From Candidatus Poribacteria bacterium (GTDB taxonomy: Bacteria; Poribacteria; WGA-4E; PCPOR2b), in the NCBI GenBank assembly GCA_965218095.1, contig OZ244587.1, positions 4,765,203 through 4,829,202 of the forward strand: DNA of 64,000 nt. The letters run 5' to 3'. The position numbers were made by a program, and so were the translations under genes. Numbering within the stretch: the stretch's first letter is position 1; every line of letters starts with the position of its first letter. Of this stretch, positions 1-64,000 are shown one piece after another. The notes beneath the pieces are model-generated. The model ran no database searches, had not been told where the DNA came from, and worked only from the letters and a program-made list of their open reading frames with translations.

Positions 1-261
1 GAAGGTTTTTCCGTTGGTGATAAACTTTCAGTCCTGCTCGTGCGTCGTGACTATATGTGTTCAATGGAATCGGTCAGTTTGCCGACCCGTTCTGTTAAAT
101 ACTCTCCCGGCGTCTATCGTTTCATGACCAACGTTGCGGTCTACTCGCTGACACATGGCTCGATTTCAGACTACTCCCGCTATGTGCCAGAAGATCAGTT
201 GGCCAAGCAGAATCTGCCAACCAAGGCGCCAGAAGCTGCAAAAATCGGGGCGGTTGAGTAG
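1..261 (+). CDS. C-terminal fragment of an unidentified protein; the ORF enters from upstream of the window
   Basis: Frame 1 is open from base 1 to a stop at 259-261, followed by a strong terminator hairpin. No recognisable motif. Confidence 0.25.
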   Translation, partial: EGFSVGDKLSVLLVRRDYMCSMESVSLPTRSVKYSPGVYRFMTNVAVYSLTHGSISDYSRYVPEDQLAKQNLPTKAPEAAKIGAVE

Positions 262-301
262 AATCTGCTGGTTTAGACAGACTGTCACATCTATTGAGCA
301 T

Positions 302-337
302 AAAAAAAGCAGCCAACTATTTGGCTGCTTTTTTTAT
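302..337. terminator. Rho-independent terminator; bidirectional (A-run, hairpin, T-run)
   Basis: AAAAAAA then GCAGCCAA-ctat-TTGGCTGC then TTTTTTTATT, read directly at 302-337. Confidence 0.55.
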
Positions 338-1058
338 TGGCTCATTCTTTCTTCTATTACTCTCGCTGGCGTCCCGTTTGGGTGGAATAGACTGACCTTC
401 TTGTGGGATGGGGATATAGGTGTTGGTATCGGAACCCCTGTGCCGACTTTACTGTGGACAAAGTACAGAGGTATTCTCTAGCAGTATCGTGGCGATAATC
501 TTCCATGGTATAACGCATGATCAATCCCTCCAATTGATAATTTCTGAACAAATGGTTGATAATTGAACTGGTATCTGCCGGTCAATTGCGAGATTGGCTC
601 GCGTCATAGGCGCCCTTCTCTCGCACCGCAGAAAACAGGTTCCATATTGCATTTTCTCTGCTTTGGGGATTTCGCGAAGATGGAGTTTTCTTTACAATCC
701 GCAATGGAAAACATTAGGTTTGTCGGGCAAAATAAACTAGAAGAAAAGGAAGAGGTCCCCTTAGCGGATCTGAAAGCGGCTCTTAATAACGACTGATACA
801 GTAGTTCAGTTCAGGAAAACGGAATTGAAGATTCAATGGGACACTCACCGGATCGTCCTTCAAGTTGCTTACAGTTTTACTGTCCAAGAACGCGGCGCCC
901 CGGGGGTATGGGTCGCTTACTTCAACGCTGTCACCAGCGAATATATCTCAGCCAACTATGGATTTCCCTGCTGATGAATGTATTATTTTATCCATTTTCG
1001 CATCTATATCAAGGCAAGTCCTTGGTTGCAGAATAATTAAATCTAAGGGGGTATTATC

Positions 1059-1256
1059 ATGTTGTCTAATAAAAAGCTTTATCTGTATATTTCCGTGATG
1101 AGTTTTGTTTATATAGTATTATCAAATTTACGCAATACGCATTACGACAACCGGTCGGCTTATTTCTTTCAGAATACGATCGCTATTGGGATGATTGAAA
1201 TCCTGGGAAACCTGGTTTTTAATCTTGAACGTCATCCCCGTGCATGTCGTAAGTAA
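1059..1256 (+). CDS. Small hypothetical membrane protein (65 aa)
   Basis: ATG preceded by AAGGGGG 7 nt upstream. One hydrophobic helix. AT-rich. Its 3' end converges on the neighbouring minus-strand gene. Confidence 0.25.
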   Translation: MLSNKKLYLYISVMSFVYIVLSNLRNTHYDNRSAYFFQNTIAIGMIEILGNLVFNLERHPRACRK

Positions 1257-2718
1257 TCCGCGACAGCCGCAGTTCAGACTGGAACACCTGGGGTTTATAA
1301 ATGGAAGTGCCAAGAAGCATGCGCACACACTCCTGCACCCCCTCGGTGACCGCCGGATGCGGATGGAGGAGTTCCGCAAGGTCTCGGACAGAGCGGCTAT
1401 GATTAATCAAAAGTGACACGGCTTCAATGGTTGTCGAAGCATGTACGCCCAACGCCCGCATCCCAAGTATACGCATTTCATCGTCATCAGTCACCAACAA
1501 CTTCACAAACCCACCAGTTGCCCGCATGGCGATTGCACGGTTGACGAGAGAGTAACCGTAGACGGCAACCCAGTAGGAAATTCTGCGCTCCTGGGCTTGC
1601 TGTTCGTTCAATCCAATGGCAGCAACCTCTGGATCCAGAAACATGATGGTTGAGAGGTTATCATAGGATAGCGGACCCTTTGTCGCGCCGTACATACGCT
1701 CGACCGCATAGCGCCCCTCAATCTCGCCAACGCTTACGAGAGCCAGATCGAGCGTCACATCGCCGATGGCATAGATGTGCGGGACAGAGGTTTGTGTGTC
1801 CTCGCTGATGATGTGTCCGCGTCCGGTCACTTTAACGCCAGCTTTGTCCAGACCGAGCTCTTCGGTGTTGGGCGCCCGCCCGATGGAAACAAGCGCTCGC
1901 TCGACGATCGAAGTCTCACGGGCGCCTGAAGGGTGTTCGATAGTGTACTCCACCTCTCCATCTATCACCCGCATGGATATAAGCTGTGGGCGATGGTGAA
2001 TGGTGACGCCCTTCGCCTCAAGATTTGTCGAGCAAAGGCCGGAGACATCCTCGTCCTCAAATGGCAGGATGCGATCCGCTCTGTCAATCAGATACACTTT
2101 TGTCTGACCAAAGTTAGCGAAGATTGTCGCAAACTCGCAGCCGACTACGCCCGCGCCGAGGATGACAAGAGACTTTGGGAAGCGCGACAGGTGCATCAGT
2201 TGGTCCGAGGTCATGATAAAACGGCCGTCAATGGGGATGGAATCGATCATCCGAGGTCTGCTTCCGGTAGCGATTACAAAGTGTTTCGCAGAAATCTTTC
2301 GTGGTTGTCCTGCCTCAGCCTCCTCGACAAGCAAGGTGTGGGGGTCAAGAAAGCGCCCGGCTCCGCGCACCACTGTTATTGCACCGGGGCAACCGAAACG
2401 TGGCTGCGAAAGCTCAGCAAACTGCCGTCTAATCTGGGAAACCTTCTCGCCAATGGCTTTCTTGACGCAGTCCACCACATAGTCATAGCTAATCTCGACG
2501 TTCTCTGCGATGTATCCGCGATCTCTTCGCAAGGCATTGCGATAATCCCGCGATAATTCCCACAGTGTCTTCGAGGAGAGGGCGCCATTTTGCAGGCCTG
2601 TGCCGCCAAGGGCGCCCCTCTCAACAATGCAAATCTGCGCCCCAAAATCCCATGCTCGCATAGCTGCTGCAACGCCAGCCGGACCAGCCCCAATTACACA
2701 GACATCGAAATCTGCCAT
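1219..2718 (-). CDS. FAD/NAD(P)-binding pyridine nucleotide-disulfide oxidoreductase of the dihydrolipoyl dehydrogenase family; the redox-active Cys pair is absent
   Basis: N-terminal VCVIGAGPAGVAAA (FAD GxGxxG), a second Rossmann motif LVILGAGVVGCEFA, and a C-terminal dimerisation region with HPHP. The position of the CxxxxC motif reads GGTGLQNGALSSK, with no cysteines. Confidence 0.85.
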   Translation of the reverse strand: MADFDVCVIGAGPAGVAAAMRAWDFGAQICIVERGALGGTGLQNGALSSKTLWELSRDYRNALRRDRGYIAENVEISYDYVVDCVKKAIGEKVSQIRRQFAELSQPRFGCPGAITVVRGAGRFLDPHTLLVEEAEAGQPRKISAKHFVIATGSRPRMIDSIPIDGRFIMTSDQLMHLSRFPKSLVILGAGVVGCEFATIFANFGQTKVYLIDRADRILPFEDEDVSGLCSTNLEAKGVTIHHRPQLISMRVIDGEVEYTIEHPSGARETSIVERALVSIGRAPNTEELGLDKAGVKVTGRGHIISEDTQTSVPHIYAIGDVTLDLALVSVGEIEGRYAVERMYGATKGPLSYDNLSTIMFLDPEVAAIGLNEQQAQERRISYWVAVYGYSLVNRAIAMRATGGFVKLLVTDDDEMRILGMRALGVHASTTIEAVSLLINHSRSVRDLAELLHPHPAVTEGVQECVRMLLGTSIYKPQVFQSELRLSRITYDMHGDDVQD

Positions 2719-2750
2719 GTATCCTCCTTACTCAAGTTTCAAGACTGAAA

Positions 2751-3032
2751 TTAAATCAAAAGCATGGCAATATCCGAAAATTCGACCGCCATGGCATAGG
2801 TGAGTCCTCGCATAGCGACCTGCTTTTCATCCCTACTTTCCATCACCAGCAGTTCATGATGATGTTGGTTCAGCATATCACGGTAGGCAGGCAGCGGATA
2901 GTCCATTGTGACAATTGCTTCAGTCTGTGCAATTTGACAGGCGTATTCTGTCGCTGCCTGAGAATAGCTGGAGCCATCTAACCCTAACAAGATTTTTGCA
3001 AAGCTTGAACCTGAATGATCTGTTTGGGACAT
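2751..3032 (-). CDS. Small Usp-like protein; possibly truncated
   Basis: ILLGLDGSSYSQAATEYA resembles a universal stress protein N-terminus. It is only 93 aa and lacks the C-terminal ATP-binding glycine motif. Confidence 0.25.
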   Translation of the reverse strand: MSQTDHSGSSFAKILLGLDGSSYSQAATEYACQIAQTEAIVTMDYPLPAYRDMLNQHHHELLVMESRDEKQVAMRGLTYAMAVEFSDIAMLLI

Positions 3033-3196
3033 AATAATCTCCGATCCTGATTAGCAAATATAAACGCGGTAAGGCGCTGTCATAAGAGAGGAAGTCCAAC
3101 AAACAAGCGCGATCTATTATAGCAGAGAAATCTCTGTATGCCAATCAAAAAAGGTGGCGCCCGGCTTTTTTATTGACGTGACTCCGCCAAAGTGCT

Positions 3197-3526
3197 ATGA
3201 TGGTAAATGTTCAGGTAGTGTATGGGTTGATACGGCGGGTTGTTTTTGGAATTGAGAGACTTCCAATAGGGCGCAGGAGACAATCTTTGGAGAATCAAGC
3301 CATCAACTTGTTTGTGGGATTACCGTGTCTTGCAATCCCAGAGGAAACTGCCGATTACTATGCACAGATGAAAAGGCAAGCGGAACAACAGGGTATACCA
3401 CTGTCTGATAACGACCTTTGGATAGCTACCACTGCGATGACACTCAATGCAATTCTTGTCACTTCTGATTCAGACTTTCAGCGGATTGCCGGATTCGAGT
3501 TACAGCTTGAGGATTGGACAAGTTGA
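3197..3526 (+). pseudogene. vapC: PIN-domain (VapC-like) toxin remnant; only the C-terminal portion is recognisable
   Basis: ...LSDNDLWIATTAMTLNAILVTSDSDFQRI... matches a VapC C-terminus. The N-terminal 35 aa do not look like a PIN domain. No vapB partner is present. Confidence 0.4.
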
Positions 3527-3589
3527 TGAAGGGAAGGTTTGTCTTTCGGGTGTAAGGAGGAACTGAAGGAAGTGCATCGCACATATCAG

Positions 3590-4543
3590 ATGGCACGGAT
3601 TCTCAAAGTCGCAAGCCTTATCCGCCGTGACCCCAGAAAATGGAATCGCCCACGCCTCGCCCAAGAACTTCGCGTCAATAAAGCAACGATTTCGCGCTAC
3701 ATCGGCGAACTGCGCGAGATGGGAATGCAGGTTATTTCACATGGGCGTGGCGGTTACGAAATCATTACCGATATTTTTCTGCCTGAACTTAACTTTGATT
3801 GGGATGAAGCCCTTGGTCTGGTTACGGCAGCGAGTTTTTACAGGGCGAATGAAGGGCAACAGGCTCAAGGTACGCTTGACAGTGCCATCGCAAAAATTCG
3901 GACGAATCTACCCAAAGGTACTCAGCGCGTCCTGCAACAGATTGTTCCACAGATTGATGTTCCCGATTTTCAGGTGAGCCAGACCGATGAAAGTCAGCCG
4001 CAGCGCGAGACGCTATATGACGCGATTCGGGAACGCCTCAAAGTCAATATCGAATACAACTCCTTCAGCGGTGGAAAACGTAGGCGACATCGGCTTTCGC
4101 CCTATGCCGTCATGTTCCGCAAACGTGCCTGGTACGTCATTGGGCACTCTGAAACGTTCAATCGGATTCTGACCTTCCGCATCAACCGCATCCATTCCTT
4201 CTCTATCGGCCATACCCCCTACACGATTCCCGAGGATTTCTCTGTGCAGAGATACATGGAGAAAAGTTGGGATGTCATGCTCGGTCCGGAGACACACGTC
4301 GTCATCGAGTTCGCGCCACGCATCGCCCCGCTGATTCGAGAGGTGCGTTGGCATTCGACACAGCAGATACAGGAAAACGCTGATGGAGGACTTCGCTTTG
4401 AAGCCACAGTCGCAGGTTGGCTAGAAGTCGGCTGGTGGGTTTTGGGTTGGGGAGATGAGGCAGAAGTGATTGAACCGAGGGAATTGCGGGAGTGGGTCGC
4501 GCAGACGGCACGGAAGATGGTAAGGATGTATCGAAAAAATTAA
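3590..4543 (+). CDS. WYL-domain transcriptional regulator (HTH + WYL + C-terminal extension)
   Basis: N-terminal HTH (ARILKVASLIRRDPRKWNRPRLAQELRVNKATISRYIGEL). WYL-type core (RLSPYAVMFRKRAWYVIGHSETFNRILTFRINRI). The ORF track starts at 3539; the internal Met at 3590 is more likely. Confidence 0.8.
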   Translation: MARILKVASLIRRDPRKWNRPRLAQELRVNKATISRYIGELREMGMQVISHGRGGYEIITDIFLPELNFDWDEALGLVTAASFYRANEGQQAQGTLDSAIAKIRTNLPKGTQRVLQQIVPQIDVPDFQVSQTDESQPQRETLYDAIRERLKVNIEYNSFSGGKRRRHRLSPYAVMFRKRAWYVIGHSETFNRILTFRINRIHSFSIGHTPYTIPEDFSVQRYMEKSWDVMLGPETHVVIEFAPRIAPLIREVRWHSTQQIQENADGGLRFEATVAGWLEVGWWVLGWGDEAEVIEPRELREWVAQTARKMVRMYRKN

Positions 4544-4816
4544 GAATGGAAGATAGGATTGGAAGGGTGGCGGATACAGGGATTTGCCCCTACAGCGTGA
4601 TATTCACTTTGTCCGCAACGCACCTGAAAAAAGGTTGCGAAAACGCGGGCGGCAATGGTAAGTTTTATTGAAAGATGTTTGGAAGTTTCAGAGTTTTCAG
4701 AGTTTTCCGAGGAAACGCGAGAATTTGATAGAGACAAAAAAAGGGTGAGAACGCACGCCGGGACTGATTTCTAGGCGGTTTGACAGGAAGTCCCCTCGGA
4801 ACTGTACTCGGAAATA

Positions 4817-4838
4817 GGGAACGGAGATCTCCGTTCCC
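4817..4838. promoter_or_regulatory. Perfect 22-bp palindrome GGGAACGGAGATCTCCGTTCCC, 25 bp upstream of the 4863 start codon; candidate operator
   Basis: Read directly. Flanked by the partly symmetric CGGAAATA / TACTTTTCCG. Followed by GGAGGA then ATG. Confidence 0.4.
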
Positions 4839-4862
4839 TACTTTTCCGAATAACGGAGGAAA

Positions 4863-5801
4863 ATGATGGCGACACAAAAAAGGAAGGCCTCACTTCAGAA
4901 CGCACTTCGTGGGCGTTTTGCGAAAAAAGGGTCTGCAGAACTAAAGTCGGATTTAAAAGGGTTGTTTGATACGTTGAGTGGTTATGAGCTTGTGGATGCG
5001 GTTATCGGGCGTGTGCAGCGTTATGCGGTGGAGGCATCCGGTAAGACGGTAGATCACGATTTCAGTCGGATGGAATTGTATGAAGCAGACGAGATTAAAA
5101 GGGGAATCCGTGATGAGTTGGTTTGGCACGTTTCGTCCTTTGTCTCAGATGTGCATCGGGAGTTTATCGTCCAGTGTCATGCGTGGGGGGGGGCTACTTC
5201 CGAAGCGGCTTTGGAGTTGATGAAGACAGACAAGGCGATAAATCGATTGGCGCAAGAGGACGCGATGGGTTGGAACGAACTTCGAGAAACGTTGATTCAT
5301 CGGTTGGCGTATCTGAAGCCGGGTTCGTCTCGGTGGCCTGAAAAGAAGTACGGCTTGGCCTGGCGTGAAGCACGGGAGGAGTATAAACAGGCGTTGAGTG
5401 ATATTCCGTTCACGTCTCGGGTGGAGCAGGTTGCGCTTTTAGCCAAACATGCTGAGCGAATTAACTATGAGCTGGATAATAGAATACATTCCGTGAAAGC
5501 TTTGCAAATGTTGACGAATTCGTTGGTAAAGACGGTAGAGAGTTTGCGGAAACTGTCGGCGGTTGATGAACAACAGATACCTGCGAATTTGTCTGCGCCT
5601 CAGCTTGTTGGGGTTCTGGAGCGGCTGACGCTTGCGCTGAGGGCGCCTGAGCAGAAGGCGATTGGCGGTGGGGCTGAGGAACTTGTTGGGGTTCTGGAGC
5701 GGTTAACGCTTGCGTTGAGGGCGCCTGAGCAGAAGGTGATTGGCAGTGGGGCGGAGGCTGTGCCTGCGGAGGCGGGTGGTGACGTGGGCGAGCCTGAGTG
5801 A
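4863..5801 (+). CDS. Hypothetical protein with an internal 25-aa (75-bp) tandem duplication near the C-terminus
   Basis: RBS GGAGGA. LVGVLERLTLALRAPEQK(A/V)IG(G/S)GAEE is repeated twice (5608-5757). No recognisable domain. Confidence 0.55.
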   Translation: MMATQKRKASLQNALRGRFAKKGSAELKSDLKGLFDTLSGYELVDAVIGRVQRYAVEASGKTVDHDFSRMELYEADEIKRGIRDELVWHVSSFVSDVHREFIVQCHAWGGATSEAALELMKTDKAINRLAQEDAMGWNELRETLIHRLAYLKPGSSRWPEKKYGLAWREAREEYKQALSDIPFTSRVEQVALLAKHAERINYELDNRIHSVKALQMLTNSLVKTVESLRKLSAVDEQQIPANLSAPQLVGVLERLTLALRAPEQKAIGGGAEELVGVLERLTLALRAPEQKVIGSGAEAVPAEAGGDVGEPE

Positions 5802-5835
5802 AGTGACCTGAGTTGCCGCCTTAGATAAGACCAAG

Positions 5836-5862
5836 CGCAGAAACCGAGTTTTTAGATGAATA
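5836..5862. repeat. Relic fragment (about 25 nt) of the 155-bp MITE-like element found at 35083 and 44766
   Basis: cagaaaccgagtttttagatgaata versus element cagaaaccgagttttttatagataa. Confidence 0.45.
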
Positions 5863-5933
5863 GACACGAGTTCGGCGGAAACGCCAACGATTTGCTCAGG
5901 TCTGGGTTCGTAGTAGCGCAATTCATTATACAA

Positions 5934-7235
5934 CTACGGCATGCTTGCAACGATATTTTGAACTTCCGTTTCTAATTCCAGGGTGATTTGCTGCGTGGTT
6001 TGTCTTTTCTCTTTTTTATAGGCTTCATAGGCATCCAGCAGATTTTGGGGCGTACCAATACGAACGAAAGCATCCAGGGGGCCTTTGGCTTTCGAGCGAC
6101 CAAAGACCTCCGCTTCAAGCCGTGTGATGACTTCCAGAAAGCGTTCTTGAGATGGATGTTCGCCGATGTACCCCTCGTAAATCGCAATAGAGTTGACAAT
6201 GCGGCGCAGGTCTGTGAAAAATTGTCGAAATTTGTCAAGGCGCTGTGTGTGAATCCCCTTCTCATATTTGGTCATCTCATCTACATCCCGGTAAATTTCC
6301 TCATTAATCTGGTTCTGAATGGCCCGAACTCGCCTTAGTGGATGCGAGTCTGGTTGAGGAACGATTCCCATGAAGTTCTCCATCTGTGACAGAATGTGTT
6401 CTTTCAACAGTTGAATTCGCTCATTAAGTGAACTATCTTCGCTCAGACGAAGTTGATATTCTTTCGCCAGCGTCATCAGCAGGCTCGCTCCCACATTCTT
6501 CACGCGGTCATACAATTCTGTAGGCGGATCGGTATGCTTAGGCAGGACGCTTTGTTCCAGATTCGTAAGTGCCTGCTCAATTTGACGCCACATATCTTTC
6601 TTGTAGATGTACTTTAGCCCGACAGGTACAAGATAGACAGGTTTGACATTACCCGCCTTTTCCATATCATTGAGTGCCCAGAATCCGAACTGTGCAATGC
6701 CACTTTCAAACGGCATAATCGTCTCGTTCTGATGCGAGATTTCTCCTTCGCCGAAGATAACTAACTTCTGCTCCCCTTTGGTCAGCGTTTCTCGTGTCAG
6801 CCGAAACGAATCCCGGTCTACGGCGCCACGCACGATTGAATAGGCGCCAAGCCTAGTCATGAAAAATCCTCTCCATTTCCCCCCAGCTAACTGGTCAAAG
6901 GTCTCTCGTGCTGTCATATAGCGAAACCGCTCCCCACAGCGTTTTGACACCGCAAACATCACATGTGGGTCAGCGTGGGTTGGATGATTCGGCACGAGAA
7001 TCGTTGAGAATCCATCAGTTGATTTCAGCCTATCGAGGGATGTTGCATCAATATCTAAATGTGAAACCTTCTGGGAAAGCCGCATGAGTAACGGTAACAT
7101 CAACTTGACGGTCCCGATCACGATTGCATTCTCTTTGGGCGGTTTGAAATCTAGCATCCGATCACTCCAAAACTCGATTTCTCTGGGATAGGTAGCAAGT
7201 TTGATTATTTTAAACGATCTCGGAAACAATGTCAA
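5934..7235 (-). CDS. Lysophospholipid (1-acyl-glycerol-3-phosphate) acyltransferase family protein
   Basis: HX4D acyltransferase motif (NHPTHAD). FGEGEIS block. Size 433 aa. Confidence 0.6.
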   Translation of the reverse strand: MTLFPRSFKIIKLATYPREIEFWSDRMLDFKPPKENAIVIGTVKLMLPLLMRLSQKVSHLDIDATSLDRLKSTDGFSTILVPNHPTHADPHVMFAVSKRCGERFRYMTARETFDQLAGGKWRGFFMTRLGAYSIVRGAVDRDSFRLTRETLTKGEQKLVIFGEGEISHQNETIMPFESGIAQFGFWALNDMEKAGNVKPVYLVPVGLKYIYKKDMWRQIEQALTNLEQSVLPKHTDPPTELYDRVKNVGASLLMTLAKEYQLRLSEDSSLNERIQLLKEHILSQMENFMGIVPQPDSHPLRRVRAIQNQINEEIYRDVDEMTKYEKGIHTQRLDKFRQFFTDLRRIVNSIAIYEGYIGEHPSQERFLEVITRLEAEVFGRSKAKGPLDAFVRIGTPQNLLDAYEAYKKEKRQTTQQITLELETEVQNIVASMP

Positions 7236-7299
7236 CCCGGAAATGCGGCGCCATGTTACCTCTGATTCCGTCCAATTCTTATCTTGTCAAGTATATCCG

Positions 7300-7460
7300 G
7301 GCTTCTAATGCGGAAACGATTGGCGGGGAGGCTGAGGTTGTGCCTGTGAAGGTGGGTGGTGACGTGGGTGAGCCGGAGTGAAGTGATTGAACCGAAGGAA
7401 TTGCGGGAGTGGGTCGCGGGGATAGCACGGAAGATGGTAACGGTGTATTTCAAAGCAAAA
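7300..7460. repeat. Chimeric duplicated fragment: a copy of the 3' end of CDS 4863-5801 fused to a copy of the 3' end of the WYL gene (4461-4543)
   Basis: 7318-7385 matches 5742-5807 (...GGDVGEPE*). 7381-7460 matches 4461-4540 (gaagtgattgaaccgagggaattgcgggagtgggtcgcg...). The junction is at a gaagtga microhomology. Confidence 0.7.
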
Positions 7461-7498
7461 CGATGATTTTGCCCTTGACCAAAAGGGCCGGTTCTGCT

Positions 7499-7595
7499 AC
7501 CATAATGGCGAGAATCTCGATTACGAGATTGAAATATGGTTGTGTTATATTTTGCCCTAATTGTATGATAAGAATCTCGATTGCGAGATTGAAAT
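7499..7595 (+). CRISPR. Orphan mini-array: two degenerate CRISPR repeats (psiR1 7499-7535, psiR2 7559-7595) around a 23-nt pseudo-spacer
   Basis: psiR1 matches the canonical 37-nt repeat at 27/37 positions, with the 3' 23 nt near-perfect. psiR2 carries GATTGCGAG. Both end GAAAT rather than GAAAC. Located about 640 bp upstream of cas3'. Confidence 0.7.
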
Positions 7596-7603
7596 ATTTT
7601 TAT

Positions 7604-7632
7604 TTGACTTGTTGGGTTGTCTATGTTATAAT
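7604..7632 (+). promoter_or_regulatory. Sigma70-like promoter (TTGACT, 17 nt, TATAAT) directly after the mini-array
   Basis: TTGACT at 7604-7609, a 17-nt spacer, TATAAT at 7627-7632. Confidence 0.5.
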
Positions 7633-7691
7633 TAGTTTATTGTGATGGTAGTGTTATATACTCAATTAGAATAAAAATACAAGGAAATCAA

Positions 7692-7931
7692 ATGCAACCC
7701 TTAAATCCATCTCTGGAAATTCAAGCACATTTAAAAAAAATAGATCGGGAGCAGTCTTATATTGAAGATCGGCATTATGAGATTGGTCAGACTGTAAATC
7801 TTTTAGAACGCGAGAATGCAGATTTACTTGATCGTTATAGCGATCTGGATTCGGCAAAGGAAATTTGCTACAGTGCACTCGCAGGCGACCCCGTCGCGAT
7901 TTGGGCGGAACTTCAGCGGTTCGGACTTTAA
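7692..7931 (+). CDS. Small hypothetical protein (79 aa) downstream of the mini-array and promoter
   Basis: ATG with AAGGAAA RBS 6 nt upstream. Predicted helical/charged. No known domain. Confidence 0.35.
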   Translation: MQPLNPSLEIQAHLKKIDREQSYIEDRHYEIGQTVNLLERENADLLDRYSDLDSAKEICYSALAGDPVAIWAELQRFGL

Positions 7932-8236
7932 GATTGTGGGAAATGCGTCTGGAGAAACCTAGTTTTTCGGCAAAACTGGGAATGGGGCAATCAATTACAT
8001 TCTTAAACAGACGAACCGCAAAAAAAGCAGGGCCTACATCCACCGCCAAGGATGGGTTCGGTCCTGCGCATCGTTATTATAGCATTCAACTCAAGATAGG
8101 TCAAATCCTTTTCAAAAGATTTTAACAAAAATGAGATTCGGCGAGATTTTTTTTGATTAGTTGCAGGTTTGTGCGACTGATCGTATGTTATCATGTTCTC
8201 GGTTACTGGAAAATCCGATGAAATGGAGGGTTTAGA

Positions 8237-10330
8237 GTGATTAAACTTAGAGTCAAACCTGTATACTCTCGAAAGGCGGAAGTTGTTCCCATCAAGAACG
8301 GCCCCGAAGGGCTTGAGTTTCGACAACACCAAGTCGAAACCTATAAAGCGATTCAGGATCCAGATGTAGATGTGATCTTCAATAGGGCAATGACCGGTGA
8401 TGGAAAAAGTTTAGCCGCGTATCTTCCCGCGCTGACGGAAGGCAGGTCAATCCTAGCTATGTACCCAACTAACGAATTAATCAAAGATCAAGAACGACAA
8501 GTGCAGGGATACTGCCAGTGGTTTGAGCAAAATATTGCCTGCGACAAGATGTTTGGGGAACGGCTGTACAAACTTCGTGCAGAATTGACAGATCTACGCG
8601 GGCAAAAAGCCGCGATTGAACTTTTGGCTCTAAAGAATCCAATTCTACTCACAAATCCGGATATCTTTAATCTAATCGCCAATTTTCACTATCTGAACCC
8701 CGAATATGAAAACCCAGATCAGTTGGTACAGCACATTATCGACTATTATGATCTGTTTATCTTCGACGAGTTTCATATCTATGATGTCTCGCAGGTCATC
8801 TCTGTTCTGACAACCATGTTGTATTTCATCGAGCAGGGACGTGGCAAATTCAATCAGAAAAAGTTCGTCTTTCTCTCTGCGACACCGAGCCCACTCCTGC
8901 TGGATTGTTTGGAGAAGGTGAATCTCCGATACAAAATCATCGAAGGGTGTTATCAATTCGATGAACTGGATTCAGCGAATTGGGACGGAATCTGCGCGCC
9001 ATTCGACTTACATTTCCACGCAACGGGTCGCCGTACCGAAGAATGGGTCGAAAACCATTATCAGCAAATCGCCGAGTGGTTTGCCGATAATCCGAATTCA
9101 CGTGGGGCAATTATTGTCAACTCGGTTGCAGCGGCGAAACGAATTTCCTTGTTTCTCAAAGAACGAAACGTGGCGGGGGATTTTCCTCTGAACGTTGGCG
9201 AAAATACTGGACTCAGCAGTCGGGAAGAACGACGTTTTGCTCTCCACGAAAGTGACCTGCTCATCGGGACCTCAACGGTAGATGTCGGTGTTGACTTCAA
9301 AATCAACTTTCTTGTCTTTGAGGCGATAGACGCAGGTTCGTGGATTCAAAGGCTTGGACGGCTTGGTCGGCATTCAGAATACGCAACACCTGACGGGGCG
9401 GTTATGAAGTTTGACCGTTTCGTTGCTCACTCGCTTCTGCCCAAATACGTCTACGAACGGATTGAGCAAGTCGTCACGTCGGATTCAGAAATTGACAAAG
9501 GGACTCTGATTGACCTCATGCGAAGTGAGGATGAGAATAAACGGATTTTCTCTCCCATCAACGATTTTCGCAACTATAAAAAGTCTTGGGGTTGGTTGCA
9601 CGCTTCGCATATCATCAACACTTTGGGGCATCCACGATTGCGCGAAAACTATGCACCCCAGCGAGAAAAACTCACGAAGGTCTATACCGACATTTTCGAG
9701 GCGGATATCGAAACGCGAGCAACAAAATGGTATTTCGCTGTTAAAAATAAACGGCCGGAAATCATTGATTCTGCTGTGATTCAATTTCGTGGTGAGACAC
9801 CTTTCACATGTGGAATCATTGATGAAACAGATGGCGAGGTGAAAGACTACAATCTCCTGTGGACGTTAAGCAACGCCGAAGTCGAATTCATGGACAAGAC
9901 GGATTTCATGCAAGAAATCCAATCGCGGGGAATTCCACCCCGTCAGTTTCGGTCCGTTGGCATCTATCTCCGATTACATGGATATCGCTCAGAGCGAGAG
10001 CGTTTTCACCTGACTCAGAGCCGCAAGATTGGGAAGCAGTTTACTGACGAAGATTACCGTCAGTTGCATACGCTCAAGGGGTTTGAGATTGATGGTAATT
10101 TTCCAGAAATTAACAAAATCAATCGTTGGTTGCGCATAAAACCGCATCTTTGCCTTGTTTGTAAAGAGCCGTTGGGTGATTTACGGCGGCTGTTACGTCT
10201 GCCGATGATGTTTTCCATTTTCTCGCTACTTGATCGGGATGGTAACGAATTCAGCGTCGTATTTTCAAAGGACGCGCTCTTGTTACATTCTCAGCCCTAC
10301 ATTTGGGCGAAGGAGGATTCTAATGGCTGA
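8237..10330 (+). CDS. cas3': CRISPR-associated helicase Cas3' (type I-D; no HD domain)
   Basis: GTG start with a GGAGGG RBS. Helicase motif I MTGDGKS, DExH box FDEFH, motif VI QRLGRLGR. No HD motif. First gene of the cas operon. Confidence 0.8.
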   Translation: MIKLRVKPVYSRKAEVVPIKNGPEGLEFRQHQVETYKAIQDPDVDVIFNRAMTGDGKSLAAYLPALTEGRSILAMYPTNELIKDQERQVQGYCQWFEQNIACDKMFGERLYKLRAELTDLRGQKAAIELLALKNPILLTNPDIFNLIANFHYLNPEYENPDQLVQHIIDYYDLFIFDEFHIYDVSQVISVLTTMLYFIEQGRGKFNQKKFVFLSATPSPLLLDCLEKVNLRYKIIEGCYQFDELDSANWDGICAPFDLHFHATGRRTEEWVENHYQQIAEWFADNPNSRGAIIVNSVAAAKRISLFLKERNVAGDFPLNVGENTGLSSREERRFALHESDLLIGTSTVDVGVDFKINFLVFEAIDAGSWIQRLGRLGRHSEYATPDGAVMKFDRFVAHSLLPKYVYERIEQVVTSDSEIDKGTLIDLMRSEDENKRIFSPINDFRNYKKSWGWLHASHIINTLGHPRLRENYAPQREKLTKVYTDIFEADIETRATKWYFAVKNKRPEIIDSAVIQFRGETPFTCGIIDETDGEVKDYNLLWTLSNAEVEFMDKTDFMQEIQSRGIPPRQFRSVGIYLRLHGYRSERERFHLTQSRKIGKQFTDEDYRQLHTLKGFEIDGNFPEINKINRWLRIKPHLCLVCKEPLGDLRRLLRLPMMFSIFSLLDRDGNEFSVVFSKDALLLHSQPYIWAKEDSNG

Positions 10331-13292
10331 ACAACCTCAACCTGATTTCCTGGGGATTTCAGAGAGTTCCCAAGAAACACAAGAAATCCACGCACAAATC
10401 GCATTGCTGAAAAACGCCGTTGACCCAGACGATTTTGTCTTGACAGACTACGTCGAGACAGTTGTACCGCAGATGCTGGACGAATACACGCTCCGTTCAG
10501 CGAAAGGAAGCACGGTTTGGGCGTCCAATCACGACCAAAGTATGCTCGCGCATATTCTCAACGGCATCTTTCCAACGCTCACGATTGTGCGAATTGCCGG
10601 GCAACCGTTGAGTGAACTAGACGAGCGGCTCTACCTGATTGCCTATTCGTTTCATGACATTGACAAACTCATAGACATCCGTGATTTGAGTGTCTCTGAT
10701 GCGGAGAAGTCTGAGCAATTTTACAGCTACCTTGATGAATGGGTTGCGAAACTCCATTTTGATAAATTCTGTCCAGATTACGAAGATTACCGCGGAGACA
10801 TTGCATATCTCATTCTCAACACGCAGAAGAAATACGGTGCAAACCTCAATTTGCAGAGTTACGATTCGCGCCTACCGGGGCGACGACGCCAGTTTTTGCG
10901 GGAGATGTGTACCGCATCAGACCTTATCGCCTATTTTCTGAAGAATCCGAGTGGATTTCGAGAACAGGCGAATGCCCGTGAATCTCTCGTCAAGCTCAGC
11001 GGTGGGAAACTCGAATTCGCCTATCACAAACTCGCTGAGAATCGCGGTATGATTACGAATGTCATCAACAACGCCTTGCTCAGAATCCTGCGTGACCGAT
11101 TGGGATGGAAACCGTTTCTCTTCTTCCCAACAGGTGTCACATATTTGCGAAAGTGGTTAAGCGAAGAGAGCAACTTGCCGACACAGGATGAAATTGCCGA
11201 GGATGTTGAAAAACAGCTCATTGCATACTGCGCCGGGCGATTAGAGGCGAACCTCAACGGATTTACGCGAGATGGGAAGGGATTTAAGTTTCCCGATTAC
11301 TATTACGATTTCTTCCAACTTCCTGAACTACTCCAACTCATTCGCAAAGGATGCTTCAGGATACTGCACGAGAATAAGTCACCCTCTGCTGGGAAGCGAC
11401 TACAGAAGCTGCTTCAACTTCAGAAAAAAGGTGATATTCCCCCTGATGTCAATCTCCATTTTGAAGAGGATATGCGCGTTGACCAACTTGCGGAATATCT
11501 CTACGAAATCGAGAAACACGTTGGCGCAATAACGAGCCGTGAGGCGGTATCTTCTGAGATTATCACGATTTTGGATACGCAAGAATATCAGACTGACTTT
11601 GAAGCGATTCCACGCGATAATCGGGCAGGCGGTGTGCCGCTACATTGGTATTTCCTCGCAGGCAAATACTTGATGAAAAATCTTGGGCTTGATGCGAATC
11701 AGATGGAAGATTTGTTTGCAGACATTGCCAATCAGGTTGTGACAACATTCGAGGGAGAAATTGAACATCGCGAGGTGGAGAAGGAAGGGTTCAGTGTACT
11801 CCGCGAATATGTTCGAGAAATTGTCGATATCAATGGACACAGTGAGATCGAACGCGACTTTGAAGCGGAATTGGACCGATACACAAACACGAAGAAAAAA
11901 GGGCGTGGCTCGAATGCGGGTTGTTCTCTCTGTTCGTCAACGTTTGAAACAAGCAAGCAACGAGACACGTCGGTCATCTTCGCCAACCAAGTCTACAGTA
12001 ACAAGAACTTGCTCAACTCCTCATTGCTCGTCCGCGGCATCTGTGAATTGTGCGAGGTCGAAATGATGCTCCGACAAATCATGATACGCTCGAAATTGCG
12101 GCTCGTGGGCGGTGGGTATGATGACGTCAAAATCAAGTGGCTGTATCTCTATCCGAGCTACTTTTTCACGACAGAGACAGCGAAGTTTGTCGGCAACGCA
12201 TATCGGCAGATGAAGAACTTGAATTTCTTTGACGTGCGGAAAGCGTTACACAAAGGAATGGCAGTGAGGGATTTCATCAATTTAGATGAAATGGTCATTG
12301 ACACCGAAATTCCGAACCCTGACGATGATTATCTGCTCAAGATGGAGTTCGACACCAACGACCTTGCAACCTTCTACTTCTGCGGAATCCCGACGCTCGG
12401 CAAAAGCCCCACCGATACAGAATCGTGGGCATTACCGACTTTTCTCGGTCTGCTTATGCCATTAGTGTTCAATGCGAAGGTCGTTGTGACCGAGTCGCAG
12501 ATTCCACTCTATCACAGCAGCGAGGAGTGGAAAGAGACAGTTGTTCTCAATGCCCCCCATCCGTTTGTGAAGCACATTCTAGGCACAGTCGAAATCCGCA
12601 TTGACCAGATCGAAGCGGCTTTGAAGAAGATTGTTGCTGCCTACGATATGAATATTGATGTATTCCAAAAGGATGGTAAACCGCAGTGGCAACACCTCAA
12701 CGAAATTGGGCGGAACATTGACACAGACCCACTTTACGTTTTTCATTATCTCGAAGCGTTTCGCCGGAAGCAGGGTTGGGACAGTTTCCCCAAACCCCGT
12801 GATGGCGAATCATCAATCCCGGAACGATACATCCAAACTTATCACCATATTGGAGGTGACAAGATGAGTCTCATTGAAGAAGTCGCCAAACGGTGCTTCA
12901 AATTTTACGGACCCGATAACTTCAAGCCGAACAGTGTCTTGAAGGTGATTACGCTGGTTGAAGACGTGATTGTCAACAGCGAGTCGAAAATTAACGCAAC
13001 TGATCTAAAATACCAAGCCATTGGCGAGGTAAGTAACCTGATGCAACGGATTCGGTCAAGTCGTGCCCAAGGCTACGCTCGGCTCCACCCTAGAGATGAA
13101 GAACCATCAGCTATTCACGAATTTGTTGAATATTTTTATAACGTGGTGTTTGCTGAATATTACGATGGCGAGCGCGGTATGCTTCGTCAACGTCGCAACC
13201 GCTTTAATGCGGGTGTCAACGCATGGTATCAGGTAAACTGGCGTCAATTCCAAACGAAAAAGGCAAAGGAGGAAAACAATGCCGACAATTGA
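10323..13292 (+). CDS. cas10d: Type I-D large subunit Cas10d with an N-terminal HD-nuclease-like motif
   Basis: About 990 aa. N-terminal H...HD motifs (MLAHIL ... SFHDIDK). Four-Cys zinc finger (CSLC...CELC). The ATG at 10323 has an AAGGAGG RBS and overlaps the cas3' stop; the ORF track's 10230 start is less likely. Confidence 0.7.
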   Translation: MAEQPQPDFLGISESSQETQEIHAQIALLKNAVDPDDFVLTDYVETVVPQMLDEYTLRSAKGSTVWASNHDQSMLAHILNGIFPTLTIVRIAGQPLSELDERLYLIAYSFHDIDKLIDIRDLSVSDAEKSEQFYSYLDEWVAKLHFDKFCPDYEDYRGDIAYLILNTQKKYGANLNLQSYDSRLPGRRRQFLREMCTASDLIAYFLKNPSGFREQANARESLVKLSGGKLEFAYHKLAENRGMITNVINNALLRILRDRLGWKPFLFFPTGVTYLRKWLSEESNLPTQDEIAEDVEKQLIAYCAGRLEANLNGFTRDGKGFKFPDYYYDFFQLPELLQLIRKGCFRILHENKSPSAGKRLQKLLQLQKKGDIPPDVNLHFEEDMRVDQLAEYLYEIEKHVGAITSREAVSSEIITILDTQEYQTDFEAIPRDNRAGGVPLHWYFLAGKYLMKNLGLDANQMEDLFADIANQVVTTFEGEIEHREVEKEGFSVLREYVREIVDINGHSEIERDFEAELDRYTNTKKKGRGSNAGCSLCSSTFETSKQRDTSVIFANQVYSNKNLLNSSLLVRGICELCEVEMMLRQIMIRSKLRLVGGGYDDVKIKWLYLYPSYFFTTETAKFVGNAYRQMKNLNFFDVRKALHKGMAVRDFINLDEMVIDTEIPNPDDDYLLKMEFDTNDLATFYFCGIPTLGKSPTDTESWALPTFLGLLMPLVFNAKVVVTESQIPLYHSSEEWKETVVLNAPHPFVKHILGTVEIRIDQIEAALKKIVAAYDMNIDVFQKDGKPQWQHLNEIGRNIDTDPLYVFHYLEAFRRKQGWDSFPKPRDGESSIPERYIQTYHHIGGDKMSLIEEVAKRCFKFYGPDNFKPNSVLKVITLVEDVIVNSESKINATDLKYQAIGEVSNLMQRIRSSRAQGYARLHPRDEEPSAIHEFVEYFYNVVFAEYYDGERGMLRQRRNRFNAGVNAWYQVNWRQFQTKKAKEENNADN

Positions 13293-14286
13293 AATTCCGA
13301 AAGAGCTCGTTCCCGAAAATTATTTTTTGAATCGAATTCCGAAAGCCCCAACGGGGCGTTATGCACATCTGATTGTGGTTCGTGAAACAGAGTCGTTTCC
13401 CGTTTTTCAAACAGATGGCACGCTCAACATTGCCAAGGTCAAGGCAGGTTTGCAAAATGGCGATTCGCTCATACGCCTTGCGATGTTCAAGCGGAAACAG
13501 AGTTCGCCAGAGCGACTTACTGGACGCGAATTGCTGAGAAGCACAGGCATTACACAGAATGAAGATGCCGGCGAAGATAACTACTGTGACTACAACGAGC
13601 AGTTCTGTACGACCTGCCCCGACTGCGTTTACTACGGGTTCGCAATCGGTGATTCTGGCTCTGAAAAATCAAAGGTGTATGTTGATACCGCCTATTCGAT
13701 TACAGGCTACGATGAGTCACATCAGCAGTTTTCATTCAACGCGCTGTATGAAAAAGGGAACATGAGTCAGCATGGCGAAGTTCGCTCTAGCTTTGGCGAA
13801 CAAGACCACATCGTACCACAAGTTTTCTTTCCCTCTATCATTACCATTAAGGATGTGATGGTCAACAGTTTTGCCTACGTTTTGAACAACGTGCTACGAA
13901 CGAAACGTTACGGCGCGCAGACGACACGAACCGGACGACTTGCCAATCATATCGTCGGAGCGGTATTTGCTGATGGTGAGATCTTTTCAAATCTTAAATT
14001 CACGCAAGCCATCCACGATGCGTTGGGCAACGACAAGGACGAAACGCCGTTGAATCCTGAGAAAGTTTTTCAAACGGCTCGATTAACCACATCCGAGCTC
14101 TTGAAGGATGACGGTGTGAACTATCATCTACTTGAGGAAGAAAACCTGCAAGAGTTACTTGGCATCGTCAAGTCCGCGACAACGGATGAAGAAAAACTTC
14201 ATCAACTTTTGCAGGAGGCAAACGCCGAGACGCAGGAATACTCCGAACGAGTGATTCAAAAGGCATCAAACAAAAAGAAAAAGTAG
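13279..14286 (+). CDS. csc2: Cas7 backbone subunit (Csc2-type, type I-D)
   Basis: 335 aa. AAGGAGG RBS. Overlaps the cas10d stop. Four-Cys cluster CDYNEQFCTTCPDC. Position and size match Cas7d. Confidence 0.6.
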   Translation: MPTIEIPKELVPENYFLNRIPKAPTGRYAHLIVVRETESFPVFQTDGTLNIAKVKAGLQNGDSLIRLAMFKRKQSSPERLTGRELLRSTGITQNEDAGEDNYCDYNEQFCTTCPDCVYYGFAIGDSGSEKSKVYVDTAYSITGYDESHQQFSFNALYEKGNMSQHGEVRSSFGEQDHIVPQVFFPSIITIKDVMVNSFAYVLNNVLRTKRYGAQTTRTGRLANHIVGAVFADGEIFSNLKFTQAIHDALGNDKDETPLNPEKVFQTARLTTSELLKDDGVNYHLLEEENLQELLGIVKSATTDEEKLHQLLQEANAETQEYSERVIQKASNKKKK

Positions 14287-14295
14287 GAGGGACCG

Positions 14296-14991
14296 ATGCA
14301 AGTCACGAGATGCCGCCTTATCCTGCACGACTCTCTCTACTACGCGACTCGTGAGATGGGGCGACTGTACGAGACGGAGAAGGTCATCCACAATTGGGCG
14401 TTGACGTATGCGCTCGGTTTGATTCAAAAGCCGTATAGATCATTTAACAGCGTTCCAACTTATCAGGAGGACCTCACACCAATCAATGCGGCAGGTGTCT
14501 ATGTGACACCTGCCAAACCGATTCATTATGATTATATAATCAGTACCTTCAAATTCGCGGACAATCGACATCGCCCGTTTTCAACTGTCAGCAATACGCG
14601 AAAAAGGGAGTTGAAGATTACTGTGACGAACAAACCATCTTTCGGCAAGGCGAAGGAACTTGCGCCGGAGAGCGAGTTTGAATTTTTCATCATGGGTAAA
14701 TTGCCCGAACGGGTCCCGAAGTGGATCCGGTTGGGATTGTGGATGAGCAAAGCAAAAATCGAAATCAAAGATCGTCAGGACTTGACCGTTCAACGGGGTC
14801 AATTTACATGTCCTCACTTGTTGAATCCGCTAGATCTTTCAATTCGGCCGCAACTCTATGATCTGATCTCGATGCCGCCGGTGAGTCTTCTTCAAAATGT
14901 GACTTTGACAGGCGAGTACGTTGCGTTTCAGAGAGAGCAAGAAACAGTTTGTTTACCAGCCACAATGAGATATTTTGCAAACTCAACTTAG
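14296..14991 (+). CDS. csc1: Cas5 subunit (Csc1-type, type I-D)
   Basis: 231 aa. TAGGAGGG RBS. Lies between cas7 and cas6 as in I-D operons. Assigned mainly by synteny. Confidence 0.5.
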   Translation: MQVTRCRLILHDSLYYATREMGRLYETEKVIHNWALTYALGLIQKPYRSFNSVPTYQEDLTPINAAGVYVTPAKPIHYDYIISTFKFADNRHRPFSTVSNTRKRELKITVTNKPSFGKAKELAPESEFEFFIMGKLPERVPKWIRLGLWMSKAKIEIKDRQDLTVQRGQFTCPHLLNPLDLSIRPQLYDLISMPPVSLLQNVTLTGEYVAFQREQETVCLPATMRYFANST

Positions 14992-15848
14992 AAAAGTTCA
15001 CCATGCCCATCAGCACCGTTATCTACCTCATCCCCCCCGAAGATGTCACACTTCGTCCGACGATGGGGCATCACGCGCACGCTGCGTTCCTATCGCTGTT
15101 GCGAATTGGCAATCCGGAAAAAGCGGAAGAAATTCACGCCACATCCGCGCAGAAACCGTTTACTGTTTCGCCGCTGATTGGTAAAGGCGAACGACGTGGG
15201 GATTTCCTGCACATCCGCGCTGGAACGGAATGCTGGCTCCGCTTTACGTTCCTCGACGATGAACTCTTCGCCTACTTCGGCAACGCCTTCTTGACACAGC
15301 AACTGCCGTCCATCCGCATCGGACAGGCGATGTTTCAACTCAGCCGATTGAATTCATCTGGGACAGAGGGTAAAGATTGGAGCGGCGCAAGAACCTACGA
15401 AGACCTAATTGAATCTGCGCGGACAGACACTCGGATTCAGATGCGATTCCATTCGCCGACCGCCTTTCGGGAACTGACTCCGCACGGGCGAAAAACACGC
15501 AATCAAGCAAATATTGACCTGCAACGTTGCTATCAGAGTTGGGTCAACAAATGGAATGCCTTCGGACCGATGCAGATTGATAAGCAACGCCTTCTCGATT
15601 TCGTGGTCGGTCACGCCGGGCTGACCACAGTTGAGGCCAAGAGCCGGATGCTCGATTTCGGCAGACATAAGGCGGTCGGATTTGTTGGAAATTGTGCATA
15701 CCAATTTTTCGTGAAGCGTCAATCCGATGATGAGGGTAACATTGAGATGTTACGTTTGGTGAACCTGCTCGCCGATTTCGCCTTTTACTGTGGCACCGGC
15801 TACAAAACGACGATGGGGATGGGACAGACGCGGCGACGACAATCCTGA
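14949..15848 (+). CDS. cas6: Cas6 crRNA endoribonuclease
   Basis: C-terminal glycine-rich loop GTGYKTTMGMGQ typical of Cas6. The start may be the downstream Met at 15003. Confidence 0.75.
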   Translation: MFTSHNEIFCKLNLEKFTMPISTVIYLIPPEDVTLRPTMGHHAHAAFLSLLRIGNPEKAEEIHATSAQKPFTVSPLIGKGERRGDFLHIRAGTECWLRFTFLDDELFAYFGNAFLTQQLPSIRIGQAMFQLSRLNSSGTEGKDWSGARTYEDLIESARTDTRIQMRFHSPTAFRELTPHGRKTRNQANIDLQRCYQSWVNKWNAFGPMQIDKQRLLDFVVGHAGLTTVEAKSRMLDFGRHKAVGFVGNCAYQFFVKRQSDDEGNIEMLRLVNLLADFAFYCGTGYKTTMGMGQTRRRQS

Positions 15849-16208
15849 TCACGAGATTGACATCAGATCGACATCAAGTGCCTCGGCAATCGCCTTCAAC
15901 GTTTTGACGGAACCGGACTTTCGTCCTGTCTCAATCCCCGCTAAATATGCACGTTGAATGCCGGTTTTATCCGCAAGTTGCTTCTGTGTGAGTCCCCGGT
16001 ACTCGCGATACACCTTGATCGGATTCTCCTCATTGAGAATCAGCCGATTAATCACCTCGCCGGGGAAGGTTTCCTCATCAATGGCTTTCGCCCTACGAAA
16101 ATCACGAATGTCTCTAAGCATCTCCGCATCTGCAAGGAGTTGGTCGTAATGCTCTATCGGTACAAGGGCAAATTTCTGACCTTCTATTTCTACTGTTTCA
16201 AGGCTCAT
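15849..16208 (-). CDS. higA: XRE-family HTH antitoxin (HigA-like)
   Basis: HTH LTQKQLADKTGIQRAYLAGIETGRKS. ATGA overlap with the upstream toxin gene. Confidence 0.75.
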   Translation of the reverse strand: MSLETVEIEGQKFALVPIEHYDQLLADAEMLRDIRDFRRAKAIDEETFPGEVINRLILNEENPIKVYREYRGLTQKQLADKTGIQRAYLAGIETGRKSGSVKTLKAIAEALDVDLMSIS

Positions 16209-16462
16209 TTATACACACCGCCTCTCGGTCCAATTTTTACGATTTCAAGTACAAAGGTGTCATCATGGAGTTCATACAGCACTCGCCAGTCACCCACTCT
16301 GAGCCGGTATCCCGGCTCACCTGTTAGGCGTGTTATATTATTGTTCGGCGCGTAAGGATTCTCAGCAAGTTGGTTAATCTTCCCAACAACGGTTTTCGCT
16401 ACATTACTGGGCATCCGCTGGAGCATCTTCATCGCGCTTGCTCGATATCGAATCTGATACAT
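16205..16462 (-). CDS. higB: RelE/ParE-family toxin (HigB-like)
   Basis: ...KLTGEPGYRLRVGDWRVLYELHDDTFVLEIVKIGPRGGVYK is a RelE/ParE signature. The toxin-first order is typical of higBA. The start is set at the internal Met; the ORF track extends to 16501. Confidence 0.75.
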   Translation of the reverse strand: MYQIRYRASAMKMLQRMPSNVAKTVVGKINQLAENPYAPNNNITRLTGEPGYRLRVGDWRVLYELHDDTFVLEIVKIGPRGGVYK

Positions 16463-16547
16463 GATGCCCCTTATTGTAGCTAAAAGCAACCTGAAAATCA
16501 AGCATTTCCGTTACACACCCCGTTCCACAAATCTGGAGTATTAAACC

Positions 16548-18230
16548 ATGTCCGAAACCTACATACCGCTTTCGCAGATAAACACCTATGTCTTCTGCCC
16601 GCGCCGATTCTACTACGAATCCGTTGAGGGCCATCAGGTGATTAACGAGCATGTCGAAGAGGGGAAGATCAAACACGCCCGCGTTGATACGGAGATGAAA
16701 GGTCGCAACGAGCGCGGGGTGAAGGTCTCGCGTCGACAATACCTCGCCTCTGATGCACTTGGTGTCTCCGGTTATCTCGATCTAATTGAAGAGAAGGACG
16801 GTGTGCCGTATCCGGTCGAATACAAGAAAGCCGGCACCGGCAACTGGCTCAACGATCAGGTTCAACTCTGTCTACAAGGGATGCTAATCGAAGAGAGCAC
16901 TGGCATTGAGGCGCCTCACGGCTATATCTACTACATCGGCTCCAAACGCCGCCGAAAGGTGGTCTTTGATGACGAACTGCGGCAGACCAGTCTCGACTTT
17001 GTCTCTAACGCCGAATCGCTGTTGCAGACAAGAAAGATTCCCGAACCGGTCCACGACAACCGGTGTAACGGGTGTAGCGTCCGAGGCATCTGTCTTCCAG
17101 ACGAGGTTGCCTATCTCCATGAATTAGACGATCGACCAAAACGCATCAAACCTGTGCTTGGGATCGATAACGTGCTGTATGTCGATGAAGCGGGCTGTAT
17201 ACTCAAAAAAACTGGGGAACGCCTGCTCGTTGTCAAAGAGGGAGAAACCATCCGCGACATTCCGCTCATCCATCTCGGCCAGGTTGTGCTTTGTGGCAAC
17301 ATCAGTGTGACGACCCCGGTGATGCAAACCCTGCTCAACGAGGGGATTCCGGTTGTTTACCTGTCTGCGTACGGACGCTATCAGGGAACGCTTACGCCGA
17401 AAATCTCCCGAAACTCACTCCTGCGCGTCGCTCAACATCGGATCGCGGATGACCCGGAAAAGTGCCTCGCGCTCGCGAAAGCGTTTGTACATGGCAAAAT
17501 CACGAACATGCGGATGATGCTCCAGCGTCGGAAATGGCGGAACAGAACGACCAACGACAAAGATCTCGATTGCGAAGTTGAAACAAACGGAATCGAAACT
17601 GAGGACAGGCACGCCGACATTTTATCGAGCATTAAGGGACTCGCTGCGATGCGCCGGAAGATTCCCAAAGCGGAACGGCTCCCTGAACTGCTTGGTATTG
17701 AAGGTAACGCCTCTGCCGCGTATTTCCAATCGTTTTCCGCCATGCTCAAACCAGAAATGGGATTTGACTTTGAACGCCGCTCCCGCCGACCACCCGCGGA
17801 TGCGACCAATTCGTTGCTTAGTTTTGCCTACTCGCTATTGACAGCGGATCTGATTTCCGCCATCCAGCTTGTCGGACTCGACCCATACGTGGGGTTCTTC
17901 CATCAACAGAATTACGGGCGTCCCTGCCTCGCATTAGACCTCATGGAGGAGTTCCGTCCGATCATCGCCGATTCAGTTGTGATTACGCTCATCAACAAAC
18001 GGCAGATTAAACCGGATGACTTCACCCAATCGCACGGCGGCTGGTTCCTCAAAGACGCCGCCCGCAAGCGGTTCTACGCCGCCTACGAGGGACGCAAAAA
18101 TGAGACGATTACACACCCTGTCTTCAAGTACAAAATCAACTTTCGCCGTGCAGTCGAATTACAGGTACGATTGCTTGCCAAGTGTCTAATGGGAGAGATT
18201 GAAACCTACACGCCGCTGACAGTTCGATAG
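16548..18230 (+). CDS. cas4-cas1: Cas4-Cas1 fusion protein (adaptation)
   Basis: N-terminal Cas4: Cys in FCPRRFYY plus the C-terminal CNGCSVRGIC cluster (4-Cys Fe-S), and a PD-(D/E)xK core (DLIEE...EYKK). C-terminal about 330 aa is Cas1-like. Confidence 0.85.
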   Translation: MSETYIPLSQINTYVFCPRRFYYESVEGHQVINEHVEEGKIKHARVDTEMKGRNERGVKVSRRQYLASDALGVSGYLDLIEEKDGVPYPVEYKKAGTGNWLNDQVQLCLQGMLIEESTGIEAPHGYIYYIGSKRRRKVVFDDELRQTSLDFVSNAESLLQTRKIPEPVHDNRCNGCSVRGICLPDEVAYLHELDDRPKRIKPVLGIDNVLYVDEAGCILKKTGERLLVVKEGETIRDIPLIHLGQVVLCGNISVTTPVMQTLLNEGIPVVYLSAYGRYQGTLTPKISRNSLLRVAQHRIADDPEKCLALAKAFVHGKITNMRMMLQRRKWRNRTTNDKDLDCEVETNGIETEDRHADILSSIKGLAAMRRKIPKAERLPELLGIEGNASAAYFQSFSAMLKPEMGFDFERRSRRPPADATNSLLSFAYSLLTADLISAIQLVGLDPYVGFFHQQNYGRPCLALDLMEEFRPIIADSVVITLINKRQIKPDDFTQSHGGWFLKDAARKRFYAAYEGRKNETITHPVFKYKINFRRAVELQVRLLAKCLMGEIETYTPLTVR

Positions 18231-18541
18231 CGGTTGTAGGGGCAATGCCTTGTGCTTGCCCATAGTAGAGGTGAGATTGAAACCTACACGCCGCTGACAG
18301 TTCGATAGCGGTTGTAGGGGCAATGCCTTGTGCTTGCCCATAGTAGAGGTGAGATTGAAACCTACGCGCCACTGACAGTTCGATAGCGGTTGTAGGGGCA
18401 ATGCCTTGTGCTTGCCCATAGTAGAGGTGAGATTGAAACCTACGCGCCACTGACGGTTCGATAGCGGTTGTAGGGGCAATGCCTTGTGCTTGCCCATAGT
18501 AGAGGTGAGATTGAAACCTACGCGCCACTGACGGTTCAATA
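18194..18541 (+). repeat. 78-bp tandem repeat, about 4.4 copies, starting inside the last codons of cas4-cas1
   Basis: Unit GAGATTGAAACCTAC(A/G)CGCC(G/A)CTGAC(A/G)GTTCGATAGCGGTTGTAGGGGCAATGCCTTGTGCTTGCCCATAGTAGAGGT, with starts at 18194, 18272, 18350, 18428 and 18506. Each unit contains two hairpins and the 11-mer GAGATTGAAAC, identical to the 3' end of the CRISPR repeat. Confidence 0.9.
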
Positions 18542-18561
18542 GGCTGTCGGAGGAGAAACCG

Positions 18562-18834
18562 ATGTTTTACGCAGTTGCCTATGATATTACCAATGACCGG
18601 CGGCGAAACGCAGTTGCCAAAATTTTGCTAGATTTCGGCACACGCATCCAATATAGTATATTTGAGTGCAACACCGATCGACGCGCTTACCTCCGGCTAC
18701 AAGATCGGCTTCAGGATGCCATCAATCCCAAGGAGGATGCTGTGACTTTCTATCATCTCTGCCGGTCCTGCGAGAAGGGGATCGAACGGATTGGTATCAA
18801 AAAAGGAATTGACAAAGCCGCGTATATCGTTTAG
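18562..18834 (+). CDS. cas2: Cas2
   Basis: MFYAVAYDITNDRRRNAVAKILLDFGTRIQYSIFEC is canonical Cas2. 90 aa. GGAGGAG RBS. Confidence 0.85.
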   Translation: MFYAVAYDITNDRRRNAVAKILLDFGTRIQYSIFECNTDRRAYLRLQDRLQDAINPKEDAVTFYHLCRSCEKGIERIGIKKGIDKAAYIV

Positions 18835-19066
18835 CATCCAAATCGGGCATAAGGGCATTCGGGTTCGGAAAACTCAACTGTCAACCGCTGAGCTAACAAA
18901 AAGCGAAGTGTCCGACAGGATCGGTGAAGAGACTGTTATGATAGGGGTTTGACGATGTACCTTTTTGAAAATCGCCCATTTCAACTGGATCAACAACTGA
19001 AACATCCAAGTCTGACAGAAAGCAGTGTTCAAAATGCTTGCTGTTACTGGCTTTCAAATGGTCGCT
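18835..19066 (+). promoter_or_regulatory. CRISPR leader region
   Basis: Non-coding 230 bp between cas2 and the first repeat. The conserved repeats are at this end; the degenerate repeats are at the far end. Confidence 0.6.
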
Positions 19067-22000
19067 CGATCAATGATAAGAATCTCGATTACGAGATTGA
19101 AACGCAAATATCGTGAAAATGGCGGGGTTGTATGGGTGGACGATCAATGATAAGAATCTCGATTACGAGATTGAAACATGTCAACGAAACGGTACAACAA
19201 CTCGCCGATGATGCGATCAATGATAAGAATCTCGATTACGAGATTGAAACGTAAAAGGTGGGAGATGCCCCCAGCTGGGTTGCTGGGCGATCAATGATAA
19301 GAATCTCGATTACGAGATTGAAACTACATTAATAATGAGCCGCTCCGCGACTTTGGTGGTGACGATCAATGATAAGAATCTCGATTACGAGATTGAAACA
19401 AATATCATCGGGATGATCTACCAATTTATCCGCAATCGATCAATGATAAGAATCTCGATTACGAGATTGAAACCAACGCTCGGGTTGCGACATCGACACT
19501 CCCAAACCCTCGATCAATGATAAGAATCTCGATTACGAGATTGAAACGCATCAGTAATGATATACTCCGACGAAGCGAACCTGTCCGATCAATGATAAGA
19601 ATCTCGATTACGAGATTGAAACTACATTATGATAGCAATGGCAACCACAACGGCTATACGATCAATGATAAGAATCTCGATTACGAGATTGAAACTCACC
19701 GGTGCTAACGACATCCGACGGAATACCCGGCTCGATCAATGATAAGAATCTCGATTACGAGATTGAAACCAGGTGAGGGAATCGCTTTCAGATCGCGAGA
19801 TACGCACGATCAATGATAAGAATCTCGATTACGAGATTGAAACATAATCCTCAGCATCATACGCTTCAAACGGTTTAATCGATCAATGATAAGAATCTCG
19901 ATTACGAGATTGAAACGGAACGCCGGCGCTGCATACAGTGTTTAATCGCGCCTTCGATCAATGATAAGAATCTCGATTACGAGATTGAAACACTGCCATG
20001 CTTTCCAGAGAGTCATAGTGCGGTCGCCGATCAATGATAAGAATCTCGATTACGAGATTGAAACTGAGACAACCTGTACTTTTCAATCCTCCAGTGAACA
20101 CCGATCAATGATAAGAATCTCGATTACGAGATTGAAACGACAAAGAGCGGATCAGAACTCTCCTCAGTATCCCCGATCAATGATAAGAATCTCGATTACG
20201 AGATTGAAACGACAGCCTCCGAGAAGAAGCCCGACGACTCAACATCACCCCCGCGATCAATGATAAGAATCTCGATTACGAGATTGAAACCTGGGTGGAA
20301 CGGCGCAATGGGATAGCGACGAATTTCGACGATCAATGATAAGAATCTCGATTACGAGATTGAAACACATGGCATGGAAACTCGGGCTGATGGGAATCTG
20401 GGATCGATCAATGATAAGAATCTCGATTACGAGATTGAAACAAGTCCAAAATCGTCCCGTCCAGCAACAACACCTCTAAAACGATCAATGATAAGAATCT
20501 CGATTACGAGATTGAAACAGAGATTCGCTGGGAATTAGGCGCATCCTCATCGAGGCGATCAATGATAAGAATCTCGATTACGAGATTGAAACTACCACGA
20601 CCGCGAAGGGCGCCCCCGACAGTATCTTCCGATCAATGATAAGAATCTCGATTACGAGATTGAAACCAAGTACCACTTCGATGTTGCCACTCACCGTCGC
20701 GGTGTTCGATCAATGATAAGAATCTCGATTACGAGATTGAAACCAGCAAGTCAGGGTACGATTTGCGAGTCTGCCCGATGACGATCAATGATAAGAATCT
20801 CGATTACGAGATTGAAACAAAACGGTAGGACCAACAACGAAATTTGGACAGGCAGCTCGATCAATGATAAGAATCTCGATTACGAGATTGAAACTGTAAA
20901 CGATAATGACGATCTTGAAGTCGGCACACAATTCGATCAATGATAAGAATCTCGATTACGAGATTGAAACAGCTATAACCAAGACCGCATCCTGATTCCG
21001 ATGGAGATTCGATCAATGATAAGAATCTCGATTACGAGATTGAAACAAGTCCAAAATCGTCCCGTCCAGCAACAACACCTCTAAAACGATCAATGATAAG
21101 AATCTCGATTACGAGATTGAAACGACTGAGTTCTATCGAGAATACCCGTCAACGCCGGAGGACGATCAATGATAAGAATCTCGATTACGAGATTGAAACT
21201 CCCCGTCGTCGCCGCAGACAGCGCACCCGACGCCCCGATCAATGATAAGAATCTCGATTACGAGATTGAAACGCGAAACGTGCGATTTCTCTGCCGAAGC
21301 GGATGGAGATACGATCAATGATAAGAATCTCGATTACGAGATTGAAACCAGCGAATATCTTGGGACCCATCCTCTGCTGATCGTATCATCGATCAATGAT
21401 AAGAATCTCGATTACGAGATTGAAACGAAGGGCACACCATTGATGTACAATCGATAATCGAACTCGATCAATGATAAGAATCTCGATTACGAGATTGAAA
21501 CCACTGGGGCATCCATCAGTACCGATTGAGATATACGAATCGATCAATGATAAGAATCTCGATTACGAGATTGAAACTTGTGATCCACCTGCGCCCATCG
21601 CGCTATCTGCCTGTCGATCAATGATAAGAATCTCGATTACGAGATTGAAACACAGGCACGATTTCAGGAAAGACGGTCATCCCGTTTGACGATCAATGAT
21701 AAGAATCTCGATTACGAGATTGAAACGAGATTCAACAGATCCCGCGCTGCACCCCGCCGTCCCGACGATCAATGATAAGAATCTCGATTACGAGATTGAA
21801 ACTACCATGCCAGAAATAGCGGTTCAAAGTTGCTTTCGCGATCAATGATAAGAATCTCGATTACGAGATTGAAACACAGACGCATCATCGGTATCGGGGT
21901 CAACCACCGCTTCCGATCAATGATAAGAATCTCGATTACGAGATTGAAACTTCTATAATCCAAATAGTTCAAAAATACTCAGTGTTCGATCAATGATAAG

Positions 22001-23940
22001 AATCTCGATTACGAGATTGAAACCGTTGAAAGGTGGGAATATGGCAAAGATTCAATTAGGCGATCAATGATAAGAATCTCGATTACGAGATTGAAACAAC
22101 ATCATCAAACGGCAGGATAAATTCACCCGATGTTGCGATCAATGATAAGAATCTCGATTACGAGATTGAAACTCAAGGCATTTACTCCTTCGAGGGATGG
22201 CGGGCTGAGGAGCGATCAATGATAAGAATCTCGATTACGAGATTGAAACCAGTGGCTGCTTCGTTGCGCGGATACCACCGCTTGCGATCAATGATAAGAA
22301 TCTCGATTACGAGATTGAAACGCGGCGGTGAGTTACTTTCCCTTGTTCAATCCGGCTACCCGATCAATGATAAGAATCTCGATTACGAGATTGAAACCGG
22401 AACTGGATCAACTGACTGAGCAGGGTAAGCAGAACGATCAATGATAAGAATCTCGATTACGAGATTGAAACTAACGTCTCGCGTCTCATGTTCCGCGTCT
22501 GCCGGTGCGATCAATGATAAGAATCTCGATTACGAGATTGAAACTGGTGCGCAAGTGCTGGGTGCGCGTGCGGGTCGTGCCAAGCGATCAATGATAAGAA
22601 TCTCGATTACGAGATTGAAACAGCCGTTGGTATCACGTCTTTGTGGGTTTCGTCAACGATCAATGATAAGAATCTCGATTACGAGATTGAAACGAAACCA
22701 ATAATCGTGTACCATTTTTGATACGATTCGCCACGATCAATGATAAGAATCTCGATTACGAGATTGAAACTCTGAAGATTTCAGCGTTATCAATCAAATA
22801 CGCTTTACGATCAATGATAAGAATCTCGATTACGAGATTGAAACAGAAATGACTTCCCATTCGGAACGTGGCAAGTTTATACGATCAACGATAAGACACT
22901 CGATTGCGAGATTGAAACAAACCCAAACCAGAGGCATGGATAAAGTGTGGATAACGATCAACGATAAGAATCTCGATTACGAGATTGAAACATGAATGAA
23001 CACCACCAGAAGATTTGTTGATGGCTGTACGATCAACGATAAGAATCTCGATTACGAGATTGAAGCTGCTGAGCTCTCACCATGTGGAAGTCGGCGTGAA
23101 GCGATCAACGATAAGACACTCGATTACGAGATTGAAACTTCCCACACCTCTCGTGGCAGTGTCTGAGGTTCAGGGAACGATCAACGATAAGACACTCGAT
23201 TGCGAGATTGAAACGGGGGTGGTATTGTATTTGTTGCGTGAGTCCGTGTTTTCGATCAACGATAAGAATCTCGATTACGAGATTGAAACCCGCAGCCGGC
23301 GGAGCGGAGAATACAGCGCATTCAACGATCAATGATAAGAATCTCGATTACGAGATTGAAACTTATCAGACAGTACCACTTCAAGCCCATTTAATCTGCG
23401 ATCAACGATAAGAATCTCGATTACGAGATTGAAACAGCGGTGCAAACCGATTAAGGCGCCAGGCCTCGAACAACGATCAACGATAAGAATCTCAATTACG
23501 AGATTGAAACATGGTAGAGGGTAAGAAAGCTCACCAGATGGAGATCGCCGCCGATCAACGATAAGACACTCGATTGCGAGATTGAAACAGTTTCGATTTG
23601 ACTCCCATCAGTTTGACTCCTTTTTTTTGTGCATGCACAAGAAAATTCGCCGCACGATCAACGATAAGATTCTCGATTACGAGATTGAAACGTGGAAAAC
23701 AGATGAAATACAAAAAGCCATCGGAAACTCCCGATGCTTCTGTTGAAGTCGGCGTTGAAAAAGATGCTGTTGATGGATTCTCTTACGGTGTTCTGGAGCG
23801 AGTCACGGTATTGAGTCCATGCGGACCTCGGATCAGGGAATCGATACCTGTTGCCTCCCACGACGTAAGAAATGAAGCGCGAGTTGCGGCGGGGGAAACA
23901 GAACAACCTACGATAAGACTCTCGATTACGAGATTGAAAC
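19067..23940 (+). CRISPR. CRISPR array: about 65 copies of the 37-nt repeat CGATCAATGATAAGAATCTCGATTACGAGATTGAAAC, with spacers of about 34-38 nt
   Basis: Read directly. The repeat contains the hairpin AATCTCG-atta-CGAGATT followed by the ATTGAAAC 5'-handle. Repeats from about 22883 onward carry substitutions (CAACGAT, GACACTC, GATTGCG, GAAGC). The terminal relic repeat at 23909-23940 is preceded by an aberrant 217-bp interval. Confidence 0.97.
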
Positions 23941-24188
23941 ATAACCCTGACGGTTTTAATTCATTGCTTGTAACCGTTCAGGGGGTAGCGCTGGTCGAAT
24001 AGGCAGAACCGTATTGAGACCAACGAGTTTTTCACTTAGCTACCTCAGACCGACTGGAACCAGTAAATATGCGGGTTTGAGAACAGAATATTCGACTCGC
24101 AGGACACTGATTATGACTGAATTCCTGCCATAACTGAAAAAGTTGTATTTCTAACCAGAAATTACTGACAAAGAGGTTCAAAAGTCAA

Positions 24189-25361
24189 TTGAAATTTGAC
24201 GCCCAGCGAGCGTATTATTATATTGCCCAGCTTGCCTTTCCAAGGGCGGTTGGCAGCGCGGGAAAATCCAAAGCACGGGCTTATATCGTCAAGCAACTTA
24301 CACAGCTCGGATTAAGCGTGGAGCAGGAGGCGTTTGACTTTACCTTATTTCCCGCCGAGGTCTTGCCTCGCTTGATCTCGGCGGCCTACACCGTTGGCGT
24401 GATAGGCGTTTGCTGGCTGAGTGGCAACCGACCAACAGGCGCCAGCCTTTTATGCGTCGGTATGTTGGTGATTGCCCTATCGCTAACGCGCTGGCAGAAA
24501 AGACTGGAATGGCTCTATAATGTTGGCAGAGCACACACGTCAAAAAATATCGTCGCCACAAGTACGCCATCTATTGGTGCAAATTTCGATTTCATCTTCG
24601 TCGCGCATTACGACTCCAAGTCGCAGGTGCTGTCGATTGCAGTGAGGGCGTTATGTTATTATGTTGCCGTCGTTGGTTTAATCGGATTGACGCTGCTAAT
24701 GCTCATTCAGATGTCTCCTTTGAAGGTCACATTGTCCTTGCCTTTGATCTGGCCGATTGGTGTCTCTATCTGTCTTTGCCTCCTGCTCTTGCAATTCAAC
24801 TTCACGCAAAACGGTTCCCCCGGCGCATTTGACAATGCCTCTGGTGTTGGTGTCTTGCTGGAGCTCGCCCGTTGCCTTGCAGCACAGCCGCTGACCAACA
24901 AGGTGCGCCTGACTTTCCTATCGCCAGGGGCTGAAGAGTACGGGATGTGCGGCGCCCTGCGCTACATCCAACGGCACGCGGAAACCTACCATCCGGATCG
25001 GACTTACGTCATCAACCTCGACAGCCTCGGCGCGAGCGGAAAACTGACCCTTATCACACGCTACGGAATTCCACCTGTGGCGACAAGCAGAAGCCTGGGT
25101 CAAGCCATTATCGCATACGGGAGGGAAATTGGCGTTGAAGTTTCGGAGATCTATTCGCTGACAGGTGTTGGATTCGATCAGATTCCAATTGCCAGTCGCG
25201 GATTTGAAGCTGTAACACTGTCGTCGGGCGGATTTGGTGGGGCTGCCTTAAAAATTCACTCCAAACGCGATCGAATCGATCTGATTCACGAGGACAGCTT
25301 ACAGCAGGTTGGGGATGTGCTCGTGCATTGTGTGGAACGGGAATACAAGATGCAGATCTGA
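24189..25361 (+). CDS. M28-family zinc aminopeptidase with internal membrane segments
   Basis: HYDS, DNASG and EE(Y) zinc-ligand blocks. Hydrophobic stretch in the middle. Confidence 0.65.
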   Translation: MKFDAQRAYYYIAQLAFPRAVGSAGKSKARAYIVKQLTQLGLSVEQEAFDFTLFPAEVLPRLISAAYTVGVIGVCWLSGNRPTGASLLCVGMLVIALSLTRWQKRLEWLYNVGRAHTSKNIVATSTPSIGANFDFIFVAHYDSKSQVLSIAVRALCYYVAVVGLIGLTLLMLIQMSPLKVTLSLPLIWPIGVSICLCLLLLQFNFTQNGSPGAFDNASGVGVLLELARCLAAQPLTNKVRLTFLSPGAEEYGMCGALRYIQRHAETYHPDRTYVINLDSLGASGKLTLITRYGIPPVATSRSLGQAIIAYGREIGVEVSEIYSLTGVGFDQIPIASRGFEAVTLSSGGFGGAALKIHSKRDRIDLIHEDSLQQVGDVLVHCVEREYKMQI

Positions 25362-25396
25362 ATCCTGAATCTCTGAATCCACGAAGGGTCATTCAA

Positions 25397-26038
25397 ATGC
25401 AAAATCACATGGAAGCAACCACGGGCGTCATCCTCGCCGGTGGATGCAGTCGCCGGATGGGGCAGAACAAGGCGTTGATGCGTTTGGGAAATGAGGCGAT
25501 CATCGCCCATGTCGTCCGCCAGATGCGAGCCGTCACAGATGAGCTCCTGCTAATCACGAATACGCCAGAACTATACGCTCATTTGGGCTTGCCGATGCAT
25601 GCGGATATCCTGTCAGACATGGGCACATTAGGCGGCATCTACACCGGGCTGACTTACGCTGTAAACAGCACCGCGCTCTGTGTCGGCTGCGATATGCCAC
25701 TGTTGCAGCCGAATCTCTTATCTCACCTGATTGCCATCTTGGGAGAATATGATGCTGTCGTTCCATGCGTGAAAAAAGTTAATCGACCTGTCCCCATCTT
25801 CCAAACGCTATCCGCCGTTTATTCCAAACGGTGTTTGCCGGTCATCGATCAGATGCTCGCGGAGGGAGAATTGCGCGTTCATGCGCTGTACGAGCGAATC
25901 TCCGTCCGTATCGTCGAACCCAATGAATGGCAGGCGCTTGATTTACAGGGACTGTCGTTTTTCAATATTAACACACCTGAAGATTTTGAAAAAGCAAAGC
26001 AGATGAAGATGGAGGGAAATGGCCATGCTAAGTGTTGA
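25397..26038 (+). CDS. mobA: Molybdenum cofactor guanylyltransferase MobA
   Basis: GVILAGGCSRRMGQNKAL motif. The start is taken at Met 25397; the ORF track extends to 25328. Confidence 0.8.
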   Translation: MQNHMEATTGVILAGGCSRRMGQNKALMRLGNEAIIAHVVRQMRAVTDELLLITNTPELYAHLGLPMHADILSDMGTLGGIYTGLTYAVNSTALCVGCDMPLLQPNLLSHLIAILGEYDAVVPCVKKVNRPVPIFQTLSAVYSKRCLPVIDQMLAEGELRVHALYERISVRIVEPNEWQALDLQGLSFFNINTPEDFEKAKQMKMEGNGHAKC

Positions 26039-27227
26039 AGAAGCGCGTAAACGAATGCTGGACACCATTACCGTTTTATCCACAGAGACGTGCAGCATTT
26101 CAGACAGCCTTGGGTATGTGCTTGCCGAGGGTGTCTATGCCAGCGAGAACATACCACCGTTTCACAACTCAGCGATGGATGGCTTCGCTGTGATTGCCGA
26201 AGATATATCAAACGCTTCCAAAGATTGCCCGGCCCAGCTTTCAGTCATTGAAATCATCCCGGCGGGATATGCGCCGACTAAGCGAGTTGTGCGGGGACAA
26301 GCGGCGCAAATCATGACCGGCGCCATGATGCCCGAAGGTGCGGATGCCGTTGTGATGAAGGAAGTGACGCAGTTGGAAGGGGATGAAGTCACAATCTTTG
26401 AGGGGATAGAAAAAGATGGAAACGTCCGGTTCACAGGCGAAAGTGTGAAGCAGGGCGATCTGGTCATGTCCAGAGGGAAGCTCATCCGTCCGCAGGAGAT
26501 CGCGATGTTTGCTTCGCTGAACCGATCGGAAGTGAAAGTTTACAGATGTCCAAAAGTCGCGGTGGTTTCCACGGGCGATGAGCTCACGCCGCTCGGCGAG
26601 GCGCTGAAGCCGGGTAAGATTCGGGATAGCAACCGCTACGGCATCTGCGCACAGATCGAAGAGGCGGGGTGTTATCCGATTGACATGGGAATTGCCCGTG
26701 ATGATGAGGCAGAGACAGAACGCAAGTTCCGCGATGCGTTGGATCAGGCGGACGCGCTCATCACCAGCGGCGGCGTTTCTGTTGGAGAATACGATGTGGT
26801 CAAAACGGTGCTATCCAGGCTCGGTGAGATCAATTTCTGGCGAGTGGCGATGAAGCCGGGAAAACCGCAGGCTTACGGCATCGCTGACGGCAAGCCAATC
26901 TTCGGATTGCCGGGGAATCCGGTGTCTTCGCTGGTTGTGTTTGAGCTCTTTGTCCGTCCAGCTCTGCTCAAAATGGCGGGTCACGCCAGCCTACTTCGTC
27001 CGACCTTCAAAGCAGTTTTGGAAGAAGGTGTCGTCAACAGAGATGGGCGGGTCAGCTATATGCGGTCGATCATCACACCGTGTGACGGGAAGTATTACGC
27101 GAAGACGACGGGACCACAGGGTTCGGGCATCCTCTACTCACTTGTCTTGGCGAATGGCTTTATTGTTATTCCGCCGGGAGCAGCGATGAAGGCTGGCGAA
27201 GTCGTGGAAGCGCAGTTTATGGGATAA
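26019..27227 (+). CDS. moeA: Molybdopterin molybdotransferase MoeA
   Basis: MoeA N-terminal, MoCF-binding (GGVSVGEYD) and C-terminal domains. Overlaps the mobA stop. Confidence 0.85.
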   Translation: MAMLSVEEARKRMLDTITVLSTETCSISDSLGYVLAEGVYASENIPPFHNSAMDGFAVIAEDISNASKDCPAQLSVIEIIPAGYAPTKRVVRGQAAQIMTGAMMPEGADAVVMKEVTQLEGDEVTIFEGIEKDGNVRFTGESVKQGDLVMSRGKLIRPQEIAMFASLNRSEVKVYRCPKVAVVSTGDELTPLGEALKPGKIRDSNRYGICAQIEEAGCYPIDMGIARDDEAETERKFRDALDQADALITSGGVSVGEYDVVKTVLSRLGEINFWRVAMKPGKPQAYGIADGKPIFGLPGNPVSSLVVFELFVRPALLKMAGHASLLRPTFKAVLEEGVVNRDGRVSYMRSIITPCDGKYYAKTTGPQGSGILYSLVLANGFIVIPPGAAMKAGEVVEAQFMG

Positions 27228-27573
27228 GCATGGGTTTGTGCTCGCGTTAAGGAATGGTCACCTGCATTTGCTGAAGTATCGCGATCGGGGGCCCTGTAGA
27301 TCAGGAAGGCGAACACGATTGTATGGTTCTGGAGGATTCTGCAGCAAAGCCTGAAATTGTGTTCTAATTTCAGGGAGGTAGCGGTTATAATTTGTCACCA
27401 TTCGTCCATCTGTTGATGTTCACTATCCCCGAAGGACTTGTTTGATGCTTGCGTCGCTTGGATCTACTTCGATAACCAAATCACCACAACGGCGTCCTAC
27501 ATAATCCTTTACCTCCGATCGCAAGGGACGCGCAATCTATGTGCTTTCCTGCTATTCATCACGTTTCACGCAT

Positions 27574-28406
27574 CACGCCTCCGGTATCTCGATCGGCAGA
27601 TCCAGCCGATCTCCCCACTCTTTCCACGACCCAATATAGTTGCTGACTTTCGGGTAGCCCAAAAGCCGCAGCGCTAGATAGCCGTGGGAAGAGCGGTATC
27701 CGCCCTGTCAGTAGGACATGACGCACTTTTCTGGCGTAATGCCTGCGGACTCGTAGAGCGTTCGGAGTTCAGCGGCAGGTTTGAACATGCCACCTTCGTC
27801 CAAGTTGTTGAGCCATTCGATATGGATGGAGCCGGGAATCGCGCCCCCTCGCGCAGATCTCGCAACGTGTGCGTAGTGCTCCGCATCGGTGCGCGTATCG
27901 AGGACAGCAAAGTCATCTTGATTGAGCATGGCATGGATGGTATCTGCGTCTATATGGGCGTCCGGTTTTGCATCGGTCGGGAATGACGGAACATCCGATG
28001 GCTCGACGCCTTCGGTGCTTATTCCTCCTCCTGCGGCGAGCCAAGCACTGAATCCACCGTCTAACACGCGGACATCTTCGTGCCCCAAATACTCGCAGAA
28101 CCAGAACCCACGTGCAGCACAAACGCCCGACGTGTTTTCGTACCAAACGATTGTTTTTGTCGGGTCAACCCCACGGTCTCGGAAAAGGTAAGCGATCATC
28201 CACATAAAAGCGTTGAACGGCTTTTCGCTCGTGTCGTTGAGACTGATTGCGAACAGATCGAGATGAATTGCGCCGGGGATATGCCTTTCGATATACTTGC
28301 GCGTTGGGCGCGTATCCACAATACATACTGAGCCATCGTCGAGTCGGTTCATCAATTCTTCGGCGGAAATCAGTAACTGTGGATTAACATAGCCTTTGTC
28401 ATTCAT
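27574..28406 (-). CDS. Tandem-domain rhodanese (thiosulfate/3-mercaptopyruvate sulfurtransferase) with an in-frame TGA at the catalytic Cys position. Candidate Sec-rhodanese, or a pseudogene
   Basis: The ORF track stops at the TGA (27708-27710) after ...PEKCVMSY. Continuing in frame gives [44 protein letters not shown]. The combined SY-[TGA]-QGGYRSSH aligns with the rhodanese active-site loop YC(R/Q)xGxRSS. Confidence 0.6.
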
Positions 28407-28452
28407 TGTGTGCTCCTTTTTTTAGGGTTTAGGGTTTAACGAATTCCCAAAG

Positions 28453-29559
28453 CTAAAGCAAGACATTTCTTAGCTCAGTTGCACGCAGGATCTTGCATCC
28501 ATCAACCTCTATCGGTTCTTCAGCACCCCTACCATGGATTTCCTCTTGTAAGCGTTTCCACAATCCATTATCGCAAAAGGCGTGAGGTAGTTTATCATCT
28601 ACTACGCCAAAAAATTCAAAGTGGTTTGCTATATCTTCGACAGTCCAACTGGGCAAATTGTTCTGCTGGATGGAAAGGGCGATGGGGTGAATCTGTTCAG
28701 CACTAGGAGGGTGAGACAAGGTAAGGTGTTTGAGGACTATTTCTTTCCCTCTTGCATGTATTTCTTCGAGTGTCTTGTTTACCCATTTCAGATAACAAAT
28801 TTGACCATATGTCCTCTTCAAAGACTGATACCACCCCATCTTATCAAACATGTGACTCATTATTTCCCGAGAGATTATGAATCTGTCAATATTCCTTTCC
28901 TCTTTTCGCCTGTGTTTTGAGATCTGCATCTTTCCATCAAAGACCAAAGGATCTGGCTTCTCGTGGTGTAATGCGTGACAATAAGCGCACATGACACTAT
29001 AGTGCTCTTGTATAAAATCCTCATCGTGAGGAGAAGTTTTATATATTTCATCCTCAATACCCTCGTTGTGGTGAACATGCCAGGTGAATGGACTGTTCTG
29101 CTCCCTTTCGCGACAATCCTTGCACATAGACTTTTTGTTTTTGTCCTCACTAAGGCAACTTTTTATTCTCTCTATAATTCGATCGTGGGTATAGAAGCCG
29201 GGCTCGTAATCCTCATATTTCAAATAACCACCCTCTAAAGTGTCGATAAAGTCAACTCCGTAAACATCTAAATCCAAAAGTTTGATCCTATACTGTTCTA
29301 TACTTAATGGCAGGATTGCCCTGACTATAAACACATGGGATTTAAAACGAATAGGCTTCAAATCCTTATAAAGGCTGATAGGGCTGTGACTAGTAGTTGC
29401 TTCAGCCTTTTTTATTGCTATTTTCTTGGCATCTGTATCACTCTCAGCTCGGATAGGCCATTTCTTCAAGCACTTAAAAGACTGTATTTCTTCCTCGCTT
29501 TCCAAATTTTCTTCCTTACTTGTAATAATTTTCTCAAGGATAGCCTCAAAAGACTTCAT
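28453..29559 (-). CDS. HNH endonuclease domain protein in an AT-rich islet
   Basis: CKDC...WHVHHNEGIEDE...MCAYCHALHH (CxxC...HH...N...CxxCH..H). The flanks at 28440-29800 are markedly AT-rich. Confidence 0.6.
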   Translation of the reverse strand: MKSFEAILEKIITSKEENLESEEEIQSFKCLKKWPIRAESDTDAKKIAIKKAEATTSHSPISLYKDLKPIRFKSHVFIVRAILPLSIEQYRIKLLDLDVYGVDFIDTLEGGYLKYEDYEPGFYTHDRIIERIKSCLSEDKNKKSMCKDCREREQNSPFTWHVHHNEGIEDEIYKTSPHDEDFIQEHYSVMCAYCHALHHEKPDPLVFDGKMQISKHRRKEERNIDRFIISREIMSHMFDKMGWYQSLKRTYGQICYLKWVNKTLEEIHARGKEIVLKHLTLSHPPSAEQIHPIALSIQQNNLPSWTVEDIANHFEFFGVVDDKLPHAFCDNGLWKRLQEEIHGRGAEEPIEVDGCKILRATELRNVLL

Positions 29560-29807
29560 TCTTTATTTCCTTTCAGTATTTACGCACTTAAGGTGTAAAG
29601 CAATTGATCCAGATAGACACCCACCCTAAATTATGCTGTATATTTTTTAAACGACAAATATATTTCGGAACGGGTATATTCGTTCCTTATTGGTTCAGTT
29701 TTGTTCGTAGCTTGGCATTTGTTGGAACGCTTTTTCCGTTCCGGTTCAAGGAACTGAATATCAAATTCCGCCCTTTCCCCACCAAACGATTGTCAATTTT
29801 TCACGCA

Positions 29808-31106
29808 TTACGTCGATCCAATCGTCTCAATACCACCCATGTAAGGCGTGAGAACTTCTGGAATGCGAATACTTCCATCTTCCTGCTGATACGTTTCGAG
29901 GATTGCGATAACCAATCGTGGTAGTGCGGTCCCTGATCCGTTGAGGGTATGAACAAATTCTGGTTTTGCGCCTAGTTCACGACGGAAGCGGATATTTGCG
30001 CGACGCGCTTGGAAGTTTTCAAAGTTGCTGCACGACGAGATTTCCAGACTGAACTTTTCCTCCGTAACCGCCCATAATTCAATATCGTAACATTTTGCAG
30101 CAGCAAACGTCAGTTCGGCTGTACAGTGTTGGACGATCCGGTAGGGAAGCCCTAGGGCTTGTAAAACATCTTCAGCATCGGTCAGTAGCGATTCATGTTC
30201 ATCGTAAGACGTTTCAGGGAGGGTAAACTTCACCATTTCGACCTTATCGAACTGATGGATACGCTGCAATCCCCGTGTTTCACGGCCGTAAGAACCTGCC
30301 TCACGACGGAAACAGGGCGTGTATGCAGTATAGTAGATTGGGAGATTTCTGCCCTCTAAAATTTCCTCAGCAAAGATGTTGGTGACAGGAACTTCAGCCG
30401 TTGGAATGAGAAAGAGATCGCCGGCTTCGTCCGCTTTGTTCCGGTCGCATCGGTACATATCCTCCTCAAACTTGGGCAACTGTCCCGTGCCGGTCATCGC
30501 CGGACGGTTGGCAACAAAAGGAGGGGAGATTTCGGTGTAGCCGTGTAGGGTAATGTGCATATCAAGCATGAAGCTGATGAGCGCACGCTCCAGTTTCGCA
30601 CCTAACCCCTTGAACAACACAAAGTTGCTGCCGGCCAGCTTTGTGCCCCGCTGAAAGTCGATGATATCCAACGCCTCTGCAAGCTCCCAGTGGAGTTTTG
30701 GTTCAAAATCGAAGGTTCGGATTTCTCCCCATTGCTTAATTTCAGGGTTATCCGCTTCGCTGCTCCCGATCGGTGTACTTGAATGCGGCATGTTCGGAAT
30801 GTTCATCAAAATCTCATCCACTTCATTTTTATAGATTTGCGCCTGCTCATTCAACGTCTTGATCTTCTGAGAGACGTTTTTCATCTCAGCAATCTGATCG
30901 GAGGCATCCTGCTTGTTTCTCTTGAGTTGAGCGATTTCCTTTGAAATTGTGTTTTGATAGCTTCTTAACGACTCCACCTCCCCCAACAGTGTACGCCATT
31001 TGCGGTCAGCCTCAATGAGTTGATCTAACGGCACTGTCATCCGCCGATGTGCTAACATCGCTCGCACCACATCGGGGTTTTCGCGAATGAATTTGAGATC
31101 TAACAC
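29808..31106 (-). CDS. serS: Serine--tRNA ligase
   Basis: [12 protein letters not shown]... N-terminal coiled coil. Class II aaRS core. 432 aa. Confidence 0.9.
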
Positions 31107-31147
31107 GAGAATAACCTCCTTCTGAGACCTTCGATCTGTAGATATGA

Positions 31148-31186
31148 AAAAGCCACAGATTGCTCAAAAACAACCTGTGGCTTTAA
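31148..31186 (-). terminator. Rho-independent terminator downstream of the tRNA genes (minus strand)
   Basis: Minus strand reads AAAGCCACAGgttgtttttgagcaatCTGTGGCTTTTTCAT. Confidence 0.5.
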
Positions 31187-31188
31187 AA

Positions 31189-31264
31189 CGGACCCGACGG
31201 GATTTGAACCCGCGATCTTCTGCGTGACAGGCAGATGTGTTAAGCCAGGCTACACTACGGATCC
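31189..31264 (-). tRNA. tRNA-Asp (anticodon GTC)
   Basis: Minus strand reads GGATCCGTAGTGTAGCCTGGCTTAACACATCTGCCTGTCACGCAGAAGATCGCGGGTTCAAATCCCGTCGGGTCCG. Cloverleaf with anticodon loop CTGTCAC. CCA is not encoded. Confidence 0.85.
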
Positions 31265-31283
31265 GAGTAAGGATTTCAATTTT

Positions 31284-31360
31284 TGGTAGGCGGGACAGGG
31301 CTTGAACCTGTGACCTACGGCTTGTAAGGCCGTCGCTCTGGCCAACTGAGCTACCCGCCC
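31284..31360 (-). tRNA. tRNA-Val (anticodon TAC); CCA is encoded
   Basis: Minus strand reads GGGCGGGTAGCTCAGTTGGCCAGAGCGACGGCCTTACAAGCCGTAGGTCACAGGTTCAAGCCCTGTCCCGCCTACCA. Confidence 0.8.
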
Positions 31361-31610
31361 AAAATCCACGACCTTCCAGAAAAGCCCATAGAGTATATAA
31401 CACAAAGAGACATTTGTCAAGAGGAAAAGTCGTTTTTCCCAGACGGACAAGAAGGTTGACACCAGTGAATTTTTCGTTGATTTTTCGTTGGGACGTGAGT
31501 AAAATGGCAAGTAGATGCTGAATTTGTAGGCTCGGCGCAATCGATCCAAGTTGAGTTGGAAAAAATTGGGGATTGAAATCGGAAGGATCAACGAATCAGC
31601 AAGTTACATC

Positions 31611-32390
31611 TCACGCATCATCCTTCGCGCTTTTCGGTTTTATAAATGACTGCAATAAATCGATCGGTAATGGAAAAATCAGCGTAGAGTTTTTCTCGGC
31701 GGACACTTCAATCAGAGCTTGTAAATAGCGGAGTTGGATACCGATTGGATTTTTGCTTAAAGTCATCGCGGCTTCCGTTAAGGCTGCCGACGATTCCAAT
31801 TCTCCCGTTGCGTGTGTCAATTTTGCGCGACGTTCCCGTTCTGCTTCCGCCTGTTTCGCCATCGCACGCTGCATTTCCGCAGGCAGATCAACATGTTTAA
31901 TCTCCATAGCAATGACGTTGATTCCCCACGCTTCGCTGTGGTTTCTGATAATCTCCTCCAGATCATGATTTAGTTTTTCGCGCTCAGACAGGAGATCATC
32001 GAGTTCTGCGCGTCCGAGAACACTCCGAAGGGTTGTCTGTGCGAGTTGAGTAATTGCAAACCCAAAATCCTCTACCTCAACCACCGCTTTCGCTGCGTCT
32101 ACGATACGGAATGTCAAAACTGCGTTCACGCTCACAGAGACGTTGTCCTTGGTGATCACGTCCTGCGGTGTAACATCCTGTACGATGGCGCGCAAACTCA
32201 TACGCTGCATCCGCTCGATCCAGAATGGAATCAGCCATATCCACCCGGGCCCCCTCACGCTGACTAAACGCCCGAGTCGAAAAACAACGGCTCGCTCATA
32301 TTCTTTGAGGATACGTACAGAGGTCATCATTGCTATGATGCCAACGACCATTGCGATTCCCATTTCATTCATAAAGTTGATTTGCGGCAT
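31611..32390 (-). CDS. SPFH/band-7 (stomatin-like) membrane protein
   Basis: N-terminal TM helix. SPFH core (VVFRLGRL...). C-terminal coiled coil. Confidence 0.8.
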
Positions 32391-32441
32391 TTATCTCTCC
32401 TTACTCTCTAATTTATTGGAAATAACAAGCCTAATTCAGTA

Positions 32442-33395
32442 TTATCCCTCTTCTTTGAGTTTTCTTGCATATATTGCCCAAAGGGCAAAACAGGTGGTTT
32501 GTAAATTCGCCGTTGGCTGTTCCAGTTCAATAGGAGTTGAGCTGACATAGCTTCCATCTTCCTGTTGGACACGTCTCAGATACCCGATTGCGACCTTATC
32601 GGCGTTCAAGGGATCTTCCCCGATCACCAGTGCCAGAGTGGCATAAGCCGTAATTTCCGGATCGCTTGGTTCCCCCTTCCACTTGCCGAACCCGCCATCC
32701 TCATTCTGCATCTGTTTCAACCACACGAGTTGCTCATTGATATCATAAACGAGCGGTAATGCCTGCAACACCCATGACGTAACTAGAACATCGGATCTCA
32801 GCCCACGACCTATTGACCAGCCGCCATCTATATTGATGAGACCGGCAAGCCAATCAGCAGCTTTGGGGACAGGGGAAAACTTCTTGTTGAAGCCAAGTTG
32901 GCCTAGCCCTGCCAAAACGGCCGCTGTATAGAGCGGATTGCCGGGTCGGTACATTTCACGGCCCCAACTTCCATCTTCGTTTTGTGCTTCCTTAATCCAT
33001 TTGAGCCCTTTAAGCCGGGCGTCCGGATCTGTCTCGGCGCGAGTTAGCGCGATTAAGGCGAAAATGGTGTGGGCGGTATTTCCGTTCCAGCTTCCATCTG
33101 CTTTCTGATGCTTTATTAAATAGCTTACCCCTCGACGGATGAGGCTTGAGCCTGTGCCCCACCCTTTTAGCATCAGCACCTGCATCGCCATAGCGGTAAT
33201 CTCAACATCACTTTCTTCACCGGGGATAAGGGGCCAACCGCCGTCGGGATTCTGGTGTTCGACGATATACGATGAAGCAAATTTAAGGGTCTCATAAATC
33301 GATTCCGCAGCTATCCCCGCTGTTGAGTGGAAACTCAACGAAACAAGCAGTAAACAGACCCACAATTTACGGATAACATATCGAAGTATTTTCAT
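32442..33395 (-). CDS. Secreted protein with prenyltransferase/squalene-oxidase-like repeats
   Basis: Signal peptide. Repeated Q(N)xDGGW/DGSW units. Confidence 0.55.
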   Translation of the reverse strand: MKILRYVIRKLWVCLLLVSLSFHSTAGIAAESIYETLKFASSYIVEHQNPDGGWPLIPGEESDVEITAMAMQVLMLKGWGTGSSLIRRGVSYLIKHQKADGSWNGNTAHTIFALIALTRAETDPDARLKGLKWIKEAQNEDGSWGREMYRPGNPLYTAAVLAGLGQLGFNKKFSPVPKAADWLAGLINIDGGWSIGRGLRSDVLVTSWVLQALPLVYDINEQLVWLKQMQNEDGGFGKWKGEPSDPEITAYATLALVIGEDPLNADKVAIGYLRRVQQEDGSYVSSTPIELEQPTANLQTTCFALWAIYARKLKEEG

Positions 33396-33490
33396 TGGTT
33401 CTCTTGGTGTTGCTTTTTGCTGATGGAATTGGTTAAACTGGGAGTGATTGGTGAGCGGGCACTAACCACTCCACCACTTGCCACTCTACC

Positions 33491-34615
33491 TCACTGATGT
33501 GGCTCAATAACAACCTTATAGACCCCTTCTTGACCAAGTATCTGGATGCCTTCCTCCAGGCGAGTCAAGGGGAGATGATGGGTAATCAAATCCTTCAGGG
33601 GCGCATGGGTTCGCTCTAAAAAATCTAAGGCGGTTTGGAATTGAATCTGCGGATATGCCCACACACCACAGATATCGAGATCTTTATTGCAGATTTGATG
33701 TGGACGCACTTGAATGGAACCCGAATCGGTATAGTGTCCCACCTCAATCACCTTTCCACCACGTCGCACGACATCCAGAGCTTCGGCGAAAACGCCCGGC
33801 AGCCCGGCACATTCGATCGCGATGTCCGCCCCGGTGCCGTGCGTCAGATCTTGAACTTGCTCAAGGCGTTCTTCAGCGGAGGTTTTGGCGACGTTGAGAA
33901 CGACATCCGCCCCCATATTTTTTGCCATGTCCAGACGGCTGTCCACAATATCTGTGGCGATAATTGTGCCAGCTCCCGTGCTGCGGAGAACCGCAATCAC
34001 GAGGAGCCCAATCGGACCGCAACCGAGAACTGCAACGCTATTCCCAATCCCGTACCCCGCCCCAACTTGCGGGATGCCCGGCGCACATGCACGCTCCACA
34101 GCACGGGTCGCCACAGCGACCGGCTCCGTTAAAACTCGCAGTTCTTCAGGGATGCTCTCTGGCACCTTAAAAACCCAGGAGTTACCGTGGATGTAGGTAT
34201 ATTCAGCAAACTCCCCTGTCAGGTGGGGTGGGTTCTCACAGTTGCTGAACCCGTAGATCGTTCGATTTGTGCACAACGTCGGACGGTGTGGGAAACGTAA
34301 ACAGTAATAACACCTCTCACAGTTTTTCGACCCGGGCACCACAGTAATCCGATCGCCTTCTTGAATCGGGCCGCCCATCACATGCATCACCTGATTTGCA
34401 TCTTTGCCAATTTCGGCGATGGTGCCAACGACTTCGTGTCCCGGAATCACCGGAAAGTTTAGATTCGTATGACCGAGATACATATGCTTGTCGCTGCCAC
34501 AAATCCCAACCTGATCTACTTGAAGCAGCAACGCGTCGTTGGCAGGCGCCGGTTTTTCAAATTCACGGATTTCGATCTGTCCCGGCTCTGGCATCACCGC
34601 AGCCTGTACTTGCAT
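33491..34615 (-). CDS. Zinc-dependent alcohol dehydrogenase (MDR family)
   Basis: GHEVVGTIAEIG catalytic zinc motif. Structural-zinc Cys cluster (C..C..C..C). Rossmann motif VLGCGPIG. Confidence 0.85.
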   Translation of the reverse strand: MQVQAAVMPEPGQIEIREFEKPAPANDALLLQVDQVGICGSDKHMYLGHTNLNFPVIPGHEVVGTIAEIGKDANQVMHVMGGPIQEGDRITVVPGSKNCERCYYCLRFPHRPTLCTNRTIYGFSNCENPPHLTGEFAEYTYIHGNSWVFKVPESIPEELRVLTEPVAVATRAVERACAPGIPQVGAGYGIGNSVAVLGCGPIGLLVIAVLRSTGAGTIIATDIVDSRLDMAKNMGADVVLNVAKTSAEERLEQVQDLTHGTGADIAIECAGLPGVFAEALDVVRRGGKVIEVGHYTDSGSIQVRPHQICNKDLDICGVWAYPQIQFQTALDFLERTHAPLKDLITHHLPLTRLEEGIQILGQEGVYKVVIEPHQ

Positions 34616-35082
34616 TTTGAGAACTCCTTTTTAAGCCTTAACCCGATTTGGGCTTGCAATCTCGTATGATGACGCAATCGCCCCTCCCCTTTTGTATTCT
34701 TCGACAAAGAGGAAAAGACAGGTAAGAAGCATTGAGGTTTACGAGCCATCGGCTTCAGGTACAATCACCACTCTTCCACCTAACATAGATATTATGGCAT
34801 ATTATATGGGGTGTGTTCAAGGATAAAACGCAAAATGCTGATGAAATCAAGTCGTACACCGTTAAATAAATCTTGATGATAGTTATTTCGCTGTAGGTCA
34901 ATTTTCCAAAATTGACTCTCTGAAATCGCGTCGAGATTGGAATCTCGACCTACTGTTAAAACATAATTTACAGTGTAATACTACACGTTGGCGGAAATAA
35001 TGACCCCACTTTTATGCTAAACCTTCCGAACCGAGAATGAAACGGCCCCGGCCAGAGTGATTCCCGCTTGTGGAAACTATTA

Positions 35083-35238
35083 TAACCTGAGTTGCTAGTA
35101 TCATAGAGAAACCGAGTTTTTCACTTTCAGATTGTCTGATTTAGGGAAAATCAGTTGTATTTTTCCCTAAATCGTGTTCCTTATCTATAAAAAACTCGGT
35201 TTCTGACGCTTGCTTTATCAACTAGCAACTTGCGTTAT
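35083..35238. mobile_element. MITE-like palindromic element, copy A (about 155 bp, imperfect terminal inverted repeats)
   Basis: Identical, as a reverse complement, to 44766-44920. Nested internal inverted repeats (AGTTGCTAGT/ACTAGCAACT; GAAACCGAGTTTTT/AAAAACTCGGTTTC; TTTAGGGAAAA/TTTTCCCTAAA). Confidence 0.75.
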
Positions 35239-35303
35239 TATATAGAGTATGATACGCCGTTATGCACGAATCAGACTCATTTCATCCGATTGAGAGGAAA
35301 TGC

Positions 35304-35640
35304 TATGCAAAATTCATCAAGCTGCGGCGCAATTCTCATTGTCATTGATGGCTGCCGTCCCGGTGGTATCCAGCAAGCCAATACACCAAGACTCTCTTAG
35401 ATCGCCATTTTATCCTCGTCTAGAGCGATCATGGTGGGCACGAAAAAAGTCACGGCACAGATCTCCCTGAAGATTTGACGATTCCGCGGATTGCGGCCGG
35501 AGCGAAGGTCTCACCGATCGGTGAGATCAAGCAGCCGGTGCGTATTATTGACACCGCATTGACGCTTGCTCACGTTCTGGATGTGCTGTTTTCGGAGAAA
35601 CGGGAGGGACACCCGATTATGCGAATCTTTTGACTCGTGA
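35304..35640 (+). pseudogene. Remnant of an alkaline-phosphatase-superfamily gene; N- and C-terminal fragments in different frames
   Basis: N-terminal fragment MQNSSSCGAILIVIDGCRPGG... is followed by stops. A later frame reads ...PIGEIKQPVRIIDTALTLAHVLDV... like the C-terminus of an AlkP-family enzyme. Confidence 0.4.
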
Positions 35641-35864
35641 ATCTTCTGACGAACATCTGTTCAGGTCAAGTGAAAATCAAAAGTCCCTGAGACTAAAAAC
35701 ACAAAGTTTCAAAGGTATGAGCGTTTTGAGAGGTGAAAAAATAATTGAGTAAAAACCGAAATTCTGCTAAACTAATACCAATTTTCAATTCTGAACTGGT
35801 ATTATACTACGATTCAAACGCATCTTAACAATCACACATCTTAAAATCAGAAAGGGTAGGAGAT

Positions 35865-37157
35865 ATGCCGACCGATCTTGCACACCACATTCAAGCGACT
35901 GCTTTGGTCGACACACATGAACACCTGCGAAGGGAACCGGAGTGGCTGGAAAACGGACCCGACATTTTACAAGACCTGTTTGGGAATTACGTTCCCGCAG
36001 ACCTCAACACAGCAGGCGCATCGCCAGACGCGATGAAACGCTTGATGGATGCTTCAGATCCGGATATTGCCGGACGTTTCGAGGGTATTCAGGAGGCGTG
36101 GGAAGCGACGCAGTTCACCGGATACGGCGAAGCGGTGCGACTCATTGCGGAACATATCTACGGGATTGACGAACTCACCGGGGAAGGCCTTGAATCAGCG
36201 CAAGAGAAAATTAAAGTGCTACGCAAGCCCGGTGAACGCTATCGCCTGCTGCACGATGTCGCGAACCTAGATCATGTTCAAACTGACGACTTTTGTTGGC
36301 CCTGTACCCCGGATCATTCCGGGCTGGACTTCTTTCTCTATGACCTCTCATGGGCAGGATTTTGTAATGGACAGATCGATTCGGAGCAAATCCACGTCGA
36401 GACCGGCGTTGAAGTAAAAGATCTCAGAACGCTGAAACAGGGAATGGAAGCGATTTTCGCGAAGTATGCCCCTTGTGCGATTGCGGTGAAGGCGCAACAC
36501 GCCTACAACCGCACCCTCAATTGGATTGAACGGAACGACGTTGAGGCATCAGCCGCTCTCGGAAGAGTGCTGACTGCGCCTGAAGAGGAGATCAGCGTCG
36601 AAACTCGGCTCTGCTTGGGCGATTGGTGCTGGGCGCGGGGGGTTGAGTTGTCAATCGAACATAACCTCCCATTCAAGATCCATACCGGCTACTACGCGGG
36701 GAACGACCGAATGCCGGTACGTCGGATTCCTGCGGGGAATATGTGCGCGCTCTTTGGACGTTATCTAGACGCCACATTTGTCCTGATGCATATCGCCTAC
36801 CCCTACAACGATGAGCTCGTTGCACTGGCGAAGCACTATCGCAACATCTGGGTCGATCTTTGTTGGGCGTGGAGCATCGATCCGTACAGTTCCCGTGACT
36901 TTTTGCGTCGATTTCTGCACGCCGTCCCATCGAACAAGCTATTTGCGTTTGGCGGGGACACAGGCTGGCCCACAAGCTCGATGGCTTACGCGATCCAGGC
37001 GCGTAACGAGATTCGGCGCGCCCTTGAGGGGGAGATCGCGGACGGCTATATGACGGAAAAGAGTGCGATGCAAATCGCCACGCGCATCATGCGGGATAAT
37101 CAGTTCGCTTGCTTTGATGTCGAAGGGACACGGGCGAATATTCGCGCTGCTGCTTGA
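35865..37157 (+). CDS. Amidohydrolase-family metal-dependent hydrolase (TIM barrel)
   Basis: N-terminal VDTHEHL metal-binding motif. 430 aa. Confidence 0.65.
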   Translation: MPTDLAHHIQATALVDTHEHLRREPEWLENGPDILQDLFGNYVPADLNTAGASPDAMKRLMDASDPDIAGRFEGIQEAWEATQFTGYGEAVRLIAEHIYGIDELTGEGLESAQEKIKVLRKPGERYRLLHDVANLDHVQTDDFCWPCTPDHSGLDFFLYDLSWAGFCNGQIDSEQIHVETGVEVKDLRTLKQGMEAIFAKYAPCAIAVKAQHAYNRTLNWIERNDVEASAALGRVLTAPEEEISVETRLCLGDWCWARGVELSIEHNLPFKIHTGYYAGNDRMPVRRIPAGNMCALFGRYLDATFVLMHIAYPYNDELVALAKHYRNIWVDLCWAWSIDPYSSRDFLRRFLHAVPSNKLFAFGGDTGWPTSSMAYAIQARNEIRRALEGEIADGYMTEKSAMQIATRIMRDNQFACFDVEGTRANIRAAA

Positions 37158-37432
37158 ACAAATTAGGCTCAGATAACGCTGGTTATCGGCAGCGATTGTA
37201 AACATCAAGAATTCTAGGCAGGGTGAAAACTTGAACAAAAAAATCCCCAGTGATACAGTTCTCATCTTAAAGTGTGCCTATCTGTTTCAATGCCTTAGCT
37301 GCATTTTTACGAACCAAGTCATGTTGGTCTCTCAACGTATCTTTCAACGCAGGAATAGCTCTAGAGTCACCGTAGCATTTTCTCGTCTAAAATCGAATGA
37401 GTTATCACGCATTACACCTCACTCATCACGTT

Positions 37433-38698
37433 TCACTTCTTCCTCAGACAACACTGTTTGTACTTCTTGCCACTGCCGCAGGGACAGGGCGAATTACGGC
37501 CGACTTTCTGCGGGACTTCCACCTGTTCGGGGTGCATCAATGGCATAATGCTATCAGCGGGGCGTCCTGCTTGCAGCGCGGCAGCCATCATTTTCATCGG
37601 TCGGTCAGTGTGGTTGAAGAACATCTTATAGCCCGCGCAGAGATAGTTCAAACCGTCTTCGCCGCTTGGTGTTTTGATGAAACGGTTTTTCGGGCAGCCG
37701 CCGTTGCAGACGAAACGAACTTCGCAGTCCCGACAATACTGCGGCAAGGTGTCACGCTTGTCCGTCCCAAACTTCCGCTGGAATGGTGAGTCCACCAAGT
37801 CCTCCATCGGCGTGTCCATTACATTTCCGAGGAAGTATTCCGGATCAACGTAGTGATCACAAGAGTAGAGATCGCCGTTATGCTCAATTGCCATTGCGTT
37901 CCCGCAGGTCTCGTTGAAAATACATAAGCTCGGCTGATAGCCTAGCCAGCCTTCCAGGGCAACATCGAAGATCTGGACAAAGATCTTCCCAATATCGTTC
38001 ACAACCCACTCATCGAAGATTTCACAGAGGAATTTGCCGTACTGCTTCGCGTGTACCGAGCGATCTGTCACACCCCTCTCACCCACGCGCTCGACAGCGG
38101 GGATAAACTGCATGAACTGAACGCCAAGTTTCTTGAAGTAGTGGTACACCTCACGCGGATAATCTCCATTGTGGCTATTGACAACGCAGAGAACGTTATA
38201 ATCCACGTTATGCTTCTGTAGAAGCCGAAGTCCCCGAAGGACATCATCGGAGGAAGGCCTGCCCCTTTTGTCGTAGCGGTACTTATCGTGTAATTCAGGG
38301 GGTCCATCAATACTAATGCCGATCAGGAAGTTGTGCTGCTTGAAGAAAGTACACCATTCATCATTCAGGAGCGTGGCATTGGTCTGGAACGTATTCTGGA
38401 TGCGCATACCGGGGCGTCGGTATTTCTTCTGATATTCGACAGCGCGTCGGAAAAAGTCAACGCCCATCAACGTTGGTTCGCCGCCTTGCCAGGCGAAGGT
38501 AACTTCATTGACCTGCTGGGTTTCGATATATTGACGCACATAATTTTCCAGGACCGCATCAGTCATCCGAAATGAGTGCGTATTGGGGTAGAGTTGCTCT
38601 TTATCCAAATAGAAGCAATATTCGCAGTCCAGATTACAAATTGCCCCAATCGGTTTGGTCATCACATGAAACGCACGCGGGGTTTTGTATTCAATCAT
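37433..38698 (-). CDS. Radical SAM/SPASM maturase of the anaerobic sulfatase-maturating enzyme (anSME) type, with a C-terminal SEC-C metal-binding motif
   Basis: CNLDCEYCFY (CX3CX2C). Cys-rich SPASM region. Terminal SPCPCGSGKKYKQCC. Confidence 0.7.
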   Translation of the reverse strand: MIEYKTPRAFHVMTKPIGAICNLDCEYCFYLDKEQLYPNTHSFRMTDAVLENYVRQYIETQQVNEVTFAWQGGEPTLMGVDFFRRAVEYQKKYRRPGMRIQNTFQTNATLLNDEWCTFFKQHNFLIGISIDGPPELHDKYRYDKRGRPSSDDVLRGLRLLQKHNVDYNVLCVVNSHNGDYPREVYHYFKKLGVQFMQFIPAVERVGERGVTDRSVHAKQYGKFLCEIFDEWVVNDIGKIFVQIFDVALEGWLGYQPSLCIFNETCGNAMAIEHNGDLYSCDHYVDPEYFLGNVMDTPMEDLVDSPFQRKFGTDKRDTLPQYCRDCEVRFVCNGGCPKNRFIKTPSGEDGLNYLCAGYKMFFNHTDRPMKMMAAALQAGRPADSIMPLMHPEQVEVPQKVGRNSPCPCGSGKKYKQCCLRKK

Positions 38699-38856
38699 TT
38701 CATTTTATCCTTTGCTAAACATTGGTCGAGAGTCACCGCTACGTCAGCAGATAAGGGTCAACAACTTGCGCCACGCCGTACCAGCCATCAACAATACAGT
38801 GAGATTTTAACCAAGCCGGAGCAGGGATTAAGACAAAAGAAAAAACGCTGACCGAG

Positions 38857-40254
38857 CTACTTCTTCCGCCTTCCAATCTTCCCTACCTTCGTCTTGCCAT
38901 CCCTCTGGGTGGTAATCATTGCGACATTGAACACCCGCCGTTCATAACTGTGTGATGGACGGTTCACAACGCCTCCAAGCCCCCAAAAAGTCGATGAACT
39001 TCCACCATCGAAGTTGATGGCGTGTTTCACCCCGAGATCGCGTAAGAAGCCAGCCATTTCATAAAATGTCATTCCTATGCTATATTCTGCCTGTCGTCCA
39101 TCCACCACAATAAGGAAAAGTCGATCGTCGTTAAACCCTAATACACTCCGTGGATGCAATTGGGCGCCATTGTTGTGGCCGGAGGCAGAGCCTCCGCTCG
39201 ATTCGTGGAATTCGACAAGCTCGGGTTCTATTTCTCCATTCCGTAAGAGACGGATATTCCCCCCGATTCCGTCAGAAACGTGCTGCCATTGAGTTGGTGA
39301 AAGTGCGAGCTCAAGTTCCCCTGTTGTGCCTTCGCTCAATGTCGATTGCCACTCTTGCGCCAGATGACGATCGAGGGAGAGTACAATGCTGTCGCGGGGA
39401 ATGCTGTTGTTGCCGCTCCTGCTGACCGTATCGATCACAAAACGGCTGCGATATTTGCCTGTGAGTGGCAATTTGAGTTGCTTGAGGACGACTTCATAAC
39501 CACTTCGTGTGAGGGTCTGCGGGCCAAATCGGGACGTATAAATCACGGCGGCACACTCGGATTCGCGGATCTGATTAATGCAATCGATTTCAAGTACTTT
39601 TCCATTGATACGGAGAACCCCATTCAACTGAACGGCATCTAGCAGGAATTCACCGTCTGTTGTCACGCCGAAACTCGTTTCACCCCAGGAGGAAGGCGGA
39701 GAGTATCCCCACCAATCGCGCCGGGGGGGTATACTAACCAGTTCCCAATCTTGAATGTGGAGATTAAAGATTATTCCTCCGCGCCTCATACCATCTTCGC
39801 GGATGCCGAAACTGCCATTGACACCAGCTAACATCGGGATATCGCGTGCTGCGAGCCGTTTTGCCATGCTACTCATTGTTTCCCGGCCCAAGATGCGGCT
39901 GTTAGCAAGTTCAACCCCAAAGCGAAGATTTTTGGCGGTGCGATCCATCTCGGCAACATAAATCGCCGATTGCCGTTTATTCCACCAATCACGGTAGATA
40001 CGCAGCCCCCCCTGCCAATCGGATTTTTTAAGGTAATCTCGCCTTTTGGACGAAGGATTGGGAGAGACGGTGGTATGCTTGCTAACAATTCTGGAGATAA
40101 CAGAGGAAGACGAGAAATCTACACTATTTCCGGGTGTAGGTTGAGGCGCTGTTGTTCGCAACGCTCCTATCGCCAGAATCAAGAATATCATCACTCCCCA
40201 AACAGTGGCTACTTTTATGAGATAAACGCGCTGATCACTGTCTTTCATCTTCAA
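38857..40254 (-). CDS. Membrane-anchored phosphodiester glycosidase family protein (NAGPA-like)
   Basis: N-terminal TM helix. C-terminal region (...HAINFDGGSSSTFW...) resembles the phosphodiester glycosidase domain. Confidence 0.55.
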   Translation of the reverse strand: MKMKDSDQRVYLIKVATVWGVMIFLILAIGALRTTAPQPTPGNSVDFSSSSVISRIVSKHTTVSPNPSSKRRDYLKKSDWQGGLRIYRDWWNKRQSAIYVAEMDRTAKNLRFGVELANSRILGRETMSSMAKRLAARDIPMLAGVNGSFGIREDGMRRGGIIFNLHIQDWELVSIPPRRDWWGYSPPSSWGETSFGVTTDGEFLLDAVQLNGVLRINGKVLEIDCINQIRESECAAVIYTSRFGPQTLTRSGYEVVLKQLKLPLTGKYRSRFVIDTVSRSGNNSIPRDSIVLSLDRHLAQEWQSTLSEGTTGELELALSPTQWQHVSDGIGGNIRLLRNGEIEPELVEFHESSGGSASGHNNGAQLHPRSVLGFNDDRLFLIVVDGRQAEYSIGMTFYEMAGFLRDLGVKHAINFDGGSSSTFWGLGGVVNRPSHSYERRVFNVAMITTQRDGKTKVGKIGRRKK

Positions 40255-40768
40255 TCTTCCTCATAGTTTACGAAAATGATTCCATACAGGGATAATTGCT
40301 TGGCTGACATCCCGTCACATTGTAGCGCAAACTTGTTCAAGGTGCAAGCACAATAGAGCTCGGAGCATTTATTTTAGTCCCCAACATCCGGTACGAGATT
40401 ATGAAGAAGCGAATCGATAAGGCGAGGATCAAGGGACGCGCAGAACGGCTGACGTAGCCGGGCAAGATCGCTATCGTCTACTCTCAAGCAAAGGAGGTTT
40501 TTGAGTGCCGAGAATATATCGACTACCTCTAGGCGTCGGGGTATTTGACTGAAGAGTTGGAGGGATGTCGACTTGGAAGAGCTCCAGGGAATTCAGGGAT
40601 TGAAGGCGCTGCGAGTCATAGTGGACGTGCGGGGAGTGGCTCAAGAACCGGTCACTGCGGCAGAAGAAGTAGAGCAAGCTGTACAGGCTATAGCACAGGT
40701 TAGTTCGCTATGAATCGTGAATAGAAATGGTAAACGTAAAGCGTAAAATGTAAGAGAAAAGGTTCTTC

Positions 40769-42388
40769 TTACGTTTTACATCCAATATGTAGATGATCGA
40801 TGAGATACTGTGCGTTGAGCGCTTCTCCGGTCGCATGGATGAGCAGCTCGTTCCAATGAATGCTGGCGCCGGGCTTGAAGACTCTTTTGCGCAGATAGTT
40901 CCCCACACGGGGTTCGTCCACATAACCCGTTGATTCAACGCTTGCTCCGTCCAGAACGTCCTGATCTATGGTATGTTGCAATTGAGAAGCAACCATTTCT
41001 CCCAAGAGGTAGTTGTGATAATAAACCGGCGCGGTTGCAATGTGGATTTTCGCCGCCCAATCGGGTTCGTTCCGATTTTCCGGGCGGGTGACGAGTTGGA
41101 AGTGTTCAACCAAATCCCACCATAGCGTATTCAAATCCTGATCCGGATCGCAGTAGAGCGCACGTTCAAAGTGGATCATCACCATCGCCCAACGCACGAA
41201 GATCAGCATCCTCAACCGGAAGGATTCGATCGTTTCCGCTGCAATCGCCTCATTTTGCGCGGGGGATAAGTGAATAATCTTGTCCAGCCACGCCGCGTTT
41301 CGAGCAAGACGCCCCATAAGCATTGCAATCGCTTCCGTCGTGATCAGGTGCGAGGGCTGTCGCAGCAAGAATGGAAGCGCCTCATCCAGATATTTATCGT
41401 AAACTGCGTGACCATATTCATGCAACAACGTTCCCATCCACCTCGCTGTCGCTCTGACGTTCGCAAGCACCCGCACATCTTGCTTCCTGTCTATATTGAT
41501 GCAGAAAGCATGCTGATCTTTCCCCGGATGTTCAAAGAGATTGCTCCTTTCAACCAGCTCTTCGATGGGCAGATTGATTCCACGATAAAAATCCTTCGTT
41601 ATGGCAACTAGAGCCTCACCCTGGAATAGCTCATCAAAGTTGATTTTGCCGACCTCCGGCACCTCTTGAAAGAAGGGATCGGCGTTATGCCATGGGCGCA
41701 GTTCATCCACTGTGACCCCGAAGCGATTAGCCAGTTCTTGATCCAATTTCCCCTTCACCTGTCGGAAGGGTGCATCTGTCAATGTCTCCAACCGACTCAC
41801 GGTGTCGAAAAGCTGATCCGGATCGACTTCGCTGAGAGTCAGAGACATCTGATAATAGTCAGCAAAGCCGACAGTACGTGCAGCTTTATTGCGCCGATGG
41901 GCTAAAGCGATTATATCTGCTGCGACTTTACGTCCGATCTGTTTGCTTCCTTCCCACACCTTCTGTCGCCTGACATTGTCGCCCTCTGTCTTCATCACCT
42001 CAACGATTTCGTTATCGGTCATTTCTGTTCCATCGACAACGGTGCGATGGGCATGGAAAACCTGCTCAATTGCCGTCTGGCGCTTGACCAGCTCTTCGAT
42101 CATTTCCCGCGGAAGTTGGTGCGAGGTAAACTCTAAAATGAGTAAATGCAATTGCCGTGTAAGCTGCGGCTCTTCAATTGCGTTTGAGGCTTGAAAATCT
42201 CTCAATTGTTGGAAGTGGTCCCGATCTGAGAAAATAAGACGATATTGCGTTTCTAATTCGGCGACCAACTGCGTTGCTTCATCGGAGCCTGTTAGGCTTG
42301 CCTCCCAATAACTTGCGTTCAACTGTCTCTCAAGCGGTTGAATCTGTGTGACCAATTGATCAATAAATGTTTGTAACTGCGATTCCAT
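40769..42388 (-). CDS. M3-family oligoendopeptidase (PepF-like)
   Basis: HEYGH zinc motif. 539 aa. Confidence 0.8.
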   Translation of the reverse strand: MESQLQTFIDQLVTQIQPLERQLNASYWEASLTGSDEATQLVAELETQYRLIFSDRDHFQQLRDFQASNAIEEPQLTRQLHLLILEFTSHQLPREMIEELVKRQTAIEQVFHAHRTVVDGTEMTDNEIVEVMKTEGDNVRRQKVWEGSKQIGRKVAADIIALAHRRNKAARTVGFADYYQMSLTLSEVDPDQLFDTVSRLETLTDAPFRQVKGKLDQELANRFGVTVDELRPWHNADPFFQEVPEVGKINFDELFQGEALVAITKDFYRGINLPIEELVERSNLFEHPGKDQHAFCINIDRKQDVRVLANVRATARWMGTLLHEYGHAVYDKYLDEALPFLLRQPSHLITTEAIAMLMGRLARNAAWLDKIIHLSPAQNEAIAAETIESFRLRMLIFVRWAMVMIHFERALYCDPDQDLNTLWWDLVEHFQLVTRPENRNEPDWAAKIHIATAPVYYHNYLLGEMVASQLQHTIDQDVLDGASVESTGYVDEPRVGNYLRKRVFKPGASIHWNELLIHATGEALNAQYLIDHLHIGCKT

Positions 42389-42704
42389 TTTATGTTCCTC
42401 GTTGGTAACCGCTCAGATGATCGGGCAAACTGACAGTTTGTGTTACAAGCATCTGCTAGATTGCGTTTATTTCCGATTCTTCTCCGTTTACCACCTGAAT
42501 GGTTACTCTCGTTGATGAATTCGGGGCTGGGTTAGGTTATCATAGGCAGCATGAATTGTCAAACTGAAAAAGGGATTGCCCACGCATAAAAATTGGATCG
42601 ATTCTATGGGGAATTTCTAGGATCGCAATTTTCTCCTTGATCTTCAGCGCAAGTTAGAATATAATCTCCCTATTGTACCAATATGGCTGTACTATCATTA
42701 GAAA

Positions 42705-43589
42705 ATGGATCATCACGTTTCACGAAAGGAGTTTGCCATGGATCTGACGAAACAACCCCCACGCAGTCCATACTGCACAGCGGTTCTTGGTCTGATGGGT
42801 GCGGCGCGAGCCGCGGATAAAGCGCGCGCCGAGCTCAACAACACGATTGGTGAATATCAATTTGGTCGGGATTCAGGGCTGGACAGACGCACGTTGGAAT
42901 TTCTGGGGCTCTCGCCTGAAGAATTCTTCGATGCAGTTAAAGCCTACCCAGATAATCAATCGTTGAGCGCCGGTCTGAAGGAGAAAACAGGTAAGACCAT
43001 CGAAGAAATTAAAGCGTACAACGAAGCCCAGCGAAATCGCACGCCTCCGGATGAGCAGTCACGTCAACGCTTTGAGCAGCGGAGACAGAATATCGGACGC
43101 CTAGACATCAAGATGATGTCTGACATGCTCGATGCAGAAGATGTGCATGAGTTTGGACCGCCGACAGAGCTCACTGCAGGCCCTCCACGAAGTCCTCACT
43201 CCGGTTCATTGTTGGGGATCGCGTGTTTGGCGCGAATGGCAGACAAAGCGAGGGCGAAACTGGCGGGAACGATCGGTGAGTACAAGTACGGAGAGGATTC
43301 CGGGCTTGATGAAGGCACGTTGGAATTTATCGGATTGACTGCCAATGAATTTCTCGAAGGCGTCCGTCAAAGTCCTGATGACGCTGCACTTGCCAGTTGG
43401 CTGCTTGAGCGTGTCCAGAAGACCGATGCAGAGATCGCGGACTGGAACGCGCAGCGACGTGCGCGAGGCCCATGGAATGACGAGATACAGAAGATATTTG
43501 ATCAACGGGCAAACGCCGCCGGGCGTCCCGATCTCACGACGTTCCTCAATTTGCTCGATTGTGAGGATGCACACGATTTTCCAAGATAA
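42705..43589 (+). CDS. Protein with two tandem DUF5069-like repeats
   Basis: Two homologous halves (…PRSPY…GEYQFGRDSGLD…TLEFLGL… and …PRSPHSG…GEYKYGEDSGLDEGTLEFIGL…). Confidence 0.5.
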   Translation: MDHHVSRKEFAMDLTKQPPRSPYCTAVLGLMGAARAADKARAELNNTIGEYQFGRDSGLDRRTLEFLGLSPEEFFDAVKAYPDNQSLSAGLKEKTGKTIEEIKAYNEAQRNRTPPDEQSRQRFEQRRQNIGRLDIKMMSDMLDAEDVHEFGPPTELTAGPPRSPHSGSLLGIACLARMADKARAKLAGTIGEYKYGEDSGLDEGTLEFIGLTANEFLEGVRQSPDDAALASWLLERVQKTDAEIADWNAQRRARGPWNDEIQKIFDQRANAAGRPDLTTFLNLLDCEDAHDFPR

Positions 43590-43678
43590 ATGTTATAAAT
43601 TCTCAACATCATTCTAGGTTCGATGAAGCGGTGCGTGTCATTGAGACGTGAAAATCAGCGGACGATAGGCACGAAAGC

Positions 43679-44233
43679 ATGAAAAACTACAGCGTCAAAA
43701 TGATCCGCGAACATATAGATAACATCCCCAACATCTCCGTCCCAGAAGGGTTCTCCATCAGAAACTACCGTCCCGGCGAGGGACACATCTGGACACGTAT
43801 CCAGAGAGCCGCCGAGCCGTTTCTTGAGATCGAAGATGACCTGTTTGATCGGGAGTTCGGTCACAATCTGAAAGCGATGGAAGATCGGAGTTTCTTCCTC
43901 GTCGCGGACGAAGGAAAAGAGATCGGGGCAATCACCGCATGGTGGAATCCAGACTGGAAAGACGGGGAATGGGGGCAGATCCACTGGGTCGCAGTACACC
44001 CCGACTATCAGGGGCGTGGACTATCCAAACCGATGATGTCGGTTGCGATGAAACGCCTCAAGCAATTTCATGACCGCTGCTTCCTCGGCACATCAACGAG
44101 ACGGATTGTGGCAATCAAGGTCTATCTGGATTTTGGGTTTTACCCCGACCTCGAATCCGAAAATAGCCGTGAAGCGTGGGTGGAGGTCGCGTCGGTCTTA
44201 GAACACCCGATCTTAAAGGCGTGCGGGTTTTAA
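43679..44233 (+). CDS. GNAT-family N-acetyltransferase
   Basis: Acetyl-CoA-binding motif QIHWVAVHPDYQGRGLSKPMM. Confidence 0.7.
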   Translation: MKNYSVKMIREHIDNIPNISVPEGFSIRNYRPGEGHIWTRIQRAAEPFLEIEDDLFDREFGHNLKAMEDRSFFLVADEGKEIGAITAWWNPDWKDGEWGQIHWVAVHPDYQGRGLSKPMMSVAMKRLKQFHDRCFLGTSTRRIVAIKVYLDFGFYPDLESENSREAWVEVASVLEHPILKACGF

Positions 44234-44331
44234 ATCTGCGATAAATTACGTTTTACGCATCATACATATCACATTTCGTGTATGTATGTCGCATTCATTG
44301 CAAAACAACATCGTTTTAGACAGAGGAAATC

Positions 44332-44700
44332 ATGCAACGCCTTTTCTTCGCACTCGGTTCTAGTTGTGCCTTGTTAGCTGTGATAACAGGCGCATTCGGC
44401 GCGCATGCCCTTAAAACGAAACTCTCATCCGATATGCTGGCAACCTTTGAGATTGCTGTGCGCTATCAGATGTATCATGCGTTGGGATTGATCGCTGTGG
44501 CCTGGGCTTCATCACAATGGAGTAGCCAACTTATCTCCGCGGCCGGCTGGTTATTCGTGGTTGGTATCGTTATCTTTTCAGGGAGTCTCTATATTCTGGC
44601 CTTGAGCGGAATTCGCTGGCTTGGAGCGATGACGCCGCTCGGTGGGCTCGCCTTTATCGTTGGCTGGCTGTGTCTTCTGTGGGCTGTAATACGAAACTGA
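44332..44700 (+). CDS. DUF423-family small membrane protein
   Basis: Four predicted TM helices. 122 aa. Confidence 0.55.
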   Translation: MQRLFFALGSSCALLAVITGAFGAHALKTKLSSDMLATFEIAVRYQMYHALGLIAVAWASSQWSSQLISAAGWLFVVGIVIFSGSLYILALSGIRWLGAMTPLGGLAFIVGWLCLLWAVIRN

Positions 44701-44765
44701 GAACACGAGACAATCTGTATCAACCCGGAGGATCTTGACCTGCGAGGGAATGGGATGGTGTACTA

Positions 44766-44920
44766 TAACGCAAGTTGCTAGTTGATAAAGCAAGCGTCAG
44801 AAACCGAGTTTTTTATAGATAAGGAACACGATTTAGGGAAAAATACAACTGATTTTCCCTAAATCAGACAATCTGAAAGTGAAAAACTCGGTTTCTCTAT
44901 GATACTAGCAACTCAGGTTA
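44766..44920. mobile_element. MITE-like palindromic element, copy B (inverted relative to copy A)
   Basis: Reverse complement identical to 35083-35238. Confidence 0.75.
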
Positions 44921-45112
44921 CTATACTAAACCTTTGAGAAACCGCATTGTAGCTTGGAATTAACGTCGCAAGAGTGTATGAATTCAAGAGTGCATGGGTT
45001 CATTGAACGCTTGAACTCAAATCCCGAGTCCTCGATACGCCAAATGGAATAGATCTTCTTTGAGAGCTATCCACTTAACAAATATAAGTACCTGCCGCCA
45101 AAAACTTGCTTC

Positions 45113-46030
45113 ATGTTCCTACCCATGAATCTATTTCTCCAAATCGCTCACGGTGTCATCGGGGCGGTCATCATATCCCTCTTTTTCAGCCTCAGATCTA
45201 GTTTCGGTGAAGCGCGACATACCCTCAGCATCATCGGAGCCATCGCGATTATTATTGCAAGTGGCTACATCCTGCGGACACGGCTCATCCGGTGGGGAAG
45301 TCGGCAAATCTGGTTGAAATACCATCAAAGGCTCGCATCTTTCGGATTGAGCCTTGTCTTTATCCACTCCGCCTTTCGCCCCTTCTCATGGCATTCGTGG
45401 CTGACATTCGCTCTCGCGCTGCTCAACCTTGGGACAGGCATTGCCGTGAGTCTCACTACACGGCGCACACGACGTGTCCTGCTCCGCTGTCATCTCGCCC
45501 TCGCGCCAATTTTGCTAATTGGCATCGTCGTACACGGCAGGGAAAAATTAGATCACGATGAATTCTTTCCCTTGACAGAAGAACACGATATTCCGTGTGT
45601 AAGGTGTCACACATCAGATCGGCTGCTGTTTACCATCAATTCGCGCTTTCAAAGTGATTTAGACGGTGAGGGCAATGCCTCGGATGACTTACAGTGGGAG
45701 TTTGGCCTTCAGGCGACTTCACTTTCTCAGCATGCAGCGATTTCGACGAAAAAGGGAGATGGCGGTTGGCTGATAACCGATGAGCCGAACCACCAGAAAT
45801 ACATGGTCAGGAAAGTGGCAGATCGGCTGCACGTTTATGCCAATTCTCCATACAAGGGTTACACCTGTCTCACCTGTCATGTTCACAACACCCCTGAGAT
45901 TCAGTTTGCTCATGAGGCTCACGGTGTGACTTCCTATAACGCATGCTTCAACTGCCATCAAACGGTCATTGGTGGAGAAAAATATGGCAGACGAAAAGCG
46001 AACTGGGACTATAATCCAGTTAGGAAATGA
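45113..46030 (+). CDS. Membrane-anchored triheme c-type cytochrome
   Basis: N-terminal 150 aa contains about 4 TM helices. Three CxxCH motifs (CVRCH, CLTCH, CFNCH). Confidence 0.65.
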   Translation: MFLPMNLFLQIAHGVIGAVIISLFFSLRSSFGEARHTLSIIGAIAIIIASGYILRTRLIRWGSRQIWLKYHQRLASFGLSLVFIHSAFRPFSWHSWLTFALALLNLGTGIAVSLTTRRTRRVLLRCHLALAPILLIGIVVHGREKLDHDEFFPLTEEHDIPCVRCHTSDRLLFTINSRFQSDLDGEGNASDDLQWEFGLQATSLSQHAAISTKKGDGGWLITDEPNHQKYMVRKVADRLHVYANSPYKGYTCLTCHVHNTPEIQFAHEAHGVTSYNACFNCHQTVIGGEKYGRRKANWDYNPVRK

Positions 46031-46244
46031 ACAAATCAACAGCAAAAGTAGCTCACGTAGATCGTCCAATCTTGGGTCCTGGAGTGCAAAAGCTCCGTCC
46101 CGCTACGCGGGATCTTGCTTCACTAGAGACTTGTAGCGAAAACAGAGTTTTCGCACGCCGGTTGAAATTTTCCTTGACACCGAAACTTCACTTATGATAC
46201 CCTTTGCGCACTCTCAAACGATAGACAGAAACTTAAAAGGCGCC

Positions 46245-46346
46245 ATGCAAACTCTGAATCGACGACCACAACTTCAAATTGTATCTCATCGTTGGCATTG
46301 GTGGTGGTATGCTGTTCAGGGTGGGAGTGTGCCTTTGCTGAGATAG
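46245..46346 (+). CDS. trpL: trp leader peptide (33 aa) with tandem Trp codons, W-H-W-W-W
   Basis: atg...cgt tgg cat tgg tgg tgg tat...tag, read directly. A terminator lies 30 nt downstream. The trp genes follow. Confidence 0.6.
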   Translation: MQTLNRRPQLQIVSHRWHWWWYAVQGGSVPLLR

Positions 46347-46377
46347 ATTTTTGGATTCATATTTTAGATAAATCAAA

Positions 46378-46425
46378 GCTGTAGGCATACGAACCCCGTT
46401 GTCTACGGCTTTTTTTGTGCCTATT
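46378..46425 (+). terminator. Attenuator terminator hairpin followed by a T-run
   Basis: GCTGTAG-gcatacgaaccccgttgt-CTACGGC then TTTTTTTG, immediately upstream of the hisI RBS. Confidence 0.55.
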
Positions 46426-46446
46426 TTCTGCTAGCGAGGAGGAAAA

Positions 46447-46830
46447 ATGGAAATTCTAAATCAACTCAAACCCGATCAGAATGGTTTAATTCCTGCGATC
46501 ATACAAGACGACGAAAACAACGAAGTCCTCATGGTTGGCTATATGAACCGCGAGGCGGTGCAGCGGACGTTAGAATTGGGGCGTGTCTGCTTCTGGAGCC
46601 GTTCTCGCCAAGAATACTGGATCAAGGGGGAGACTTCAGGACACACGCAAACCGTACGAACTGTCGCCTTTGATTGTGATGGTGATGCGCTGCTGATCAA
46701 AGTTGAACAGAAAGGCGGGGCGTGCCACACCGGCTATCGCTCCTGTTTCTTTCGGGAGGTCTCCCCCGACGGTAACTCTACGCGCATTGTTGGCAAGAAG
46801 GTTTTTGATCCGGATACAGTGTACTCGTAG
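46447..46830 (+). CDS. hisI: Phosphoribosyl-AMP cyclohydrolase
   Basis: LIPAIIQD...YMNREA...[19 protein letters not shown]...DCDGDALL...[10 protein letters not shown]. Confidence 0.8.
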
Positions 46831-46839
46831 GAGACTCCC

Positions 46840-48354
46840 ATGTATTACCCAAGCTTAGAAGATTTTCGAGAAAAAGCGCAACACGGAAACTTGATTCCCG
46901 TTTACAAACCGATTCTGGCGGATATGGAAACGCCTGTGTCCGCATTTTACAAGATTGAAGTGAGTGATTACGCATTTCTGTTGGAGAGCGTCGAAGGCGG
47001 TGAAAACCTTGCTCGATATTCATTCCTTGGCAGCGGTCCGTCGACTTTATTTCGGAGCAGAGGAAATCTGGTCCGGATTGATGACCTGCGTACCGGGCAA
47101 ACCGTCGAACTGGAAAGCGAAGACCCATTGGAAGCACTTGAAAAATTGATGGCTCGCTACCAGCCCGTTGATGTTGAGGGATTGCCACGGTTTCATGGTG
47201 GGGCTGTCGGCTACCTGAACTACGACATGGTGCGTTTCGTTGAGGAACTGCCCGACGATACCGAAGACGATCGAGAACTATCCGATTGCTTTTTCATGGT
47301 CACCGACACGCTCCTGGTGTTTGACCATGTGAACCATCAGATCAAGGTTGTCGCCAACGCCCACATCAACGGCGACGTTGACGACGCTTACGCACAGGCA
47401 ATCGATCAGATTGACGGGCTCATCGCCAAACTCAAACAGCCGTTGTCCTCCCCTTTCCCCGCAAGTGGGGGGGGGGAGAAGGGGGGAGTCAAAAAGCCGG
47501 CTAGACACCCAAGCGATGTGCCTGTCACTTCAAACTTTACGAAGGAAGATTACAAGCAGGTTGTCCTTCGGGCAAAGAAATATATCGCCGCGGGGGACAT
47601 CATTCAGGTCGTGCCATCACAGCGTTTCACCGTGCCGATATCGGTCGATACATTCGAGGCTTATCGTGCTTTACGCACAGTGAACCCATCGCCTTATATG
47701 TACTACCTCAAGTTCGATGAACTCCAGATTGCTGGCGCTTCACCTGAGATGATGGTGCGCGTTGAGGACGGTGTTGCGGAGATGCGCCCAATCGCAGGCA
47801 CCTGTCCACGTGGGAACATGCCCGACGAAGATGCCGCCCTTGCAGAAGAGTTGCTCGCGGATCCGAAGGAGCGGGCCGAACACGTCATGCTCGTTGACCT
47901 CGGGCGAAACGACCTGGGGCGCGTTTGCGAATACCATACTGTTCGCGTGAGTGAGATGATGCTGATCGAACGTTACTCGCATGTGATGCACATTGTTTCG
48001 CACGTTGTCGGAGAATTGCGCGAGGGGAAGACCTCCTTCGATGTGATTCGCGCCTGCTTGCCCGCCGGGACGCTATCCGGCGCCCCAAAGATCCGGGCGA
48101 TGGAAATTATCGACGAACTTGAGCCGACGCGGCGGGGACCTTACGGCGGCGCCGTCGGCTACTTCAGCTTCTCCGGTAGCGCAGATACAGCGATCACGAT
48201 TCGCACGCTCGTCGTCAAAGACGGTGTTGCCTACGTCCAAGCGGGCGGTGGCATCGTCGCAGACTCTGTACCCGAAACGGAATATGAGGAAACGCTCAAC
48301 AAGGCGCGGGCGGTGTTAAAAGCAATTGAATTAGCTGAGACTGGATTGGAGTAG
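46840..48354 (+). CDS. trpE: Anthranilate synthase component I
   Basis: Chorismate-binding core (LVDLGRNDLGRV..., GAVGY...). 504 aa. Confidence 0.9.
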   Translation: MYYPSLEDFREKAQHGNLIPVYKPILADMETPVSAFYKIEVSDYAFLLESVEGGENLARYSFLGSGPSTLFRSRGNLVRIDDLRTGQTVELESEDPLEALEKLMARYQPVDVEGLPRFHGGAVGYLNYDMVRFVEELPDDTEDDRELSDCFFMVTDTLLVFDHVNHQIKVVANAHINGDVDDAYAQAIDQIDGLIAKLKQPLSSPFPASGGGEKGGVKKPARHPSDVPVTSNFTKEDYKQVVLRAKKYIAAGDIIQVVPSQRFTVPISVDTFEAYRALRTVNPSPYMYYLKFDELQIAGASPEMMVRVEDGVAEMRPIAGTCPRGNMPDEDAALAEELLADPKERAEHVMLVDLGRNDLGRVCEYHTVRVSEMMLIERYSHVMHIVSHVVGELREGKTSFDVIRACLPAGTLSGAPKIRAMEIIDELEPTRRGPYGGAVGYFSFSGSADTAITIRTLVVKDGVAYVQAGGGIVADSVPETEYEETLNKARAVLKAIELAETGLE

Positions 48355-48375
48355 ATCGGCGACAGGAGGCAAATC

Positions 48376-49062
48376 ATGAGTGTCACACTCGACCAAGTCA
48401 TTCCTTGGGGAAGAGCCCTCCAAGAGTACACGCGGATGTTCAAGCTCTCCGACGAGGAACTGAACTTACGGATCCTCGGCGTCGGTGATGGGCCTGCCAG
48501 TTTTAATAGCGAGATGAAGGCCCTGGGGCATACGGTTCTATCAATTGATCCGATCTATTCGTTTTCAGGAGCGCAGATCGAACGGAGAATTGAAGAGAGC
48601 TACGATACCGTCATCTCTCAAGTGAAACAGAAGCCTGACAACTTCGTCTGGGATTTTTTTTCAGATCCAGCGCATTGTGGTCGCTTCCGTCTTGAGACCA
48701 TGAGGAAATTTTTAGCGGATTTTGAGATGGGAAAGGTTCAAGATCGTTATCTTCCTGAGTTTCTACCTACACTCAATTTCGCCGATGACCAGTTCGATTT
48801 AGCACTCTGCTCGCATCTGCTCTTTTTATATTCAGTTCAGCTATCTTTCGATTTTCATCGAGATTCTATACAAGAACTCTGTCGCATTTCTCAAGAGGTA
48901 CGGATTTTCCCGCTGCTAGCGTTGAATTGCAAGAAGTCGCCCTACGTTGCACCGATTCAATCACACTTTTCGGCAGCGGGATTTACGGTTGATATTTGTC
49001 GCGTGCCTTATGAATTCCAGAAAGGCGGAAACGAGATAATGAGAATCTACAGAAATGGTTAG
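48376..49062 (+). CDS. Class I SAM-dependent methyltransferase-like protein inserted between trpE and trpG
   Basis: Motif I-like [11 protein letters not shown]. Lower GC than its neighbours. Confidence 0.5.
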
Positions 49063-49073
49063 GAGAAGAACCA

Positions 49074-49637
49074 ATGATACTCATGATTGACAATTACGAC
49101 TCATTCACCTACAATCTCGTGCAATATCTCGGCGAGTTGGGGGCGAATCTTGTCGTCCATCGCAACGACAAAATCACGCTTGACCAGATCGAAGACCTCG
49201 CACCTGAGAAGGTCGTCATATCGCCGGGGCCCTGCACGCCGCGGGAGGCAGGCATCTCCTGTAAGTTGATTCGTCACTTTGCCGGGCGTGTGCCCCTTCT
49301 CGGCGTCTGCTTGGGGCATCAGTGCATCGGCGATGTTTTTGGCGGCGAGGTCGTTCGCGCCGGACGATTGATGCACGGCAAGACTTCGATGATTTACCAC
49401 AATGGACAAGAGCTCTTTGCCAATCTGGAGTATCCCTTTGAGGCAACACGCTATCACTCACTGATTGTCGCAAAGGAGACGCTGCCAGATTGTCTGGAGC
49501 TCACGGCGTGGACAGACCAGGACGAAGTTATGGGGATTCGACACAAAGATTATCCGATCTGGGGAGTGCAGTTTCACCCAGAGTCGATCTTGACTCGCGA
49601 GGGGAAAAAACTGTTGGGGAATTTTTTGAGGAGGTAG
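49074..49637 (+). CDS. trpG: Anthranilate synthase component II / glutamine amidotransferase
   Basis: Class I GATase: GVCLGHQ catalytic Cys, HPES. Confidence 0.9.
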
Positions 49638-49688
49638 GCAATGTCTGAGACGACGCTATCCCTCCGCCAGGTACGGGTGAATGCTCGT

Positions 49689-50261
49689 TCACCCCTCATA
49701 AATGTCCTGAAACTGCTCTAACGCCGCCGCTAGATTCGCGGCAATCAGATCGCCAACATAATCGTCATCCACCGAGGTCGTGCCGTCATTGGCGATGTCA
49801 ATCCCATCGCCCTTGATGTTCCGTGTCGCTTGCGCTGCTATGGCGTCAAGTTTGCTTTCATCACTCGATGTGAACGGTCGGGACACCGCTATCGTCTTTG
49901 TGCCGTCGGTCTCCTCGGTAATCGTGATGCCCACGCCTTGGGCAATCGAATCGCCGCCGCTACTGCTCACCTGCGTCCACGCACTGCCGTCTGCCGATAT
50001 ATAAATCCCACCCGTGTCGCCCGTCCGAAAATAGATCGCCCGACGCCCCGACACCAGTAGGCTCTCCGCAGGGGCGTCATCACCTACCAAGATCAGATCC
50101 TCGCTCGTGAACTTGATCAGGTTGCCATACGTCATCCCCTTCAAGTCCGCAAGCGTGGCATCTCCACTGCTGGGCACCGCCGCCGGCAGCCGCACGTCGT
50201 CCAACTCCGACTCCGCAACCTCCGGCACCGCTGTGGTATCGATGATATTTCGTTCTGGCAT
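49689..50261 (-). CDS. Hypothetical protein (190 aa; Gly/Asp/Thr-rich C-terminal half)
   Basis: Coherent ORF convergent with trpG. No recognisable domain. Confidence 0.4.
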   Translation of the reverse strand: MPERNIIDTTAVPEVAESELDDVRLPAAVPSSGDATLADLKGMTYGNLIKFTSEDLILVGDDAPAESLLVSGRRAIYFRTGDTGGIYISADGSAWTQVSSSGGDSIAQGVGITITEETDGTKTIAVSRPFTSSDESKLDAIAAQATRNIKGDGIDIANDGTTSVDDDYVGDLIAANLAAALEQFQDIYEG

Positions 50262-50280
50262 CGTCTTACATTCCCGTAAC

Positions 50281-50336
50281 TGTGCACAAAAAAAAGGCGC
50301 AAACTCCCGGTATCATGCCTGATACCGGGGCTTTGC
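50281..50336 (-). terminator. Rho-independent terminator, minus-strand sense (nested hairpin followed by a T-run)
   Basis: Minus strand reads GGGCGCAAAGCCCCGGTATCAGGCATGATACCGGGAGTTTGCGCC then TTTTTTTTG. Confidence 0.5.
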
Positions 50337-50492
50337 GCCCTCAAATCCCTGTTATTACGCAGCGCAAACAGTATACCCAAAAGTATAACCGTTTGTCAAT
50401 CTGTTTTATCGTCCTGTTTTATCGTCTAATCACCATTGCCCTCCATATCAAATAGACCCGGTATCCCATTCAGGATCAAGCCCCAAGCGATT

Positions 50493-50882
50493 TCATCTGG
50501 TAAGTCTTAGCAAAGCTATTTCATATTCTAAACCATCTATTTCAGATCCTAAATCATCTATTTCAGATCCTAAACTAGATATTTCAGATTCTAAATCATC
50601 TATCTCAGATCCTAAATCATCTATCTTAGAAATCAGGGACCCGGACCTATATGTTGGCTGGGTACCACCAATTCTTTTATTCAGCTTGTCGATTCTTGAA
50701 TTCAATGTGTCAACACTACTGGTAAGACTTTGGATAGCCCTGCGTAACTGATGATCAGACGCTGGACTATAACTTACGTCGATTGCAAAAACAACAACTA
50801 CAGCGGTTATCAATAACCCAATCCATTTGATCAGTTTTATGCGTCCCATTTTTATCATCTCCTTATCAGACATTTTACTCAA
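50493..50882 (-). CDS. Small membrane-anchored coiled-coil protein with tandem D-D-L-G-S-E-I heptad repeats
   Basis: N-terminal TM helix. The DNA shows 21-bp tandem repeats at 50520-50630 (atctatttcagatcctaaatc...). AT-rich. Confidence 0.5.
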   Translation of the reverse strand: MSKMSDKEMIKMGRIKLIKWIGLLITAVVVVFAIDVSYSPASDHQLRRAIQSLTSSVDTLNSRIDKLNKRIGGTQPTYRSGSLISKIDDLGSEIDDLESEISSLGSEIDDLGSEIDGLEYEIALLRLTR

Positions 50883-51377
50883 TATAATTTACCTGATACT
50901 TATCCAGAAATAAATCAAGGTGTTTTCTTGCTTCCAATTCATTTGTGCCCCTGTATATTGGATATCCTTGGCATTTACCATCAGGAAAGCGCAGAATTCC
51001 ACTGATAATCCAATAACCAGAATCCTATATCAATTTAACAGCCTCTAAATGCTCATCATCCACAAAAGTACTACCTCCCTTAAACTCCCTTAAAACCAGT
51101 AAGAGTTATTTTAGCACACCTCCTTTCAGATTGCCCCGGATCTGATCACGACTGAGATCTAGCGTTTTTTTGTTTGACAAGACTTCGTTGGGTTTGCTAC
51201 AATATGCAATGCATGTGGCTACCCCTAGCTGCCACACCAGGGATAGCCTCAAGCCGAACAACCAAGTTCGTTAGGAGCGCCCCCATTGGTTGAGCGACTT
51301 TGGTATATTATAACGCATTTCTACCCTAAAACAGAAAAAAAATATAGAAATTGCCATAATATCACCGAAATATACCG

Positions 51378-51428
51378 AAAAAAAGGCGGGATCGCTCAAA
51401 TTCTGACGCGATCCCGCCTTTTTTTTGT
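51378..51428. terminator. Bidirectional rho-independent terminator located where the HsdM homology stops
   Basis: AAAAAAA then GGCGGGATCGC-tcaaattctga-GCGATCCCGCC then TTTTTTTTG. Confidence 0.6.
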
Positions 51429-51831
51429 CGCTGTCGTAGATATCCCCTTTCACATCGGTATCCAGACCGCTCCATGTTTCATCATTGATGAGTTGAATGA
51501 TTTGCTTCAGTTTGACGGGATCTTGGATCCTGTTTTGGGATTTTCTGAAGATTACACCTAGCGTACCGCTCTCCAGAGCCAACGTGTCGAGGATATCGCG
51601 GTAGTGTGTTTCAAGGGCAGCGCCCTCCTTGGCGACTAAACCTTCCCAGTCTTTCCCTGCGGGGACAACGGGGTCCTTGTTGTATGGCGGTTTGGTCTGC
51701 TCGTCCGCCATTTTCAGAAATAGGAGATAGGTCAACTGTTCCACATAGTCGCCGTAGCTGATCCCATCATCACGAAGGACGTTACAATAATTCCACAGTT
51801 TTTGCACAATAGCTGATGAATCGTTTGGCAT
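51425..51831 (-). pseudogene. hsdM: Type I RM methyltransferase HsdM: N-terminal domain only (truncated)
   Basis: LWNYCNVLRDDGISYGDYVEQLTYLLFLKMADEQ...TWSGLDTDVKGDIYD is the HsdM N-domain. The catalytic domain (xxFYTP, NPPF) is absent. The ORF runs on through the terminator into AT-rich DNA. Confidence 0.55.
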
Positions 51832-51871
51832 TTTCGGGATGGTTCTCCTGCGGTTGTATGGGAGGGCACGT

Positions 51872-52255
51872 TTATACCGGCGGCATTATTACCAATTGAC
51901 TGGCAAGAGCCAGCTTTCTTGCGATGCGATCGCGCGCGATCTTGTCTGCCGGGAACGGTGTGATATTCGCATGTAGTTCATGAGGGATGATGTCTGGAAT
52001 AACTGTAAGATGATTCTCATAAACGACCTCTGCCAAAAGATCTGCCCTTGCTCTCAGTGTTCTTTCGCCTTGGACGTTTTCCCGCCCAATCACCCACACT
52101 TCGCTCTCAGAGAGGGATGAGATACGAAACACAGACAGATCCTCGCTATATAGAGGTGGCATGAATGCCGCATATTTGACAACCTTTTTTTCTACGGAAA
52201 AATGTCTTTTAGAAAAAATAAAGCGGGTAAGTTTCTCGCCTCCTGAAAAATTCAT
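51872..52255 (-). CDS. Hypothetical protein (127 aa) within the RM island
   Basis: ORF coherent with its neighbours. No known motif. Confidence 0.35.
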   Translation of the reverse strand: MNFSGGEKLTRFIFSKRHFSVEKKVVKYAAFMPPLYSEDLSVFRISSLSESEVWVIGRENVQGERTLRARADLLAEVVYENHLTVIPDIIPHELHANITPFPADKIARDRIARKLALASQLVIMPPV

Positions 52256-52265
52256 ATCATGTCCT

Positions 52266-52688
52266 TTATTGAAAGAGGCGGTTTAACGTTGTAAGAAAAC
52301 CCGGTAGAAGGGCAAAGTCCGACAAGGCACAAATTCCTGCAATCTCCCGCTTATCACTAAAAAAGGCACCGTAGATGACGTGACCGTCACCGTATAGGCT
52401 CATCGTCGCTATGCCATCCCCTGGTCGCCATTCCAACCCAATCCCTCCATCTTCCAACCACATCATCTCAGGCATTGGAATATTACGCTGCATCTGCTCC
52501 AGCAAAGAAAGTGTTTCATTGTACGCCGATTCAGGGACAGGCTCAACTTCGTTATCCAACTCACAGGCTTCCTCAACCTCCTCGCGGATATCCTCTAGCT
52601 CTCGTTGCACCTGTTTCCTAAACAGTGCTTCATCTACAGGAGGCCGAACGAAATCAAGTTTCTTTTTTGGGGTTTCCATAATGTTCAC
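52266..52688 (-). CDS. Hypothetical protein (140 aa) within the RM island
   Basis: ORF with an acidic N-terminal half. No known motif. Confidence 0.35.
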   Translation of the reverse strand: MNIMETPKKKLDFVRPPVDEALFRKQVQRELEDIREEVEEACELDNEVEPVPESAYNETLSLLEQMQRNIPMPEMMWLEDGGIGLEWRPGDGIATMSLYGDGHVIYGAFFSDKREIAGICALSDFALLPGFLTTLNRLFQ

Positions 52689-52950
52689 CTATCCGATTTT
52701 GAGATACGTTTCTTAATGAGGTATCTCCGAAATCTGATTCATCGTTATCCCCTCGTAGCTCTGCCAGCAGTACGTCTCCGATATAATCATCGTGGCGTTC
52801 GCCTACGTCTGTTACCTCACACTCCAGCGTCCCTGCCAACGCCAGGAGGGGATCGGTGCCCTGCGTTTCCTGGGCTGGATCTTCGTTTTCTGGAATATTA
52901 TCTAAGGCGATTTCGGCAGATAAATCTGTCCACTCTCCTCGTGCCCTCAT
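52654..52950 (-). CDS. Hypothetical acidic protein (98 aa) within the RM island
   Basis: The ORF overlaps its downstream neighbour by 35 nt. No known motif. Confidence 0.3.
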   Translation of the reverse strand: MRARGEWTDLSAEIALDNIPENEDPAQETQGTDPLLALAGTLECEVTDVGERHDDYIGDVLLAELRGDNDESDFGDTSLRNVSQNRIGEHYGNPKKET

Positions 52951-53015
52951 ACCTAATATCTCCCAATTAAAATTAAGACTTTAACAAGCAATTGGCAATC
53001 AAATTACACTTAATT

Positions 53016-53804
53016 TTAACCTAAGTTTTCACTAAATACAATCTCTTTCTGTACCTTGATCCGTTCAAGCAAGACACTAGCAGGTTCATCGTTTGGGTCT
53101 TGCGACACCAATTTTCCAGAGAAGGCTTTTTTGAGAATTGACTGACGCAATTGCTCGGCGCGTTTCAGTTCTGCCGTAATAGTTTTTTCCACTTTGTCGG
53201 CAGCAAAGAGATGACGTTCGACTTCTTCAACAAGAATCTGCTGCTCTTTTTCCGGTGGCATAGGGACTGCAAGGAGTCTGAGTTTTGTGCCGTTTACATT
53301 TGCCTGTCCTGCCTGTTGAGACACAACCGATAAAATCCAATCTTTACCATACACGGAGTTAATATAGTACGCTACAATCATCGAATCAATATGTGGATTA
53401 AACCGTACCCTAATAAGATATGAAGCGAACGAACACGGGTTGGGTATTCCTGTATAAACTGCCGTTTTGCCAACTAATTCACGGCTATTTGTGCGATTGA
53501 ATAGCAAATCCCCTTTATTCAGCAACAACTCTGGAAATTCATCGTGTTCTTTCGGGAGATATTTCAGATTATTCAGAACGATTTTACCGTCAACAATATT
53601 CCCCATTCTCAGCACAGGTATATCGTTTGAATCCTCGCTTGTTTTTTTTGATGAGCCGTATTGGATTTTTGTCAAGAGTTGTTCAACAGTTGCCCAAGTC
53701 CATCCCTTTGGTAACTTTGGCAGCTCATTCGTATCAGGTGCAACAGGTTCTTTATACTTCGCCTTCCATTTATCATCTTTGGGTATTTCTCCCTTTGCCT
53801 GCAT
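53016..53804 (-). CDS. hsdS: Type I RM specificity subunit HsdS, C-terminal half (TRD2 + conserved helix)
   Basis: TRD followed by the conserved ...LRQSILKKAFSGKL... In the same frame as the upstream half, separated by a single TAG. Confidence 0.65.
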   Translation of the reverse strand: MQAKGEIPKDDKWKAKYKEPVAPDTNELPKLPKGWTWATVEQLLTKIQYGSSKKTSEDSNDIPVLRMGNIVDGKIVLNNLKYLPKEHDEFPELLLNKGDLLFNRTNSRELVGKTAVYTGIPNPCSFASYLIRVRFNPHIDSMIVAYYINSVYGKDWILSVVSQQAGQANVNGTKLRLLAVPMPPEKEQQILVEEVERHLFAADKVEKTITAELKRAEQLRQSILKKAFSGKLVSQDPNDEPASVLLERIKVQKEIVFSENLG

Positions 53805-53825
53805 CTGCTCAAGCTGCTCTGCCTC

Positions 53826-54512
53826 CTACTTCTCCCGCCGCGCTTTGAGAATACGCTCAAGTAGTACAGAAGCAGGTTCAATCCCGTCCTGATGCTCCGC
53901 CCGCCACGCTTCAGTCAGCTTTCCTTCAAAGGCAGCTTTCAGGACGGATTGGCGATACTGCTTGAGTTGGGATTGTGCCTTGTGGAGTGCGTTAATGCCC
54001 GCATCAAGTTTGGCGAGGAGTTCTTCGATTTTGGTGACGATGCGGTATTGTTCGGGGAGTGGGGGTAGAGGGATTTCAAAGGTTTTGAGTTGGTTCCCCG
54101 TTATCGCATTAAAAGTTGTTCCAGCACCTCTGCCCGCGAGTTCATCTTCATAGGCACGCATCAAATAGAAGATGAAAAACGGCTCAATACCACTTAACCC
54201 ACGGATTGCTGCAAGACCTCTACCTACGCAGGATTTTTCAGGGCATAAGTTCGTTGGACCAACAGGTGCGCGAACAGAAATAAATACGTCCCCTTTTTCA
54301 GCGATTTTTTTCGGTGCGGCACACCACTTTTGTGGCGTTGGGTAGATCTCACCAAATTCAAGTTTACCTTGATAAAAAGGAAGTCCTTTTCCGTCAGTAT
54401 TATAGGTTGATGATGGTGGCGATTGCCCCAATATAATTTTGCTGATTTCCTCTAATCTCGTCCACACCCACCCATCGGGCAGCTCAGACAAACCTACATC
54501 CGTTTCGCTCAT
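53826..54512 (-). CDS. hsdS: Type I RM specificity subunit HsdS, N-terminal half (TRD1 + conserved helix), ending at an in-frame TAG
   Basis: ...LPEQYRIVTKIEELLAKLDAGINALHKAQSQLKQYRQSVLKAAFEGKL... 4-nt overlap with the fic start. Confidence 0.65.
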   Translation of the reverse strand: MSETDVGLSELPDGWVWTRLEEISKIILGQSPPSSTYNTDGKGLPFYQGKLEFGEIYPTPQKWCAAPKKIAEKGDVFISVRAPVGPTNLCPEKSCVGRGLAAIRGLSGIEPFFIFYLMRAYEDELAGRGAGTTFNAITGNQLKTFEIPLPPLPEQYRIVTKIEELLAKLDAGINALHKAQSQLKQYRQSVLKAAFEGKLTEAWRAEHQDGIEPASVLLERILKARREK

Positions 54513-55699
54513 ATCACATGCTTCCTTTGGTTCATTGATTTTGTTCTTTCTGTCATGATTATATTGAGTATTTCATCTGCAACAAACAGACGGTTTCGCC
54601 GCCATCCGGTTATTTCCCTGAGTGTGCCTTTTTCGATAAGATAATCCACTCCCCGCTGAACGGTGGGAAAGGGCATCTCCCAAGCCTTCGATAATTCTGA
54701 AATTGAGATAATAGGACTTGCAAACAGATAGTCAATCAAGCGGTTTACAACCTTCAGCACCCTTCGACCGGCTGCAATTGCTCTGTATCGGTTTTGTAAG
54801 TCAAGCAATTTTTGAACCGTCAAAAGGGCATCTTCTGACTGTTGACGAATCCCGTTTAAGAAAAATGTGAGCCAAGCTTTCCAGTCCCCTTTTTGGCTTA
54901 CATTCAACAGCAATTTATAATATTCATCTCTATGCTTCTCAAAAAAATCGGAAAGATAAAGGAGGGGCTGCGATAACAACTCCTTTTCCAATAACATAAA
55001 CGTAATAAGAAGCCTGCCGATCCTTCCATTGCCATCAAGAAACGGGTGAATCGCCTCAAACTGATAATGAACCAGAGCGCATTGAATCAATGCCGGTTCC
55101 CTTGCGTTGGAATGGATGTATTTTTCCAAGTCTGAAAAACAACCTTTCATCTCTGGGTCCGGCGGAGGAACATAGGTTGCGTCCATCAAAGTACACCCGG
55201 GGCTACCAATCCAGTTTTGGCTCGTCCGCATCAAACCCGGGGTTGCACGTTCACCCCGCACCCCCTTCATTAGAATTCCGTGTATTTCACAGGTCAGCCG
55301 AGAACTTATCGGCAACTCTCGCAACCGTTTGATTCCATGTTCCATGGCTCTAACATAGTTGAAGATCTCTTTTACATCGGATGCAGGGGACGGCTCCGTT
55401 TCATCTGCTTCAAAGAGAAAGAGATCATCTAAACCGGATTGGGTGTTTTCAATTCTCGAACTCATTACGGCTTCACGCCGAATAAAAGGGCCAATCAACA
55501 GATGCGGATTAGGAAGCAGTTGCCCTGCACCGGATAACTCTCCAAGTTTGCTGTCTGCTTTTGATAAAAGATTAGCTAACTCCCAATCCACTTCGATTTT
55601 TGATGGGAGTGGATTCGGCACATAAGCCGAATATGGGGGACGGCTTATCGTGCGAATACATTTACCAGCGGTTGAATTTTTGAAATCTTCCGGATTCAT
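54509..55699 (-). CDS. fic: Fic-family protein (AMPylation motif) with a C-terminal winged-HTH
   Basis: HPFLDGNGRIGR Fic motif. C-terminal wHTH-like region. Confidence 0.85.
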   Translation of the reverse strand: MNPEDFKNSTAGKCIRTISRPPYSAYVPNPLPSKIEVDWELANLLSKADSKLGELSGAGQLLPNPHLLIGPFIRREAVMSSRIENTQSGLDDLFLFEADETEPSPASDVKEIFNYVRAMEHGIKRLRELPISSRLTCEIHGILMKGVRGERATPGLMRTSQNWIGSPGCTLMDATYVPPPDPEMKGCFSDLEKYIHSNAREPALIQCALVHYQFEAIHPFLDGNGRIGRLLITFMLLEKELLSQPLLYLSDFFEKHRDEYYKLLLNVSQKGDWKAWLTFFLNGIRQQSEDALLTVQKLLDLQNRYRAIAAGRRVLKVVNRLIDYLFASPIISISELSKAWEMPFPTVQRGVDYLIEKGTLREITGWRRNRLFVADEILNIIMTERTKSMNQRKHVI

Positions 55700-55722
55700 T
55701 TTTTATCACTTTACGTTAATAA

Positions 55723-55890
55723 GATACAGTATTATTAACGTTTTTATGGGTTTGTGTTAATAAGGTTTAGCGTTATTAATGTTTTTTGCGAATTCGTGTT
55801 AATAAGATCTAGTGTCATTAACATTCTTGTGAATCAACGTTAATAAAATGTAGTATTATTAACGTTTTTTCGAGTTACTGTTAAAGCGTT
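55723..55890. promoter_or_regulatory. Four tandem 41-bp units, each with the palindrome GTTAATAA-N9-TTATTAAC; operator-like array upstream of fic
   Basis: Units read directly: acGTTAATAAgatacagtaTTATTAAC, gtGTTAATAAggtttagcgTTATTAAt, gtGTTAATAAgatctagtgTCATTAAC, GTTAATAAaatgtagtaTTATTAAC. Confidence 0.6.
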
Positions 55891-55929
55891 TGATAACAGC
55901 AGGGATTTTATCCAATTGAGGCATCTACC

Positions 55930-58830
55930 TCACGCCGCCAACTGCTCATTCAACGCCTCAAGAATTGTATCCAACGCATCCCCAAACAACTGATACACCT
56001 TAATCGCCCCGCCCTTTGCCTGAAACGGTATGTTCTCAAAATCATCCATTTCAATGCGTAGCGATGTGGCGATATGGTCTTTTATCATCTCCAACCACGC
56101 TATCTGTTCTTGTGAAAATTCCTTCTCCTGATTGGTGAGCCATTCTTGGAACTGTTGATCGACGGTCTCTTTGTAAGGCTCAAGCGTTGCAGTATCCCCA
56201 ATTGCAAAGCGGACTAACGAAATGATGTCGGTCAATAGCTTGTGCGGGCCCGCTCCCTTGACTTTCGATTGGTCTAACCGCTCGTACGCCTGCCATAGCT
56301 CCTCTTTCGTGAAGCGATATGGCGGCTGTTCGATCGCTTGGGCGAGTTGCTGAACTTGTTGATATGTGAGATGCCGCTGCCCGTACGGTTTGCTGTAGAT
56401 AATCTGGATCGCTGTCAGTTCATCCTTGTTCTCTTCGATAAACTGCTTGAAACTTGCCACGCGCTGCTCCGCCCGCGCCTTTGCCTCACGGTCAAATCCC
56501 GAAGAGATGACGCTATCTTGGCTCACGGTGTCTATCGTCTGTTCCTGCTGCCTTTTGAGGTCAATGAGTGTGTTGCGTACGTCTGGGTTATCAAAGGGCT
56601 TACACGCCTCTGTGATAAGCCAATTCGTTTTCACCCGAATTTGCTCCGGCGTTAGGGATTCCGCCGGTGATTCGAGCAATAGCCGAATGTGCTCCGGCAC
56701 TAAGCCTTCAGTAGGTGATTCAGTCAATGCGATGGGTTGTTGATTATTGTCCGGATCCATCGCATCAAACAGGGCGTGGATCATACGCTGCAAGGAGATA
56801 CCCCCTGACACTTCGGCGATTTGTTTCCGGGCATCTTCTCCAATTTCACGGTCAAGACGTGCGAGCCTACCCGCCAACGAGGTCAAGGTATCGGTTTCTC
56901 GGTTGCCGAGCACCACAGACTCAAGCAACTTATCAAACGGCACACTCTGTTTTCGCTCAAGTGGTCGGGAATCGGTTTTGTCATTCTCACAAACGCCCAC
57001 TGCATCGACAATCACGAAATGGGTTTTGTGATGGGTGTCGGGAGTGACCGCGTGCAAATCTGTTGATGAAATCGTGCGCGTACCTCTGCCCTTCATCTGC
57101 TCAAAATAGACCTGCGATCTGATGTTTCGCATGAAGATGATACACTCTAACGGCTTGATATCCGTGCCTGTGGCGACCATGTCCACCGTTATGACGATGC
57201 GCGGATTGTATGAAATGCGGAAGCTAGTGAGCAGGTTTGCCGGTGTATCGCCCGTTGTGCGGTATGTAATCTTTTTACAGAAGTCGTTACCTTTCCCGAA
57301 CTCCTGACGGACGATATGTAGTATATCTTCAGCGTGGGAATCGTCTTTGGCAAAGATCAGTGTTTTCGGGACATGCTTTCTGCCGGGAAAAATCTCTGTG
57401 AACAGATTATCTCGGAAGGTTTGAATCACCTTGCGGATCTGGTCGTCTGCTACCACATCACGGTCAAGTTGATTCGCGCTGTACTCCATCTCCTCATCCA
57501 ACAGTTCCCATCGGATTTTGCGGGTAAGCTTGTCCCGTTTGTCAACGTAAAAGCCGGGAGGAATCTTGCTGCCTTCCTCCGTAATCTCTGTCTTGATACG
57601 ATACACCTCATACCCCACATTCACGCCATCGGCGACCGCTCGCTCGTGGGGATACTCTGTGACCAAGTTCTGATTGAAGAATCCGAGCGTCTGCTTTGAG
57701 GGTGTGGCAGTGAGACCAACGATAAAGGCGTCAAAATATTCCAGTACGGGCTTCCATCGGTAGTAAATCGAGCGATGGCACTCGTCGGTGATGATAAAGT
57801 CAAAGGTCGAAATCGGAATCTTGGGATTGTATACCACCTCCGCAGCGGGTTGATTCGTCGAATCAAGGTTGAGCAGCGATTCACTCTCGCCCTGTTCATC
57901 AAAAACCGATTCTCCCTTTAGCATCGAATACAACCGCTGAATCGTGGTGATACAGACCTTGCTCACCTTGTCAATCCGGTTGGTGGTGAGATGTTGCACG
58001 TTGTAAAGTTCGGTGAATTTCCTGCCATCGTCCGGTGTGGTATATTGCTGAAATTCTTTGTGCGTCTGTCTTCCGAGATTGCTGCGATCAACGAGAAAAA
58101 GTATCCTTTTGGCATTTGCAAACTTGATTAGCCGATAGGCGAAATTCACGGCGGTGTATGTTTTCCCGCTGCCGGTTGCCATCTGAATCAGCGCGCGAGG
58201 GTAATCTTTGGCAAATGACTCCTCTAGATTGGTGATTGCTTCAATTTGACAGTCTCGCAAACCCTGCTTATCCAGTACAGGTGGTGTCTGGAGGTTGTAT
58301 CGTAATGTAAGCGGCTGCTGAATCCACTGTAACAGGGTTTCCGGTTTGTGGAAGGCGAAAACGGGTCGGGAGCGGGAGTCCGGATCGCGTAGATCGCGGA
58401 AGAAGGTTTCAACCCCCGTGCTCTCATAACCAAAAGGTAAAGGTTTTCGATAGCATCGAAGGGTTACTGGAATCCCGGTGAGATACTTCTCAGTTTGTTC
58501 AGAGACCCCGCTGAGGGTTGTGCCCTCCGGTTTGGCTTCGATTACCCCGACCGCTCTTCTGTTGATAAATAGCAGGTAGTCTGTGGGCCCGGCGGACATA
58601 GGAAATTCACGTACCGCGACACCCAGCGATTCACTAGGATTCATCTGTTCATGATCTTGAATCGCCCAGCCCGCTGTGGTGAGCAGTTGGTCGATGTTCT
58701 GTCGTGCTTTTTCCTCGGGTTTCATATCTTCTTTATCTGTGGTGAGGTGAGATTGTCGTGCAAACGTCAGCGTTATTTTACCTGAATCTACTGCTGATGT
58801 CAAATGTCGCGTCCGTCCACTCGCATCCAA
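55930..58830 (-). CDS. hsdR: Type I restriction endonuclease subunit HsdR
   Basis: Helicase motifs (MATGSGKTYTA, DECHRS). HsdR N-terminal nuclease region. About 930-966 aa. The true start may be the internal Met near 58725. Confidence 0.85.
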   Translation of the reverse strand: MDASGRTRHLTSAVDSGKITLTFARQSHLTTDKEDMKPEEKARQNIDQLLTTAGWAIQDHEQMNPSESLGVAVREFPMSAGPTDYLLFINRRAVGVIEAKPEGTTLSGVSEQTEKYLTGIPVTLRCYRKPLPFGYESTGVETFFRDLRDPDSRSRPVFAFHKPETLLQWIQQPLTLRYNLQTPPVLDKQGLRDCQIEAITNLEESFAKDYPRALIQMATGSGKTYTAVNFAYRLIKFANAKRILFLVDRSNLGRQTHKEFQQYTTPDDGRKFTELYNVQHLTTNRIDKVSKVCITTIQRLYSMLKGESVFDEQGESESLLNLDSTNQPAAEVVYNPKIPISTFDFIITDECHRSIYYRWKPVLEYFDAFIVGLTATPSKQTLGFFNQNLVTEYPHERAVADGVNVGYEVYRIKTEITEEGSKIPPGFYVDKRDKLTRKIRWELLDEEMEYSANQLDRDVVADDQIRKVIQTFRDNLFTEIFPGRKHVPKTLIFAKDDSHAEDILHIVRQEFGKGNDFCKKITYRTTGDTPANLLTSFRISYNPRIVITVDMVATGTDIKPLECIIFMRNIRSQVYFEQMKGRGTRTISSTDLHAVTPDTHHKTHFVIVDAVGVCENDKTDSRPLERKQSVPFDKLLESVVLGNRETDTLTSLAGRLARLDREIGEDARKQIAEVSGGISLQRMIHALFDAMDPDNNQQPIALTESPTEGLVPEHIRLLLESPAESLTPEQIRVKTNWLITEACKPFDNPDVRNTLIDLKRQQEQTIDTVSQDSVISSGFDREAKARAEQRVASFKQFIEENKDELTAIQIIYSKPYGQRHLTYQQVQQLAQAIEQPPYRFTKEELWQAYERLDQSKVKGAGPHKLLTDIISLVRFAIGDTATLEPYKETVDQQFQEWLTNQEKEFSQEQIAWLEMIKDHIATSLRIEMDDFENIPFQAKGGAIKVYQLFGDALDTILEALNEQLAA

Positions 58831-58974
58831 TGGTAAGGATGATTCCGCAAAAATAGCTTGCCTAAGTCAACTCATTGGGCTATAATATTTTGATAAGGCA
58901 GGGAAGTCCAACCGGTAGTTCCGCAGTTAAGTTCAGTGGATCCCCGTCTTGTCAAGTTATAACTTTATACTTTA

Positions 58975-59616
58975 GTGGGGTGCTACCAAGCGATGAGCAG
59001 CGAAGATTATTTTGATCAGGTTGCGGATCAATGGGACAGCCTCCAGGCGAGTTTCTATTCGGAGAAAGTTAGAGACCGGGCGCTTGCTACCGCCGCCGTG
59101 CGAGCGGGCGGCATTGCTGCTGATATTGGCTGCGGTAGCGGCTTCATCACTGAAGGGTTGATCCATGCCGGACTGCATGTGGTTGCCGTCGATCAGTCCG
59201 AAGCCATGCTGGCAGAAATGAAAAGGAAGTTCGCCGACATTGTCGACATTGACTACCGCCGTGGAGAGGCAGAGCAGTTACCGATTTCCGACGACTCTGT
59301 GGATTACGCCTTCGCCAACATGTATCTCCATCACGTCGAAAGTCCACTGATGGCAATCAAGGAAATGGCGCGGATTTTGAAGCCAGGCGGGGCATTGGTG
59401 ATTACAGATCTGGATGATCACACCTTTGAATTTCTGAGAGATGAACATTATGATCGCTGGCTGGGTTTCGACAGACAGCAGGTTCGACAATGGTTTATGG
59501 AAGCAGGACTCCGGCGTGTGGCTGTGGACTGTGTGGGTGAACATTGCTGCGTTCAATCCAATGGTGAGAGCCAGTCTGCCAGTATCAACATATTCGTGGC
59601 GTCAGGTGAGAAATGA
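58975..59616 (+). CDS. Class I SAM-dependent methyltransferase (type 11)
   Basis: Motif I AADIGCGSGFIT. The start is possibly the Met at 58993. Confidence 0.75.
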   Translation: MGCYQAMSSEDYFDQVADQWDSLQASFYSEKVRDRALATAAVRAGGIAADIGCGSGFITEGLIHAGLHVVAVDQSEAMLAEMKRKFADIVDIDYRRGEAEQLPISDDSVDYAFANMYLHHVESPLMAIKEMARILKPGGALVITDLDDHTFEFLRDEHYDRWLGFDRQQVRQWFMEAGLRRVAVDCVGEHCCVQSNGESQSASINIFVASGEK

Positions 59617-60037
59617 ACGTGAGGCAAAGCCATGCGTATCATACTGAGTCAAAAGGTACGCTGGAAGCGCTTATCGAACTAAGAAATCAAGCAGAGGAAA
59701 ACAGACAGAGAAATCTGTAAACTTTGATTAGCACGTTCAAGAGATACGACTGCGCGTCCGGCGTTATCAACTCAAGCAACGCGCGTAGCAGCCCCACCGC
59801 CCTTCACGCCGTCGCCCGCGGGATGCAGACGAACATCAGGGCTAGTTCAGTTGGCGATGAAACGTCGGGAACAGTGGTTGAAAGATGGGCGTTTGGAAAA
59901 ACTGGATCCAAGACACTACCGTCTACATCTCGATTGAAAATCTGTCGGTTGGTTTGAACAACCGTGAGCCCCAACGTATGTCCGTGCTTGTTGGGTATCG
60001 TGCATCAACCTGACCTACCGATTATTCCACAATCCGG

Positions 60038-61042
60038 TTACGCCTTGTAAAACTCGACGTGCTGTCCACCTAGCACGAGCTCGGCAACCTTTTCCACCAG
60101 CGCATCGCACTGTACTTCCTCTAGCCCGACGAACGACCGTGCCAGCGTAATCTTTTCCTTCATCTGTTCGGGGTTATCGGCTCCGGCGATCAGCACACTG
60201 ATCGGCAGCGACCAGACAAAACGGACTGCCTCGTCGATACTGACCCGGTAGGGGATGAGTTTTGGCTTGTCTCCATGCTCTCCCTGCTTGGAACCACCGA
60301 AGAATCCACCATTCGCTAACGTCTTCATCGCCAACACGCCGATCTTCCGCTCAACCAGTATGGGAAGCACGCCCTTGATAAAACTCGCGTAGCTCGGGTC
60401 AGCCAGATTGATAGGCATTTGACAGGTGTCGAAGATGTCCGATTTTTCAAGCACGCGCTGGTGAGCCAAAGGACTGTTATGACCGGTGAACCCGATATAG
60501 CGCGTCTTACCGGATGCCTTTGCCTCAGTCATGACATCAAACATGCCCTGCTGAATGCGGCCGTCCACATCATCTGGATCTTGCACCGAGTGTACCTGCC
60601 ACAGGTCGAGATAATCTGTCCTCAATCGACGCAACGAGCCTTCAAGATGACGCCTGGCGCCATCGGCGTCATGGGCGGTGGTTTTGGTCATGAGAAAAAC
60701 GGTGTCGCGGTATTTGGGCGTCAGCAACCGACCTAAGCGGCTTTCGCTGCCGCCATCCTGGTAGGACTCTGCCGAATCGAAGAATCGCACGCCGCCTTCA
60801 AGCGCCGTTTCAATCGCAGCCTGTGCATCGCGCTCATTATGCATCCGTCCGATGTGCCACCCGCCCACGCCGAGCATTGTCACCGTTTCGCCGGTGCGTC
60901 CCAGCGTGCGCGTCGGCAAAAGTTCGCCCAAACGATCGCTTTCCTGACGGTCTCCACCGGCGTTGGTTTGAGATGATGACAATACCCCTGCTGTTAAATC
61001 AGTCAACGATTTTAGAAACATTCGTTGTTCTTGCATAATCAA
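60038..61042 (-). CDS. Aldo/keto reductase family oxidoreductase
   Basis: AKR core motifs (...GFTGHNSP..., LAMKTLANGG). 334 aa. Confidence 0.75.
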   Translation of the reverse strand: MIMQEQRMFLKSLTDLTAGVLSSSQTNAGGDRQESDRLGELLPTRTLGRTGETVTMLGVGGWHIGRMHNERDAQAAIETALEGGVRFFDSAESYQDGGSESRLGRLLTPKYRDTVFLMTKTTAHDADGARRHLEGSLRRLRTDYLDLWQVHSVQDPDDVDGRIQQGMFDVMTEAKASGKTRYIGFTGHNSPLAHQRVLEKSDIFDTCQMPINLADPSYASFIKGVLPILVERKIGVLAMKTLANGGFFGGSKQGEHGDKPKLIPYRVSIDEAVRFVWSLPISVLIAGADNPEQMKEKITLARSFVGLEEVQCDALVEKVAELVLGGQHVEFYKA

Positions 61043-61729
61043 AACCTCCTCTTCACCGGACTATGGCTCGGCTATTCCGAATTATGCACATCCCTCAACT
61101 AAGTGAGGGTGGTTCATAATTCAATGCGCGTCATTGCTGGCCTCGGGTAAGTTTGTAGTCGGGCGATTTATCGCCCGTCTCAACGCGCAATGAATTGCGC
61201 TACTACCAACCGCTTATTTTAACAAGAATTTTTTGCCAGGGAACTTATAGCAAGTAAAACGCGCGCTTCTCCCGTCAGCCTGAGCGAAGTGAAGCATCTC
61301 TTGTACCTTAACGAGGAGATTCTTCACTGCGCTCTATTAGACTTCCAAGAAACTACCCGCAATGAGTTCAGGACCTATTTCTACAATCTCCAATTGATAA
61401 TTCCCTCGAATAGGCAAAGTCGGAACGGCGGCACGAAATTTTTTCGCGGCGGTTTTTTCGGCGGCATTTTTTGAAAATTAGATTCGACTTCGCGGGTAGC
61501 CAAAAAGGTAGGCTACCCGACCTCTTGGGTCGTTCTTCTTCCAACCAACAGTGTTGGCGGTCGGACTTTGCTTTCTCTCGTGCATATTTTTCAGCACGCT
61601 TTTTTTGTTCGTCGGATAGCTCGAAGTTTTCCTCGATAGCAGTGCGCAACCAACCAGCAGGGTTTTCGGAGATAAGCGGGGTAAAGTGTCCTTATCCATC
61701 AACTCAAACCTGACAGACCAGTACCAAAA

Positions 61730-62950
61730 TTAAAACCCCATAAGTCCACAACAGCGACGGCAGACAGGCATGGGGCCTTCGGTGCTGATAGAGCTTCGGA
61801 ATTTCCGGGCGGCTTCATTATTCCACATGTCCGTGACAGCATCCGTTTTGATGTTGCCGATGATGTAGTCGTGGTAATCACGGCAGAGGCTGACATCACC
61901 GTTGCTATCGATTTCCATCGTCATGTGGATGCTGACACACTGATTGTAATCGAAGACTTCACTGTGATCTGTGTAGTATCGGTTGATCTCCTCTTTTGTG
62001 TTGAGGCTTGGCATCATCATCGGTAGGCACCGTTGTTGTGCTTTCGAGAGCTTCTCCATTTCCTCAAATTTATTGAGGATGGCGCCGTGATCGAAATCTT
62101 TCCATGTCCCGATCCAGCCGTAGTGGGTTTGGGGCTTGAAACCGAAACGGCGCTCAAAATCTTCTGTGTGTGCCTGTGCAGAATGCGAGTCGATCCACCA
62201 CGTCAGGTAGAAAATCTGTGCATCTGCGTACTGGCTTGTGAATTTGTAGAGATCGACGACATTGTCGATATTGTACATGGTGATGCAACTGAGCGGGACA
62301 ATATATGGAAATGCTAGATTACGACGCTGCTTCTCTTCGCTGAGTGTTTCGAGCGCTGCTTTCACATCCTTGAAGTTGTCATAGTTTCCTGTGACCCCGG
62401 GACGCTGATTGTTGTGAATCTCCGCATTTGGTCCATCAACGCTCAAGTAAAGAATCTTGCATGTTTCAAGAATATCGTCCGCACGCCTGGCCAGGTTCGT
62501 GCCGTTGGTTACGAGCGAGATTGCCATGCCTCGGTCTTTAATATAGTGCAACAGCTCAAGTAAACCGGGATAGAGCATCGGCTCGCCGCCCCAAATGTAC
62601 CACACAGGCGACCAGCCAGCATCAAGGATCTGATCAACAAGTCGTTTGTAGATTTCAACAGGAACCTCCCGCTGTTTCAGTTCTTTGAGGGACTTGTCAA
62701 GCAGATAGCCGTTATCTCCCCACTGCCCGCAGGAGTGACAGCGCAGGTTGCACATATCTGTTATTCGTAGACTCACCAGTTGGACGGCATCCCCTTTACC
62801 GTGCCTGGCTCCAAATGGGTGTCTCCAGTTGAAGGTCTCCTTCGCCATCTGGTATTTCATGAGCGTGTAGGTGGTCGCCCAATCATCTGACATCGCTGTT
62901 GCGAGTTGACTTACAAGAAAACGGGGTGAAACTCGACTTCGAGTCGCCAT
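61730..62950 (-). CDS. Radical SAM protein with a C-terminal Cys-rich (SPASM/twitch-like) region
   Basis: CNLRCHSC (CX3CX2C). C-terminal ...VCRRCCG... Confidence 0.7.
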   Translation of the reverse strand: MATRSRVSPRFLVSQLATAMSDDWATTYTLMKYQMAKETFNWRHPFGARHGKGDAVQLVSLRITDMCNLRCHSCGQWGDNGYLLDKSLKELKQREVPVEIYKRLVDQILDAGWSPVWYIWGGEPMLYPGLLELLHYIKDRGMAISLVTNGTNLARRADDILETCKILYLSVDGPNAEIHNNQRPGVTGNYDNFKDVKAALETLSEEKQRRNLAFPYIVPLSCITMYNIDNVVDLYKFTSQYADAQIFYLTWWIDSHSAQAHTEDFERRFGFKPQTHYGWIGTWKDFDHGAILNKFEEMEKLSKAQQRCLPMMMPSLNTKEEINRYYTDHSEVFDYNQCVSIHMTMEIDSNGDVSLCRDYHDYIIGNIKTDAVTDMWNNEAARKFRSSISTEGPMPVCRRCCGLMGF

Positions 62951-63061
62951 AATTTTCCTTTCTATCTATGAAGAATAAAACGTGAAACGCAATGCGTAAA
63001 TGTACTCCTGAACTCTTGACTCTCCGATGGATCGGAATTTCCGTTTCGCTCCAACCTGAAC

Positions 63062-64000
63062 CTATTTCCCTTCGTTTCCTCCTTCCATTCTGCTACTCTT
63101 CCTCTTGTCTCCTTGTCCTTCTGTTATCCGTCCTAAGACACGGCACTTCGTGGCTGAAAGGATTTCGTACCGGACACCGCCCCATACAATCTTGTTCTGA
63201 AATAGGGCATACAGTGTGTTCAGACCCGCGACACACATGGATATGGGGGTAACAAGCGAGGTCATCCGGATGCTTTCGCGCATCTTGGGCATATCTCTCA
63301 GCCAACGGGGCAGGTTTCGGGTGAAGAAACGGTAATTCTGAATCTCAATAAATGGAACAAGGAGAACAGGGAGTAGCCGATCGGAATAGAATATAAACGC
63401 GATTGAACCAAACACAAGCAAAACTTTGGGCAGAAGCACGAGCAGGGCGCCTGCCCATTGTGTTTTAAGCCCCATCCGGAAGGTCATCACCATTTGCCGG
63501 TTGGTAAACTCCATGATCTGCTTCCACGTACGTTTTTCGGTGTGCGTAACCGCAACGCAATCAGGGACAAAATGAACCTTGAGTTTCAAGTCTCTCACCG
63601 CATGCGTCAAATTGTGATCTTCAATGGGGGCGTTTTCCCAGCGTTGCAACACCTTGCCTTTCTCAAAAGATTCGCGGCGGATTGCATTGGAGCCGCCCCA
63701 AACCATAGCGAGTGGGTGATCGCCCTGTAACGCAATCTGGAAGTTAACCCAGATCGCCTCGACAAGCGACGCTGCGTTCAGGGTATGTGGGTAATAAAAT
63801 CTTGCCCCCACTGTTGCACCGATTTTCTTATCCTGGAGCGGTTGGACGAGCAGTGTCAGCCAATTTCTCTGAATTGTTGCATCCGCATCAACAAAGGCGA
63901 TAACTTCAACATCATCTGGAAATGCCAAGATTGCTGTCATCAGATTCTGCACTTTCTGCGAACGTGGCAAGGAGTTATCTATGATATTTGGCGCCAATAG
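63062..64000 (-). CDS. Family 2 glycosyltransferase with a C-terminal membrane region; the N-terminus lies beyond the window edge
   Basis: DADA (DxD) motif. Hydrophobic C-terminal segments. The ORF is open to the window end. Confidence 0.55.
   Translation of the reverse strand, partial: LLAPNIIDNSLPRSQKVQNLMTAILAFPDDVEVIAFVDADATIQRNWLTLLVQPLQDKKIGATVGARFYYPHTLNAASLVEAIWVNFQIALQGDHPLAMVWGGSNAIRRESFEKGKVLQRWENAPIEDHNLTHAVRDLKLKVHFVPDCVAVTHTEKRTWKQIMEFTNRQMVMTFRMGLKTQWAGALLVLLPKVLLVFGSIAFIFYSDRLLPVLLVPFIEIQNYRFFTRNLPRWLRDMPKMRESIRMTSLVTPISMCVAGLNTLYALFQNKIVWGGVRYEILSATKCRVLGRITEGQGDKRKSSRMEGGNEGK

Follow-up and report, generated by a model that had tools for sequence, protein, structure and literature searches.

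Inverted copies of a hairpin-forming MITE with IS982-type ends in a Candidatus Poribacteria chromosome, one of them a recent insertion

Two identical copies of a short element lie in inverted orientation, 9.5 kb apart, in the chromosome of a Candidatus Poribacteria bacterium, within the 64-kb stretch of DNA that was analysed here (the window). The pair very probably represents a non-coding, hairpin-forming MITE derived from an insertion sequence (IS) of the IS982 family. The element is of a known kind, a MITE with IS982 ends; it is not a new kind of system, and there is no sign that it acts as a gene switch. In the proposed mechanism, an IS982-type DDE transposase from elsewhere in the genome would act in trans and recognise the terminal repeats of approximately 15 bp (AC-NNN-AGTTGCTAG-T). 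The element would enter a TA-NNN-TA site, where the staggered cut, once repaired, would leave a 7-bp duplication, or a 3-bp duplication if the invariant terminal TA were counted as part of the element; we infer this cut geometry for the MITE. The pair arose from two separate insertions into two intergenic sites of the Poribacterial chromosome.

Exact comparison demonstrated that copy A (35085-35235, plus strand; 151 bp, AC...GT, 36% G+C) is the exact reverse complement of copy B (44768-44918, minus strand), with 151 of 151 positions matching. A repeat search over the window returned a single long inverted pair, 35078-35238 and 44765-44925 (161 nt, 99%), and the sole other inverted pair was 32 nt at 75%. 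Two identical inverted elements had been described in an earlier note made from the sequence, and this was borne out; of the 156-nt identity that it gave for 35083-35238, the 151-bp core is real, and the remainder consists of TA bases common to the flanking duplications.

The termini of the MITE are imperfect inverted repeats, ACCTGAGTTGCTAGT ... ACTAGCAACTTGCGT. The left repeat of copy A (35085-35099, plus strand) and the right repeat (35221-35235, read on the minus strand as ACGCAAGTTGCTAGT(TG)) are identical at 12 of 15 positions, and the mismatches are positions 3-5. The core GAGTTGCTAGT, with at most one mismatch, was found four times in the window compared with 0.64 expected, and all four occurrences are element ends. 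When the MITE was aligned with its own reverse complement, 114 of 172 columns matched, which makes it a long imperfect palindrome. Folded as DNA it reached -31.1 kcal/mol (z -6.95), and folded as RNA -53.6 kcal/mol (z -6.99); no shuffled sequence equalled either value. The MITE-like structure proposed earlier, with imperfect terminal repeats, internal palindromes and a hairpin, is thus supported by repeat comparison and by folding, including the RNA folding that had been suggested as a check. According to the ORF listings, no ORF is confined within the 151-bp element. A chance 56-aa frame with a TTG start begins in its last six bases and runs into the flank. A literature search for the terminal repeat yielded nothing but unrelated primers and papers on PEDV.

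The window was compared with three sister loci (L010, L011 and L012), that is, four strains that are 99.3-99.5% identical. Alignment revealed an empty copy-B site in L010 and L011 (GGTG TACTATA CTAAACC, with a single TACTATA), and the same site was filled in the window and in L012, with exactly 158 bp extra. Copy A was present in all three sister loci, with 0-2 SNPs. One sister-strain contig breaks off inside copy A. The empty copy-B site proves that the element is mobile. Because the copy-B site was empty in two of the three sister loci and copy A was present in all three, the copies arose by independent transposition events. Copy A is the older one and is common to all strains compared; copy B is polymorphic within the species and is recent, since two near-identical sister strains do not have it. 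More distant Poribacterial relatives, at 74% protein identity, lack synteny in this region and are therefore uninformative on the age of copy A. Candidatus Poribacteria are known largely through metagenome-assembled genomes, and copy B offers a clean and dated instance of recent transposition in this phylum; the polymorphic copy could be used as a strain marker.

This comparison also bears on whether the pair could be immobile, as either a simple inverted segmental duplication or a gene for a structured RNA. The very stable predicted hairpin and the presence of only two intact copies in 64 kb agree with such an origin, but the presence/absence polymorphism is precise and accompanied by a duplicated target, the MITE matched no Rfam family, and members of the wider family described below conserve their termini and not their interior, which is the opposite of a structured RNA. 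Immobility of the pair is, accordingly, extremely improbable.

Each copy is flanked by its own duplication of 7 bp, in the TA-NNN-TA form typical of the family: TATTATA at 35078-35084 and 35236-35242 for copy A, and TACTATA at 44761-44767 and 44919-44925 for copy B. The short TA-containing duplications noted earlier are therefore present, but the TTA and CTA given for them are only the middle of TATTATA and TACTATA. In either copy, TA borders the AC...GT core on both sides, and the net gain of 158 bp at the filled copy-B site is readable as 151 + 7 or as 155 + 3. The boundary between element and duplication may accordingly be placed so that the element has AC termini and a 7-bp duplication, or TAAC termini and a 3-bp one, and the sequence alone is compatible with both. 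In the Scytonema L004 and the L143 copies, the 3-4-bp reading is perfect and the 7-8-bp reading has one mismatch.

A scan of metagenomes recovered another 125 unique MITEs carrying these ends, which brings the family to more than 125 members. Of the 125, 106 begin with AC and 110 finish with GT; 50 are flanked by direct repeats of 5 bp, 28 by 6 bp, 4 by 7 bp, 1 by 8 bp and 1 by 9 bp, compared with 7.2, 0.85 and 0.05 elements for 5, 6 and 7 bp in a shuffled-partner control. Scanning for both termini showed that members occur in Cyanobacteria and in two other Poribacteria and that their interiors are unrelated, only the termini being conserved. Further Poribacterial copies lie at the loci L142/L143 and L007, the latter having several within 3 kb. 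Poribacterial copies have duplications of 7-8 bp, whereas those elsewhere in the family are mostly 5-6 bp. The subfamily arm (AGTTGCTAGT N5-30 GAAACCGAGTTTTT) was not found in JGI metagenomes, nor was the inner stem pair of the subfamily found in viral contigs. When viral contigs were scanned with a single terminal repeat, at least 120 loci were obtained, essentially all of them chance matches inside phage genes; apparent 1,692-bp "elements" among them were coding sequences and were rejected. The only real member among the viral-contig matches listed was L081, of 286 bp.

The earlier note had pointed to an IS630/Tc1-like partner. A Tc1/IS630-type MITE inserts at TA and duplicates TA only, and the TA that borders the AC...GT core on each side of each copy, and recurs outside each end in 104 of the 125 family members, is in agreement with this. 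However, a TA-only duplication would add 153 bp, flanking repeats of 5-7 bp greatly outnumber those in the shuffled control, and the ends match those of IS982-family elements, whose transposases, where tested, pass the IS982 model. The Tc1/IS630 assignment deserves next to no credence and is refuted by the empty-site comparison, in which the filled site is longer by 158 bp and not by 153.

An IS982-family origin is favoured by the autonomous elements that carry the same ends. Inverted repeats matching the MITE ends, AC-NNN-AGTTGCTAG, bound autonomous members of the IS982 family, 926 bp and approximately 1.06-1.09 kb long, in Acidobacteria-like and Nostocales DNA, and the duplications made by these elements are likewise of the TA-N(1-4)-TA type. 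The 926-bp IS occurs in at least six contigs of one sample; it carries ACCCAAGTTGCTAG at each end and is flanked by the duplications TAATTA, TACTATA, TAATTTA and TAAGTA. The elements of Nostoc flagelliforme, N. sphaeroides and Scytonema hofmannii start with ACCCAAGTTGCTAGTTA. At the locus L190, an autonomous IS and a 155-bp MITE adjoin, each flanked by TAATTA. The ends of IS982 elements have been described as 5'-AC with the conserved positions AC(N)6T(N)5TT and with direct repeats of variable length (PMC7335449). The right end of the MITE fits this pattern exactly and matches the autonomous IS ends at 13 of 15 positions; the left end, in which positions 15-16 are TA and not TT, fits AC(N)6T(N)5T and agrees with the IS982-family end ACCCAAGTTGCTAGT in 12 of 15 positions. 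The direct repeats, 7 bp at both window copies and 5-9 bp across the family, are within the variability of IS982, for which 0-10 bp is tabulated across ISfinder entries (PMC7335449). ISNsp1 of Nostoc has an IR of 16/17 and a DR of 6 (PMC7335449); its end sequences were absent from the supplement of the IS982 review.

The Nostocales transposases scored 170-185 bits on the NCBIfam model NF033520 (IS982; cutoff 130). This scoring was confined to the Nostocales proteins; for the 926-bp element and L190, the transposase matches carry PF01609/PF13612 as precomputed domains, and the annotation of two named ones is IS982 family transposase. The transposases tested also matched IS5 models weakly, at 26-39 bits, which lends something to a different origin, in which the MITE would derive from an element of the IS5 family or of PIF/Harbinger-like type, with TAAC...GTTA ends and a 3-bp duplication. 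Duplications of 3 bp occur in the IS1031 and ISL2 groups. If the terminal TA is given to the element, the duplications become TTA and CTA, and the two copies in Scytonema L004 and L143 fit the short reading better. On the other hand, most duplications in the family would then be 1-2 bp (TA-N-TA in 50/125, TA-NN-TA in 28/125), the scores of the autonomous elements with these ends are far below the IS5 cutoffs, and AC ends with AC(N)6T(N)5TT are hallmarks of IS982 (PMC7335449). An IS5 or Harbinger origin is therefore considered highly unlikely.

No transposase was found in the window by Pfam scans of ORFs of at least 150 aa or by tblastn with an IS982 transposase, as the earlier note had stated. 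Similarly, no IS982 transposase was detected in approximately 150 kb of related Poribacterial DNA, and none of the homologues listed, which were mostly Cyanobacteria and Acidobacteria-like proteins, was Poribacterial. The possibility raised earlier, that only these two copies exist and no transposase has matching terminal repeats, does not hold at the family level: the terminal repeats are shared with autonomous IS982-family elements having ACCCAAGTTGCTAG ends, which were seen in other phyla. Because the MITE encodes nothing, it must be mobilised in trans, presumably by an IS982-type transposase that is, or formerly was, present in the Poribacterial genome.

Through the shared end and the TA-Nx-TA target, a large and previously unlabelled set of cyanobacterial and other MITEs is tied to one IS982 subgroup, which adds to the knowledge of a family whose transposition is poorly characterised. 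This subgroup, with its defined TA-Nx-TA target, appears to be spread over at least three phyla (Cyanobacteria, Acidobacteria and Poribacteria), and the number of spacer bases seems to vary with the lineage (N=1-2 in some, N=3-4 in others). If true, a lineage-specific spacer would point to transposase variants with different cut stagger; such a stagger, in a subgroup extending across phyla, is regarded as rather unlikely.

It had also been suggested that the inverted copies could mediate inversion of the 9.5-kb block between them. Perfect inverted homology of 151 bp at a spacing of 9.5 kb is a competent substrate for RecA-type recombination, so that inversion is mechanically possible, and the pair's outer ends qualify as transposase sites, as would suit a functional invertible segment or a composite transposon carrying the block. 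Evidence for inversion was not obtained, however. The block is collinear in all four strains, including both strains with two copies, and it occupies the same place, unchanged, in the strains without copy B. Each copy retains a matched pair of duplications (TATTATA/TATTATA, TACTATA/TACTATA); mixed flanks would be expected after any odd number of inversions. Pfam revealed no invertase or recombinase in or near the block, and promoter and terminator scans inside both elements gave no signal above chance. Since the outer flanks differ, the pair was not transposed as a unit. Both forms of this explanation are thus very unlikely. At the variable base of GATTT[A/T]GGG, both copies have A in the window and both have T in L012, which could reflect gene conversion between the copies. 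If so, crossover products would be expected as a minority isoform in the population, and these would invert a block of amidohydrolase, radical-SAM maturase, glycosidase and peptidase genes; the chance that the copies interact in this manner at present is small.

The 9.5-kb block is ordinary chromosomal DNA that predates copy B, and it should not be annotated as a mobile unit. Most of the genes listed for it earlier were confirmed by Pfam: Amidohydro_2; Radical_SAM with SPASM and SEC-C; NAGPA; Peptidase_M2/M32/M3; DUF5069; GNAT; and DUF423. The decayed AlkP-family gene of that list was not confirmed, the pseudogene fragments at 35305-35865 having no Pfam match. The AlkP resemblance of these fragments is at the motif level only, with IDGCRP in an ORF fragment and SDHGGH in a manual frame reading. 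The in-frame stop at 35396-35398 is common to all four strains. Short perfect repeats such as this pair deserve to be flagged, as they can break assemblies or promote rearrangement.

Besides the two intact MITE copies, one or two relics are visible in the 64 kb. An intergenic, degenerate relic of the same subfamily lies at 5806-5902 (ACCTGAGTTGC ... AGAAACCGAGTTTTT ... TTGCTCAGGT), with a local alignment score of 71 to the MITE; 400 random 150-nt windows gave a mean of 24 (sd 5) and a maximum of 47. A possible second relic arm at 7147-7210 (AAAACTCGATTTCTCTGGGATAGGTAGCAAGTTTGATTA) is weak, with a score of 44 at approximately the 99th percentile of the null, and was not relied on.

Among known systems, the closest are the IS982-family insertion sequences of the subgroup with ACCCAAGTTGCTAG ends. 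Like the window element, they have 5'-AC ends, repeats of approximately 15-17 bp fitting AC(N)6T(N)5TT, variable direct repeats (5-8 bp) and a TA-Nx-TA target, and one autonomous copy is also flanked by TACTATA. They differ in that the window element has only 151 bp, encodes nothing and has an unrelated interior. GCTAGT is found at the left end only in the Nostocales insertion sequences, whereas it is at both ends in the MITEs and in the 926-bp IS. An IS982-derived MITE of approximately 240 bp, from ISCca4, has been described in the Cardinium endosymbiont cOegib (PMC9769881). It is likewise non-autonomous, with IS982-like inverted repeats, and is spread in intergenic DNA (PMC9769881), but its host phylum, length and sequence are different, and its parental IS is in the same Cardinium genome, whereas autonomous elements matching the window MITE were seen only in other phyla. 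REP/BIME elements, defined as 20-40-bp palindromes with GTAG/CGTC heads and no target duplication (PMC3733652), differ from the present element in its 151-bp length, duplicated target and AC ends. The Nezha MITE of Anabaena/Nostoc (Zhou et al. 2008) is, like the present family, a small hairpin-forming MITE of filamentous cyanobacteria, its sites being empty in some relatives and filled in others (PMC3184786). Nezha is linked to ISNpu3 and has a direct repeat of approximately 10 bp, for example CATTATCTAC (PMC6042816), whereas the present family has IS982 ends and TA-Nx-TA duplications of 5-8 bp; the window element, with its 7-bp TA-NNN-TA, is set apart from Nezha by this duplication.

A search for repeats in the window revealed a single long inverted repeat (35078-35238 versus 44765-44925; 161 nt, 99%); the only other inverted pair was 32 nt long and 75% identical. 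Exact comparison demonstrated that 44768-44918 (copy B, minus strand) was a perfect reverse complement of 35085-35235 (copy A, plus strand) over 151 bp. The earlier note had described two identical 155-bp inverted copies; the exact inverted identity was confirmed for 151 bp, and the extra identical bases proved to be similar flanking duplications. The G+C content of the element was 36% versus about 48-50% for the window, and its termini were imperfect inverted repeats, ACCTGAGTTGCTAGT ... ACTAGCAACTTGCGT. An 11-mer terminal core had four matches in the window versus 0.64 expected, all of which were the four element ends. An imperfect palindrome extended across the entire element. As had been proposed, the element could form a hairpin, with predicted folding energies of -31.1 kcal/mol for DNA and -53.6 kcal/mol for RNA (z about -7, no shuffled sequence being as stable). 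A search of the element against Rfam gave no matching family.

Homologues of the 305-aa ORF at 45113-46030 were labelled Candidatus Poribacteria (best 98% identical) and led to three sister-strain loci, L010, L011 and L012. Over 14-18 kb, these loci were fully collinear with the window and with one another, at 99.3-99.5% identity. The copy-B site was filled in the window and L012 (GGTG-TACTATA-[151 bp]-TACTATA-CTAAACC) and empty in L010 and L011 (GGTG-TACTATA-CTAAACC), the empty site being exactly 158 bp shorter. This site demonstrated the mobility of the proposed MITE-like element. All four strains had copy A, flanked on both sides by TATTATA and differing by 0-2 SNPs. Because site occupancy differed across strains, it may be concluded that the two copies were independent insertions; copy A is older than copy B, and copy B is recent, being polymorphic within a species-level cluster. 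The short TA-containing target duplications suggested previously were present, but they were longer than the TTA and CTA proposed, namely, TATTATA at copy A and TACTATA at copy B. A TA-only duplication of the IS630/Tc1 type would have added 153 bp rather than 158 bp, and the IS630/Tc1-like partner put forward in the earlier note was thereby excluded.

The perfect 151-bp inverted homology could mechanically allow inversion of the 9.5-kb block between the copies by homologous recombination, as had been suggested. A hint of exchange between the copies came from a single site, GATTT[A/T]GGG, which had A in both window copies and T in both L012 copies. However, the block was collinear in all four strains, the flanks of each copy were unmixed, no recombinase was found near the block, and no regulatory signals above chance were found in the elements. 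Because each copy kept its matched flanks, the block has undergone no net inversion since the copies inserted. The block was also considered as the cargo of a composite transposon; since strains lacking copy B also had the block, and the outer flanks were unlike, it was not delivered in this way.

Most of the genes previously listed for the block were recovered by Pfam, except for the "AlkP-family" remnant at 35305-35865, which was recognizable at motif level only and gave no match in the Pfam search. Elsewhere in the window, Pfam identified a type I-D CRISPR-Cas locus, tRNAs and a type I restriction-modification island. Neither Pfam scans nor a tblastn search with an IS982 transposase revealed a transposase anywhere in the 64-kb window, in agreement with the earlier note. 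The restriction-modification island (49689-58830) contained HsdM fragments, two HsdS, Fic and HsdR; hsdM appeared fragmented, and tandem repeats were located at 50516-50624 (21-nt x5) and 55715-55884 (41-nt x4). The gene content of the island varied among the four strains (14500-20900 in L010, L011 and L012).

The type I-D locus comprised cas genes at 8237-18230 (Cas3-like helicase, a 1020-aa ORF, Csc2, Cas6 and a Cas4-Cas1 fusion) and an array at 19040 to about 23500. The 1020-aa ORF had no Pfam match and was probably Cas10d. The main array, which followed the cas genes, consisted of about 60 repeats of CGATCAATGATAAGAATCTCGATTACGAGATTGAAAC, with two spacers duplicated (20404-20518 = 21009-21123). 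Just upstream of the cas operon, two CRISPR-repeat-like units, GAATCTCGATT[A/G]CGAGATTGAAAT, were separated by only about 23 nt (7503-7600); this looks like a mini-array, possibly a CreA/CreR-like RNA or one that regulates cas. A 78-nt unit starting with the CRISPR-repeat 3' end, GAGATTGAAAC, was repeated 4.5 times in tandem at 18195-18542 (copies 98% identical), between the main array and the cas4-cas1 fusion gene at 16548-18230. The palindrome GTCGAGATTGGAATCTCGAC at 34929-34948, upstream of copy A, resembled the core of the CRISPR repeat; the similar GTCGAGATTCACATCTCGAC occurred in a MITE at about 11700 in L143, a locus of another Poribacterium. In the related Poribacterial genome of L144, an IS605-type OrfB/TnpB gene was located at 4092-5309, the place occupied by TIR-domain genes in its relatives L142 and L143.

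Members of the same family were found in Cyanobacteria, Poribacteria and metagenomes. A scan of species-representative genomes with both termini gave matches in filamentous Cyanobacteria and two other Poribacteria; the interiors were unrelated, and conservation was confined to the termini. Further members lay in other Poribacterial loci, one in L142/L143 and several in a 3-kb stretch of L007. In L007 (2900-5400; MAG JAJECO010000084), four or five such MITEs in 2.5 kb occupied nearly all intergenic gaps among four metabolic genes, and two neighbours were joined in head-to-tail orientation with one TCTA in common. The cyanobacterial members L001, L006 and L008 (Phormidiaceae and Microseira wollei) contained runs of the heptamer GCTAATT or its complement, a pattern that recalls the short tandem heptamer repeats of Cyanobacteria.

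A second scan for the termini, in metagenomes, gave at least 125 unique elements. Among the 125 listed, 106 began with AC, 110 finished with GT, and TA stood directly outside in 104 on each side. The elements flanked by exact direct repeats numbered 50 for 5 bp, 28 for 6 bp, 4 for 7 bp, 1 for 8 bp and 1 for 9 bp, versus 7.2 (5 bp), 0.85 (6 bp) and 0.05 (7 bp) in a shuffled-partner control. These duplications had the form TA-N(1-3)-TA. The Poribacterial copies had 7-8 bp (six cases, a small sample; the 8-bp repeat in L143 matched at 7 of 8 positions), whereas most others had 5-6 bp. The arm sequence of the window's subfamily was not found in the JGI metagenome or viral collections. In the window, a decayed relic of this subfamily was detected at 5806-5902 (alignment score 71 versus a null maximum of 47; weak second at 7147-7210), lying in intergenic DNA upstream of the CRISPR-Cas genes. 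This relic, together with a sister-strain contig that ended within copy A, hints at more copies. The same intergenic region also carried direct repeats (4463-4531/7380-7448 and 5738-5806/7318-7386).

Hallmarks of the IS982 family are 5'-AC ends, inverted repeats in which the positions AC(N)6T(N)5TT are conserved, and direct repeats that vary in length; ISNsp1 of Nostoc has IR 16/17 and DR 6 (PMC7335449). The right end of the MITE, read from AC as ACGCAAGT-T-GCTAG-TT, fitted this pattern exactly, and the left end was off by one base. A tblastn search seeded with the Lactococcus IS982 transposase matched a gene annotated as IS982 family on a plasmid of Nostoc flagelliforme; its element started with TA-ACCCAAGTTGCTAGTTAT and finished with ...CAACTTGGGT-TA. 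The same ends, with TAATA duplications, were seen in copies from Nostoc sphaeroides and Scytonema hofmannii, and the Nostoc/Scytonema transposases scored 170-185 bits on NCBIfam NF033520 (IS982; cutoff 130). On the metagenome contig L190, a 926-bp IS982-type element lay beside a 155-bp MITE, each bounded by TAATTA; relatives of its transposase were labelled Pyrinomonadaceae/Acidobacteria. Six more copies of a 926-bp element had ACCCAAGTTGCTAG at both ends and duplications of TAATTA, TACTATA, TAATTTA or TAAGTA. Therefore, autonomous elements with these ends give target duplications of exactly the type found in the window. No IS982 transposase was found in the window or the related Poribacterial DNA examined.

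Mobilization in trans by an IS982-type transposase is the best-supported mechanism. An IS982-type DDE transposase would bind the element ends of roughly 15 bp and insert the element at a TA-NNN-TA target, and gap repair would then produce the 7-bp duplication. The sequence is compatible with two boundaries: the invariant TA adjoining AC/GT may be part of the element, leaving a duplication of 3 bp, or part of the target, giving one of 7 bp. The copies in the Scytonema locus L004 and in L143 fit the shorter reading better, but this reading would make the family-wide 5-bp TA-N-TA class an implausible 1-bp duplication. The boundary was set at the AC ends by the IS982 convention.

MITEs are abundant in Cyanobacteria (PMC11602168); the direct repeat of the Nezha MITE is about 10 bp, versus 7 bp for the window element. 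Since IS982-derived MITEs have been described previously in Cardinium (PMC9769881), the window element is a new example of a type already known: a MITE from an IS982 subgroup, in Poribacteria, with documented insertion polymorphism. Modest points of note are the conservation of its ends across phyla and its defined TA-Nx-TA target.

Follow-up and report, generated by a model that had tools for sequence, protein, structure and literature searches.

The window, that is, the whole 64,000-nucleotide (64 kb) stretch of a 6.35-Mb Candidatus Poribacteria chromosome that was analysed here, most probably contains a chromosomal type I restriction-modification island that was inherited by a clade within Candidatus Poribacteria and has been disabled here. 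In minus-strand order the island is composed of hsdR, four operator-like palindromes, fic, hsdS with one nonsense codon, orf98, orf140/orf127 and codons 1-133 of hsdM, and it extends down to 49689, beyond the edge of the first reading at 51378, with the tail of hsdM at 49745..49692. All the elements listed in the initial annotation were found on this strand, and its view of a decaying island is borne out, as the sequence encoding the N6_Mtase domain has gone from the window and a Trp codon of hsdS has become a stop. The type of system is already known, and this is ordinary, well-documented defence-island turnover. The source and the relatives are metagenome-assembled genomes.

Restriction and specificity genes

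The hsdR gene (58725..55930, minus strand) encodes an intact type I restriction subunit of 931 aa from the EcoEI_R_C-bearing family. It had been described as intact from a start at 58830; the integrity holds, but that start belongs to a TTG-extended ORF and the ATG at 58725 agrees with the relatives. The Pfam domains HSDR_N, ResIII, DEAD, Helicase_C and EcoEI_R_C were detected, PADLOC REase_I was matched with E 8e-51, and the translation shows the nuclease D..EAK, Walker A GSGKT and DECH motifs. Six Poribacteria orthologues are 82-86% identical and collinear over residues 1-931 with zero indels. The dN/dS was 0.13-0.19 against relatives and 0.12-0.17 among genomes with intact systems, and clear relaxation of constraint was not seen by this test, which is low-powered at such divergence. 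A consensus scan found TTGACA-17-TAAAAT (11/12 consensus matches) upstream of hsdR at 58775..58803 on the minus strand; from this promoter-like site, which falls within the orthologue-alignable stretch (the locus homology runs to 58809-58832), we infer promoter function.

The hsdS gene (54512..53016, minus strand) is a full-length specificity gene with two target-recognition domains, lying in one reading frame and split by a single TAG at 53828..53826, just as the initial annotation had it. The stop is located in the central conserved linker and arose from TGG (Trp) through a single G-to-A substitution. On one 591-position specificity profile the first half covers positions 9-251 and the second 261-518, and the gene is collinear with orthologues of 495-510 aa. 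At the stop column the conspecific contig L038 has TGG, the remainder of the surrounding 63 nt being identical to the window, and L002, L005 and L015 have Trp. The TAG was seen in one assembly; L051 carries a different hsdS allele, which is open over its visible part.

Replacement of the hsdM core

The 5' remnant of hsdM (51434..51831, minus strand) covers codons 1-133, is 87% identical to residues 1-133 of an intact 485-aa orthologue, and matches a 487-position methyltransferase profile only in HsdM_N (positions 3-133). DNA homology to all orthologues stops at 51434 and restarts at 49745 with the 3' remnant (49689..49745, minus strand), which comprises the last 18 codons and the stop and adjoins trpG. 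These 54 nt (49745..49692) plus the stop show 89-92% DNA identity to the intact hsdM 3' ends of L001, L002, L005 and L015 and are identical to L038. The surviving tail lies 1.7 kb past the 5' remnant and is fused in frame to a foreign ORF. The earlier statement that only the N-terminal domain of hsdM is left fits the region first read, but the gene was not cut off terminally; it was replaced internally. A full hsdM just beyond that region, which the initial annotation had named as evidence against its own reading, was not found, only the last 18 codons being there, and tblastn of the 64 kb window with the intact orthologue as query revealed no N6_Mtase-encoding sequence. The conspecific L038 is 99.35% identical to the window over 39074-49746 and then carries the missing 995-bp core; the only two frameshifts there are both in homopolymers of a 7x-coverage assembly.

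Foreign phage-like DNA of 1,688 bp (49746..51433) takes the place of 995 bp of hsdM, namely codons 134-467 with the whole N6_Mtase domain. This insert is end-to-end collinear with L050, a stretch of another metagenomic genome (51436-51165, 50485-50413 and 50407-49742; 74-89% identity). In L050, genes of unknown function are accompanied by an MT-A70 methylase of phage type and by weak matches to tail fibre and portal. The methylase match is solid, those to tail fibre and portal have E 1e-7 to 1e-4, the donor-like region gave zero matches in IMG/VR or cultured phages, and the phage-like assignment is weak. At the upstream insert edge is a bidirectional intrinsic terminator (51378..51425; -33.9 and -36.2 kcal/mol, z -6.0 and -7.2), a hairpin with U-tracts on both sides. 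It had been noted beside AT-rich DNA, and both the hairpin and a GC of 36-42% just past it were confirmed, but it belongs to the incoming DNA, as L050 shares the hairpin at 7137-7182. A second strong hairpin terminator (50296..50339; -37.4 kcal/mol, z -6.5), also in L050, separates cc129 from orf190. The former (50493..50882, minus strand), in the AT-rich part, has 21-nt repeats and encodes a small, predicted membrane-anchored coiled-coil protein with matches only to coiled-coil or low-complexity sequence. The latter (49689..50261, minus strand) is chimeric, with 172 foreign codons in frame with the last 18 hsdM codons, and its sole homologue, P0242 (82% identity), lies in L050 just upstream of the weak tail-fibre match.

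The junctions show microhomology of 3-5 nt, and target duplication, terminal inverted repeats and transposase are all absent from them. The independent contig L051, from the same metagenome sample as L038, aligned with the window through the upstream junction without a break. L051 and the window have mosaic identity: orf140 matches at 100%, the insert at 99.8% and the hsdM remnant at 88.7%. Both strains carry the replaced allele, and neighbouring segments diverge by up to 11%. Microhomology-mediated illegitimate recombination swapped the whole catalytic core of hsdM for ~1.7 kb of phage-like DNA, which brought its own terminators, the small coiled-coil gene and part of the gene that adjoins a tail-fibre-like gene in the donor-like region; a G-to-A change turned the conserved Trp codon of the hsdS linker into TAG.

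Both lesions could be read otherwise. It is highly improbable that the hsdM junctions are a chimeric long-read assembly and the TAG a consensus error. The genomes are indeed metagenome-assembled, related contigs have homopolymer frameshifts and the TAG comes from one assembly, but the upstream junction recurs in L051, the downstream flank follows the conspecific contig at 99.35% identity up to the junction, another genome has the insert as a coherent, collinear block, and the TAG reflects a base substitution rather than an indel in a homopolymer. It is scarcely credible that the two hsdS ORFs were meant to work as separate half-size specificity genes, even though half-size HsdS proteins are able to form active dimers, a single target-recognition domain, a conserved helix and a tail with '...EPASVLLERI...' occur in each half, and an ATG lies 8 codons past the stop. 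The halves map one after the other onto the same profile, every long-linker orthologue is an uninterrupted protein of 495-510 aa, and the stop is one base from the conspecific TGG in otherwise identical sequence.

Cargo genes and the island in relatives

The fic gene (55699..54509, minus strand) encodes 396 aa with the Fic_N and Fic domains of Pfam, a SoFic-type class II Fic AMPylase, and a 4-nt overlap joins its stop to the start of hsdS. PADLOC SoFic was matched with E 1.3e-121, and residues 23-383 align with solved SoFic structures (E 7.5e-46); both HPFLDGNGRIGR and the SSRIEN motif, which is inhibitory, are kept. Orthologues with 82-84% identity occupy the same slot in five relatives, and the dN/dS resembles purifying selection in the low-powered test. 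The gene is apparently intact, catalytic and auto-inhibitory motifs included, and its product would presumably act independently of the restriction complex as a single-gene abortive-infection defence. An array of four 25-bp palindromes, GTTAATAA-N9-TTATTAAC, at a spacing of 41-42 bp (55715..55863; 4 matches observed, 0.02 expected) ends 16 nt ahead of the fic ATG. Each of the six orthologous Poribacteria loci (6/6), among them L001, which is without fic, has one to three copies in the matching intergenic region, and the conserved array is probably the operator of an internal promoter.

The three small ORFs noted between hsdS and hsdM (52950..52654, 52688..52266 and 52255..51872) are present. 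The first, orf98 (52654..52950, minus strand), had zero matches in Pfam, NCBIfam and PHROG; its residues 1-71 align with small proteins ahead of PIN-domain genes in L001 and L015, and its DNA homology stops at ~52718, where the next cassette starts. It appears to be an orphan antitoxin-like gene whose PIN partner was replaced and which gained a new 27-aa C-terminal extension. The pair orf140 (52266..52679, minus strand; 137 aa from ATG) and orf127 (51872..52255, minus strand) is conserved inside and outside restriction loci. Both genes look intact, and they are possibly an ADP-ribosyltransferase-fold toxin, the candidate being the downstream orf127, with a candidate immunity or antitoxin protein encoded upstream by orf140. 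By taking the place of the PIN toxin, the cassette would have broken up an older antitoxin/PIN pair and left orf98 orphan. Like Fic, it would work without the restriction complex, and the palindrome array would be a third such part.

Relatives of this HsdR are encoded in 37 loci, in which hsdS and hsdM were sought by tblastn with the hsdS and hsdM fragments of the window. The order hsdR-hsdS-hsdM was found in every locus with both hsdS and hsdM (>20, bacteria and archaea), which rules out a rearrangement; by this comparison of sequences, the order is native to the HsdR family. The R-S and S-M gaps are cargo slots. The hsdR-hsdS gap of homologous loci holds MNT nucleotidyltransferase, Schlafen/AlbA_2, AAA_15/AAA_21 and PIN-like TA genes, in agreement with the initial view that fic sits where type I loci often carry anticodon nuclease or abortive-infection genes. 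Between hsdS and hsdM, these loci carry PIN, Thoeris-like TIR+Macro, C5-methylase/HATPase and HEPN genes. PrrC in EcoprrI is reportedly another defence gene embedded in a type I operon. In this Poribacteria clade the flank is always trpG-trpE; eight further genomes or contigs of Poribacteria (six chromosomes, L038 and L039) have the island next to trpG, each of them in a different decay state: L039 keeps hsdM and lost most of hsdR and fic, and the hsdM of L003 has a 1-bp deletion outside any homopolymer. The island behaves like a recombination hotspot, in which different lineages gain, exchange and lose cargo and subunits independently of one another.

Surviving genes and known systems

Without HsdM there is no M2S1 core and hence neither methylation nor restriction, as the initial annotation had argued for this island; the missing N6_Mtase-encoding sequence upholds it. 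HsdR without the core has no way to engage DNA, so its loss is not selected, and the intact hsdR is therefore most simply explained by a young inactivation. However, the sharing of the replaced allele by two strains up to 11% apart weighs against a very recent event; it may not be very recent, or it may have spread by recombination, and in the former case the intact hsdR needs another explanation. It is unlikely that the hsdM-less allele is under selection, with HsdR, Fic and the slot-2 cassette forming a restriction-independent defence island or a population-level 'restriction-off' variant. The same junction in the diverged strain L051, the conspecific contig with the hsdM core from the same sample, the open visible part of the L051 hsdS and the purifying-selection-like ratios of hsdR and fic all speak for it, but the mosaic identity fits spread by recombination as well as long persistence, both genes are absent or decayed in other clade members, the selection test has low power at such divergence, and we know of no mechanism by which HsdR acts without the M2S core. 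A working system, to which a second type I locus elsewhere in the genome provides HsdM and perhaps HsdS in trans and this one only HsdR, is quite unlikely. Several type I systems per bacterium are common, and hsdR is full length with all motifs, a promoter-like site and a dN/dS close to that of intact systems; but hsdM-like sequence is found nowhere in the 64 kb window beyond the remnants, type I subunits are, to our knowledge, exchanged only within a family and no paralogue of this one has come to light, the cognate hsdS is disrupted as well, and the independent loss of subunits in relatives such as L039 argues against a retained division of labour.

The disabled island resembles type I systems with the EcoEI C-terminal domain (EcoAI/EcoEI-like, classical family IB) in its HsdR (HSDR_N, SF2 helicase and EcoEI_R_C), in its HsdS with two recognition domains and conserved helices, and in the HsdM_N and N6_Mtase domains of the HsdM orthologues. 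It differs in the order hsdR-hsdS-hsdM, the classical orders being R-M-S or M-S-R, in the 191 bits of its HsdR, far under the 550-bit cut-off of the NCBIfam EcoAI equivalog, and in its missing methylase core and interrupted hsdS. SoFic has been reported as a defence gene and toxic AMPylase (Millman et al., bioRxiv 10.1101/2022.05.11.491447; PMC12249575). The fic of the window encodes a protein that is collinear with SoFic structures over its full length and has both the HPFxDGNGRxxR active site and, in its N-terminal part, the inhibitory S-x-x-x-E-N motif. Unlike SoFic, it is embedded in a type I operon, translationally coupled to hsdS and preceded by the four palindromes, scores 202 bits against the NCBIfam equivalog cut-off of 550, and lacks the downstream small AS1-like gene reported for the E. 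coli protein (PMC12249575). A precedent for the slot-2 cassette is the ADP-ribosyltransferase toxin-antitoxin pair DarTG2 between hsdS and hsdR of an enteropathogenic E. coli type I system (PMC12255303), likewise a small toxin/antidote-type module between restriction subunit genes and, if the fold call holds, with a toxin of the same superfamily. The cassette of the window, however, has no sequence similarity to DarT or DarG, its partner has no macrodomain, the RptR regulator and TAGCTA sites are absent, and the host restriction system is dead. In contrast to TreTu-TriTu (Rhs-type), RES-Xre and MbcT-MbcA, the inhibitor gene precedes the toxin gene, which is the order of classical type II TA pairs, TreTu's Rhs delivery domain is lacking, and the best fold match of orf127 is Tpt1/KptA rather than any of these toxins.

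The island and its orthologues

The restriction-modification island occupies the minus strand, and the genes first reported for it were recovered by the ORF map together with Pfam and PADLOC. An ORF of 966 aa at 58830..55930 encodes HsdR (931 aa from its conserved start, an ATG at 58725) and is followed by an ORF of 396 aa (Fic, 55699..54509), two ORFs in one frame which are the halves of hsdS (54512..53826 and 53804..53016), three small ORFs (orf98, 52950..52654; orf140, 52688..52266; orf127, 52255..51872) and an ORF of 186 aa with the start of hsdM (51831..51271). HsdR contains HSDR_N, ResIII/DEAD, Helicase_C and EcoEI_R_C domains in Pfam and REase_I in PADLOC, and its translation shows the nuclease and SF2 helicase/translocase motifs of a type I HsdR. 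The three small ORFs had no match in Pfam, NCBIfam or PHROGs.

Scanning with HsdR, one genome per species, gave 37 loci, and the closest were six Candidatus Poribacteria chromosomes (loci L001 to L005 and L015; HsdR 82-86% identical at the protein level), in which the island adjoins trpG-trpE exactly as in the window. With the hsdS and hsdM fragments of the window as tblastn queries, both genes were found in more than 20 of the 37 loci, which span Poribacteria, Methanothrix, Acidobacteriota, Chloroflexota, Verrucomicrobiota and others, and the order was hsdR, hsdS, hsdM in every locus with both. An origin of this order by inversion or shuffling was rejected because the order is kept across all of these loci, and it is thus the native order of the family rather than the result of a rearrangement. 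Three of the six chromosomes (L002, L005 and L015) carry hsdR-fic-hsdS-hsdM with an intact HsdM of 485 aa, L001 is without fic, and hsdM has a 1-bp deletion that does not lie in a homopolymer in L003 and a 2-bp deletion within a G-run in L004. The orthologous island of another Poribacteria genome (L039; ERZ25070786 ctg150462c, 747-7891) has taken the opposite path of decay to that of the window, with hsdM intact, only the last 141 residues of hsdR and the last 37 of fic, and an hsdS of half size. Synteny between the window and the six chromosomes stops about 100 bp upstream of hsdR (58832 upward), where the window encodes a class I SAM methyltransferase, a 334-aa ORF and a 406-aa ORF and lacks the 388-aa gene that the relatives carry upstream of hsdR, so a rearrangement has its breakpoint at this edge of the island.

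Replacement within hsdM and nonsense mutation in hsdS

The match of the window's HsdM to a methyltransferase profile of 487 positions is confined to positions 3-133. Residues 1-133 are encoded at 51831..51433, nothing else convincing was detected in the 64-kb window by tblastn with an intact orthologue, and no N6_Mtase sequence, the catalytic domain of HsdM, was found within the window. When a full hsdM just beyond the remnant was looked for, only the last 18 codons of the gene were present within the window: the last 54 nt resurface at the DNA level at 49745..49692, as the end of orf190, a chimeric ORF in which 172 foreign codons are joined in frame to these 18. The metagenome contig L038, which has an identical TrpG, aligns with window 39074-49746 at 99.35% identity and then continues into 995 bp of hsdM absent from the window; its hsdM has two frameshifts only, both in homopolymers, at an assembly coverage of 7x. 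Since L038 keeps this core, the core of hsdM was replaced in this species, and 995 bp (codons 134-467, the whole catalytic domain) have been swapped for 1,688 bp at 49746-51433. The initial annotation, which had hsdM cut off at a bidirectional terminator beside AT-rich DNA, was right that the N-terminal part is kept and that the terminator is there: the hairpin at 51378..51425 is strong both ways (-34 and -36 kcal/mol on the two strands, z about -6 to -7), and the adjoining GC content is 36-42%. However, the change is not a terminal cut but an internal replacement whose 3' tail survives, and the terminator itself arrived with the putatively phage-like DNA.

The replacement is real, because a second metagenome contig, L051 (4.2 kb, independent, from the same sample as L038), aligns unbroken across the upstream hsdM junction; replaced and core-keeping hsdM alleles thus occur together in that sample (ERZ25067264). 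The identity between the window and L051 was 100% in orf140, 99.2% in orf127, 99.8% in the upstream part of the insert and 98.5% in orf190, and it was 88.7% in the hsdM remnant, 90.6% in orf98 and 87.6% at the 3' end of hsdS. This mosaic leaves the age of the hsdM replacement uncertain and marks the island as a recombination hotspot, one that is orthologous throughout the clade and differs in its states from genome to genome.

Over its whole length the insert is collinear with L050 (ERZ25072076 ctg245914), a region from a different metagenomic genome (window 51436-51165, 50485-50413 and 50407-49742; 74-89% identity), and both of its hairpins fall in the matching segments. A single homologue of orf190 was found among 5.8 billion proteins, and it is located in L050, where genes of unknown function stand together with one solid match to a phage-type MT-A70 methylase and weak tail-fibre and portal matches. 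These matches suggest, with moderate confidence only, that the donor region was phage-like; the confidence stays moderate because orf190 had no relative in IMG/VR, cultured phages or JGI metagenomes and the tail-fibre-like protein beside its homologue had no match in cultured phages. The junction 21-mer was absent from JGI metagenomes. The coiled-coil ORF of the insert, cc129, gave only coiled-coil and low-complexity matches in an exhaustive HMMER search. A transposon or insertion sequence in hsdM was considered and rejected, as no transposase gene, inverted repeats or target duplication were found at the insert and 995 bp of the target are gone. The junctions have microhomology of 3-5 nt, which in the absence of the hallmarks of transposition points to illegitimate recombination.

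The window also contains a complete type I-D CRISPR-Cas locus (8237-23940) with cas3', cas10d/csc3, csc2, csc1, cas6, a cas4-cas1 fusion and cas2, and an array with 63 copies of the 37-nt repeat CGATCAATGATAAGAATCTCGATTACGAGATTGAAAC. When its 60 spacers were compared with the insert, L050 and all loci retrieved, only exact chance matches of 12-16 nt were found, and a match of 22 nt in L001, with two mismatches, was likewise counted as chance. Between cas4-cas1 and cas2 the window carries a 78-bp tandem repeat (18195-18542; 4.5 copies, 98% identity), which overlaps the last codons of cas1.

The two halves of HsdS match positions 9-251 and 261-518 of one 591-position profile; neither recognition domain and neither conserved region is missing, and all are collinear with orthologues of 495-510 aa. 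The frame is broken by a TAG at 53828..53826, so that hsdS is not a single open gene. The codon is TGG in L038, in which the other 62 of the 63 nt around it are identical to the window, and Trp stands at this column, within a conserved long linker, in L002, L005 and L015. The alternative that hsdS consists of two designed half genes was rejected, the TAG being one base away from the TGG of the same species. In these alignments the TAG is a single G-to-A nonsense mutation, seen in one assembly; the comparison with L051 does not touch it, because the hsdS of L051 is another allele, whose linker is short and whose second recognition domain differs. The long form of the linker (window 53780-53900) is about 40 residues longer and belongs to the window, L002, L005 and L015, and the short form to L001, L003, L004 and L051; this difference would give the recognition sequence a spacer of another length. 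The lesions in hsdM and hsdS are read directly from the DNA, and by established type I enzymology a loss of both methylation and restriction would follow from them.

Fic, the palindromes and the small ORFs

Fic aligns with solved SoFic structures over residues 23-383 (E 7.5e-46), and its catalytic HPFLDGNGRIGR (HxFx(D/E)GNGRxxR) and inhibitory SSRIEN, of the (S/T)xxxE(G/N) helix of Fic_N, are conserved and aligned to the same motifs there. Pfam gave Fic_N (E 9e-29) and Fic (E 1e-17), and the SoFic model of PADLOC was covered over positions 5-358 of 361 (E 1.3e-121); the score against the NCBIfam SoFic equivalog was 202.5 bits, with a cut-off of 550. A single-gene anti-phage role has been reported for SoFic (bioRxiv 10.1101/2022.05.11.491447), and the E. 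coli SoFic is reported to be a toxic AMPylase with a downstream antidote (PMC12249575). Unlike the latter, the window fic is without a small downstream gene because its stop overlaps the start of hsdS. Fic may act as an autonomous abortive-infection AMPylase.

Its position had been described as one at which anticodon nucleases or abortive-infection genes are frequent in type I loci, and the annotation of the slots supports this directly. In homologous loci the gap between hsdR and hsdS (slot 1) holds SoFic, an MNT nucleotidyltransferase, Schlafen/AlbA_2 with HATPase_c_4, AAA_15/AAA_21 ATPases or a DUF433/DUF5615 PIN-like pair, and the gap between hsdS and hsdM (slot 2) holds an antitoxin-like/PIN pair, ThsB-TIR with ThsA-Macro, a C5 methylase with a GHKL ATPase, a CBS/HEPN/DUF4268 protein or an IS200 transposase. 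In L015 (15809-17254), the ThsB-TIR gene is followed by the ThsA-Macro gene in slot 2, a Thoeris-like pair inside a type I operon.

Four copies of the 25-bp palindrome GTTAATAA-N9-TTATTAAC, spaced by 41-42 bp, lie upstream of fic (55715-55863), against 0.02 matches expected by chance. All six relatives carry the palindrome in this intergenic region too, even L001, where fic is missing (L001 13045-13162; L002 12860-12965; L004 12860-12957; L005 12864-12939; L015 12825-12901). The array looks like a candidate operator of an internal promoter. Control by RptR through TAGCTA, as in the embedded type I islands of E. coli, was rejected, since the motif is different and no RptR gene is present.

Among the small ORFs, orf98 has orthologues in L001 and L015, small proteins whose genes are followed there by a PIN gene. 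Its homology ends about 17 bp into the expected start of the PIN gene, after which 27 new codons follow, and in the window the PIN gene is displaced by orf140 and orf127, so that no VapBC-type pair is left; orf98 is an orphan antitoxin-like gene. At least 297 and at least 142 homologous clusters were found for orf140 and orf127, respectively, with Pfam domains nearly absent. The two genes form a mobile two-gene cassette: they stand adjacent, 10-13 nt apart, in L039 to L049 and L051, occupy the same slot in the other Poribacteria genome (L039), and occur outside restriction loci as well, beside IS605-type genes and in Latescibacteria. The orf140 homologue of L039 is split by an insertion of about 890 bp with a 272-aa ORF, and a 272-aa protein without family match precedes the pair in L046 to L049 (Latescibacteria and others) and in L039 (4696-5514), which suggests that a three-gene version of the cassette may exist.

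The AlphaFold models of orf140 and orf127 are confident (pLDDT 94 and 88). For orf127, a Foldseek search of the PDB found nothing significant, the best geometric match again being Tpt1; R11, S41, R70, D72, H95, N97 and R108 are invariant or nearly so, and no relative was found in IMG/VR. The leading reading, to which we give somewhat better than even chances, is that orf127 is a toxin of the ART fold and orf140 its immunity protein, and the two would then act as a toxin/immunity module. There is a precedent in E. coli, where the ART toxin-antitoxin pair DarTG2 lies inside a type I system (PMC12255303).

Selection and the state of the island

The pairwise dN/dS of hsdR was 0.13-0.19 between the window and its relatives and 0.12-0.17 among the relatives, and that of fic was 0.17-0.30 and 0.14-0.23, respectively; these ranges overlap, and at dS of about 0.4-0.6 a brief relaxation of constraint would escape them. 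The dN of the hsdM remnant was raised, but it was also raised in the hsdM of L038, which is full-length apart from its frameshifts, and therefore is not specific to pseudogenisation. The reading of the island as decaying has held, with four refinements, namely the native gene order, the internal replacement in hsdM, the identity of the small ORFs and the recombining hotspot. A more ambitious account, which we regard as unlikely in its entirety, is that the hsdM-null allele is more than a product of decay, namely a restriction-off variant which arose by capture of phage DNA and persists beside hsdM-bearing alleles in one population, with selection acting on autonomous cargo, orf140/orf127 founding an uncharacterised, Poribacteria-rich family of ART-fold toxin/immunity pairs in abortive infection, and the palindromes serving as a shared operator which controls the cargo.

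Nine genomes and contigs allow a comparison of one inherited island, which offers a base-pair-resolved view of the turnover of a type I restriction island in an uncultured phylum, in which subunits and cargo slots have each been gained, swapped and lost independently and one inactivation can be traced to a probable microhomology-mediated capture of phage-like DNA. The orf140/orf127 pair is abundant and without family assignment and may be a new ART-type toxin/immunity module, and the conserved palindromic array, a putative operator inside the operon, deserves attention. The kind of system is well known, and the understanding of restriction-modification and of Fic defence is unchanged by this island, which illustrates known principles.

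What the first reader, a model, noticed from the sequence alone, without database searches (positions are those of the whole stretch)
55723..55890. Four tandem palindromic operator-like units (GTTAATAA-N9-TTATTAAC) in the fic upstream region
Between hsdR and fic, a 41-bp unit is repeated four times. Each carries the same 8-bp inverted half-sites spaced by 9 bp; three are perfect and one has a single mismatch. This is the geometry of multiple binding sites for a dimeric HTH protein. The Fic protein itself ends in a winged-HTH domain, so autoregulation of fic through these sites is plausible. The sites also sit at the hsdR 3' end.
Basis: seen in the sequence. Interest (0 to 1): 0.55.

Follow-up and report, generated by a model that had tools for sequence, protein, structure and literature searches.

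The report
Fic gene's own operator array
Four evenly spaced palindromic DNA sites just upstream of a SoFic-type Fic gene (an AMP-transferring toxin used in phage defence) are most likely where the Fic protein's own DNA-binding tail binds to shut its gene off, which is an expected kind of control for this family, seen here as an unusually clear multi-site array.

Summary
Four 25-bp units (GTTAATAA-N9-TTATTAAC) lie at 55715-55863, spaced 41/42/41 bp, between the hsdR stop and the fic start. The motif occurs nowhere else in the 64-kb window.

The gene is a SoFic-family class II Fic with a C-terminal winged HTH. Two homologues are documented to bind their own promoters: CccR (footprint and autorepression) and SoFic (dimer-dependent binding). 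Comparative data support the same role here.
- The same 8-N9-8 palindrome, with a conserved AATAA/TTATT core, sits upstream of fic homologues in many phyla, whatever genes flank them.
- In close relatives the arms are conserved while the spacers and linkers drift, and the copy number varies from 2 to 4.
- Across 71 distant loci, repeats upstream of fic peak sharply at 41 bp, with smaller peaks at about 31 and 72 bp. Linkers therefore change by whole helical turns, which is a property of DNA, not RNA.
- Operator similarity tracks the wHTH and not the rest of the protein.

Verdict: an autoregulatory, helically phased operator array. It is a new member of a known kind. The family-wide operator layout appears undescribed. 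No binding was measured for this protein.

The parts
55715..55739 (-). Operator unit 1 (proximal), perfect GTTAATAA-N9-TTATTAAC. It ends 15 nt before the fic ATG.
   Evidence: The position (-40 to -16 from the ATG) and the arms are conserved in close relatives.
55756..55780 (-). Operator unit 2, one arm mismatch (coding strand ATTAATAA..TTATTAAC).
55798..55822 (-). Operator unit 3, one arm mismatch (coding strand GTTAATGA..TTATTAAC).
55839..55863 (-). Operator unit 4 (distal), perfect. Arms extend to 11 bp (AACGTTAATAA/TTATTAACGTT).
55864..55917 (-). Conserved leader of about 50 bp upstream of the array. It includes a degenerate fifth unit (55880-55897) whose near arm is in phase with unit 4.
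   Evidence: The alignment shows the leader retained in L081 and L204-L208 whatever lies upstream. Its function is unknown.
55731..55760 (-). Promoter-like match TTAACA-N18-AATAAT, built from the right arm of unit 2 and the left arm of unit 1. A second copy lies at 55855-55884.
   Evidence: 10 of 12 matches. This is a consensus match only: 3 matches were found against 2.1 expected in shuffles. The transcription start site is unmapped.
55721..55726 (-). Alternative -10 candidate TATCTT inside unit 1 (end of the N9 spacer plus the start of the right arm).
   Evidence: In L204, L205 and L208 a consensus TTGACA lies exactly 17 nt upstream of the same hexamer. In the window the matching -35 is poor. 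This is inference.
54509..55699 (-). fic: a SoFic-family class II Fic, 396 aa. It carries Fic_N, the Fic core (HPFLDGNGRIGR, residues 218-229) and the inhibitory motif SSRIEN (residues 80-85).
54545..54802 (-). C-terminal winged HTH of Fic (about residues 300-385), the proposed reader of the operators. Presumed recognition helix PFPTVQRGVDYLIEKG (343-358, assigned from sequence pattern only); wing REITGWRRNRLFVA.
   Evidence: Aligned to the SoFic wHTH. HTH_13 scores E=1.5e-4, below Pfam's cut-off. The segment co-varies with operator sequence.
53826..54512 (-). hsdS fragment. Its ATG overlaps the fic stop codon (ATGA), so it is probably co-transcribed and under the same operators.
55930..58830 (-). 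hsdR (EcoEI-type C-terminus), the upstream neighbour. It is not part of the regulatory module.
   Evidence: The array and fic occur without hsdR in L082 and L205-L208.

Best explanation
The four 25-bp palindromes are operators for the winged-HTH domain of the Fic protein encoded immediately downstream.

Proposed mechanism: Fic dimers each occupy one GTTAATAA-N9-TTATTAAC unit. Because the units repeat every 41 bp, about four helical turns, the bound dimers line up on one face of the DNA. They can then bind cooperatively and cover the whole promoter region up to 15 nt before the start codon. This represses transcription of fic, and of the translationally coupled hsdS fragment. The result is tight negative feedback on a potentially toxic AMP-transferase.

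Shown here:
- the sites, their phasing and their uniqueness in the window;
- their conservation upstream of fic homologues across phyla;
- co-variation of the operator with the wHTH.

Taken from the literature on homologues: DNA binding to the gene's own promoter, dependence on the dimer, and repression.

Inferred for this locus: that this Fic binds these sites, that there is one dimer per unit, that binding is cooperative, and that the effect is repression.
For: 1. Real and non-random: 4 matches against 0.02 expected, with none elsewhere in 64 kb even at 3 mismatches.

2. The protein is SoFic-like. PADLOC SoFic scores 1.3e-121. SoFic structures in the PDB match at E about 1e-45 over residues 23-383, including the wHTH. 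The Fic motif and inhibitory helix are present.

3. Experimental precedent exists in the family. CccR has a footprint on palindromic boxes near its -35 and -10, shows 3.3-fold derepression in the deletion mutant, and requires the dimer. The SoFic dimer binds the proximal 100 bp of its own upstream region sequence-specifically.

4. The element travels with fic.
- 8-N9-8 palindromes with the core nnnAATAA/TTATTnnn lie 15-140 bp upstream of fic in Poribacteria, Chloroflexota, Nitrospirota-related, Verrucomicrobiota, Elusimicrobiota, Alphaproteobacteria and other MAGs.
- ATAA-N9-TTAT is about 100-fold enriched in the 300 bp upstream: 22 hits in 23 kb against 9 in 945 kb.
- Flanking genes differ from locus to locus.

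5. Phylogenetic footprint in relatives with 82-97% identical Fic. Arms carry 1.65-1.80 bits per position, against 0.75 in the spacer and 0.74-0.87 in the flanks. Symmetric double changes keep the palindrome (GTTAATGA..TCATTAAC; GTTAATAG..CTATTAAC). Copy number varies from 2 to 4 by whole units.

6. Helical phasing across the family. In 71 loci with 45-58% identical Fic, 8-mer direct repeats upstream of fic peak at 41 bp (52 against a background of about 5). Secondary peaks fall at 30-31 and 71-72 bp. Exact 41-bp repeats occur in 35 of 74 upstream windows (the 71 plus the three Poribacteria loci) against 11 of 238 controls (p=1.5e-16). Linkers of 6, 16 and 26-27 bp differ by one helical turn.

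7. Operator similarity correlates with wHTH similarity after controlling for the rest of the protein. Partial r=0.295, p=2e-4. The reverse test gives r=-0.07, p=0.77. An unbiased k-mer version gives r=0.134, p=7e-4.

8. Geometry. CccR's recognition helices are 70 A apart, about 20 bp of B-DNA. That falls within one 25-bp unit, whose half-site centres are 17 bp apart. This point is inference.
Against: - There are no binding or expression data for this protein or organism.
- The promoter and transcription start site are unmapped. The promoter-like hits are not above the shuffle expectation.
- CccR's operator geometry (10-N26-10) differs. SoFic's best-bound fragment carries a different motif (ATGTCGAT).
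- CbFic2, another wHTH-Fic, binds DNA without apparent specificity.
- Distant Fic proteins with the identical GTTAATAA operator (L101, L122) do not share the Poribacteria recognition-helix sequence. No simple recognition code is therefore visible.
- The co-variation tests rest on manual operator calls or on k-mer sharing that could be affected by base composition.
- Half-site centres 17 bp apart (about 1.6 turns) do not face the same side. This requires a wide, clamp-like dimer.
Confidence: 0.8

Rival explanations
1. The palindromes act as RNA hairpins in the hsdR 3' UTR or the fic 5' leader, serving as terminators, attenuators or stability or processing elements rather than as DNA operators.
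For: Each unit can form an 8-11-bp stem with a 9-nt loop. The 233-nt intergenic RNA folds better than shuffled sequences (z=-3.9). Symmetric compensatory changes occur in relatives. On the plus strand each stem is followed by a T-run.
Against: - The stems are AU-rich and uneven in stability (-0.7, -4.7, -7.6 and -9.5 kcal/mol). The global fold pairs different units rather than forming four hairpins.
- The T-runs are on the non-coding strand. On the mRNA strand an A-run precedes the stem, and no terminator-like site was found.
- There is no Rfam match.
- The arm sequence itself is conserved across phyla (AATAA core), not merely the pairing.
- Single-arm transitions show no strand bias: 5 are G:U-compatible on the coding strand and 4 on the other strand (read).
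- Unit spacing is quantised in helical turns (31, 41, 52 bp), which has no meaning for RNA.
Confidence: 0.05
2. The sites are operators for some other trans-acting protein, such as a host global regulator, an R-M controller, or the HsdM/HsdS complex sensing methylation, and not for Fic.
For: The array lies inside a type I R-M locus, and fic is translationally coupled to hsdS. AT-rich palindromes are bound by many regulators. S. oneidensis carries two different repeat sets upstream of SoFic, so a second factor is conceivable there.
Against: - Across about 80 loci, fic is the only gene constantly next to the palindromes. Neighbours vary in identity and orientation.
- The array persists where all hsd genes are missing.
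- No C-protein-like small HTH gene is present.
- The outer half-site triplet changes between clades (GTT, TGC, GTC, GAA, GAT, TTC) while the position upstream of fic stays the same. This points to a co-inherited reader.
- Operator similarity tracks the Fic wHTH specifically.
Confidence: 0.07
3. The array is a neutral or selfish tandem repeat (a minisatellite, REP or MITE-like element, or a degenerate CRISPR-like array) with no regulatory role.
For: Copy number changes by whole units between near-identical genes: 4 units in the window against 2 in L081. Such changes are typical of slippage or unequal recombination.
Against: - There are no other copies in the window.
- In relatives the units are always upstream of fic, at a fixed distance from the ATG.
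- The arms are under much stronger constraint than the spacers and linkers.
- The architecture is conserved across phyla where the DNA is otherwise unalignable.
- The 16-nt 'spacers' are too short and too similar to one another for a CRISPR array, and no cas genes adjoin the array.
Confidence: 0.03

Closest known systems
CccR and its PcccR operator (Yersinia pseudotuberculosis wHTH-Fic toxin; PMC9755527)
   Same: It is a class II Fic with Fic_N and a C-terminal wHTH. The dimer binds AT-rich inverted repeats (AGATAATCAT...) near the -35 and -10 of its own promoter and represses it. Its half-site shares the GATAAT/ATAA flavour seen across this family.
   Different: CccR's footprint is a single 46-nt site with 10-bp boxes separated by 26 bp. 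Here the sites are 8-N9-8 units repeated four times at 41 bp. CccR is a T6SS effector. This gene sits in a decaying type I R-M locus. Sequence relatedness is distant, if PDB 7cb8 (E=1e-38) is CccR, which was not verified.
SoFic (Shewanella oneidensis SO_4266), the founding member of the SoFic anti-phage defence family
   Same: It is the best structural and sequence match. The dimeric protein binds its own upstream 100 bp sequence-specifically. Its upstream region also shows repeats phased at about 40-41 bp: ATGTCGAT at -108, -69 and -28, and TGTATAGA-N11-TCTATACA at -255 and -215.
   Different: The half-site sequence and palindrome geometry differ. No operator has been defined and no in vivo regulation has been tested for SoFic. 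The alignment to the window protein is distant (E about 1e-45).
AbiEi and type II/IV toxin-antitoxin operators
   Same: A wHTH protein binds cooperatively to paired inverted repeats in its own promoter, with DNA bending and negative autoregulation of a toxic module. This is my own knowledge plus reference 40 cited in PMC9755527.
   Different: In those systems the regulator is a separate antitoxin. Here the DNA-binding domain is fused to the toxin-like enzyme, and there are four phased sites rather than two.
C-protein and C-box control of restriction-modification systems
   Same: An autoregulated HTH gene with tandem palindromic operators sits upstream of an R-M gene and sets its expression. 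This is my own knowledge.
   Different: C proteins are small Xre-type HTH proteins in type II systems, with defined C-box consensus sequences. None is present here. The array also occurs without any R-M genes.

Membership tests
SoFic-like class II Fic with C-terminal wHTH (the trans factor) | Fic active-site motif HxFx(D/E)GNGRxxR | tested here: met
   HPFLDGNGRIGR at residues 218-229. Pfam Fic scores 9.6e-18.
SoFic-like class II Fic with C-terminal wHTH (the trans factor) | N-terminal inhibitory helix motif (S/T)xxxE(G/N) within a Fic_N (DUF4172) domain | tested here: met
   SSRIEN at residues 80-85. Pfam Fic_N scores 9.2e-29.
SoFic-like class II Fic with C-terminal wHTH (the trans factor) | [quoted passage not shown] | tested here: met
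   Residues 324-383 align to the SoFic wHTH (306-363) in crystal-structure sequences. HTH_13 scores E=1.5e-4, 22.1 bits, below the 26.1 cut-off. No structure was predicted here.
SoFic-like class II Fic with C-terminal wHTH (the trans factor) | Match to the family model used for defence-system annotation | tested here: met
   PADLOC SoFic scores 1.3e-121 over model positions 5-358 of 361. Anti-phage activity itself was not tested.
wHTH-Fic autoregulatory operator (CccR/SoFic type) | Inverted-repeat sites in the gene's own upstream region | tested here: met
   Four units lie between -164 and -16 from the ATG. They are conserved upstream of homologues.
wHTH-Fic autoregulatory operator (CccR/SoFic type) | Sites overlap the -35 and -10 of the promoter | tested here: inconclusive
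   Promoter-like hexamers are formed by the arms. In L204, L205 and L208 there is a TTGACA-N17-TATCTT candidate. The hits are not above chance and the transcription start site is unknown.
wHTH-Fic autoregulatory operator (CccR/SoFic type) | Specific binding by the Fic dimer through its wHTH, and repression | not testable with these tools
   Only indirect support is available: operator-wHTH co-variation and the literature on homologues.
wHTH-Fic autoregulatory operator (CccR/SoFic type) | CccR-like geometry (10-bp boxes separated by 26 bp) | tested here: not met
   Here the geometry is 8-N9-8 units with 16-bp linkers. It works like the CccR operator but is not the same layout.
Intrinsic (Rho-independent) terminator | G+C-rich stem followed by a U-run on the transcribed strand | tested here: not met
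   No terminator-like sites were found. The stems are AU-rich, and the T-runs are on the non-coding strand.
Dispersed repeat (REP, MITE) or CRISPR array | Many copies dispersed in the genome, or unique spacers of at least about 25 nt with cas genes nearby | tested here: not met
   There are no other copies in 64 kb. The linkers are 16 nt and similar to one another. In relatives the units are found only upstream of fic. A whole-genome test was not possible.
R-M controller (C-protein and C-box) | A small Xre-type C gene downstream of the boxes | tested here: not met
   No such ORF or domain is present in the locus.
Known RNA families (Rfam 15) | Covariance-model match | tested here: not met
   There are no matches at E<=1 in 50000-60000.

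The most novel reading that the evidence does not exclude
The helically phased array may be more than a simple repressor site. It could be a nucleoprotein platform that holds up to four Fic dimers in cis and couples DNA occupancy to the enzyme's state. [quoted passage not shown] Events that displace Fic from the array or load it onto the array would then switch the AMP-transferase as well as its transcription. Candidate events are phage infection, changes in supercoiling, and read-through from hsdR. A weaker version of this reading is better supported: a universal 'operator grammar' for SoFic-family defence genes. That grammar is a palindrome of about 25 bp with an AATAA core, and linkers quantised at 6, 16 or 26 bp. 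It has not been described before and it predicts the binding sites of the whole family.
Probability: 0.12. Interest if true: 0.7.

Novelty: new member of a known kind. Interest (0 to 1): 0.4.

Why it matters
SoFic-type Fic proteins are widespread single-gene anti-phage and toxin modules, and their regulation is only starting to be studied. One operator has been footprinted (CccR), and one promoter fragment has been shown to bind (SoFic).

This locus, together with the comparison across about 90 loci, gives a concrete and testable operator model for the family:
- a 25-bp palindrome with a conserved AATAA/TTATT core and clade-specific outer bases;
- repeats at whole helical turns (31, 41 or 52 bp);
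- placement directly against the start codon;
- copy number that changes rapidly, from 2 to 4 units.

The model gives experimenters the oligonucleotides to use for EMSA, footprinting or structural work. It suggests cooperative, same-face binding of several dimers. It also shows that fic plus its array is an autonomous module that outlives the R-M genes around it.

For genome annotation, it explains an eye-catching repeat as ordinary cis-regulation rather than a new element.

Tried and rejected
- **Rfam scan of 50-60 kb:** nothing found.
- **Terminator scan:** none found. The promoter scan gave hits that are not above shuffle expectation, so the promoter is left unassigned.
- **Exact look-up of the window Fic in the contig index:** not on record. 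I used 82-97% identical relatives instead.
- **Unbiased exact-pattern scan of metagenome contigs:** The 80 stored loci were mostly low-GC contigs carrying single matches and no adjacent fic, which I take to be chance hits. Only 2 of the 80 lay next to a SoFic-like gene. It therefore could not measure how often the motif occurs away from fic. L085, with 12 matches, is an unrelated AT-rich tandem repeat.
- **Simple recognition code:** I looked for a match between the presumed recognition-helix residues and the half-site triplet. Classes track clades, but convergent GTTAATAA users (L101, L122) do not share the helix sequence. Only the statistical co-variation tests were kept.
- **Inverted-repeat distance histogram:** broad, at 12-26 bp, because nested arms are counted at several distances. 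It is not informative about exact geometry.
- **RNA-hairpin reading:** considered and rejected on the stability, strand and phasing arguments.
- **hsdR-related function:** rejected, because the array occurs without hsdR.
- **Literature searches for Fic within hsd loci or in Poribacteria:** they found no description of this element.
- **Structure prediction:** not run. It would give a monomer only and could not address dimer-DNA geometry.

Full report
**1. The observation**

The intergenic region between hsdR and fic holds four matches to GTTAATAA-N9-TTATTAAC. hsdR is at 55930-58830 (minus strand, 966 aa). fic is at 54509-55699 (minus strand, 396 aa).

| Unit | Coordinates | Arm mismatches |
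|---|---|---|
| 1 (proximal) | 55715-55739 | 0 |
| 2 | 55756-55780 | 1 |
| 3 | 55798-55822 | 1 |
| 4 (distal) | 55839-55863 | 0 |

Start-to-start spacing is 41, 42 and 41 bp. TRF independently reports a 41-bp period with 4.1 copies. Dinucleotide-preserving shuffles give 0.02 matches. Relaxing to three mismatches adds no site anywhere in the 64 kb. All six exact GTTAATAA octamers in the window lie within the array.

Beyond unit 4 there is only a degenerate unit at 55880-55897. Its near arm is in phase, but its spacer is collapsed.

On the coding (minus) strand, every unit except unit 3 is preceded by an A-tract ending in C (AAAAAC). Unit 1 ends 15 nt before the fic ATG.

**2. The genes**

- Pfam assigns Fic_N plus Fic to the 396-aa protein, and EcoEI-type HsdR domains to the upstream gene.
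- Two Methylase_S fragments lie downstream. Further down there is only a 186-aa HsdM N-terminal fragment.
- The fic stop codon overlaps the first hsdS ATG (ATGA), so the two are probably co-expressed.
- The Fic carries the catalytic motif HPFLDGNGRIGR and the class II inhibitory motif SSRIEN.
- It matches the PADLOC SoFic model at 1.3e-121.
- It aligns to SoFic crystal-structure sequences over residues 23-383, which includes the SoFic winged HTH.
- The C-terminal 91 residues hit Pfam HTH_13 just below threshold.

**3. What is known for the family**

- **CccR** is a wHTH-Fic of Yersinia pseudotuberculosis. It represses its own promoter by binding as a dimer, through its C-terminal HTH, to inverted 10-bp boxes (AGATAATCAT-N26-...) near the -35 and -10. 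Its recognition helices are 70 A apart (PMC9755527).
- **SoFic** is dimeric. The dimer, but not a monomeric mutant, binds sequence-specifically to the 100 bp upstream of its own gene. Regulation in vivo was not tested (bioRxiv 10.64898/2026.07.09.737422). The same preprint shows that SoFic AMPylates EF-Tu.
- **CbFic2** binds DNA with no evident specificity (PMC10628234).
- SoFic was reported as a stand-alone anti-phage defence gene (bioRxiv 10.1101/2022.05.11.491447). An E. coli homologue is toxic and is neutralised by a small downstream protein (PMC12249575). No such small gene is present here.

**4. Does the element travel with fic?**

The closest genomes are Candidatus Poribacteria MAGs, with 78-83% identical Fic. 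More than 120 database clusters are 82-97% identical. The window is therefore probably from a Poribacteria genome (Poribacteria are sponge-associated bacteria); this is an inference.

In 12 close relatives the array is always present, and its proximal unit is always at -38 to -41 from the start codon.

| Units | Loci |
|---|---|
| 4 | window, L082, L083 |
| 3 | L001 (one unit has an 8-nt spacer) |
| 2 | L081 (Fic 97% identical), L002, L003, L204-L208 |

Whole units are therefore gained or lost.

Over 20 aligned units the arms carry 1.65-1.80 bits per position. The N9 spacer carries 0.75 and the flanks 0.74-0.87. The AAAAC tract before each unit is also conserved. Symmetric double substitutions preserve the palindrome. 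Single-arm transitions are split 5 to 4 between the two strands (read).

Genomic context shows that fic plus the array is an autonomous module. In L082 and L205-L208 there is no hsdR or hsdS at all. The array and a conserved leader of about 50 bp are still there, at the same chromosomal site beside trpG and trpE.

**5. Beyond Poribacteria**

Among 77 loci with 45-58% identical Fic from many phyla, palindromes of the same form sit 15-140 bp upstream of fic.

| Left arm / right arm | Loci |
|---|---|
| TGCAATAA / TTATTGCA | L004, L005, L043 |
| GTCAATAA / TTATTGAC | L014, L025, L060 |
| GCCAATAA / TTATTGGC | L031 |
| CGAAAATA / TATTTTCG | L044, L045, L056, L066, L072, L073, L077 |
| GATAATAA / TTATTATC | L036, L062, L067 |
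| TTCAATTA / TAATTGAA | L013, L024, L034 |

Further variants occur in other loci.

The core ATAA-N9-TTAT occurs 22 times in the 23 kb immediately upstream of fic, against 9 times in the remaining 945 kb. The genes flanking fic differ in identity and orientation from locus to locus.

Two of the 80 stored hits lie 20-40 bp upstream of SoFic-like genes that are only 44-48% identical.

**6. Phasing**

I ran an assumption-free test on the 250 bp upstream of fic in the 71 distant loci. It builds a histogram of distances between directly repeated 8-mers, allowing one mismatch.

- The histogram has a sharp peak at 41 bp: 52 events against a background of about 5.
- A shoulder appears at 40 bp.
- Secondary peaks fall at 30-31 bp and 71-72 bp.
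- Control windows from the same loci show only codon periodicity.
- With the three Poribacteria loci included, 35 of 74 upstream windows contain an exact 41-bp repeat, against 11 of 238 controls (Fisher p=1.5e-16).

Linkers between units are 6, 16 or 26-27 bp, giving periods of 31, 41 and 51-52 bp. These differ by one helical turn.

The S. oneidensis SoFic upstream sequence, taken from that preprint's Table S2, shows the same habit. ATGTCGAT lies at -108, -69 and -28. TGTATAGA-N11-TCTATACA lies at -255 and -215.

Quantisation in helical turns is a property of double-stranded DNA bound on one face. It argues for cooperative protein binding and against an RNA-level role.

**7. Who binds?**

fic is the only gene always found beside the sites. 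The outer bases of the half-site change between clades while its position is kept. This implies a co-inherited reader.

Operator classes track the sequence classes of the wHTH presumed recognition helix, but this is confounded by phylogeny. To separate the two I used partial Mantel tests.

| Test | Variable tested against operator/upstream similarity | Controlling for | Partial r | p |
|---|---|---|---|---|
| Manual half-site calls | wHTH + wing (residues 338-376) | residues 30-295 | 0.295 | 2e-4 |
| Manual half-site calls | residues 30-295 | wHTH + wing | -0.07 | 0.77 |
| 7-mer sharing between upstream regions | wHTH + wing | rest of protein | 0.134 | 7e-4 |
| 7-mer sharing between upstream regions | rest of protein | wHTH + wing | 0.048 | 0.11 |

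The wHTH is encoded at the far end of the gene from the operators. Linkage alone would therefore favour the opposite result.

No simple residue-to-base code emerged. L101 and L122 use the identical GTTAATAA operator with different helix sequences.

**8. Mechanism**

The array fills the space from 66 bp after the hsdR stop to 15 nt before the fic ATG. Any fic promoter must therefore overlap it.

There are two candidate promoters.
- TTAACA-N18-AATAAT is formed by the right arm of one unit and the left arm of the next.
- TATCTT lies inside unit 1. In L204, L205 and L208 it sits 17 nt downstream of a consensus TTGACA carried by the extra 10-11 bp of their longer linker.

Neither is proven. Either way the proximal unit covers the -10 and start region. 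As with CccR, this predicts repression by occlusion.

The 70-A separation of CccR's recognition helices corresponds to about 20 bp. This fits one dimer per 25-bp unit (inference). Four in-phase units, plus phased A-tracts that may bend the DNA, would allow cooperative and switch-like repression of a potentially toxic EF-Tu AMPylase. The coupled hsdS fragment would be repressed with it.

No terminator separates hsdR from the array. Bound Fic might therefore also block read-through, which is speculation.

**9. Rivals**

- **RNA hairpins.** The stems are weak and uneven (-0.7 to -9.5 kcal/mol). The full-length fold pairs different units with each other. The T-runs are on the wrong strand. There is no Rfam family. 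The arm sequence, not just the pairing, is conserved. The phasing is helical.
- **Another regulator, or R-M sensing.** This is contradicted by the variable neighbourhoods, by arrays without hsd genes, and by the wHTH co-variation.
- **Neutral or selfish repeat.** This is contradicted by the motif's uniqueness in the window, its fixed position, the arm-specific constraint, and its conservation across phyla.

**10. Comparison and novelty**

Functionally this is the CccR/SoFic type of autoregulation, so the kind is known. It is not the same layout as the CccR operator: 8-N9-8 in a 41-bp array, against 10-N26-10.

I found no description of the family-wide operator grammar derived here in the searchable literature. 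I file the finding as a new member of a known kind, with a modest, useful generalisation.

Interest is moderate. A specialist would not be surprised by autoregulation. They would get precise, testable sites and a phasing rule.

**11. Limits**

- Nothing here measures binding, repression or the transcription start site.
- The complete source genome was not available, so I could not look for further sites.
- The operator calls used were manual.

Noticed in passing
window 19141-22849: A long CRISPR-like array with a 37-nt repeat (CGATCAATGATAAGAATCTCGATTACGAGATTGAAAC) and a period of about 74-76 bp. TRF splits it into many overlapping rows.
   Followed up: no
window 18195-18542: A 78-bp tandem repeat, 4.5 copies, 98% identical. 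Its unit contains GAGATTGAAAC, the 3' end of the neighbouring CRISPR repeat. It could be a duplicated repeat-spacer unit or a leader-proximal anomaly.
   Followed up: no
window 51271-54512: The type I R-M locus around fic looks decayed. hsdM is reduced to a 186-aa N-terminal fragment (51271-51831). hsdS is split into two ORFs (53826-54512 and 53016-53804). Two ORFs with no Pfam match (only a weak PADLOC hit for the 140-aa one) lie between them (52266-52688 and 51872-52255). In L081 hsdR is also split. fic itself stays intact and is 82-97% conserved.
   Followed up: partly
window 55864-55917; also L081, L204-L208 upstream of their arrays: A leader of about 50 bp directly upstream of the array is conserved, whether or not hsdR precedes it (coding strand: aTTGGATAa..TCTTTGATGTTACCAAACGyTTTAACgcgAACtCGcAAAAAAC). 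It contains a degenerate, spacer-collapsed unit whose near arm is in phase. Its function is unknown, and it could hold the real promoter.
   Followed up: partly
L204, L205, L208 (about -55 to -50 from the fic ATG): Where the two units are 51-52 bp apart instead of 41, the extra 10-11 bp carry a consensus -35 (cTTGACAaaa). It sits 17 nt upstream of TATCTT inside the proximal unit. This is a neat promoter-operator interdigitation that is absent from the window's 41-bp version.
   Followed up: partly
S. oneidensis SoFic upstream region (Table S2 of bioRxiv 10.64898/2026.07.09.737422): Two distinct repeat sets are phased at about 40-41 bp. TGTATAGA-N11-TCTATACA lies at -255 and -215; the second copy is cut by the authors' F3/F2 fragment boundary. 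ATGTCGAT lies at -108, -69 and -28, with inverted copies at -138 and -58. Which set SoFic binds was not resolved in that study.
   Followed up: partly
L082, L083 downstream of fic: In some Poribacteria relatives fic is followed by a large Schlafen/AlbA_2 plus HATPase_c_4 gene instead of hsdS. This is a different putative defence partner at the same site.
   Followed up: no
L085 (metagenome contig Ga0272448_1000492, 24% GC), 5429-9558: Twelve exact matches to the palindrome fall inside a highly repetitive AT-rich tandem region (GTTAATAAnnTnAAnnGGTTATTAAC...). It is unrelated to fic. It shows that single exact matches to this AT-rich motif occur by chance or through other repeats in low-GC genomes.
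   Followed up: partly
window 50493-50882: A 129-aa coiled-coil ORF containing a 21-bp tandem repeat (50516-50624, 5.2 copies; peptide repeat DDLGSEI). It lies where the missing part of hsdM would be expected.
   Followed up: no
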